Shown: positions 1-32,938 of the stretch, piece after piece
Layout: the number at the start of each line of letters is the position of its first letter
How positions within the stretch are numbered: position 1 is the first letter of the stretch
Sequence record: DRR723986_8438
DNA length: 32,938 nt
Direction: 5' to 3' (one strand)
The notes under the pieces: model-generated
Databases searched by the model: none
Told to the model about the DNA's origin: nothing
Seen by the model: the letters and a program-made list of their open reading frames with translations, nothing else
Program-made: the position numbers and the translations under genes

Positions 1-1917
1 GCCACCGCCGCAGAATGGCGTCTCACTATTTGGGTCAAACGCACTACAGATCGCATCCTGACCGTCGGTTAAGCACTGCTGCGGATTCGACGCATCGTCA
101 CAGAGTTCGCCCAAAACCTCCTCTATCTGCGATGGAAATTCCGGCTCACCCTCCAAGGGCAAGAGGCACTGTGTTTCAGGGTCTTGGTCGGCACAGGCCT
201 GCAGCTGGCTAAAGACCTCCTCAAATTGCTCTGGATTCGGGGAGAAATCCTCGTACGGCAGCGGGCACGCTGTGTCGGGGTCGCCGTCAGTACAAATTGC
301 AAAACACTGCTGGTAGGTACCGGGATCGGCTGGATCACAAACCGCAGGCGCGGGCGCAACAACGACGCTGACATGGTCGTCTGCACTGAGTGCGCCATCA
401 CTCACTGTTACTTTGAATGTCAGGGTTCTTGACTCGCTAACATCTGGTGCCGTGAAACTGGCAACCTTTGTATCGGCACCAGTGAGCTGGATATCCGTAT
501 CGTCAGTCTGCTCCCAAGAATAGCTAAGCTCGTCGCCATCAGCGTCACTTGAAGCACTGGCGTCGAGAGTGACACTCTCGCCGGCTATAGCATTTTGGTC
601 ATCGCCTGCATTAGCAACAGGAGACACATTTTCGGGCTCGGTATCCTCAGGACTTACGTTGATCGTGATGTCATCAAAATCGGTCGCCGATTCGTTATCC
701 GAAACCGTCAGGCGAAAACGCAGCTGAGTAATTACGTCAACGCTCGGCGCCGTGAAACTGGCCTCAGCGGTATCGCCATTTTGCAGCGCAACACCATTGC
801 TAACCGAGTTTCCATCCTCGTCGATTTGCGACCAGCTATAACTTGTTATCTGACCATCCAGGTCTTCACTATTACTGCCGTCGAGTACAACAACTTCGCC
901 TGACTCAACATTTTGGTCGACACCGGCATTGGCCACAGGCCGCGCATTTCCACCACCACTGCTGTCGCGCACTAGTACAGCAACGGTATCGCTGGCTCGG
1001 TCGCCATCGTTGTCAGTCGCCGTTAATGAAAAATAAAAGATTCTGTCTTGATCGACTTCCGGCGCGGTGAAGCTGGCCGTTAAGGAACCGGGATTATTGA
1101 TTTCGATGCTGCCATTAATCGCAACACCATTGCGGTCAGTCTGCTGCCAGAGCGTGCCCGTGACATTGCCGTCGTTATCTTGCGCACTTCCCTGCAGGGT
1201 AACGCTGCCGGCTTCAGCAACGACCAGGTCAGCACCAGCACTGACGATAGGCAGCTCATTGATATTGCCAGTGCGCCGCTGCTCTTCAGTGTCTTTTACT
1301 TCGCTTCGAGCCGCGTCCTCGTCGACAATATTACTTTCACTGCAGGCGGGTATCCCTCTCGCCGCTTTTACTTCGCAGATAAATTTCACTGCCGGTTTAT
1401 CACTGTCGGCAAACATATCCGGGTCAGTGAAGTCGATGCTATTGACGTAAGCACTAACTTTTTGGGCTGCCTCTGACGGAATTTGTATACCGTTGCCACT
1501 ATCGCCATCCACGTCCAGAGACTGGAGCAGGCGCGCCAGGTTTACGATCGCCGGAAAGTCATCCAACACCTCATCGGTGCTGCTACCACTGTTCGCCGCT
1601 GCCCGAGCACCATCAACAAGATCCAGCAAGGTAATAATGGCGGCCCCTTGCGCACTCCCTAGCGAAAGCCCTCCAAGCCGGAAGGAGACAGCGTCGCCCT
1701 GGCGGTAGGAAAATACCCCATTCACATTGGTGAGACCGCTGATCGACGAGCTGCTAACGAAGCCCGCACCCTTAACCGGGCTATCTATCAGCCGCCCCTG
1801 TTCGATAGGTTTAGGTGATGTCGTACCGCCACCAGAATTAGAGCTTGAGGAAGAGGAACCTCCGCAGGCAGCAAGACCAACGGACAATACCGCAATGGCA
1901 AACTTTGATAATGACAT
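1..1917 (-). CDS. Large lipoprotein (partial, runs off the left edge): N-terminal module, three PKD/K319-like Ig repeats, and an acidic Cys-rich region
   Basis: Not in the ORF track. Manual translation from ATG at 1917 stays open to position 1 (639 codons). It begins MSLSKFAIAVLSVGLAAC-GGSSSSSSNSGGG (lipobox LAAC plus Ser/Gly tether). Next come IDSPVKG...GVFSYRQGDAVSFRLGGLSLG...LARLLQSLDVDGDSGNGIQI, three PVANAGxDQ-type repeats, and a Cys-rich tail. Confidence 0.88.
   Translation of the reverse strand, partial: MSLSKFAIAVLSVGLAACGGSSSSSSNSGGGTTSPKPIEQGRLIDSPVKGAGFVSSSSISGLTNVNGVFSYRQGDAVSFRLGGLSLGSAQGAAIITLLDLVDGARAAANSGSSTDEVLDDFPAIVNLARLLQSLDVDGDSGNGIQIPSEAAQKVSAYVNSIDFTDPDMFADSDKPAVKFICEVKAARGIPACSESNIVDEDAARSEVKDTEEQRRTGNINELPIVSAGADLVVAEAGSVTLQGSAQDNDGNVTGTLWQQTDRNGVAINGSIEINNPGSLTASFTAPEVDQDRIFYFSLTATDNDGDRASDTVAVLVRDSSGGGNARPVANAGVDQNVESGEVVVLDGSNSEDLDGQITSYSWSQIDEDGNSVSNGVALQNGDTAEASFTAPSVDVITQLRFRLTVSDNESATDFDDITINVSPEDTEPENVSPVANAGDDQNAIAGESVTLDASASSDADGDELSYSWEQTDDTDIQLTGADTKVASFTAPDVSESRTLTFKVTVSDGALSADDHVSVVVAPAPAVCDPADPGTYQQCFAICTDGDPDTACPLPYEDFSPNPEQFEEVFSQLQACADQDPETQCLLPLEGEPEFPSQIEEVLGELCDDASNPQQCLTDGQDAICSAFDPNSETPFCGGG
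358..1260 (-). repeat. Three ~90-105 aa PKD/K319-like repeats within the lipoprotein
   Basis: Units start NELPIVSAGADL (1260), NARPVANAGVDQ (948) and NVSPVANAGDDQ (630). Each contains W-x-Q, ASFTAP and F-x-(L/V)T(A/V)(T/S)D motifs. Confidence 0.85.
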
Positions 1918-2117
1918 ATGAACCCCGGTTGGGCCGGAAGGCCTGTTTCTTCTTGAAACACTCAAAATGCCTACCTGCGCAACCAAGGCGAGGTCTGACA
2001 TTCCATTATTATTTTTCTAAACTTTTACGTTAAGTTGCACATCAGGTCAAGAAGTGTGCCGTAGCACCAAAGAGGAAAGGTTATTTCTGTGAGCCAATCG
2101 CACAATCGTGCGGCGGG

Positions 2118-2143
2118 TGTAACAAAGTGGCGGCGTGTGCGTC
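2118..2143 (+). promoter_or_regulatory. Candidate ECF sigma-factor promoter for the redoxin gene
   Basis: TGTAAC-N16-CGTC, ending about 40 nt before the ATG at 2183. Fits the generic ECF AAC-N16/17-CGT layout. Confidence 0.4.
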
Positions 2144-2182
2144 ACACAGGTCGATATGTAAGACCTTAACATTGGAGACAGT

Positions 2183-2728
2183 ATGACAGTACAAGCCGGC
2201 GACCGTGCCCTACCCCTACGCCTGACCGCCATAAATGGTGAGGAGTTTGACATAGCCAGCTTAGCAGGCCGACCGTATATGCTGTCGTTCTTTCGCTTTG
2301 CCAGCTGCCCTTTTTGCAATATGCGGGTTCATGAACTGGTAAAGCGTTTCGATGAATTTACTAACGATTTTACGGTGGTCGCGGTATTTGACTCGCCGCT
2401 GGACAACCTTCAGGAGCACGCAGCTGACCATCACGCCCCCTTCCCAATTCTCGCCGATGAAACCGGCCAATACTACGAGCGCTACTCAGTGCAACGCTCA
2501 ATACTCGGGGTGATAAAGGGTATGCTGACGCGCATGCCCACAGCGATACGCGGCATGTGCAAAGGCTATGTGCCGACTACGATCAAGGGCAATATGACAA
2601 CCATGCCGGCCAATTTTTTAATTGACCGCGACGGTATTGTTCGCGTTGCTCACTATGGCAAAGACGAAGGCGATCACCTGCCCTTCGATGACCTGCTGGC
2701 GTTTTGCGCCACCCAGGACAACGCCTAG
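2183..2728 (+). CDS. Peroxiredoxin-like redoxin (AhpC/TSA family)
   Basis: FFRFASCPFC (CxxC), FPILADE, MPANFLIDRDGIVR motifs; GGAG RBS upstream. Confidence 0.85.
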   Translation: MTVQAGDRALPLRLTAINGEEFDIASLAGRPYMLSFFRFASCPFCNMRVHELVKRFDEFTNDFTVVAVFDSPLDNLQEHAADHHAPFPILADETGQYYERYSVQRSILGVIKGMLTRMPTAIRGMCKGYVPTTIKGNMTTMPANFLIDRDGIVRVAHYGKDEGDHLPFDDLLAFCATQDNA

Positions 2729-4227
2729 CAGTGTCTCAAGTCGTGGCGGTTTCGCTCGCGAGTATGCCGGGAGATCGCCTCGTAGTCGGCGAGCAGGATG
2801 TCACTACTGCGAGCCGGCTTGGCGCACAACTGGCAGGCAATCTGCGGCTTGGCACTTATCTCAAAACTGTCCTGAAGTGAGAAGTCGCCGGTAATGTACT
2901 GCCGTCCCTCATCGCTCAGGTCCAGCGGCGGCGAGCCATAGTACTCGCCGCGAATCTTGCCGGGGCTAACCGCATAGCGGCAAAAGCCAACGCCAATAAA
3001 TTCAGCCGCAGACCAAATTTGCGGGCCATTTTCATCGAACAGGCGAATGGAAGCGCCACCCGTTCCCACCAGCACCTGCACATAACCAAGGGGGTTGGGC
3101 AGCCCCAGCCCCATCGGTTTGGAGCGCTGATAGACATGGTCGTGCCCCACCGCTAACAGATCAACGCCATAGCGCAGCATAATGTTCTCTTCTAGCGCCA
3201 CCAACGTGGGGTTAGCCGGGCTGCGACCGAGCTGATCAGTCCAGATTGTGTAGTGCTGCATAACAACAATAAAGTCGATCTCACCCCGCGCTCGACGCAG
3301 TGCAGCCTGAGCCAGGTCGACCTCAATATTGATAATTTCTTCAACGAGGGTGCCGTCGTTGATCAAGGCCCCGGCCGTTGTTACAAGAAAATGCACGCGG
3401 TTGTAGTCGAAGGAATAGAACGAGCTGCCGGGGCTCCCCTGACCAATCACCGAACTCAATGGTTTGGGCGGGTGGGTAAAGCGGTTTTTAAAAGCCTCGC
3501 CACCAAAATCCTTTTGCTCGTGATTGCCCGGCGCGGTCATGGTAATGCGGTGAGCCAGCAGCGGCTCCATTTGCTCAAACCAGGTATCCCAGATTGGCTG
3601 GTCGCCATTCGCGTAGCTGAGATCCCCAGCAATCATAATCAGGTCTGCGGGTGTTTTTAGTACTTCGGCCGTCAATTGCTGGGGCAGGTCACCAATACCG
3701 TGATCGCCAAAGTGGATAAAACTCCACTCGCCGCGCGGCGACGGTGCAACCACATACACCGGAGACCAACCGCCCTCATCTGAGCCCACGCGGTAACGCA
3801 TGGGCTTTTCAGCATCAATCCCCGCTGCCGTTGCGCGGTGAGTAAAACTCTCTACCCCCGGCGTTTCGTCGGCACTCGCATCGACGAAGTGCTCGAACAC
3901 CTGCTCGGCGATATCAGCTTCGCTCATGCCCTCTTCAACCACACCAAACTCTAAACGAGACTGCGGCGGTTCAAGGCCATCGGTAAACCACGTTACCGTG
4001 CGCGAGGTGTGGCTGTCGCCAACAAAGCTGAGGTGCAAACCTCTTGGCGGGATGGGGCCGGGTTCAGCACTATCGGGTATCGGCTCAGGCTGCGGGGCCG
4101 GGGGAAGTGGCGAATCGACAGGGCCGCTGCTTGATGAGCTGCCCGAGGAGCCCCCACACGCGCTTAGAGCCAGACCTGCCATGCTACCCGCCAAAAAACG
4201 GCGACGACTTAAACTGCTTGAAGACAC
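2725..4227 (-). CDS. Purple acid phosphatase-family metallophosphoesterase, predicted Tat-exported lipoprotein
   Basis: All five PAP motifs occur in order: GDHG, GDLSY, GNHE, VMQH, GHDH. It has an FN3-like N-domain (PRGLHLSF...VTW), twin-arginine SRRRFL and lipobox LSAC. GTG start at 4227 is preferred because GGGGGGAG lies just upstream. Confidence 0.88.
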   Translation of the reverse strand: MSSSSLSRRRFLAGSMAGLALSACGGSSGSSSSSGPVDSPLPPAPQPEPIPDSAEPGPIPPRGLHLSFVGDSHTSRTVTWFTDGLEPPQSRLEFGVVEEGMSEADIAEQVFEHFVDASADETPGVESFTHRATAAGIDAEKPMRYRVGSDEGGWSPVYVVAPSPRGEWSFIHFGDHGIGDLPQQLTAEVLKTPADLIMIAGDLSYANGDQPIWDTWFEQMEPLLAHRITMTAPGNHEQKDFGGEAFKNRFTHPPKPLSSVIGQGSPGSSFYSFDYNRVHFLVTTAGALINDGTLVEEIINIEVDLAQAALRRARGEIDFIVVMQHYTIWTDQLGRSPANPTLVALEENIMLRYGVDLLAVGHDHVYQRSKPMGLGLPNPLGYVQVLVGTGGASIRLFDENGPQIWSAAEFIGVGFCRYAVSPGKIRGEYYGSPPLDLSDEGRQYITGDFSLQDSFEISAKPQIACQLCAKPARSSDILLADYEAISRHTRERNRHDLRHC

Positions 4228-4284
4228 AACGGCTCCCCCCGAAATCAATATCGCGGGGAGTGTAGGTGGCCAATATGAAAATCT

Positions 4285-4308
4285 GGTGACAGCCCAGTAA
4301 CTGCCACC
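4285..4308 (-). other. Intergenic stem-loop after the TonB receptor (mRNA stabiliser or weak terminator)
   Basis: Minus strand GGTGGCAG-TTACTGGG-CTGTCACC (8-bp stem with one G-U), followed by AGATTTT. Confidence 0.4.
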
Positions 4309-4320
4309 GGGAAACGCGAT

Positions 4321-6591
4321 TTAGAAAAAGGCCTTAAAGTCGACCCCGTAGGTGAGTGGGTCAACAATGCCCACGTGGTAGGTGCCCAGTACATCGCCGG
4401 TTAAACCGCCGGGCTGCGAAACCCGCTCGTTTTTCAAGAGGTTTTTACCCCACACCGCAAACTCATAGCCCCCTGACGGAGTGATAAAACTCACGCGGGC
4501 ATTGAGCAGTTCGGTATCATCGCCGTAACCGGGGACACGGTTAAACTCATCCAGGTGGTCCTCGTTCTCGCGGTCTGTATTCTCCTCGTACACATAGTCG
4601 AGGTGAAACAGCACGGTACCCGCAGCAAGTTCTGGCGACCAATCCAGGGTGAGCGTGTATTCCTGAGGTGTTGTCGCCGAACGATTGTCGGCGGTAACAA
4701 AATTACCCTGCGCATCGTAGTGCGCCTCGCGGCTGGACTCCTGCTCGCGGTAGGTGTAAATCACGCCAAAGCGGAGCGACTCGGTGGCCAACCAATCTAA
4801 GGTCAGCTCGACACCACTGATATCTTCATCGGTGTTAATCACCGTCGGCACCGCCGCACCACTGCCCGGCTGCTGCGACTCAATAGCCTCCTGGCGGTCG
4901 TCGATGGTCATTTGGAATAACGCCAACTGCGTTCGAATCGTCGTGGCTAAAAAGTCGCCTTTTATCCCCAGCTCATAGTTATTAACGACCTCTGGTTCCA
5001 GGGGAACATCCCCCGAGCCGGGGTTTAACGAGTCGTAGCCACCAGACTTGTAACCCGTAGAGTAACTGGCGAAGGCCATCGCTCCCTCGGCCAGCTGATA
5101 GTTCGCCACCAGGCGGCCGGTAATTTTGTCCCAGCTTTCGCTGGCACGCTCAACACCATTGGTGTTGAAGAAAAAGTTTTCCCCTTGTAATTGCGACAGC
5201 GGGAAATCGGTAAGCGGTGCATCCCAGCTGAACTGCTTGTCATCTTTGCTGTAGCGCAAACCGGCTAGAATATTCAGCCGGTCCGTCACCGTAAAATCGA
5301 CGTCTGAGTAAACGCCGTAGTTTTCAAAGTCACCGATATTGGTCATCGTCTCGGTAACATAATTACCGGCAATCACCCCTCCGATTAACGAGTTGAGCAC
5401 GTTGGCGGGCAGGCCCAACATGTCGGAGGCCAGCTCGACAACGGCGCCATAACTAAAGGTTAACGCGGTGAGCTGGTAGGTATCTTCGGTGCTGTAGTTA
5501 ACACCGAAAACCATATCGACATTTTCCAGTGCGATATTGAGCTGCGCTTCTAGGTAGCTAATATCGGAGTCTTCAACGTTGTTGGTATCTACATAAACAT
5601 CTTCAACGGCAGTACCGTCTTCATCTTGCAAATTATAGGTTTCAAATTCGCGGTGGCTAGCGATCAGGCTTAAGGTACTGGCATCGTTCACATCAAACCA
5701 GAGTTTGCCGACCACGCCGTACATATCGCGACGCTCACCAGGATTGCGCGCATCGGTACTGACTTTTCTATCCGTTGGGTCGGGAAAATCCGCGTATTGC
5801 TCGCTAATTCCCATCATCGCCTGCGGGCCGTTATCGACCTTGTCGTAATCGGCAGACAGCTGCATACGCAGCCGATCACTGGCCTGCCACAACAGTGATA
5901 CTTTGGCGAATTGGTTATCCTGCTCTCGCGGGTCTGGCCGCGATGGCCCCTTATTGTCGACCACGGCATCGCGCTGGTTGTGCAGCACATTGACTCGCAA
6001 AGCCAGATTGTCGCTCAGCGGCACATTCCCCATGCCCTCAATGCGAACGAGGCCGTAATTCCCGAGTTTCGCGGAGAGAAAGCCCTCGCGCGCTTCAGGG
6101 TCGGGAAGGTTGGAAACGAAGCTGACCACGCCTGCTGCGGCATTACGCCCAAACAGCGTGCCCTGCGGGCCTTTCAAAACCTCGACACGGCCCATATCTG
6201 AAAATGGCACCGTTATCGCCGCACGAGGAAGGTAGACACCATCCAAGAATGTGGCGACGGAGGGGTCACCACCGGTGCTGATGTTAGAACTTTCAATACC
6301 GCGGATCACAAAGGAGGACTGGGTAACACCGCCAGCATCCTGAATGTTAGTCCCCACTTTCAAGCCGGGAATATAGGCTTGAATGTCGGTCATGGTTAAG
6401 GCCCCGGTATTTTCCAGATCCTGGGTACTGAAGGTATCCACGGTTACCGGCACCGTCATGGCACTCTGCTCCCGCTTCTGCGCGGTGACCACAACTTCCT
6501 CTAGGGCGAGGTTGTTTGCCGCCTGCGCGCCTGTTGCCACTAAGGTCGCGGCGATTGCTGCGCCTATTCGCGCTCGATGCCCTGCCTTCAT
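4321..6591 (-). CDS. TonB-dependent outer-membrane receptor
   Basis: Signal peptide (AQA), TonB box LEEVVVTAQKRE, plug motif VEVLKGPQGTLFGRNAAAG, C-terminal YGVDFKAFF ending in Phe; 756 aa. Confidence 0.95.
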   Translation of the reverse strand: MKAGHRARIGAAIAATLVATGAQAANNLALEEVVVTAQKREQSAMTVPVTVDTFSTQDLENTGALTMTDIQAYIPGLKVGTNIQDAGGVTQSSFVIRGIESSNISTGGDPSVATFLDGVYLPRAAITVPFSDMGRVEVLKGPQGTLFGRNAAAGVVSFVSNLPDPEAREGFLSAKLGNYGLVRIEGMGNVPLSDNLALRVNVLHNQRDAVVDNKGPSRPDPREQDNQFAKVSLLWQASDRLRMQLSADYDKVDNGPQAMMGISEQYADFPDPTDRKVSTDARNPGERRDMYGVVGKLWFDVNDASTLSLIASHREFETYNLQDEDGTAVEDVYVDTNNVEDSDISYLEAQLNIALENVDMVFGVNYSTEDTYQLTALTFSYGAVVELASDMLGLPANVLNSLIGGVIAGNYVTETMTNIGDFENYGVYSDVDFTVTDRLNILAGLRYSKDDKQFSWDAPLTDFPLSQLQGENFFFNTNGVERASESWDKITGRLVANYQLAEGAMAFASYSTGYKSGGYDSLNPGSGDVPLEPEVVNNYELGIKGDFLATTIRTQLALFQMTIDDRQEAIESQQPGSGAAVPTVINTDEDISGVELTLDWLATESLRFGVIYTYREQESSREAHYDAQGNFVTADNRSATTPQEYTLTLDWSPELAAGTVLFHLDYVYEENTDRENEDHLDEFNRVPGYGDDTELLNARVSFITPSGGYEFAVWGKNLLKNERVSQPGGLTGDVLGTYHVGIVDPLTYGVDFKAFF

Positions 6592-6700
6592 GCTTTACCC
6601 TCTTCGCTTCTCACCATGCTGCGCGGCGGCTTGCATTCGAAAAGAAGAGCGGCGTTCTGGCGACGCCGTCACAACTCACAAGCCTCGGTCGTTTACCTCG

Positions 6701-6760
6701 TACTTTTTAATCTCTTACTTCTCAATCTCTTACTTCTCAATCTCTTATCTCTCAATCTCT
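6701..6760. repeat. Four tandem copies of a 15-bp unit spanning the stop codon of the beta-helix gene
   Basis: TACTTTTTAATCTCT / TACTTCTCAATCTCT / TACTTCTCAATCTCT / TATCTCTCAATCTCT. Confidence 0.92.
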
Positions 6761-8142
6761 AGCATATATTCTGCCACTTTGCGCCTTAACTCCTCCGATA
6801 GATGCGACTGAGTTGGCATAGGCGGATAATCCGGGCGAATCTTGTGTGGCTCAGCAATATAATTGGCAATGCCCTCTGGGTTCTTGTGGTACAGGGCTTG
6901 GATCGCCAGCGTGGGCGGCCCAATCATCCGCATATTGTAGGCGTGACACCCCGCACAAATACCTTGATAAAGCCGCTTAGTACGGTCCTCATCATTTTCG
7001 ATTTCTCGTGGCGGTGCACCATCAGCAAGCAGGTAGGTATCAATATCGTGCGTATTAGTTCGCTCGCACTTGCTCCATTTCTTTAGGCCAAAGGTGATGT
7101 ACTGTTCTTTTTGCAAGATGCAGTTATCCGGCTCTTGAGCAGAACCGATATTGGCAAAAACATCCGGGCCACGGCGGGTGAATTGCGTGAGCATGGCCGC
7201 TTTAATTTCGGGAACAGGATCAGTGCCGTTGTCATACATTAGGTTATCGAGAATGGCGATGCGGTCCGGGTTCGGCTCAGATTCGGGGTCTGAAGCAATA
7301 TCGGTAACAAAGCCGAGATCGGTAATTACGATACCCGCCGTCGTGTTACCAGAAATGATATTACCCTCGACGATCACATCATCCGCCGCCATGATAACCA
7401 CACCGATACCGCGTGGCACCTTGGCAACAATCGAGCCCGGCGCACCAAAATTTTCGGTATTGTTATTCACCACAAAGTTGTCGCGCAGAATCACATCGTA
7501 GGCGGTTTTAATCGGTAAGCCTGGGGTAATAAATACCAGCAGACCTGCCGTATTGTTGTGAGCATAGTTGTTTTCGACAATCGCATGCCGGGTGTTTTCA
7601 ATTTCAATCCCCGCCACGTTGTCAAACACTTCATTGTGGCGAACCACGACGTTGTCACACATGCCAACGTAGATCGCCGCATCCTCGATGCCACTGAGCA
7701 CGTTGTATTCAATCAGGCCGTTTTTACCGAACTGAGGGAATATGCCGTAGACGCCGGTATCGATAACCCGGTTGTAGCGGATGATGTAGTTATTACCGGC
7801 CTGCCCCATAATGGCATTGCCTTTGTAATGCTTAATGGTCAGCCACTCTACGGTAACGTCGTTACCGGAGTACAAAATCGCGTCATTGCGTTTGTGCTCG
7901 CCGTCGAGTACCGGCCACTCCCCCTCAACCACCACGCCGCGCAGGGTGATATTGTCCTTATCGATATAGACGCTTTCTTTGTAAGTACCGGGGTGAATTA
8001 AAATCACATCCCCGGGCGCAGCCGCGTTCACTGCCTCCTGAATAGATTGGCCATCTTTCACGGCAAGCTCGGCGGCAAAGGCCGCGCCTGAAGTGATTAA
8101 CAAACACAGCCATAGCGCCAACTTGGCAACGGGCTTTTTCAT
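6745..8142 (-). CDS. Secreted right-handed parallel beta-helix protein (TIGR03805-like) fused to a C-terminal class I cytochrome c
   Basis: ATG at 8142 with AAGGAG RBS; signal peptide ending AFA. Motifs SIQEAVNAAAPGD, DAAIYVG, NVAGIEIEN, NNTAGLLVF, NNNTENFGAPGSIVAKVP; C-terminal CAGCH...IGPP...PMP. Confidence 0.85.
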   Translation of the reverse strand: MKKPVAKLALWLCLLITSGAAFAAELAVKDGQSIQEAVNAAAPGDVILIHPGTYKESVYIDKDNITLRGVVVEGEWPVLDGEHKRNDAILYSGNDVTVEWLTIKHYKGNAIMGQAGNNYIIRYNRVIDTGVYGIFPQFGKNGLIEYNVLSGIEDAAIYVGMCDNVVVRHNEVFDNVAGIEIENTRHAIVENNYAHNNTAGLLVFITPGLPIKTAYDVILRDNFVVNNNTENFGAPGSIVAKVPRGIGVVIMAADDVIVEGNIISGNTTAGIVITDLGFVTDIASDPESEPNPDRIAILDNLMYDNGTDPVPEIKAAMLTQFTRRGPDVFANIGSAQEPDNCILQKEQYITFGLKKWSKCERTNTHDIDTYLLADGAPPREIENDEDRTKRLYQGICAGCHAYNMRMIGPPTLAIQALYHKNPEGIANYIAEPHKIRPDYPPMPTQSHLSEELRRKVAEYMLEIER

Positions 8143-8183
8143 GGTTCTGCTCCTTAGGTTTTCTACCCAGGCATTGATTGCTA

Positions 8184-9341
8184 TCAATGGCTTCCCAGTA
8201 CTGGCGTCAGCCCTGACGGCACGCGTTCGGGCAGTGTCGGCATATAGCTTTCGTCAGTCAGTGTTTTCATAAAGTCGACGAGGCGATCCAGCTCCTCATC
8301 GGTGAGATTCGGCTCCCAAATATGCCAGTGCAGGCTGAGCTTCTCGCCGGCGGGTACAGCGTGTCCCCGTCCGCCGTTATAAAACGCCGTGGCATCGCGC
8401 AGCGTGGCAAAACGCCCCGAGTGCATATAGGGCGCCGTCAGCGCAACGTTGCGCAACGAAGGCACTTTAAAGCCGCCACGCTGCGACGCATCGCCGGTCA
8501 CGCCCTGCACGCCGGGGTCAAGTGCTCGCCCGTCCGGCTCTGGCGTCCCCAGTACCGCAACCTGCTGGTTAGTAAACAGCGGCGGGGTGTGACACTCCGC
8601 GCAGCGCGCCACAAACGAGCGGAAGATATTCATCCCCTCAATTTCCTGGGCGTTGAGAACATCGTGATACCCGTGGGCGTAGAGGTCGTAACGGCTGTTT
8701 AACGACACCAGGGAAGACTCAAAAGCGGCAATCGCGGTGTAGATCTGATCCAACTGAACCGATGCATCACCACCGAAGGCCTCGGCAAATAGCGCGGGGT
8801 AATGCGCCGAGGCGCGAAGATCGGCCAGCAGTTGTGCCGGGCTGTTCGCCATTTCCACCGGGTCGTAAAGGGGCCCCTGCATTTGCGCCTCCAGCGAGTC
8901 TGCCCTGACATCCCAGAACAAGCGCTTAAGAAAACCGACATTCCACAAACTCGGCGCCGATCGCTTGGCAAGCTGCCCTCCGGCGCCAATGCTCAGTCCA
9001 CGTCCATCGGCAAAACCCTTACTCGGATCGTGACAGGAGGCACAGCTCAACTGGTGATTACCCGACAGCACCGGGTCAAAGAACAGCAAGCGGCCGAGGT
9101 CAATTTGCTGGGGGCTAAAGCCCTCTCGCAGCGTGGGTAAGCCGGTTTTCAGTCCGCCCACACCACTTTTTTGAAGCGATCGGTAATCGCGATACAAGCT
9201 CAGCAAATAGCAGCCGCCATCGCGCAAGGTAAAACCCGCCGGACAAAATTCATTGAGTTTCCAGGTTTGCGCAGCGTGGACAGCCGGCAAATAAAACAGC
9301 AGCACGAGGCAAGGCAACAAGGCCCGCGTGTAAGCACTCAT
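8184..9341 (-). CDS. Diheme enzyme of the bCCP/MauG superfamily, MauG-like subtype
   Basis: Signal peptide; LGRLLFFDPVLS, CASCH, FWD, QxxxPxxxPVEM, CAECH, FKVPSLRNVALTAPYMHSG...AFYN. Confidence 0.9.
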   Translation of the reverse strand: MSAYTRALLPCLVLLFYLPAVHAAQTWKLNEFCPAGFTLRDGGCYLLSLYRDYRSLQKSGVGGLKTGLPTLREGFSPQQIDLGRLLFFDPVLSGNHQLSCASCHDPSKGFADGRGLSIGAGGQLAKRSAPSLWNVGFLKRLFWDVRADSLEAQMQGPLYDPVEMANSPAQLLADLRASAHYPALFAEAFGGDASVQLDQIYTAIAAFESSLVSLNSRYDLYAHGYHDVLNAQEIEGMNIFRSFVARCAECHTPPLFTNQQVAVLGTPEPDGRALDPGVQGVTGDASQRGGFKVPSLRNVALTAPYMHSGRFATLRDATAFYNGGRGHAVPAGEKLSLHWHIWEPNLTDEELDRLVDFMKTLTDESYMPTLPERVPSGLTPVLGSH

Positions 9342-9343
9342 TG

Positions 9344-10069
9344 CTAGTCGGCCAGTGACTGAATATACGCCAGCACATCGCGCAGTACGGCTTCGTCTGG
9401 CAGGGAATCCGCCATCATCGCCATCTGGTAGCCGTATTTATCGGCTTCATCCGCACCGCGAATACCGTCTCGAAAATGAATAAATTGACGCTCTAAATAC
9501 CAGTCATCAACCCCCGCCAGAGCAGGCGCTTGCAGCAATTCAATCCCTTCAGCCGCGGGGCCATGACAGGCACCACACAGATTGCTGTAGTAATCGGCGC
9601 CGCGTTTTAGGTCGCCGCTAAGCGTCGCCGCTGCCGCCTGACTTCCCATCGCCGAGATGTATGTCACGACCGCGTCGACCGCCTCGCTGTCGGGTAAGGT
9701 CTTGGCGATTGCCTGCATTTGCTGGCCATAGCTGTCTTCAGGATGGCTACCGCGCAGCCCCGAGCGATAGGCCTGCAACTGACGCGTCAAATACCAGCTC
9801 TGCTGGTTGCGCAGCGACGGCGCGCCCAGCGACTGGTTACCCTGTGCCTCATCGCCATGGCAGGCCACGCAGGCCTGATAGAGCGCCTTGCCATCTGCCC
9901 CCGCTCCATTGGCCAGCAGTTGCTGAGCTGCCGCTGCGGCTTGTTCACTATCGGCCGATGGCCCCTGGTCAGAACTACACGCCACGACGGCAAGCGAGCA
10001 CAGTACCACCGCCAGGCGGCGATAGCGCTTGAAGTTATGCAAATTGAAATGGCCAGACACACTTTCCAT
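9344..10069 (-). CDS. Diheme cytochrome c4/c553-like lipoprotein
   Basis: ATG at 10069 with GGAG RBS (the 10243 start is over-extended). Lipobox VVAC; two homologous domains with CVACH and CGACH, WYLxRQ, and YGxQM Met ligands. Ends 2 nt before the next ATG. Confidence 0.88.
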   Translation of the reverse strand: MESVSGHFNLHNFKRYRRLAVVLCSLAVVACSSDQGPSADSEQAAAAAQQLLANGAGADGKALYQACVACHGDEAQGNQSLGAPSLRNQQSWYLTRQLQAYRSGLRGSHPEDSYGQQMQAIAKTLPDSEAVDAVVTYISAMGSQAAAATLSGDLKRGADYYSNLCGACHGPAAEGIELLQAPALAGVDDWYLERQFIHFRDGIRGADEADKYGYQMAMMADSLPDEAVLRDVLAYIQSLAD

Positions 10070-10314
10070 GGGGCGGCTCCGTAATCCTATGTAGAACTGG
10101 CCACGACGAGTGGTGCAGGCCAGTATTATTATTTTTATCCAGCATAGACCGTGCCATGAAAAAGCACAGCCAATACACACAGCAAAGTTTACGTGTATTA
10201 CATTGACAATACCCGCTTCCGCCATGGCTGTTAAGCCCCACACACATTACAATCGCGTAAAAAATATGCCCACGGTGTAGGTTTCTAGAAATTCTCTATA
10301 TTTTTCATTGAGAT

Positions 10315-10344
10315 AAAAAGGCCCCTTCGCGAGAACAAAGGGGC
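10315..10344 (-). terminator. Intrinsic terminator after the metal-dependent hydrolase gene
   Basis: Minus strand GCCCCTT-N10-AAGGGGC followed by CTTTTT. Confidence 0.6.
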
Positions 10345-10393
10345 AAAGGCATCGAAAAGGCCACTGAAAAGAGCGGTGTCTTTGAGGAGAAAA

Positions 10394-11224
10394 CTAGCGA
10401 TTCACTTGGCGAGCAGCGACATCGGGATAGCGCAACTGCCAATCGTTTATCAGTGCACGCTGGTCAATATCATCAGGGTGAAAGCCGCGACGAAATGCCT
10501 TCAAAAAGTGCGGCATTGCCTCCGTCATTAGCCCGCCCCGCCCCCAGAAAAAGCACAACGCCTGCCAGCGCTCACGCCACGTCACACGCCGGCCATCCGC
10601 CCGCAGTAACTGGCGCTGAAATACGCTGATGCGGAAGAAAAAAAGCATCAGCGACAGCAGAAGTACACGCCTGCGCAGAAACTCACTGCCCACGTGGCGA
10701 CGAAAGACATCGAAGGCCACCGCCTTGTGTTCGATCTCCTCAACCGCGTGCCATACCAACATGTCACGAAATGTCGGGTCCATCTCGTCCAGTACCTCGG
10801 GATGACGCAAAGCGTGCTCAGCAAGCGTTGCGGTAACATGTTCCAAAGACACCGTAATCGCGAGTTGGCGCTGGGGCGACAGGCGTTTTCGCGCGGTATC
10901 GAGCAGTGCCTTTGCTCGTGCGGCCACCTTTGCCATAGGAAAGCCATGGACTTCCAAAGCACTGTTGAAGTCTTCATGTGCCTTGCCGTGGTGAGCCTCC
11001 TGGCCGATAAAAGCCCGAATGCGCTGTTTCAGCGCCGGGTCGCTAACCTCGGGCTGGTAGTGGCGCACGGTATCAATGAAAAAGCGCTCGCCGTCGGGAA
11101 AGGTCGCCGACATCGCATAGAAAAAAGTCGAAATCAGCGGATTCCCACCAAACCAGTATTTGTCCATGGATGCGGGCGCAGGAAAGTGCATCCGCCGAAC
11201 GGTAATCCCATTATTAACCTGCAT
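10394..11224 (-). CDS. Predicted metal-dependent hydrolase (PF10118-like; helical dimetal protein)
   Basis: SATFPDGERFFI, FIGQEAHHGKAH, LEHVT, WHAVEEIEHKAVAFD, GFHP motifs; ATG at 11224 with GGAG RBS. Confidence 0.85.
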   Translation of the reverse strand: MQVNNGITVRRMHFPAPASMDKYWFGGNPLISTFFYAMSATFPDGERFFIDTVRHYQPEVSDPALKQRIRAFIGQEAHHGKAHEDFNSALEVHGFPMAKVAARAKALLDTARKRLSPQRQLAITVSLEHVTATLAEHALRHPEVLDEMDPTFRDMLVWHAVEEIEHKAVAFDVFRRHVGSEFLRRRVLLLSLMLFFFRISVFQRQLLRADGRRVTWRERWQALCFFWGRGGLMTEAMPHFLKAFRRGFHPDDIDQRALINDWQLRYPDVAARQVNR

Positions 11225-11352
11225 TATTATTCTCCAACTTGTCGCGGCGCTACGCGCGCTCAACCACCCGACGGAAACTATGGCATAGTGCTTTTACTGC
11301 TAGCAGGTTAATTTCTCGCAGCCTCCGGTGCTTTAACGACACAGGACACGTT

Positions 11353-12414
11353 ATGGACGCAGAACAACACGGCGACGGTGAGTATTCCATTTCCAGTGAC
11401 TACCTAGTGACGCTCAGCGAGCAAGCTTTTGAGCGCGGCATGGCCATTGGGGAATTGCTACAGGGCTGTGGGCTGAGCAGCGAGGTGCTGCTTCTGCAAG
11501 ACGTCAGTATTGGCCACCGCTCTTTTCTACAGGCTGTGAGCAACTTTCAGAAAATTGATAACAACCTGTGGTCGGCACTGGAAGGCGGCCGCCGGATGAC
11601 GCTATCCAAGCACGGTTACCTGGGCTACGCCGCCCAGCATAGCCGCAGTTTGTCGGAGGCCGCGGACAAGCTGTATCGCTACGTGTCTACCCGCATTAAC
11701 TTTGTCACCCTCGAGTCGGGACAAACCCACCCTGAAATAACCGAAGGCAGCGATCGCGCCATGCTGTGCCTCCGGCCACTCGAGCCACAACACCCTGCCA
11801 TGCGCTATGTCTGCCTGTCTTTGCTTTCCTGCCTGGACACCTTGTGCCGACAAATACTTGGACGCGGCGCCGCGCACCTGGCTAGCCATATCACCATGCA
11901 GGGAGAGGCCCCAAACTGCCCGCCACCGGCGCTCCCCGGCGGCTCCAAAATCAGCTTTGGCGCTTCGGTTTACAGCCTGTCGTGGCCGAACAGCATCCTC
12001 GACCTGCCCCTTGCGACCCGCGACGCCGACCTGGCAAAACTGGCGGAAGCGCGCTGCGAAAATGACCTGCGACGCAGCCTCTCTTCACAACGCCTATCGT
12101 CGCGGGTGCTCGCCCAACTGCAGCGCAGCCAGGGTGAGTTACCGACCATTGACGACGTTGCCGCGAGGCTCAATATGTCTACCGCGACCCTGCAGCGACG
12201 ACTGAAAACCGAGCAGTGCAGCTATCAGCAGTTAAAAGATGAGTTCCGGCAAAAGCGCGCCCGCGAGTTACTCAACCAAGCGGTAAGCATTGAGTTAATC
12301 GCCGAACAGCTGGGTTATAGCGATGCCAGTAATTTTGCGAAAGCCTTTAAAAGCTGGACAGGATTCCCGCCCAGCGTCTACCGACAGCAACTCAGGAAAA
12401 AACCCGAGACATAA
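11353..12414 (+). CDS. AraC-family transcriptional regulator (OruR/ligand-binding type)
   Basis: HGYLGYAA N-domain motif; C-terminal IDDVAARLNMSTATLQRRL and IAEQLGYSDASNFAKAFKSWTG; ATG at 11353 after AGGA. Confidence 0.92.
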   Translation: MDAEQHGDGEYSISSDYLVTLSEQAFERGMAIGELLQGCGLSSEVLLLQDVSIGHRSFLQAVSNFQKIDNNLWSALEGGRRMTLSKHGYLGYAAQHSRSLSEAADKLYRYVSTRINFVTLESGQTHPEITEGSDRAMLCLRPLEPQHPAMRYVCLSLLSCLDTLCRQILGRGAAHLASHITMQGEAPNCPPPALPGGSKISFGASVYSLSWPNSILDLPLATRDADLAKLAEARCENDLRRSLSSQRLSSRVLAQLQRSQGELPTIDDVAARLNMSTATLQRRLKTEQCSYQQLKDEFRQKRARELLNQAVSIELIAEQLGYSDASNFAKAFKSWTGFPPSVYRQQLRKKPET

Positions 12415-12437
12415 AAAAAGGCACCCGAAGGTGCCTT
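12413..12437 (-). terminator. Intrinsic terminator between the convergent AraC and S8 genes (U-tract serves the minus strand)
   Basis: AAAAA-AAGGCACC-CGAA-GGTGCCTT, a perfect 8-bp stem. Confidence 0.8.
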
Positions 12438-12455
12438 AGCTGAAGGATATCCCGA

Positions 12456-14324
12456 TTAGGGATTGTCAGTGTAGAGCGTGTAATCACCACTGCCACTGTA
12501 TGACTTCACACGCCAGCGGTAGGTGCCACTGGTGCCGTTGTAGGTCACTTCTTCGTTTGAGCTCGCCGTCTCACTGCTGGCCACGCTCGACCAACTGCTA
12601 AAGAACAGGCGGCGGCTATATTTTTCCAGAATGAGATCGAAATCGGCATTTGCAGGGCCCTCTAGCAGACCATAGAACTGGCCACCATTGCTGGAGAAAC
12701 CGCCGCTGCTCGGGCTGTAGTCATTGTCATTACTACCGGTGAGCGTGCCACTGGTTTGCTCACACTCAGGACAGGGACCAGCACCGGGCTCTTGCAGGCT
12801 CAGTAGCTGGCTATCTGTATCCTGCTGGCCAGCAGTGTCGCTCACAGTCAGCGTAACGGTAACGTCGCCGTAGGCTGCATAAGTATGGCTAACACTCGCG
12901 CCAGCGGCCGAGCTTCCATCGCCAAAGTTCCAGCTGTACTGCTGAATGCCCTGATCGTCAGACGATGCCGACGCATCAAAGCTACAGCTGAGTTCATTAC
13001 AGCTATAGCTAAAGGACGCCACCGGCGGGAAGTCGACACCTTCACCTTGGGCAACCTGCAGCAGCAGGTTGGGAGAACCACTGCCCAGACCACTCAACTT
13101 ATTGCTGGTACCGTCTTGCAATAGTGTGCTGAAAACACTGGCCGGCGCTGCGTTAGGGTTTTGCGACAGAATCAACGCCGCCGCACCGGCAACGTGTGGC
13201 GCAGCCATTGATGTGCCGCTGATGGTGTTAGTGTCGTTATCGCTCTGGTACCAGGCAGAGGTGATCGCCGAACCGGGAGCAAAGATATCAACGCAGCTTC
13301 CTTTATTGGAGAAGGAAGAACGCGAATCAGATGACGTTGTTGAACCAACGGTCACCGCTTCAGCCACGCGGTTAGGTGAACCGCTACAGGCGTCGGTATT
13401 GTCATTACCGGCTGCCACCACAAAGGTAACGCCCGCATTAATCGCGCCTTTTACTGCTTCGTCCAAAGCGGTACTGTTGCCGCCGCCCAGGCTCATGTTG
13501 GCAACTGCCGGCGCTTGATGGTTTGCCGCGACCCAGTCCACACCGGCAATAACACCGGAGTTGCTGCCTGAACCGTTACAACCCAGTACACGTACCGGAT
13601 ACACTGTGGCGCCCTTTGCCACACCGTAGGTGCTGCCCGCGGCCGTACCGGCAACGTGGGTGCCGTGACCATTACAGTCATCGGTATCTTCAGGGTCAGT
13701 ACTGCTAAAGAACAAGCCGCCAGAGGCGGCAAAGTTACGACCTACACCTGTGCGGCCGGAGAACTCATTGTGACTGCTGCGAATACCGGTATCGACGATG
13801 TAAACGTGAACGCCACTGCCATCGGCGCTGTAAGAGTATTGATTATCCAGCGGCAGCGAAGGCTGGTCGACACGATCCAGTCCCCAGGTCGCGTTATTCT
13901 GAACCGCAGCAATCGAGACGGTCTGATCCTGCTCAACCAGTTTTACCAGGGGATTCTTGGCCAGTAAGGCCGCCGCTTCCGGGCTCATTTTGGCCACGAA
14001 ACCGCTGACCGCATTTTGATAAACACCCAATAGCTGACCACCCACTGTCGCCAGCAACTGATCCACCAGGTCTGGCAGAGGCAGCGCCCCAAGCAAGCTG
14101 TCTTCTGCTTTTTGCAACAGCACAATGTATTGACCGTCGATCGGCTCACCTGCGGTCAGGTCGTCAGAGACCGAGGTTTCAAAGGTGCCTAGCTGCTGAG
14201 CGTCGTCTTGCTGCGCGGCACTCTGCAGGTTCGCGTCATCGCCCGAACCACCACTACCGCCGCCACATGCTGACAAGCCAAAGGCCAGCATCGAGCTCAT
14301 AATCAGCGCTCTGTTTTTCATCAT
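12456..14324 (-). CDS. Subtilisin-like S8 serine protease (aqualysin/proteinase K-like) lipoprotein with I9 propeptide, PKD and PPC-like domains
   Basis: Lipobox [12 protein letters not shown]; catalytic [37 protein letters not shown]-terminal [18 protein letters not shown]. Confidence 0.95.
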
Positions 14325-14470
14325 TGAAGTGCGTCCCCAATCAATTTTTATATTGTCCCAACGAAAAAACCCGATCCTTTCTTCGGGCCAGCGACGACTA
14401 TAAACAAAGCGCGCTTACGCAAACTGTTAACTGATGCCGATTGGAGAACTGGCGCGACTCAATTGCCTCG

Positions 14471-14492
14471 TTTTGTGACAGTGATCAACAAA
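14471..14492. promoter_or_regulatory. Possible CRP/Vfr-like site upstream of the S8 protease
   Basis: TTT-TGTGA-CAGTGA-TCAAC-AAA has one perfect half-site. A candidate minus-strand -10 TATAGT lies at 14397-14402. Confidence 0.35.
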
Positions 14493-14496
14493 TGCC

Positions 14497-15519
14497 CTAC
14501 CAGCGGGCGAAGTGATCTTCTGCAAAACCCCACTGCCCGGACAATTCCAACTCCTCGCCCGGCAGGCTAATGCGACCATAGTAGCGGCCAAAAAACTGGG
14601 TAAAGTTTGAAGCGATCACCACCGCGTTGCGCTTTTCACTGCGCTGACCCGCTGGTTCAAAACGCAGATCCAAGATGCCATCTTGCGACCGCATACCCCA
14701 CGGCGCCTCGCCGTCTTGGCGGTCAAAGTCGAACACGACGGTGCTGAGCTTCACCATCTGATCATCCAGCCACAGCGCATTTTCGGTATAGCCCGTATCA
14801 TTCACACCGGCGACTAAATTAAAGCCGATGCGACGGCCATCACTGAGGTGGGCTGACAAGCTTCCCCAGTTCCAGAACGTCTCGCGCCGCATATAGCCTG
14901 CGCTCCAATCCACTCCAGCCAGCGCCGACATCGCCGCGAGGTCGTAGTCGCGCCCCCGCCACCGCACGCTACCCGACACCGGCCTGGCCGTGGTTTTCTG
15001 GGTGTACACCCAGCCCGCATAGCCTGCTCGCGTGCAAATCGATAACGGTTGATAACCCTGTTCTTCATCGATGATTGCGTCGACCTGCAAGCCACTGGCA
15101 AGCGACACAGTGAGGTGGCGTTGACCGGGCCCGGCGACAATCTTTACGCGATTTTTCCCCGAGCAAAAATGCGCCTCGCCGTTATTGGGCTGAGTGTGAA
15201 TGGCCGTTTTCAGACCCAGGGGCTGAACAAAGCTGAACTCATCGTACTCACCGCTATCCGGCGCATAGCAATAGACAAAGGCATTGCTCACCCACTTCAG
15301 GTCGACAATCGCCACGCCAATTATCAGCTCGTCACAACACAGCGATAAAAACTGGAATTGGTTGAAAGCGAAGTGGCGCGCCAACTTGCCGCGCGGCTTA
15401 TCCATTGCGTTGCGCAGGTCGTAGTCGCGATAATTGATATCGCCGACAGGCCGCTCGAAAACGCCAAAATGAGGCTGCCCATTCGCCTTGATTAACGCTG
15501 CTAAATCACCCAACTTCAC
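14497..15519 (-). CDS. DUF2804-family protein
   Basis: FNQFQF, GWVYTQK, DWSAGYMRRETFWNW, GFNLxAGVN, ENALW, SNFTQFFG, GFAEDHFARW C-terminus; GTG start with GGAG RBS. Confidence 0.75.
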   Translation of the reverse strand: MKLGDLAALIKANGQPHFGVFERPVGDINYRDYDLRNAMDKPRGKLARHFAFNQFQFLSLCCDELIIGVAIVDLKWVSNAFVYCYAPDSGEYDEFSFVQPLGLKTAIHTQPNNGEAHFCSGKNRVKIVAGPGQRHLTVSLASGLQVDAIIDEEQGYQPLSICTRAGYAGWVYTQKTTARPVSGSVRWRGRDYDLAAMSALAGVDWSAGYMRRETFWNWGSLSAHLSDGRRIGFNLVAGVNDTGYTENALWLDDQMVKLSTVVFDFDRQDGEAPWGMRSQDGILDLRFEPAGQRSEKRNAVVIASNFTQFFGRYYGRISLPGEELELSGQWGFAEDHFARW

Positions 15520-15835
15520 TTCTCCATCGTTGACGGCTATGCCCTTCTAAACGGCGCCTATGGTAGACCAAAGCGCCTGAAGTCAACAGCTGAGACATGG
15601 TCATCATTACCCACAGCCAGACGCGCGGCGTTATTATTTTCGATGAGCACTGACCAGAATTTTCCCCGACGATGCAGCAATGGCTAAGCGACGCTAAAAT
15701 CAACAGCCGCAAGCACCGCGTAGAGGGCTTGGAAAATGCCCCTAAAGCCTATATCAATCCGCTGGAGTCGCGTAATGTCGGCACAATGCTTGTCCAGGGA
15801 AGCGCCGAATCACAGTAAAAAACACAGGAAGCACT

Positions 15836-16522
15836 ATGAAGATTTTGATGGTTCTCACCTCTCACGACCAACTCGGTGACAGCGGCGAGAAAACCGGTTT
15901 CTGGCTGGAAGAGTTTGCCGCCCCTTACTATGTTTTTCACGATGCGGGCGCCGACATTACGCTGGCATCACCAGCCGGTGGGCAGCCTCCACTCGATCCC
16001 AAAAGCGCGGCGGCCGATGCCCAAACCCCGGCAACAGCGCGTTTTAATCAGGACGCCGACGCTCAGCAGCGCCTTGCCCATACGCAGCGCTTAAACGATA
16101 TGCGCGAACGCGACTTCGACGCAATCTTCTATCCCGGCGGCCACGGGCCACTCTGGGATCTCGCGGAAGACCCGCATTCAGTGCTGCTCATCGAACAGTT
16201 TATTCACGCCGAGAAGCCCGTCGCCGCGGTCTGCCACGCGCCCGCCGTCTTTCGCCACAGTATCGCCGCGAATGGCGAACCCTTGGTCAAGGGCAAACGC
16301 GTAACGGCGTTTAGCAATAGCGAAGAAGAGGCGGTTGGGCTTAGCAAGGTGGTGCCCTTTTCACTGGAGGATATGCTGAGCGAGCGCGGCGCGGTCTATC
16401 AAAAAGCCGAGGACTGGGCCAGCCATATCGTCTGTGACGGCCTGATCTTTACCGGCCAAAACCCCGCCTCCTCGGCGGCCCTCGCCGAAGCCTTGCTAGC
16501 CCATCTCGCAAAAGGAAGCTAG
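15836..16522 (+). CDS. DJ-1/PfpI-family (type 1 glutamine amidotransferase-like, Hsp31-like) protein
   Basis: MKILMVLTSHDQLG..TGFWLEE, FYPGGHGPLWDL, nucleophile elbow AVCHAP, TGQNPAS. Confidence 0.92.
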   Translation: MKILMVLTSHDQLGDSGEKTGFWLEEFAAPYYVFHDAGADITLASPAGGQPPLDPKSAAADAQTPATARFNQDADAQQRLAHTQRLNDMRERDFDAIFYPGGHGPLWDLAEDPHSVLLIEQFIHAEKPVAAVCHAPAVFRHSIAANGEPLVKGKRVTAFSNSEEEAVGLSKVVPFSLEDMLSERGAVYQKAEDWASHIVCDGLIFTGQNPASSAALAEALLAHLAKGS

Positions 16523-16528
16523 ATGCCA

Positions 16529-16554
16529 GCCCGGCGCGACAGCATGCGCCGGGC
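16529..16554. other. GC-rich intergenic hairpin
   Basis: GCCCGGCGC-GACAGCAT-GCGCCGGGC (9-bp perfect stem) with no U-tract; TACAAT follows at 16559. Confidence 0.45.
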
Positions 16555-16593
16555 AGCCTACAATAGTGGCGACATTCTAAGAACCTGCTCGCC

Positions 16594-17322
16594 ATGCGTG
16601 AACCCACACGACCAGCCACTCCCCCGCCTTCCTTTTTGCACGCCTGTCAGCAAACCGGCGCTGCTTCTGAGGGCCTGATACGCCTGAGCGCGGAATTTGA
16701 TAGTGCGGCGTTCACACCCTCTTTATTTGAGCAGTGGTCACTGTATTGCCCCGACAATATTGCCGACTCAATTACCAAGCGCCAGGCAGAGTTCTTCGCC
16801 GGCCGCTGGCTGGCCAGTCAGGCGTTGGTTCAGTTTGGACATCAAAATTTCACCGTCTTAGCCGATGAAAAGCGCTGCCCACTCTGGCCGGCGGGCACCG
16901 TCGGCAGCATCACTCACAGCGACAACCAGGTTCGCTGCGCCATCGGTCGAGCCAGTGTGTATCAGACGCTGGGTATCGATATTCAGCCCTCGCTGAGCGA
17001 AGCCGCAGCGCAAAAGCTGCAACGGCGGATTTTGTCACCAAGCGAAGTGCAGTTATTGGCATCGAGCGCATTGCCCTTTGTTGTTGGGGTCGCGCTGAGT
17101 TTTTCGGCGAAGGAAAGCATTTATAAGGCGCTCTATCCCATTGTGAAGCGCTATTTTGGCTTTGCCTGCGCTCGGCTGGTCGCGACAGAGGCTTGCGCCC
17201 AGACATTGCGGTTCACTATCGACGACGAGCTCTCTTGCCTACCCGGCTGCCCCCGTGAAGTCAGCGTGCGCTATGAGTACACCCAGGAATTTGTGTACAC
17301 AGAAGTCGCGCTATCGAGATAA
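16594..17322 (+). CDS. 4'-phosphopantetheinyl transferase, EntD/Sfp-type
   Basis: KRQAEFFAGR, PLWPAGTVGSITHS, LGIDIQ, FSAKESIYKA motifs. Confidence 0.9.
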   Translation: MREPTRPATPPPSFLHACQQTGAASEGLIRLSAEFDSAAFTPSLFEQWSLYCPDNIADSITKRQAEFFAGRWLASQALVQFGHQNFTVLADEKRCPLWPAGTVGSITHSDNQVRCAIGRASVYQTLGIDIQPSLSEAAAQKLQRRILSPSEVQLLASSALPFVVGVALSFSAKESIYKALYPIVKRYFGFACARLVATEACAQTLRFTIDDELSCLPGCPREVSVRYEYTQEFVYTEVALSR

Positions 17323-17340
17323 CCGCTAAACCAACAGGCG

Positions 17341-17365
17341 AAAAAAAGGGCACCCTAGGGCGCCC
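17341..17365 (-). terminator. Intrinsic terminator after the Leu/Gly/Pro-rich secreted protein gene
   Basis: Minus strand GGGCGCC-CTAG-GGTGCCC-TTTTTTT. Confidence 0.75.
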
Positions 17366-17411
17366 AAGTAGATGCTGGAGAAGCATTTGCCCCGTAACCC
17401 GGGGCGAGGTA

Positions 17412-18251
17412 TCACAGTGCCAGCGGCTGGCTGACCACTGGAATAGGGGGAAGTAATTCGATTTCGGCGCTTAAAATGGTGCCGCCGTCGCTGAAGTAGG
17501 TGGCCAGCGATGCGGGGTCATCTTTTATGGCACCCAGCAGGGGAACAACTGCAAACAGTGTGTCGGGACCAAGGCCTGAACCGATGGTCGTTAGCGACTG
17601 CGGGTCGGCAACAACACCTGTGATGAAGCCTTCAACGGCACCCACGGCCATTTCCACTTTTGCCAGCGTCGCGTAGTCAGCGAGTGCTGGAATATCGATA
17701 ATCGCGTCCAGTCCGGGAATACTCAGGTCACCGGTACCCACTGCTGCGATCTGCGCCAATGGCAGGAAGTCAGCGCCGGGCAGTCCGCCAGTGCCCAAAC
17801 CATTCAAGATACTCAGCACGGCATCCACACCCGGTAATTGCGGCGTTTCAGATGACAGCAGTGGCAGCGCGTCCAACAGGTCACTCAGCCCCGGAACATC
17901 GCCCGCACCAGCGCCGCCCATACCACCTATGCCCAACACGCCAACGAGGGGCAGTGAATCCAAGCCGGGTAGACCACCGCTACCAATATTGCCCAGTACA
18001 TCGGGGAGTGCTTCCAAGCCTGGCAGCGGCAACGCGTCTAAACCTGGCAAGCCTGCGCCAGACAGGCCATCCAGGCCCGCAGCGGGATTCGTCAATGCAT
18101 CGAGAGGCAGCGCGCCGATAATAGGTAGGCTGCCAAGGCTTGTAAGCAGACCACCAAGAACAGGAATTTGTGCCGCTTGGGCATGACTAAAGCTGGATGC
18201 CGCCAGCGAGACGCTTAGGGCAAGGCCATTTCTTAAACCGCGGAAAGACAT
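17412..18251 (-). CDS. Secreted hypothetical protein with repeated (L/I/V)PG(L/V/A)(D/E/S) motifs
   Basis: ATG with GGAG RBS, Sec-type signal peptide (SHA/AQA), its own terminator, and a candidate promoter. No recognised family. Confidence 0.8.
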   Translation of the reverse strand: MSFRGLRNGLALSVSLAASSFSHAQAAQIPVLGGLLTSLGSLPIIGALPLDALTNPAAGLDGLSGAGLPGLDALPLPGLEALPDVLGNIGSGGLPGLDSLPLVGVLGIGGMGGAGAGDVPGLSDLLDALPLLSSETPQLPGVDAVLSILNGLGTGGLPGADFLPLAQIAAVGTGDLSIPGLDAIIDIPALADYATLAKVEMAVGAVEGFITGVVADPQSLTTIGSGLGPDTLFAVVPLLGAIKDDPASLATYFSDGGTILSAEIELLPPIPVVSQPLAL

Positions 18252-18316
18252 GGTAAAGACTCCGTATTTATCATTTATTGCGAGACGTGTCGTTTCGAGT
18301 AACCATCAACGGCACG

Positions 18317-18362
18317 ATCCTACGCGCAAGCTCTGCAGCAAAATTTGAACTCGCTCACATTT
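18317..18362 (-). promoter_or_regulatory. CRP/Vfr-type site with class II promoter geometry
   Basis: AAATTTGAACTCGCTCACATTT (18341-18362) matches 18/22 of the E. coli CRP consensus AAATGTGATCTAGATCACATTT. Minus-strand -10 TAGGAT at 18322-18317 puts the site centre at -41.5. Confidence 0.65.
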
Positions 18363-18695
18363 GACAACATCGCCACATATTAAATGCGTTATAAATAAAC
18401 ACTCTGCTATCAGTGAGTTATTGCGGGCTACATTACTATGCACAACTACGAACAGTAATACGTAGATACCCGTATCTTAACAAGTGTTTACCTATATTTT
18501 GAAGCCTATCGCAATGAAACACACCCCCGACTTTGCGCCGTACCTGAGCGCGTTAGTGAGCGCTATTCCTGACCAAATTACACATTGAGATCGCCTTGCC
18601 ATAGACTGCATGGGCAAGCCCTTATTGACGGCTACCACGCTTTCAATTTGCGCCTTATAGCCGCACTTACTGCACCGAGTTCGAAGGACACAGCA

Positions 18696-19145
18696 ATGAC
18701 CGCATCACCGCTAAGCCAGCGCACGCACTACCGTTGGTTTACCCCAATCACCACCCGCTGGATGGACAACGACGTCTATGGTCACGCAAATAACGTGAAC
18801 TACTATTCGTGGTTCGACACAACCGCGAACCGTTATTTGATAGAGGCCTGTGGACTGGATATTCACCGCGGCGAGCAAATCGGATACATCGTTCACAGCG
18901 AGTGTTTCTACACCTCTGCTGTGGCGTTTCCAGACGAGCTGGAGGGCGCGCTGTGCGTCAACAAACTGGGCAATAGTTCAGTAGAGTACGGCGTAGCGAT
19001 TTTCCGGCGGGGAGAAACCACCGCCGCCGCACACGGCCGCTTTACCCATGTGTTTGTCAATCGACAAAGCGAACGCCCCATGCCGATGGCCCCAGCGCTT
19101 AGGCAGGGCCTGGAAAAAATTCAACGTGAGGCCGAACCATCGTGA
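18696..19145 (+). CDS. Acyl-CoA thioesterase (4HBT/hotdog fold)
   Basis: TRWMDNDVYGHANNVNYYSWFD, LGNSSVEY, FTHVFV; ATG at 18696 after AAGGA. Confidence 0.9.
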   Translation: MTASPLSQRTHYRWFTPITTRWMDNDVYGHANNVNYYSWFDTTANRYLIEACGLDIHRGEQIGYIVHSECFYTSAVAFPDELEGALCVNKLGNSSVEYGVAIFRRGETTAAAHGRFTHVFVNRQSERPMPMAPALRQGLEKIQREAEPS

Positions 19146-19780
19146 CTACCACCGCATTTCGTCAATGCCGGCCTGGCGATAGGGAAAAAGCCCTACCGCT
19201 TATCATCAGCTCCGGCCCGGAAGCCTTCCACTACGTGTTCTGCGACCGCCAAAGCGAGCAACTTACGTCGTTTCTAGAACGCGCCTTCGTCGCCAAAGGC
19301 AACGAATTCAGCCACGATCAACACCTCGCGCTTATCGACAGCGACCAGCTGGTGGCCGTGGGCGCACTGCGCTACGCAGAACAAACCAATCGTTTCACCC
19401 TAGCCGCGATGCGTCTGATTTTCGCCCACTATTCACCACTGGCTGCACTGCGCACAGCCTGGCGCGGCCTGCGCACCGAGTCGGTTATCAAGCCGCCGGG
19501 TAAAGGTGTCGCCTTTATCTATCAGCTTGCCGTGTGTCCCGAACAACGAAGCCGGGGCTTTGGGCGGCAAATGATTGCCGAGCTGCTATCCCGCGCCAGG
19601 CAGCAAGGCTACCGGCGCGCAGGCCTCAATGTGTCGGTGGAAAACCCCCGCGCCCAAGCCCTGTATGAACAACTCGGGTTTCGCGTTCAACGAGAATACA
19701 GCGGCGAGCTGCGCAGCCCCTACGGCTACGTACCGGGCCAGCGTTACATGGAGTGTGAACTTCACGCCACCAATCAATAA
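19142..19780 (+). CDS. GNAT-family N-acetyltransferase
   Basis: LAVCPEQRSRGFG (motif A) and NPRAQALYEQLGF; GTGA overlap with the thioesterase stop. Confidence 0.88.
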   Translation: MTTTAFRQCRPGDREKALPLIISSGPEAFHYVFCDRQSEQLTSFLERAFVAKGNEFSHDQHLALIDSDQLVAVGALRYAEQTNRFTLAAMRLIFAHYSPLAALRTAWRGLRTESVIKPPGKGVAFIYQLAVCPEQRSRGFGRQMIAELLSRARQQGYRRAGLNVSVENPRAQALYEQLGFRVQREYSGELRSPYGYVPGQRYMECELHATNQ

Positions 19781-19792
19781 AGGAGAGCAAGT

Positions 19793-21298
19793 ATGCAGTT
19801 GCAGCGCCCCGATCTGCTTCGCGACAACAACTACATTAACGGCCAATGGCAGGCTGCCGCCAGCGGCCGGCGCTTTCCCGTAGAGAACCCCGCCAATGGC
19901 GAGAAACTGACAGAGGTTGCCGATGGCGGCACCGCCGACATGGACGCCGCCATCACGGCAGCCGACGCCGCACAAGCCGCCTGGCAAAGCGAAACACCCA
20001 AAGCCCGCGCGCAGATTCTGCAGCGCTGGTATCAGTTGATCATTGAACACCGCAGCGATCTCGCGGCGATTCTCACCGCCGAACAGGGCAAAGTACTCGC
20101 CGAGGCGGATGCTGAAATTGGCTACGGCGCCAACTATGTTGAATGGTTTTCTGAAGAGGCCAAGCGCATCGATGGCGACATTCTCGCAGCCCCGTCGCGC
20201 GACAAACGGCTACTGGTCATCAAACAGGCTATTGGTGTGGTTGCGGCGATTACGCCGTGGAATTTCCCCAACGCCATGATCACTCGCAAGGCAGCGCCGG
20301 CATTGGCGGCGGGTTGCTGCATTGTGATCAAGCCCGCCCATGAAACACCGCTCAGTGCCCTTGCCTTAGCGGCGCTGGCCGACGAGGCCGGCTTCCCTGC
20401 CGGGGTGTTTAATGTGGTCTGCGGCACACAGGCCAGCGACATCGGCAGCGTGATGACAAGCAGCCCATTGGTGCGCAAGCTCAGCTTCACCGGATCGACC
20501 CGCGTCGGCAAAATTCTGATGGAACAGTGCGCCGCGACGGTTAAAAAAACGTCCATGGAGTTGGGTGGCAATGCGCCATTTATCGTATTTGACGACGCCG
20601 ATATCGACGCCGCCGTCGCCGGCGCTCTGGCGTCTAAGTACCGCAATGCAGGCCAAACGTGTATCTGTAGCAATCGCATTCTCGTGCAGGATGGCATCTA
20701 CGATGCCTTTGCCGCGCGCTTTGCCGCCGAAGTCCAACAATTCCGGCTCGGCGATGGCCGCGATAGCGATGCCACAATGGGGCCCCTCATCACCCGCCAG
20801 GCTTGCGACAAGGTCACCGCGCTGGTCGACGATGCGCTGTCGAAAGGCGCATCAGCCATTACCGGCGGACGACGAGCCAGTATTGGCGAGCATTTTTTTG
20901 AACCGACTGTGCTGCGCGATGCCACGCCAGCCATGCGGGTATTTCAGGAAGAAATTTTTGGCCCGGTGGCCCCCTTGTTCCGCTTCGAGAATGAACAACA
21001 GGCGATCGCGCTGGCCAATGACACTAACTACGGGCTCGCCGCCTACTTTTACACCCAGAATTTAAACCGCGTCTGGCGGGTGGCAGAGGCCCTTGAGTAC
21101 GGCATTATCGGCATTAACGAAGGCGTCACGTCGAGTGAAATGGCGCCTTTCGGCGGTATGAAGGAATCGGGGATCGGTCGCGAAGGCTCGAAATACGGCA
21201 TCGACGACTACGTTGAGCTGAAGTACCTGTGTCTGGGTGGCCTGGACAACCAGCGGCAATCTTCAGGCAAAAAAAAGCCCCCAAAAGGGGGCTCTTAG
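19793..21298 (+). CDS. gabD: NAD(P)-dependent succinate-semialdehyde dehydrogenase
   Basis: ITPWNFP, SFTGST, MELGGNAP, RNAGQTC, EEIFGP, PFGGMKESGIGREGSKYG; AGGAG RBS. Confidence 0.9.
   Translation: MQLQRPDLLRDNNYINGQWQAAASGRRFPVENPANGEKLTEVADGGTADMDAAITAADAAQAAWQSETPKARAQILQRWYQLIIEHRSDLAAILTAEQGKVLAEADAEIGYGANYVEWFSEEAKRIDGDILAAPSRDKRLLVIKQAIGVVAAITPWNFPNAMITRKAAPALAAGCCIVIKPAHETPLSALALAALADEAGFPAGVFNVVCGTQASDIGSVMTSSPLVRKLSFTGSTRVGKILMEQCAATVKKTSMELGGNAPFIVFDDADIDAAVAGALASKYRNAGQTCICSNRILVQDGIYDAFAARFAAEVQQFRLGDGRDSDATMGPLITRQACDKVTALVDDALSKGASAITGGRRASIGEHFFEPTVLRDATPAMRVFQEEIFGPVAPLFRFENEQQAIALANDTNYGLAAYFYTQNLNRVWRVAEALEYGIIGINEGVTSSEMAPFGGMKESGIGREGSKYGIDDYVELKYLCLGGLDNQRQSSGKKKPPKGGS
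21269..21293 (-). terminator. Intrinsic terminator for the P450 gene, lying inside the 3' end of the gabD ORF
   Basis: Minus strand AGCCCCC-TTTT-GGGGGCT-TTTTTTT, about 20 nt after the P450 stop. Confidence 0.8.
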
Positions 21299-21312
21299 CA
21301 CGGCCGCTACCC

Positions 21313-22560
21313 TTAGACTTCTGGGTCAAAAGTAATCGGCATGGCTTTAATGGTGTTGATGAAGAACGAGCGCATGTAGGTAACATCGCCGGCAAACTTG
21401 GGGTTACGCAAGCGTGGAATCAGCTCTTCAAAAATAATATTCAGCTCCATGCGCGCCAGGTTCATACCCAGGCAGAAATGCTCGCCGATACCAAAAGAAC
21501 GGATCTCGCGGCGCATATTCGGCAGGCGCTTAGCGCGGTGAATATCGAACTTCATGGCATCGTCACCGTAGGCGTCTTCGTCGTGGTTGACTGCATGGTA
21601 GTGCAGCACAACTTTGTCGCCTTTTTTGATGTTGTGGCCATTCCATTCGATGTCCTGAGTGGCGGTGCGGCGCATCGCGATGAACGCGGTGTTGTAGCGC
21701 AGCATTTCCTCGACCGCATCGGGGATGTCTTCAGGGTGATCCACCAGGTGTTGCAGCTGCTCGGGGTGCTCGATCAGCAGGCGCATACCGTGAGCGGTTG
21801 CAGTACGAGTACTCTCGTTACCACCCACCATAATCAGGATGAACATCCAGGCGAACATTTCCTCGTCGACTTTTTTGCCGTCAACTTCACCATTCAGCAA
21901 GGCTTCAACCACGGGGCTGGTGGGGTTTTCGCGCTGTTTGGCAGCCAGTTCAGCAGCGTAGGCAATAACCTCAAAGCTGACCGCGTTGGCTTCATCGCGG
22001 CTGGTCGCCAAGTCAGGGTCATCGGCGAAGGCCATGATGTTAGTCCAATCGAAGAACTGCTTGCGGTCTTCCTGGGGCACGCCCAGCAGCTCCAGAATTG
22101 CCATCAAGGGCAGCTCGGCAGCCACATCTTCAACAAACTCACACTCGCCTTTCTTGGCAACACGGTCAATGATTGAGCGCGCACCTTTGCGCAGCCACTC
22201 TTCCATATTTGCCACTGCGCGCGGCGTGAAAGCATCGCGAACAATTTTGCGGTACTTCATGTGCTTGGGCGGATCCATAGCGATAATGATGTTTTCGTGC
22301 ATCACCGCTTGAATCTCTTCCTCACCTTCGGGCACTTCCATCGGGAAGGGGCCTTCAACGTTAGATGAGAATAAATCCGGGTTTTGCGAGACGAAATCCA
22401 GCGCATCACGCTTTACAACGGCCCAGTACGGCACGCCATTTTCGGGGTCATCCATGTACACCATTGAACCGGCTTGGCGGATCTTCGCCAGCTCTTCATA
22501 GGGCATACCGTTTACGTAAGTATCCAGACTGAGCAGGTTGGTAAAGGGACACTGGCTCAT
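21313..22560 (-). CDS. Cytochrome P450 (resembles the CYP124/125/142-type lipid/steroid side-chain oxidase group)
   Basis: MDPPKH, I-helix VGGNESTR, EMLR, heme motif FGIGEHFCLG; ATG at 22560 after GAGGA. P450 identity is clear; the subfamily is uncertain. Confidence 0.92.
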   Translation of the reverse strand: MSQCPFTNLLSLDTYVNGMPYEELAKIRQAGSMVYMDDPENGVPYWAVVKRDALDFVSQNPDLFSSNVEGPFPMEVPEGEEEIQAVMHENIIIAMDPPKHMKYRKIVRDAFTPRAVANMEEWLRKGARSIIDRVAKKGECEFVEDVAAELPLMAILELLGVPQEDRKQFFDWTNIMAFADDPDLATSRDEANAVSFEVIAYAAELAAKQRENPTSPVVEALLNGEVDGKKVDEEMFAWMFILIMVGGNESTRTATAHGMRLLIEHPEQLQHLVDHPEDIPDAVEEMLRYNTAFIAMRRTATQDIEWNGHNIKKGDKVVLHYHAVNHDEDAYGDDAMKFDIHRAKRLPNMRREIRSFGIGEHFCLGMNLARMELNIIFEELIPRLRNPKFAGDVTYMRSFFINTIKAMPITFDPEV

Positions 22561-22637
22561 AATTGTTTTCCTCAATTACGCCCGGCACGAGGGCTTTTTT
22601 CGATTATTTACCGCGTGACGACCCGGGAACGTGGTCA

Positions 22638-22689
22638 TCATTAACCCCAAAAGTAACAGGTCATTAACCAAATTTCGAGTTCATAAACG
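22638..22689. promoter_or_regulatory. Three spaced direct repeats in the P450/rlmI divergent region
   Basis: TCATTAACC (22638), TCATTAACC (22661), TCATAAACG (22681). Confidence 0.35.
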
Positions 22690-22794
22690 GTCAGGCAAAT
22701 AACTTTATCGGCAACATTAAGATAGCCCGCTTTTATAGCACCAGCGAACAGAATCCCCGATAATGCTGCCTTTCGCCAACACCGAGACAGCACA

Positions 22795-23985
22795 ATGACC
22801 CTGCCTACCCTGCGCCTTGCCAAAAATGAAGAACGTCGACTGCGCGGCGGCCATCTGTGGATCTATAGCAATGAGGTCGACAAACAGGCCAGCCCACTGA
22901 AGAGTTTCCAGGCCGGGGAGCAAGTGGTTGTCGAGTCATCCCAGGGCAAAACACTGGGCGTGGCGTATATCAACCCGCAGTCGCTGATCTGCGCGCGGCT
23001 GCTCAGCGGCGGTCAGCAGCCCTTTGGCCAGGCAATGATTGAACAGCGTATCGCCCAGGCATTGGCACTGCGTGAGCAACTCTTTTCATCGCCCTGCTAC
23101 CGGCTTGTCTACGGTGAAAGTGACCTATTGCCGGGCTTGGTCGTGGACCGTTTCGGCGACCACCTCTCGGTACAGTTTAATACCGCGGGCATGGAAGCCC
23201 TGCGCGAGCCGGTGCTGAAAGCGCTGGATAAACTGCTGTCTCCGGCGTCAATTTTGCTGCGCAACGACGCCTCGGTGCGCACGCTCGAGGGCCTGCCCAG
23301 CGAAGTGGTCTGCGTCCACGGTGAGTCGCCGGAAGACGTTGAATTAACGGAGAACGGCGTGCGTTTCCTGGCGCCGCTGAGCAGCGGCCAAAAGACCGGC
23401 TGGTTCTACGACCAGCGCCCCAATCGGGCCTGGTTACGCGACATCGTTAAAGATAAGCGGGTACTGGACGTCTTCAGTTATGTGGGCAGTTTTGGTGTGC
23501 AAGCCGGCGTTTTTGGCGCTCGCGAGGTCTGGTGCAACGACGCCTCCGAGCTCGCTCTGGAAAAAGCCCACGAGAACGCCGCGCTAAACGGCATTGGCGA
23601 GCGCTTTAACACGCTTCAGGGCGATGCCTTTGCGGCGCTCAAACAGCTCAAGGAAGACGGCCAACGTTTCGATGTCATCATCGTCGACCCACCCGCGTTT
23701 ATTAAACGCAAGAAAGACCAAAAAGAGGGCATTCTGGCGTATCGGCGCATCAACGAACAGGCCATGCGCTTACTCGAACCCGGCGGCTATCTGCTATCGG
23801 CCTCCTGTTCCATGCACATGCCTCGCGAATCACTACTGGATATTGTGCGGGCCGCCTCACGCCATATTGACCGCCACGCTCAAATACTGGCCGAAGGTAT
23901 GCAGGGCGCCGACCACCCCGTACACCCGGCGATCCCCGAGACCCGCTACCTGAAGGCCGTACTGAGCCGGATCTGCCGCAGTTAA
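22795..23985 (+). CDS. rlmI: RlmI-type SAM-dependent 23S rRNA m5C methyltransferase
   Basis: PUA-like GHLWIYSNE, RLVYGESDLLPGLVVDRF, GQKTGWFYDQR, VLDVFSYVGSFG, DPPAF, SCS, ETRYLK. Confidence 0.85.
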   Translation: MTLPTLRLAKNEERRLRGGHLWIYSNEVDKQASPLKSFQAGEQVVVESSQGKTLGVAYINPQSLICARLLSGGQQPFGQAMIEQRIAQALALREQLFSSPCYRLVYGESDLLPGLVVDRFGDHLSVQFNTAGMEALREPVLKALDKLLSPASILLRNDASVRTLEGLPSEVVCVHGESPEDVELTENGVRFLAPLSSGQKTGWFYDQRPNRAWLRDIVKDKRVLDVFSYVGSFGVQAGVFGAREVWCNDASELALEKAHENAALNGIGERFNTLQGDAFAALKQLKEDGQRFDVIIVDPPAFIKRKKDQKEGILAYRRINEQAMRLLEPGGYLLSASCSMHMPRESLLDIVRAASRHIDRHAQILAEGMQGADHPVHPAIPETRYLKAVLSRICRS

Positions 23986-23997
23986 CCCTTTCGTTCT

Positions 23998-25038
23998 CTA
24001 GGGGGCGGGATTTGGCTGGGCAGTGTGAATGGCCTCGATACCTTCCATTAGCGCATCGCTGAGCACGAGCTCGGCGCTGTCGATATTGCTTTTTAGCTGC
24101 GCCATTGAGGTTGCGCCGATAATATTGCTGGTGACGAAAGGCTGATTGGTTACGAATGCCAGCGCCATCTGCGCAAAGTCTATACCGTGTTCCTCCGCTA
24201 ACAGGGCGTAGCGCTCTGTCGCCACGGCAGCCTGAGGATTGTTGTAACGCTGAAAACGCTCGAAAAGCGTAATGCGGGCATTCTCGGGCCGCTGCCCATG
24301 ACGGTATTTGCCACTGAGCATGCCGAAGGCCAGCGGTGAATACGCCAGCAGCCCCACATTTTCACGCAGGGCAATTTCGGCCAGCCCCACTTCAAAACTG
24401 CGATTCAACAGGTTGTAGGGGTTCTGAATACTCACCACCCTCGGCAGGGCATAGCGCTCGGCCAGGCGCAGGAAATTCAATACGCCCCAGGGGGTTTCAT
24501 TGCTCAGCCCCACCGTTTTTACCTGCCCGCTGGCCACCAACTCGCTGAGGGTTTTCAGTAATTCATGCTGATTCGCTTCGACGTCGGCGTTATCGCTGCT
24601 GTGGCGGTAGCCCAACTTGCCAAAAAAATTGGTGTCGCGGTTTGGCCAGTGAATCTGATAGAGATCGAGGTAATCGGTTTGCAGGCGCTGAAGGCTGCTT
24701 TCGAAGGCCTTGAGCAGGGCGTCGCGATCCAGCCCGCGGCCGCCGCGAATATGTGCATTGCCGGGGCCGGTGGCTTTACTGGCAAGCACCAGTTGGTCGC
24801 GACCTCCGCGCTCACTCAGCCAGCGACCGATGTACTCCTCCGTGCGCCCCTGTGTTTCCGCCCTGGGCGGCACTGGATACATTTCAGCGGTGTCGAAAAA
24901 ATTGATCCCACGCGAGCGAGCATAATCCATTTGCTCGAAGGCCTCGTCACAGGTGTTTTGCTCGCCCCAGGTCATTGTGCCCAGGCAGAGCTCACTGACC
25001 TCGATAGTGGAATTTCCCAGGGGACGCATTTTCATCAA
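23998..25038 (-). CDS. tas: NADP(H)-dependent aldo-keto reductase Tas
   Basis: LGTMTWGEQN, DTAEMYPVPP, LQTDYLDLYQIHWP, GLSNETPWG, LLAYSPLAFG; 346 aa ending NPAP; AAGGAG RBS. Confidence 0.88.
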   Translation of the reverse strand: MMKMRPLGNSTIEVSELCLGTMTWGEQNTCDEAFEQMDYARSRGINFFDTAEMYPVPPRAETQGRTEEYIGRWLSERGGRDQLVLASKATGPGNAHIRGGRGLDRDALLKAFESSLQRLQTDYLDLYQIHWPNRDTNFFGKLGYRHSSDNADVEANQHELLKTLSELVASGQVKTVGLSNETPWGVLNFLRLAERYALPRVVSIQNPYNLLNRSFEVGLAEIALRENVGLLAYSPLAFGMLSGKYRHGQRPENARITLFERFQRYNNPQAAVATERYALLAEEHGIDFAQMALAFVTNQPFVTSNIIGATSMAQLKSNIDSAELVLSDALMEGIEAIHTAQPNPAP

Positions 25039-25068
25039 ACACTCCTTTTGTATTTTTGCGCGAATAAT

Positions 25069-26112
25069 TCAGCAACAGGGCAAGGCGCCGTCATCATCAG
25101 CCGTACTGAAGGGCAGCGACACGCCGCAGCCTTCAAAGATGCCGTAGTGGCGGCTAAAGTCGCCCAAAAAATCAAAGTGCTCGGCAAAACGGCTGTCGGC
25201 CAGCATTCGCCAGGTATTGCCACACACCGGAAACACCCGACCCACTTCAATAATATGGTGCTTGTCGAGGACAAAGTTCACCGGCGTTTCACGAATGCTG
25301 CCACGGTAGCGAACCGCCTGGCCGTAATCTTCACAGTCGCTTTCCAAATTATCGAGATTGAACAAACGATAGGTCGCCGAGAAAAACTCCACGCCTGCCG
25401 TTTTTGCTGCAACAGCCGGGTCGGTCATTTCCAAGGGGCGGTCTTCGACTAACCGCGGGTCGGTAAAGCCCTGCCCCTTGGCGAGTTGCACAAAGTCGTT
25501 CCAGTACAGGGCGCCGCCCAAACACTCGCCGTAGAGCAATGGATCATCGCGCATTGCCTCGGGAACACGCCGATTGGCGTAAACATCTGAAAAATAGAAT
25601 TCGCCGCCGGGCTTCAGCAGCCGCTTCACCCCCGCTAACACCGCGGCTTTATCGGGTGATAAATTAATCACGCAATTGGATACCACCACGTCGAAGCTGG
25701 CTGGCTCCAGGTCCAATTCGTCCAGGCGCTCAATATAGCCCTGGATAAAGCGCACATTATCAAAGCCGAATTGTTCAGCGTGCCAGGCCTGGGTATCGCG
25801 CGCGACCGCTAACTGCTCGTCGGTCATATCCACCCCGACCACCTCGCCCTCCGCCCCCACCATTTGCGCCAGGGCGTAGACATCGCGGCCGCTGCCGCAG
25901 CCCAGATCAAGCACGCGCCGCCCCCGCAGCTCCGTGGGACACACCAGCCCACAACCGTAGTAGCGCGACAACACCTCGGGATGCAGCTTGGCCAACAGCG
26001 GCTTGAGCCACTCGGGCATGGCACTGGCATCGCAGCAGGCGCTGGTCTTTAAGTCGTCGGAGCTCTGCAGCTGCTTGCCGTAATAATCTTTAACAATATC
26101 GTGACTGCTCAT
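25069..26112 (-). CDS. arsM: Arsenite S-adenosylmethyltransferase (ArsM/AS3MT-like)
   Basis: YYGKQLQSSDDLKTSACC, YYGCG, VLDLGCGSGRD, GVDMTDEQL, SNCVINL, YGECLGGALYW, C-terminal CC. Confidence 0.85.
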   Translation of the reverse strand: MSSHDIVKDYYGKQLQSSDDLKTSACCDASAMPEWLKPLLAKLHPEVLSRYYGCGLVCPTELRGRRVLDLGCGSGRDVYALAQMVGAEGEVVGVDMTDEQLAVARDTQAWHAEQFGFDNVRFIQGYIERLDELDLEPASFDVVVSNCVINLSPDKAAVLAGVKRLLKPGGEFYFSDVYANRRVPEAMRDDPLLYGECLGGALYWNDFVQLAKGQGFTDPRLVEDRPLEMTDPAVAAKTAGVEFFSATYRLFNLDNLESDCEDYGQAVRYRGSIRETPVNFVLDKHHIIEVGRVFPVCGNTWRMLADSRFAEHFDFLGDFSRHYGIFEGCGVSLPFSTADDDGALPCC

Positions 26113-26124
26113 CGTGTCATTTCC

Positions 26125-27084
26125 TTACAATGCCCCACCGCAACTACTGCCCTGCCCCGCTGTACAACCATAGCAATGCCCCGCTACACGAATTGGCTGC
26201 CCTTGCAGCGTTGTGGAAAGCAGGGTCGTCAAGTCAGCGCGCTGATCACCGGTACTCGGCAAGCCGAGCCCCAGCTGCTGGTTAAAGTCGCAGTCGTACA
26301 GGTAACCCTGCCAGTCAACGCTGACCAGACTGCGACACATCACCGACGATAAGTTGGCCTCGCTGTAGCTGCCTTTTAGCAGTGCGAGGTAATCGTCGAA
26401 TTGCCCCCTGGAGATAAGCGTGGAGCCGAAGCGCTGAATGGGCATATTGGCCAGCGCAAACAGCGAGTTAAAAACAATGCCAAAGTGCGCCATGAGTTCA
26501 CGCCGATAATCGGCCTCCAGGCGCTGCTGATTCGGCGGCAGTGTCGGCCCTTGGGGGTTGTACACCAAGTTGAGAACCCGCCCGCTGCCGCTCTGCCCGT
26601 AACCCAATTGGTTGAGAGTCTGAAGGCCTGCAATACTTTTATCGAACACACCGTCGCCGCGCTGGGCGTCGACATTTTCCATGGAATAACAGGGCAGCGA
26701 CGCGACAACCTCTACATCGTTGGCCGCCAAAAACTCGGCCAGCCCTTCCTGCTCCGGCTCAAACAAAATTGTCAGGTTACAGCGATCAATCACCTTTACC
26801 CCGAGTGCCCTGGCCTTAACAACCAGCTCGCGAAATTGCGGGTGAAGCTCTGGCGCCCCACCGGTGAGGTCCAACACCTTGATATCGCGCGCGCGGAGTA
26901 CATCGAGCACCAGGGCGATATTGTCCTCGGTCATCATCTCGGTGCGCGTCGGCCCCGCATTCACGTGGCAGTGCAAGCAGCGCTGGTTGCACTTGTATCC
27001 CAGGTTCACCTGTAAGGTATCGATAGCGTGGCGATCTATGGCGGGAAATTCGGTCAGCTCTAACAGCGGCAGGGTCTCTTGCAT
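26125..27084 (-). CDS. arsS: Arsenosugar-biosynthesis radical SAM protein ArsS
   Basis: TLQVNLGYKCNQRCLHCHV (CxxxCxxC), DLTGGAPE, VASLPCY, LYDCDFNQ, HCYGCTAGQGSSCGGAL. ATG at 27084 after AGGA; directly upstream of arsM. Confidence 0.88.
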   Translation of the reverse strand: MQETLPLLELTEFPAIDRHAIDTLQVNLGYKCNQRCLHCHVNAGPTRTEMMTEDNIALVLDVLRARDIKVLDLTGGAPELHPQFRELVVKARALGVKVIDRCNLTILFEPEQEGLAEFLAANDVEVVASLPCYSMENVDAQRGDGVFDKSIAGLQTLNQLGYGQSGSGRVLNLVYNPQGPTLPPNQQRLEADYRRELMAHFGIVFNSLFALANMPIQRFGSTLISRGQFDDYLALLKGSYSEANLSSVMCRSLVSVDWQGYLYDCDFNQQLGLGLPSTGDQRADLTTLLSTTLQGQPIRVAGHCYGCTAGQGSSCGGAL

Positions 27085-27370
27085 AATTATCCTGTTTATC
27101 AACGGTAAGCCGGCTGGGCACATGCAGCCTCTGCTCATAGTTTCACAAGCGTGGCCTTTGTTACAAAATTCGTCAAAAAATGCGCCGCAGCATGTGCAGG
27201 CTTACGCGCCAATGCCGGTGACGGAGCAAGCGGCCAGCAAAAAGCAGCGGAATTGCCGAGGGCCGGCGCTGCGATCGCAGGAATTCGTTCAATAATCCAC
27301 CAATTGACGCGCGCAGAGCCGGAAAATTGATTTATAATGCGCGGTTTTTACGCGACGAGAGCAAAAGCCA

Positions 27371-27862
27371 ATGTCAGCAAAAGTTGCCCTAATCATGGGC
27401 TCCAAAAGCGACTGGGACACCATGCGTCCAGCCACCGAGATCATGAGCGAGCTAGGGGTCGAGCACCACGTGGAAGTGGTTTCCGCTCACCGCACCCCCG
27501 ACAAGCTGATGAGCTTCGCCGAAACAGCCGTCGACAACGGCTACTCGGTGATTATCGCCGGTGCTGGGGGCGCAGCCCATCTACCCGGTATGGTGGCATC
27601 GAAAACCCGCCTACCGGTATTGGGTGTGCCTGTGCAGAGCCGCGCACTGAATGGCATGGACAGCCTGTTATCCATCGTGCAAATGCCCAAAGGGATTGCC
27701 GTGGGCACACTGGCTATTGGCACCGCGGGTGCGTTTAATGCCGGCTTGCTCGCCTGCCAGATTCTGGCCACCCACGATGCTGAGCTGGCCGAGCGACTCG
27801 AACAATTCCGCAGCAAGCAGACCGACACGGTTCTCGACAATCCAGACCCCCGGGAGGCCTAA
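27371..27862 (+). CDS. purE: N5-carboxyaminoimidazole ribonucleotide mutase
   Basis: [36 protein letters not shown]. Confidence 0.97.
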
Positions 27863-28929
27863 TGCAAACTGTTTGGGTATTGGGCGCCGGTCAATTGGGC
27901 GCCATGCTACAACAGGCCGCGTACCCGCTGGCGCTGCGCGTTGAACCACTCGACCCCGACGTGACCGCGCTACCCAGCATTGGCGACAACGATATTGTCA
28001 CCGTTGAGCGCGAACAGTGGCCGGAAACACCGCTGACTCGCCACTTGAGTGAGCACCCGAATTTCGTCAACGCCGATGTTTTTTGGCGCATTGCCGACCG
28101 CTTCCACCAAAAATCTCTGCTCGACAGCCTTGACGTTGCCACGGCCCCGTGGCGCGCCGTTGAGCAGGACACCAGCGCCGACGAACTGCACCAGGCACTG
28201 GGCAAGGACGTATTACTGAAGCGTCGCACGGGCGGCTACGACGGCAAGGGCCAGTACTGGCTGCACAGTGACAATGCCGACGACGTGCCCGCAGCGTGGC
28301 AAGGCACCGCCATCGCCGAGCAGAAAATTCCATTCATGGAAGAGCTGTCTCTGGTCGGCGCCCGCGACAGCAATGGCAAGCACGTGTTTTATCCACTGAC
28401 ACTCAACCTGCATAGCAACGGTATTCTGATGGCGTCCGTAGCGCCGCTGTCTCGCGTGGATCACCTGCAGGGCCAGGCACAGGCCATGCTGGGTAAAATT
28501 ATGGACGCCATGAACTACGTCGGCGTGATGGCGATGGAGTGCTTCCGGGTTGGCGATGAACTGATCGTCAACGAGCTCGCGCCCCGCGTGCACAACAGCG
28601 GCCACTGGACCCAGGCCGGCGCCTGCGTCAGCCAATTTGAGATGCATTTGCGCGCCGTTGCCAAACTGCCGATCAAGGCACCCGAGGTACGCGGTCATAG
28701 CGTGATGATCAACCTGATTGGCATTGAGCGAGATACCCGCTGGATGGCGATTCCCTCTACTCAGTGCTACTGGTATGGCAAAGACGTTCGCCCGGGGCGC
28801 AAACTCGGCCATATCAATATCAATCATCCACAGCTGTCGGCGGTCAGCACCGCATTAGAAGCGCTGAAACAACAGCTGCCGGAAAATTATGGCCCGGTTT
28901 TCGACTGGGTAGAAAGCCAGTTAACCTAA
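27862..28929 (+). CDS. purK: N5-carboxyaminoimidazole ribonucleotide synthase
   Basis: GAGQLG, GGYDGKGQ, NELAPRVHNSGHWT, RPGRKLGH; TAATG coupling with purE. Confidence 0.96.
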   Translation: MQTVWVLGAGQLGAMLQQAAYPLALRVEPLDPDVTALPSIGDNDIVTVEREQWPETPLTRHLSEHPNFVNADVFWRIADRFHQKSLLDSLDVATAPWRAVEQDTSADELHQALGKDVLLKRRTGGYDGKGQYWLHSDNADDVPAAWQGTAIAEQKIPFMEELSLVGARDSNGKHVFYPLTLNLHSNGILMASVAPLSRVDHLQGQAQAMLGKIMDAMNYVGVMAMECFRVGDELIVNELAPRVHNSGHWTQAGACVSQFEMHLRAVAKLPIKAPEVRGHSVMINLIGIERDTRWMAIPSTQCYWYGKDVRPGRKLGHININHPQLSAVSTALEALKQQLPENYGPVFDWVESQLT

Positions 28930-29180
28930 GGCGCTTTATTCTGGCGGCACACGCCTGGCCCAGCCGCTTGCTGGGCCAATTGTTGCGTTTTCGCGCCGCT
29001 GTAGCTGGCAACGCAGTAGGGCGTAAGGTAGTTGAGCAATAAGCGCGGCAGATCCGGTTCGACACCCGCCCACAGCACTTCACCCTGATTGATCACATTT
29101 AATATCGTGCCCACGACGGCAGCCACTTTCAGCGCGGTGAAAACGACCGGCCGCGACATTGCACTGTGCCAGAACCCCAT
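28926..29180 (-). CDS. nrtS: Small two-TM membrane protein, NrtS-like (nitrate/nitrite transporter family)
   Basis: ALKVAAVVGTILNVINQG...LLLNYLTPYCVASYS pattern; ATG at 29180 after AAGGAGAG; 84 aa. Confidence 0.7.
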   Translation of the reverse strand: MGFWHSAMSRPVVFTALKVAAVVGTILNVINQGEVLWAGVEPDLPRLLLNYLTPYCVASYSGAKTQQLAQQAAGPGVCRQNKAP

Positions 29181-29230
29181 TCCACTCTCCTTAAACCATT
29201 CCCCGCAATGACGCGTCGCGGGACGCGGTG

Positions 29231-30076
29231 TTACAACTGCCACTGCTTTTCTTCGGCAGCTTGTTGGCGCAAGCCCTCCAACATTTGGCTCAAGGCCAGC
29301 GAGCGCTCACCACGCCGGGTGAGCAAATACACCGGGTAGCTGAACTCGGGGGCGTCGTTCACACAGCGCAACTGGCCACTGTCAAAGTAGGGCGCTAATA
29401 CACGGCTGCGAAAATAGCCGCTGCCGCCGCTGGCCAACATCAGCTGCAGGGCCAACGGCCCGAGATTCACCCTACAGCGGTGTTGCTTTGCTCGCGGCAA
29501 ACTCGCCTCAAATTGCTCGCGAAAGCCCGGCCCCCAATCAACCAGATAAAATGGCCCTGACCGCGATGGCGTTTCAGCCAGAAGGAGCTTTTCTTCCAGC
29601 AGCAATTCCACAACGTAGTCGCTGTGGTAACGCGGCAAGTGCACAAGCACGGCATCGAGCTCACCGCACTCTAACTTGGCCAGCAAGGTCTCGGCACTTT
29701 CGACACAGGCCTCAAACTGCACCCCGCCCAGTTGTTGCTGGGCCCACTGCAACCAACCGCTCAGCAAGGGATTCCACAGGCTGGTTTCGCCCCCCACCGC
29801 CAACCTTGCTTGCTCGGCAAGGGGCTCTGCTAGCGCGTCAACTGCCAGCTGCCACTCACTGAGCAAGCGCTGTGCATGGGGCGCAAAACGCTCCCCTTCC
29901 GGGGTTAAGCGCGCGCCTTTGCGGTTTCTCACAAACAGGGCACAGCCGAGCTGCTGCTCCAGGCGCTGCAAACGCACAGTCACCGCCGTTTGACTGATAT
30001 GCAGGCGCTCAGCGGCCGCCAGCAAACTCCCGGCGCTCACTATCTCCATAAAGGTCTTTAACAGGGTTCTGTCCAC
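29231..30076 (-). CDS. LysR-family transcriptional regulator (HdfR-like)
   Basis: LLKTFMEIV..GSLLAAAERLHISQTAVTVRLQRLEQQLG..LFVRNR..LTPEGERF; GTG start. Confidence 0.92.
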   Translation of the reverse strand: MDRTLLKTFMEIVSAGSLLAAAERLHISQTAVTVRLQRLEQQLGCALFVRNRKGARLTPEGERFAPHAQRLLSEWQLAVDALAEPLAEQARLAVGGETSLWNPLLSGWLQWAQQQLGGVQFEACVESAETLLAKLECGELDAVLVHLPRYHSDYVVELLLEEKLLLAETPSRSGPFYLVDWGPGFREQFEASLPRAKQHRCRVNLGPLALQLMLASGGSGYFRSRVLAPYFDSGQLRCVNDAPEFSYPVYLLTRRGERSLALSQMLEGLRQQAAEEKQWQL

Positions 30077-30103
30077 AGCCGGCGCCGCCTATTTAAATTC
30101 ACT

Positions 30104-30138
30104 TTTATGGAATTTTAATATGATTAATATTCCATAAA
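30104..30138. promoter_or_regulatory. 35-bp inverted repeat (operator candidate) between the divergent LysR and HPP genes
   Basis: TTTATGGAATTTTAAT-ATG-ATTAATATTCCATAAA, arms matching at 15/16. It overlaps ATTC-N9-GAAT (a T-N11-A box) at 30097-30113. Confidence 0.7.
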
Positions 30139-30183
30139 CATAATAATTATTGCTCGTTAGAATGCACGCCCTAAATTGGTGCC

Positions 30184-31005
30184 ATGCCAAACCGGCAAGG
30201 CCAGTCAAAGGGCCCATCGCACGTGCCAAGCCACCACGTTCATCAGCCTCTCGCCCGCCTACTTGGCGTTGAGGCCAACACCACTTCCCATGCTGAGAAG
30301 TGGCTATCGATTATCGGCAGCACACTCGGCATGGCCTTCGCCTGCTGGCTGAGCAGCCAGCTGCCCGGCGGGAATTCGCTGGCCTGGATGCTCGCCTCAA
30401 CAGGCGCCAGTGCGGCCCTGATTTTCGCCATCCCCCACGGGGCACTGTCTCAACCCTGGCCAGTATTGGGCGGGCATGTTATCTCGGCTTTTATCGGCGT
30501 GAGCTGCCAGCGCTATTTACCCGCCCACGAATTCGCCGCGATCGCGGCAACGGGGCTATCTATTGCGGCGATGTACTACCTGCGCTGCCTGCACCCTCCC
30601 GGCGTGGCCACCGCGCTATTTGCCGTGATGGGCGGGCCAGAGATTCACCAGCTGTCGTACTCACTTTTGCTTAACCCGGTGCTGCTGAATGCCTGCACCC
30701 TGGTGTTGGCAGGCCTGCTGTTTAACAACCTGTTTCCCTCGCGCCGCTACCCCAGCACCCTCGCACGCGGCGCCGCAGCAACATCGAGTTTGCAAGAAGA
30801 GGACGTCGCCAAGGCGCTGCGCGAGCTGGACTCCTTTGTCGATATCAGCCCAGAGGATTTAAGCCGCCTGTACACTTGCGCCAATACTTTTGCGGCGCAG
30901 CGCCGCCGCGACTGGCAACATCGCGAATCGCGTATATTGCGTCTGCGTCCGCGCATGAAAACCCAGCCACACCCGCGATCTCGCAAGCAAAAGCGCGCTA
31001 ACTGA
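30184..31005 (+). CDS. HPP-family integral membrane protein (no CBS domains)
   Basis: ASTGASAALIFAIPHGALSQPWPVLGGH, LRCLHPPGVATAL, RRYP. The start could instead be GTG at 30223. Confidence 0.88.
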   Translation: MPNRQGQSKGPSHVPSHHVHQPLARLLGVEANTTSHAEKWLSIIGSTLGMAFACWLSSQLPGGNSLAWMLASTGASAALIFAIPHGALSQPWPVLGGHVISAFIGVSCQRYLPAHEFAAIAATGLSIAAMYYLRCLHPPGVATALFAVMGGPEIHQLSYSLLLNPVLLNACTLVLAGLLFNNLFPSRRYPSTLARGAAATSSLQEEDVAKALRELDSFVDISPEDLSRLYTCANTFAAQRRRDWQHRESRILRLRPRMKTQPHPRSRKQKRAN

Positions 31006-31888
31006 GGTAGTCGACCTGGCGAAACTGCTCTGCTAAAAAGTCGACAAAGGCGCTGACCTTGGCGGATAGATGACGGTTGTGGGGATAAACCGCCCACACG
31101 GCAGTATCGGCGGGTTGATAGTTCTGCATCACTGCTTGCAGGCGCCCTGCCTGCAGGTCCTCGTAAACGTAAAACTCGGGCAACTGCACCAAACCCAGCC
31201 CGCGGCGCGCCGCCGCCAATAGCGCATGGCCATTGTTGCTGCGCCAGCGCCCCTCCACCTTGAGCTCAACATGCTGACCACGGGAATCGCGAAACCGCCA
31301 CGTGGGTAAAGAACCCACCAAACAACTGTGTTCGCGCAGATCCTCTACGCTATTGGGCACACCGTAGAGGTCGAAGTAGTCGCGGCTTCCACAAATTAAC
31401 AAGCGCCTTTCGGCGATTCGCCGGGCGATCAACGACGAGTCCTTAAGCACCCCTGCGCGAATTGCCAGATCGTAACCTTCTTCCAGCAAATCGATGTTGC
31501 GATTATTAAAATCCAGCTGCAGATTCACGGCGGGGTAACGCTTTAAAAATTCTGCCGCCGCTGGCGCCACGTAACGTTCACCAAAGGCCCCCGCCACCGT
31601 CACCCGCAGATTGCCCTGTGGGCTGGCCTGCTGCTGCATGACCGCCTGCTCAGTTTCTTGCATTTGCCCGAGAATACTTTTGCAGCGCTGAAAGTATGCC
31701 TCGCCGATTTCACTCAACACCAAACGCCGGGTGCTGCGAGTAAGCAGTTGCACACCGAGGTGATTTTCCAGACGGCTGAGCTGACGGCTGGCATGGGATT
31801 TTGACATCCCCAAATGCTGCGCGGCCGCCGAAAAACTGCCCTGCTCCACCACGGCAACAAACACTTCCACCGCTTCCCAATGTTTCAC
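30998..31888 (-). CDS. LysR-family regulator (CrgA-like), divergent from frmA
   Basis: FVAVVEQGSFSAAAQHLGMSKSHASRQLSRLE, IDLLEEGYDLAIR, AVYPHNRHLSAKV; GTG start. Confidence 0.93.
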   Translation of the reverse strand: MKHWEAVEVFVAVVEQGSFSAAAQHLGMSKSHASRQLSRLENHLGVQLLTRSTRRLVLSEIGEAYFQRCKSILGQMQETEQAVMQQQASPQGNLRVTVAGAFGERYVAPAAAEFLKRYPAVNLQLDFNNRNIDLLEEGYDLAIRAGVLKDSSLIARRIAERRLLICGSRDYFDLYGVPNSVEDLREHSCLVGSLPTWRFRDSRGQHVELKVEGRWRSNNGHALLAAARRGLGLVQLPEFYVYEDLQAGRLQAVMQNYQPADTAVWAVYPHNRHLSAKVSAFVDFLAEQFRQVDYLS

Positions 31889-31899
31889 GGCCGCCCCTT

Positions 31900-31921
31900 A
31901 TTGTTGTCATATAAAAATAAT
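31900..31921. promoter_or_regulatory. Probable LysR binding site between the LysR gene and frmA
   Basis: Imperfect dyad ATTGTT-N10-AATAAT in an AT-rich divergent spacer, just upstream of the LysR start. Confidence 0.4.
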
Positions 31922-31966
31922 GAGTTTACCAAATAGTGGATTATCGTTTTTCAGTTATCAATTTAG

Positions 31967-32938
<972 letters not shown>

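Follow-up and report, generated by a model that had tools for sequence, protein, structure and literature searches.

The dihaem enzyme, the β-helix/cytochrome c protein and the c4-like cytochrome encoded together in this DNA from a marine bacterium make up a conserved periplasmic haem set that is an undescribed system. Full-text literature searches turned up no account of such a system or of a characterised pathway; the preliminary description had proposed the five-gene cluster as a candidate undescribed system. Our leading, and still tentative, interpretation is an undescribed periplasmic oxidation complex that would act on a bound, probably imported substrate and that excludes the purple acid phosphatase encoded nearby. 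The window analysed is a stretch of 32,938 nucleotides (record DRR723986_8438).

Five genes follow one another on the minus strand. The first encodes the c4-like cytochrome (9344–10069; ORF 9344–10243, with the ATG at 10069 giving 241 residues), followed by the dihaem enzyme (8184–9341; 385 residues) and the β-helix/cytochrome c protein (6745–8142; ORF 6745–8187, ATG at 8142, 465 residues). A TonB-dependent receptor (4321–6591; 756 residues) and a purple acid phosphatase (2725–4227; ORF 2725–4248, GTG at 4227, 500 residues) complete the series. With these start codons the gaps of 2, 41, 153 and 93 nt given earlier are recovered, as are the five CxxCH sites (2+2+1) in the translations. Export signals were recognized by eye in all five translations, a visual judgement with no predictor behind it: Sec-type signals in the dihaem enzyme, β-helix protein and receptor, a lipobox (AVVAC) in the c4, and a twin-arginine motif (RRRFL) with a lipobox (LSAC) in the phosphatase.

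The haem-protein core is defined by its gene neighbourhood, which we examined at 80 related loci; these loci are kin, and the counts overstate their independence. The dihaem gene lies immediately 5′ of the β-helix/cytochrome c gene at all 74 loci with sufficient upstream DNA, and both orthologue-bearing genomes in a 301-genome sample of the class keep this pairing. In other phyla, the two proteins are joined in one polypeptide of ∼740 residues in 117 of the best 120 long homologues, which are 43–49% identical to the window enzyme, and a modelled fused protein folds as a single body (pTM 0.86 over 740 residues). An Atlas cluster of 2158 members shares the fused architecture (score 0.83), and is taken here as a lead only. 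Invariable adjacency, natural gene fusions and the MauG-type Tyr ligand described below support the three-haem-gene core far more strongly than the sequence alone could suggest, and its earlier ranking above the receptor and phosphatase is upheld. Loci of the Pseudomonas type and of the fused clade are surrounded by housekeeping genes; the substrate may thus be a constant envelope component instead of an imported nutrient, and we count this against our preferred explanation.

The dihaem enzyme belongs to the CCP_MauG superfamily (PF03150, 186.5 bits) and contains two haem-binding sites, CASCH and CAECH. Its best curated family match is MbnH (TIGR04039), where it scores 227.6 bits, below the cut-off of 362.85; against MauG (TIGR03791) it scores 166.6 bits, below the cut-off of 443.85. 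Tyr294 of MauG aligns with Tyr321 of the window enzyme, as does the equivalent Tyr of 6e1c, the solved structure that best matches the enzyme's C-terminal part. By this alignment, the second haem is predicted to have the His/Tyr ligation of the MauG/MbnH type rather than the Met of peroxidases; in the nearest genome, a canonical CCP paralogue carries Met there. Across 20 orthologues the invariant residues include both haem sites (C100/C103/H104 and C247/C250/H251), W143, Y321, and C33 and C44, a pair of cysteines located in an N-terminal extension that distinguishes the enzyme from MauG.

One reading of these features is peroxide defence, in which the dihaem protein would be a cytochrome c peroxidase fed by the c4 and the fused cytochrome c, and the β-helix would serve as a scaffold or envelope anchor. 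The best solved matches over the full length of the enzyme are canonical peroxidases (MacA, 163 bits, versus 103 bits for MauG), small cytochromes are the usual electron donors of cytochrome c peroxidases according to the available part of PMC10582990, and a convergent gene at 2183–2728 encodes a thiol-peroxidase-like AhpC/TSA domain. However, Tyr takes the place of Met as ligand of the electron-transfer haem, the nearest genome already has its Met-type peroxidase, and an AhpC-like gene is found at just 4 of the 80 loci. In addition, the β-helix face shows a mean column identity of 69% across two phyla, which is unexpected for a passive scaffold. We regard peroxide defence as improbable.

The partner of the dihaem enzyme is a right-handed β-helix of the TIGR03805 family (215.9 bits, cut-off 141.5) followed by a C-terminal monohaem cytochrome c domain with a single CAGCH site. 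Gammaproteobacterial and Bacteroidota forms are 58–62% identical. The folds nearest to its AF2 model (pLDDT 85, pTM 0.85) are those of polysaccharide-acting β-helices, led by the A-module of the mannuronan C-5 epimerase AlgE4 and alginate lyases (AlgE4: Z 32.0, rmsd 2.3 over 284 residues, 20% identity). The likeness is generic, with Z declining smoothly from 32 to 24 across 50 entries, and this too weighs against the preferred explanation. The invariant Tyr132 and Pro136 fall where the catalytic motif of these enzymes, of the YG.DPH type, has its Tyr and Pro, whereas Phe135 and Gln137 stand in place of its Asp and His; we also know of no epimerase or lyase that requires haem partners. The residues invariant throughout the family, Tyr132, Asp154, Tyr158, Glu180 and Glu182, form an acid/tyrosine cluster across adjacent coils of the β-helix. 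To our knowledge, no TIGR03805 protein has an assigned substrate, cofactor or activity, a further point on the negative side for our interpretation.

Some other proteins bind Fe(III) through tyrosinate/carboxylate sites, and the Tyr/Asp/Glu cluster could be read as a site for a metal or a receptor-imported chelate, with the haem proteins switching its redox state for release or storage. The β-helix protein resembles NosD, a periplasmic β-helix partnered with a redox metalloprotein in nitrous oxide reductase maturation (NosDFY), weakly in sequence (Pfam NosD and TIGR04247; 63.8 bits against the NosD cut-off of 300) and well in fold (Z 28.3, rmsd 2.4 over 264 residues). It differs from NosD in its fused haem domain and in the lack of nosFY and nosZ nearby. 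FeoB is encoded downstream at one paralogue locus (L101), and the top curated match of the window receptor is a siderophore-receptor subfamily, at 134.7 bits against a cut-off of 223.5; the receptor reached the cut-off of none of the curated receptor subfamilies. Against metal processing, no conserved Fur-box-like site was found 5′ of the c4 or receptor gene (the best candidates match 8–14 of 19 positions, in places that are not conserved), neither a metal chaperone nor an ABC importer is linked, and the neighbours in Bacteroidota, an aldehyde dehydrogenase and SusC/SusD/PKD proteins, suggest that the substrate is organic. This makes metal processing decidedly improbable.

The main rival to an oxidation complex is maturation of the β-helix protein. 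The dihaem enzyme would oxidise one or more β-helix residues once, generating a protein-derived cofactor or metal site, and the matured β-helix would then be a dehydrogenase passing electrons through the fused cytochrome c to the c4. The fused haem domain fits such a role: dehydrogenases that require an outlet for electrons typically carry a fused cytochrome c, as in quinohaemoproteins. The dihaem enzyme also has the Tyr ligand and C-terminal region of MauG/MbnH, and the β-helix protein is its invariable neighbour. In 30 β-helix sequences of the same clade, Trp76, Met161 and His186 are invariant and Cys162 is nearly so. Every His/Tyr enzyme of the superfamily that has been characterised, namely MauG and MbnH, acts on a partner protein rather than on a small molecule, as far as the available text of PMC11951088 goes, and each modifies a protein encoded adjacent to it (PMC11951088, PMC6405878, both from partial text); this favours maturation over our preferred explanation. 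Three observations stand on the other side. The candidate residues are poorly kept in the fused forms, with Trp76 and His186 each present in 2 of 5, Met161 in none of 5, and Cys162 replaced by Ser in the five sequences read; the four are likewise not kept in paralogous forms, and this lack of conservation weakens the cofactor-installation alternative. One-to-one covalent fusion of a maturase with a single-use substrate would be unusual. Finally, the haem partner of the β-helix in the sister family, whether paired with it or fused to it, is the unrelated dihaem cytochrome TIGR03806, which suggests that haem partners are working subunits. We consider maturation rather unlikely on balance, with a clearly better chance than the other alternatives.

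The window enzyme shares with MauG, which acts on pre-methylamine dehydrogenase in TTQ biogenesis, its superfamily, two CxxCH sites, periplasmic location, aligned C-terminal region and a dedicated partner encoded as a neighbour. It resembles MbnH (MbnH/MbnP, also CorB/CorA and MopE), which forms a kynurenine-copper site, in being encoded beside its partner. Neither methylamine dehydrogenase subunits nor MbnP-named families are present among the 28 ORFs scanned in the window, as the preliminary description had stated. Unlike the MauG partner, that of the window enzyme is a β-helix/cytochrome c fusion, and relatives of the enzyme are fused to their partner in other phyla. Unlike MbnP, the β-helix protein has no WxW-type motif kept across clades, and the only invariant Trp of its clade, Trp76, is lost in three of five fused forms. 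A parallel on the β-helix side is the TIGR03805/TIGR03806 pair (SO2930-family dihaem cytochrome): its β-helix is of the same family (over the core, the window protein is 37% identical to the nearest-genome paralogue), invariably has a dihaem c-type partner, separate or fused, and often adjoins a TonB-dependent receptor and an AraC-type regulator. The window system differs in that its haem partner is a CCP_MauG enzyme with no detectable similarity to TIGR03806, its β-helix has its own cytochrome c domain and a c4 gene is added.

A third module, a cytochrome c, is always the companion of the dihaem/β-helix pair. In the window it is the domain fused to the β-helix; in 23 of 33 metagenome loci a separate 126-residue lipoprotein cytochrome is encoded immediately 5′ of the fused gene. 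The c4-like protein is a lipoprotein dihaem class-I cytochrome c (Pfam Cytochrom_C in two stretches, 80.8 bits) with CVACH and CGACH sites, and its gene is immediately 5′ of the dihaem gene in 39 of the 71 loci with enough room. It probably carries electrons between the complex and the respiratory chain.

The receptor, with Plug and TonB barrel domains, is probably an accessory component serving substrate import. Its orthologues, counted from 45% identity upwards, are encoded at 28 of the 80 loci, and a TonB-dependent transporter of any kind lies within three ORFs in 47, being immediately 3′ on the same strand in 40. Two transporter classes from two phyla are linked in this way, with a classical receptor encoded in Gammaproteobacteria while Flavobacteriaceae have SusC/SusD, and linkage recurs at 4 of 10 sister TIGR03805/TIGR03806 loci; methanobactin operons likewise include a linked TonB-dependent transporter. 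The transporter gene is absent within three ORFs at the other 33 loci, which counts against the preferred explanation and leaves the earlier claim of receptor membership partly upheld. Of the 80 loci, 23 also contain a gene for a class-3 aldehyde dehydrogenase, which in L024 is immediately 5′.

Transcription signals place the 5′ boundary of the unit at the intrinsic terminator of the upstream gene (10321–10344, minus strand), a 10-pair hairpin followed by CUUUUUAU, where a terminator had been proposed. The region folds better than shuffled sequences (z = −2.5), and among the RNA contigs listed from four runs, positions 10203–10327 are uncovered. Two weak σ70-like matches (10128–10234, minus strand; 9 of 12 positions each) lie 5′ of the c4 gene, with no excess overall (6 found, 6.6 expected from shuffles). 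The claim that no strong U-tract terminator lies inside the cluster stands insofar as both internal sites are weaker, and is qualified by their presence: a hairpin-plus-U site found by terminator scan in the β-helix/receptor gap (6668–6650, minus strand), and a 10-pair stem followed by a poor U tract, AGAUUUUCAU, between the receptor and phosphatase genes (4285–4308, minus strand; region z = −2.0), possibly a partial terminator. Across the whole stretch the scan gave 12 terminator-like sites where shuffled sequences predict 12.1, so such matches alone mean little. A 15-nt tandem repeat of 4.3 copies (6697–6760, minus strand) starts with the last codons and stop of the β-helix gene, and 15 nt are missing from one RNA contig at 6709. 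RNA from four marine metatranscriptome runs covers all five genes, and of the four junctions three are spanned by contigs: c4/dihaem (X4, 9244–9925), dihaem/β-helix and receptor/phosphatase (X1, 3274–4490). None of those listed covers the full β-helix/receptor gap, and the contigs, which may include DNA, are no proof of a single transcript.

The phosphatase, a Tat-exported lipoprotein with Pur_ac_phosph_N and Metallophos domains, is a neighbour outside the unit. The preliminary description had included it, proposing that it might remove the phosphate from an organophosphate such as an ether lipid; on that pathway this would happen extracellularly, with the receptor importing the product and the haem trio oxidising it. 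The five genes do share a strand, an RNA contig crosses the receptor/phosphatase gap, and BthA of Burkholderia, a MauG-like enzyme, always adjoins a putative purple acid phosphatase according to the available part of PMC6405878. BthA, with its stable bis-Fe(IV), shares with the window enzyme its orphan status, its MauG-like dihaem character and its Tyr ligand, and here the phosphatase lies 4 kb away. However, the window enzyme resembles BthA weakly (103 bits, spread over two stretches) and no more closely than it resembles MauG, a stable hairpin separates the receptor and phosphatase genes, and the phosphatase is missing from 77 of 80 loci. It is present only in L001, L002 and L006; it is absent from two close Spongiibacter relatives, L003 and L004, in which the AhpC-like gene comes immediately after the receptor gene. 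Synteny thus nearly refutes the organophosphate pathway, and no evidence points to such a substrate.

For the oxidation complex that we prefer, the MauG/MbnH-type enzyme would be permanently seated on the TIGR03805 β-helix protein, and the lipid-anchored c4 would connect them with the respiratory chain. What has been observed is the conserved pairing, the fusions, the Tyr ligand, the linkage to transporters and the RNA cover; association into a complex, the direction in which electrons flow, the kind of substrate and the chemistry are inferred. The β-helix groove, lined by the acid/tyrosine cluster, would hold an organic substrate that is polar and possibly sugar-like and that would enter, in this organism, through the adjacent receptor. 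The dihaem subunit may reach a high-valent state using H2O2, or O2 with electrons from the c4 and the fused cytochrome c, and would then oxidise the bound substrate at a distance. In Bacteroidota, the adjacent class-3 aldehyde dehydrogenase would process the product further.

The cluster comprises five genes, all on the minus strand and spaced by 2, 41, 153 and 93 nt, as the preliminary description had it. Read from its 5′ end, it encodes a two-domain class-I cytochrome c protein of 241 residues (c4-like, called c4 below; 9344–10069), a CCP_MauG dihaem protein of 385 residues (8184–9341), a 465-residue TIGR03805 right-handed β-helix protein with a C-terminal monohaem cytochrome c domain (6745–8142), a TonB-dependent receptor of 756 residues (4321–6591) and a purple acid phosphatase of 500 residues (2725–4227). 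All five were assigned by domain search, and the five CxxCH sites counted previously are all present. Signals judged by eye are a lipobox in c4, a twin-arginine motif plus lipobox in the phosphatase, and Sec-type signals in the dihaem enzyme, the β-helix protein and the receptor. Pfam Cytochrom_C matches the c4 protein in two stretches, and the protein has two CxxCH sites; it matches no curated c4 model, and the NCBIfam model it fits best, ccoP, gives 56 bits (cut-off 179.95). The nearest loci, named in their records as Spongiibacter marinus and Neomelitea salexigens, are 99% identical at the protein level, and the nearest genome used for comparison (G001) has 69% of sampled words in common with the window.

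A good terminator at 10344–10321, 3′ of a PF10118 gene, bears out the proposed separation of the cluster from the gene upstream, and two weaker hairpins, each with a poor U tract, are found within the cluster (6668–6650 and 4308–4285). At 6697–6760 on the minus strand, a 15-nt unit is repeated in tandem 4.3 times. Its first unit consists of the last four codons of the β-helix gene and the TAA stop, so that an in-frame stop recurs with each further unit. Copy number is variable: 15 nt are missing at 6709 from one RNA contig, and the receptor match begins 30 nt nearer the β-helix gene in one phosphatase-bearing locus (L002) than in another (L001). Upstream of the cluster lie genes for a secreted S8 subtilase that contains a PKD domain (12456–14324, minus strand) and a DUF2804 protein (14497–15519, minus strand); their place is kept in 15 of 80 related loci, every one of which is named in its record as Spongiibacter or Zhongshania.

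RNA contigs 95–99% alike cover all five genes in four marine metatranscriptome runs (X1–X4), which hold 32–43% of sampled words. The c4–dihaem junction is bridged in X4 (9244–9925), the dihaem–β-helix junction in X1 (7846–8409), X2 (7754–8620) and X3 (7350–8376), and the receptor–phosphatase junction in X1 (3274–4490). No piece among the contigs listed spans the whole β-helix–receptor gap, which is neutral on co-transcription there. Among the pieces listed, 10203–10327 is uncovered in all four runs; the terminator and a putative promoter lie there, and the gap hints weakly at a transcript boundary. Such contigs may include DNA and cannot prove a single transcript.

Gene membership was assessed in 80 loci around relatives of the β-helix protein, taken from species-level genomes and scored with the window proteins and by ORF clustering. 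The dihaem gene lies directly upstream of the β-helix gene on the same strand in all 74 loci with at least 1150 nt upstream, a count that overstates independence, as the loci are kin. Of the other six, four cut loci retain the 3′ part of the dihaem gene and two have too little DNA. The c4 gene precedes the dihaem gene in 39 of 71 loci with room for it, and in Pseudomonas-type loci the trio stands alone amid housekeeping genes. Within a 301-genome sample of the class, orthologues of the dihaem enzyme occur in two genomes (892 and 516 bits), both with an adjoining β-helix gene; the third-best match reaches just 187 bits, which marks the clade as discrete. The neighbourhood comparison upholds the core pair and the earlier ranking of the three haem genes above receptor and phosphatase. 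The phosphatase is found in 3 of the 80 loci (L001, L002 and L006).

The phosphatase is itself a sound member of its family, with matches to PF16656 (36.3 bits) and PF00149 (49.1 bits) that give it the N-terminal purple acid phosphatase and metallophosphoesterase domains. Its translation contains GDHG, GDLSY, GNHE, MQH and GHDH, which we take to be the metal-binding motifs of this enzyme class. Two close relatives, L003 and L004, lack it; in both, an AhpC/TSA gene (SelL-related redox family) directly follows the receptor gene, pointing to insertion or loss of the phosphatase. In the window the AhpC/TSA gene (2183–2728, plus strand) and the phosphatase gene are convergent, with a 4-nt overlap at the phosphatase stop codon. 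A pathway in which the phosphatase strips an organophosphate or lipid, the receptor imports the product and the haem trio oxidizes it, as first proposed, is very improbable given the locus counts; we drop both phosphatase membership and the organophosphate/lipid scheme. The dihaem enzyme BthA offers a parallel: according to PMC6405878 it has a conserved tyrosine, forms bis-Fe(IV) and has no assigned function, and it is always beside a putative purple acid phosphatase, in all Burkholderia. In the window the phosphatase lies 4 kb from the MauG-like enzyme, but the two co-occur in just those three loci, and their proximity may be coincidence.

The link to outer-membrane transport is broader. The receptor has both domains of its class, the plug (PF07715, 67.4 bits) and the 22-strand barrel (PF00593, 119.1 bits), and an orthologue with at least 45% identity occurs in 28 of 80 loci. 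Any TonB-dependent transporter is found within three ORFs in 47 of 80, directly downstream on the same strand in 40 of 80; by taxon as read from record names, 32 of 43 gammaproteobacterial loci have one close by, as do 15 of 37 others. Flavobacteriaceae have a SusC/SusD pair as the transporter, with a PKD-domain protein after it, and the import link thus exists with two different transporter classes. Less frequent neighbours are a LytTR regulator (21/80) and a class-3 aldehyde dehydrogenase (23/80) whose best curated match, the benzaldehyde dehydrogenase MdlD, scores 404 bits, under the cut-off. A role of the cluster in metal processing could be read from the receptor's 134.7 bits with the siderophore-receptor model TIGR01783; this falls below the cut-off of 223.5, and we regard such a role as quite improbable. 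When the regions upstream of c4 (40 loci) and the β-helix–receptor gaps (31) were scanned with a 19-nt Fur-box consensus, the best matches covered 8–14 of 19 positions at places that are not conserved, and iron regulation was set aside as unsupported.

Two other gene pairs in the window deserve mention. An aldehyde dehydrogenase (501 residues, plus strand) and a cytochrome P450 (420 residues, minus strand) are convergent neighbours at 19793–22575; they fit the hydrocarbon- or lipid-degrading lifestyle suggested by the names of relatives, lie 10 kb from the haem cluster and show no linkage to it in the other loci. At 25069–27138 (minus strand) a radical SAM protein with DUF3641 adjoins a SAM-dependent methyltransferase, a pairing that presumably resembles the arsenosugar-type ArsS/ArsM pair.

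The dihaem enzyme matches PF03150 with 186.5 bits and has two CxxCH sites in the CCP_MauG fold, CASCH and CAECH, both invariant in 20 orthologues. When the whole protein is compared with solved structures, the top matches are canonical peroxidases (MacA, 163 bits) and 6e1c (160 bits), an entry titled just ‘Di-heme enzyme’ that we take to be MbnH; MauG and BthA each score 103 bits. The C-terminal 106 residues match along their length only 6e1c (56.6 bits) and MauG (55 bits). Here Tyr321 aligns with residue 294 of the MauG chains (FYN). In MauG the six-coordinate haem has Tyr294 as its axial ligand, and Tyr321 is the predicted counterpart of that residue by alignment. Tyr321 is invariant in the 20 orthologues and kept in fused forms and two MauG-like proteins. 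The full-length kinship with MacA would suit a specialized peroxidase; the corresponding position is methionine in MacA and in a paralogue from the nearest genome that is a canonical peroxidase (L085:1111–2118), and as the dihaem enzyme has tyrosine where canonical cytochrome c peroxidases have their Met ligand, we consider this assignment improbable.

Scores against the curated families for MauG (TIGR03791, 166.6 bits; cut-off 443.85) and MbnH (TIGR04039, 227.6 bits; cut-off 362.85) are both below threshold. None of 401 genomes of the phylum reached the TIGR03791 cut-off (best 368.5 bits), and solved MauG chains served for comparison. The enzyme is thus predicted to work in the manner of MauG and MbnH, yet is a member of neither family. 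Its N-terminal extension (residues 29–72) carries an invariant cysteine pair, C33 and C44, in a CP.GF...C motif, together with a GVGGL motif; the extension is absent from the five fused homologues read. To our knowledge, MauG and MbnH are the sole MauG-type enzymes with a known job, and both carry out long-range oxidation of a partner protein. According to PMC11951088, the protein on which MauG acts is pre-MADH, and Kyn174 of MbnP is formed by MbnH. MauG genes accompany those for the methylamine dehydrogenase subunits and MbnH has MbnP adjacent, whereas the neighbours of the dihaem enzyme are c4 and the β-helix protein; in line with the earlier reading, no methylamine dehydrogenase subunit or MbnP-named family appears among the 28 window ORFs scanned.

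The β-helix protein belongs to TIGR03805 by score (215.9 bits; cut-off 141.5). It is strongly conserved, with 58–62% identity between Gammaproteobacteria and Bacteroidota and a mean column identity of 69% across 30 sequences. A predicted model (pLDDT 85) has a right-handed β-helix followed by a small cytochrome domain. Its nearest solved fold is AlgE4 (Z 32.0, rmsd 2.3, 284 residues, 20% identity), followed by an alginate epimerase/lyase (Z 31.5) and NosD (Z 28.3). The list declines smoothly to Z 24 at rank 50, which indicates likeness at the level of fold only, and fold searches, which returned just the generic right-handed β-helix, were set aside as a guide to function. The NosD model TIGR04247 scores 63.8 bits, below its cut-off of 300, and no nos genes (nosFY/nosZ context) occur among the window ORFs scanned.

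Residues under wider constraint were sought by aligning 30 orthologues with 15 outside sequences, namely five fused forms and ten TIGR03805 paralogues. Tyr132 and Pro136 are kept in all 15 of the latter, and Asp154, Tyr158, Glu180, Glu182 and Asn183 in 14; the asparagine ladder and glycines survive as well, and Trp76, Met161, Cys162 and His186 are specific to the window clade. Given a coil period of about 22–23 residues, the surviving side chains would form one patch on neighbouring coils.

The two proteins also occur as natural fusions. An Atlas look-up through a homologue (P0003, 84% identical) returned a 2158-member cluster of about 735 residues with CCP_MauG and β-helix domains, at a score of 0.83 that, being below 0.9, counts as a lead only. 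Sequence search confirms it: 117 of the best 120 long-protein matches carry both PF03150 and PF13229. The fusions, of about 740–830 residues, are assigned by their sources to Anaerolineae, Blastocatellia, Rhodothermales and Fimbriimonadia and align with about 80% of the window enzyme at 43–49% identity. In five sequences read, a membrane anchor precedes the dihaem domain with its tyrosine, and the β-helix domain follows; the latter is plainly of the same family as the window protein. An AF2 model of one fusion (740 residues, pTM 0.86) suggests that the two domains are held in a fixed arrangement. For the separate proteins, a complex prediction with the dihaem enzyme, three haems and the β-helix protein, run without supplied alignments, scored 0.57 against 0.46 and 0.47 for controls and was set aside.

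Of 33 metagenome loci with a fused gene, each 8 kb or more in length, 23 have a gene for a 126-residue lipoprotein cytochrome c directly upstream; the remaining neighbours are housekeeping genes. In pairwise comparison this cytochrome has no similarity to c4 and marginal similarity (E 0.018) to the cytochrome c domain of the window β-helix protein. Separate and fused loci together show dihaem enzyme, β-helix and class-I cytochrome c modules recurring in two gene architectures. The other three of the best 120 long proteins (P0127, P0194 and P0222; 1088–1177 residues) join CCP_MauG to a carbon–nitrogen hydrolase domain (PF00795) and additionally hold PF21419 and cytochrome c, with no β-helix; they are another unexplored fusion of this enzyme type.

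TIGR03805 proteins also occur with a different haem partner. The family is present in 11 of 300 genomes of the class, and nine of ten paralogue loci have a TIGR03806 (SO2930-family) dihaem cytochrome, five as a separate gene and four fused. Of the ten loci, four have a receptor next to the paralogue and three an AraC-type regulator. TIGR03806 matches none of the window proteins, where the partner is CCP_MauG, and has no detectable similarity to the dihaem enzyme. The nearest genome itself encodes a 1020-residue TIGR03805/TIGR03806 fusion (L086, G001:C1:243000–258000; gene at 5131–8193, minus strand), with an 846-residue TonB-dependent receptor next to it and an AraC (QhpR/CypR-like) regulator close by, and this is a second uncharacterized β-helix/haem system in that genome. 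The unlike haem partners imply that the β-helix is the constant element and the c-type haem proteins are interchangeable working partners. Were the dihaem enzyme to modify the β-helix protein in a maturation step, it would do as MauG and MbnH do to their partner proteins; interchangeable partners tip the balance towards a standing complex over a one-off maturation, which we hold to be unlikely, though the likeliest of the alternatives.

Our preferred reading, at somewhat less than an even chance, is a standing periplasmic oxidation complex that acts on a bound, probably imported, substrate; explanations other than those weighed here take up the remaining probability. A more specific form is possible, if doubtful: the dihaem enzyme would be the first of the MauG family to serve as a permanent catalytic subunit, docked on, or in other phyla fused to, a substrate-holding β-helix, fed by dedicated cytochromes c, and oxidizing a periplasmic non-protein substrate by high-valent dihaem chemistry. 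Candidates for that substrate include imported polar organic compounds, glycan-like ones among them. Full-text searches found no account of the pairing and no function assigned to TIGR03805 or SO2930, and papers outside their reach could exist; in PMC8756737, ‘MauG’ and ‘beta-helix’ appear in unrelated table rows only.

A relative of the β-helix protein is encoded in 355 of 388 candidate stretches from the species-level genome collection, and 2400 proteins reach E ≤ 0.001 among 8000 candidates scored. The variant described here of the theme of a MauG-type enzyme with a dedicated partner is new, widespread and, through its natural fusions and compact three-gene unit, directly testable. It represents a third, widespread MauG-type branch, whose fixed partner is of quite another kind. 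If the more specific form of our reading is true, it would define a new class of extracytoplasmic oxidase coupled to the respiratory chain in Pseudomonadota, Bacteroidota, Chloroflexota and Acidobacteriota. Working out its function would assign a role to the long-standing TIGR03805 family, show whether bis-Fe(IV) chemistry extends beyond cofactor biogenesis, and account for a set of genes often seen beside the TonB-dependent and SusCD transporters of marine heterotrophs.
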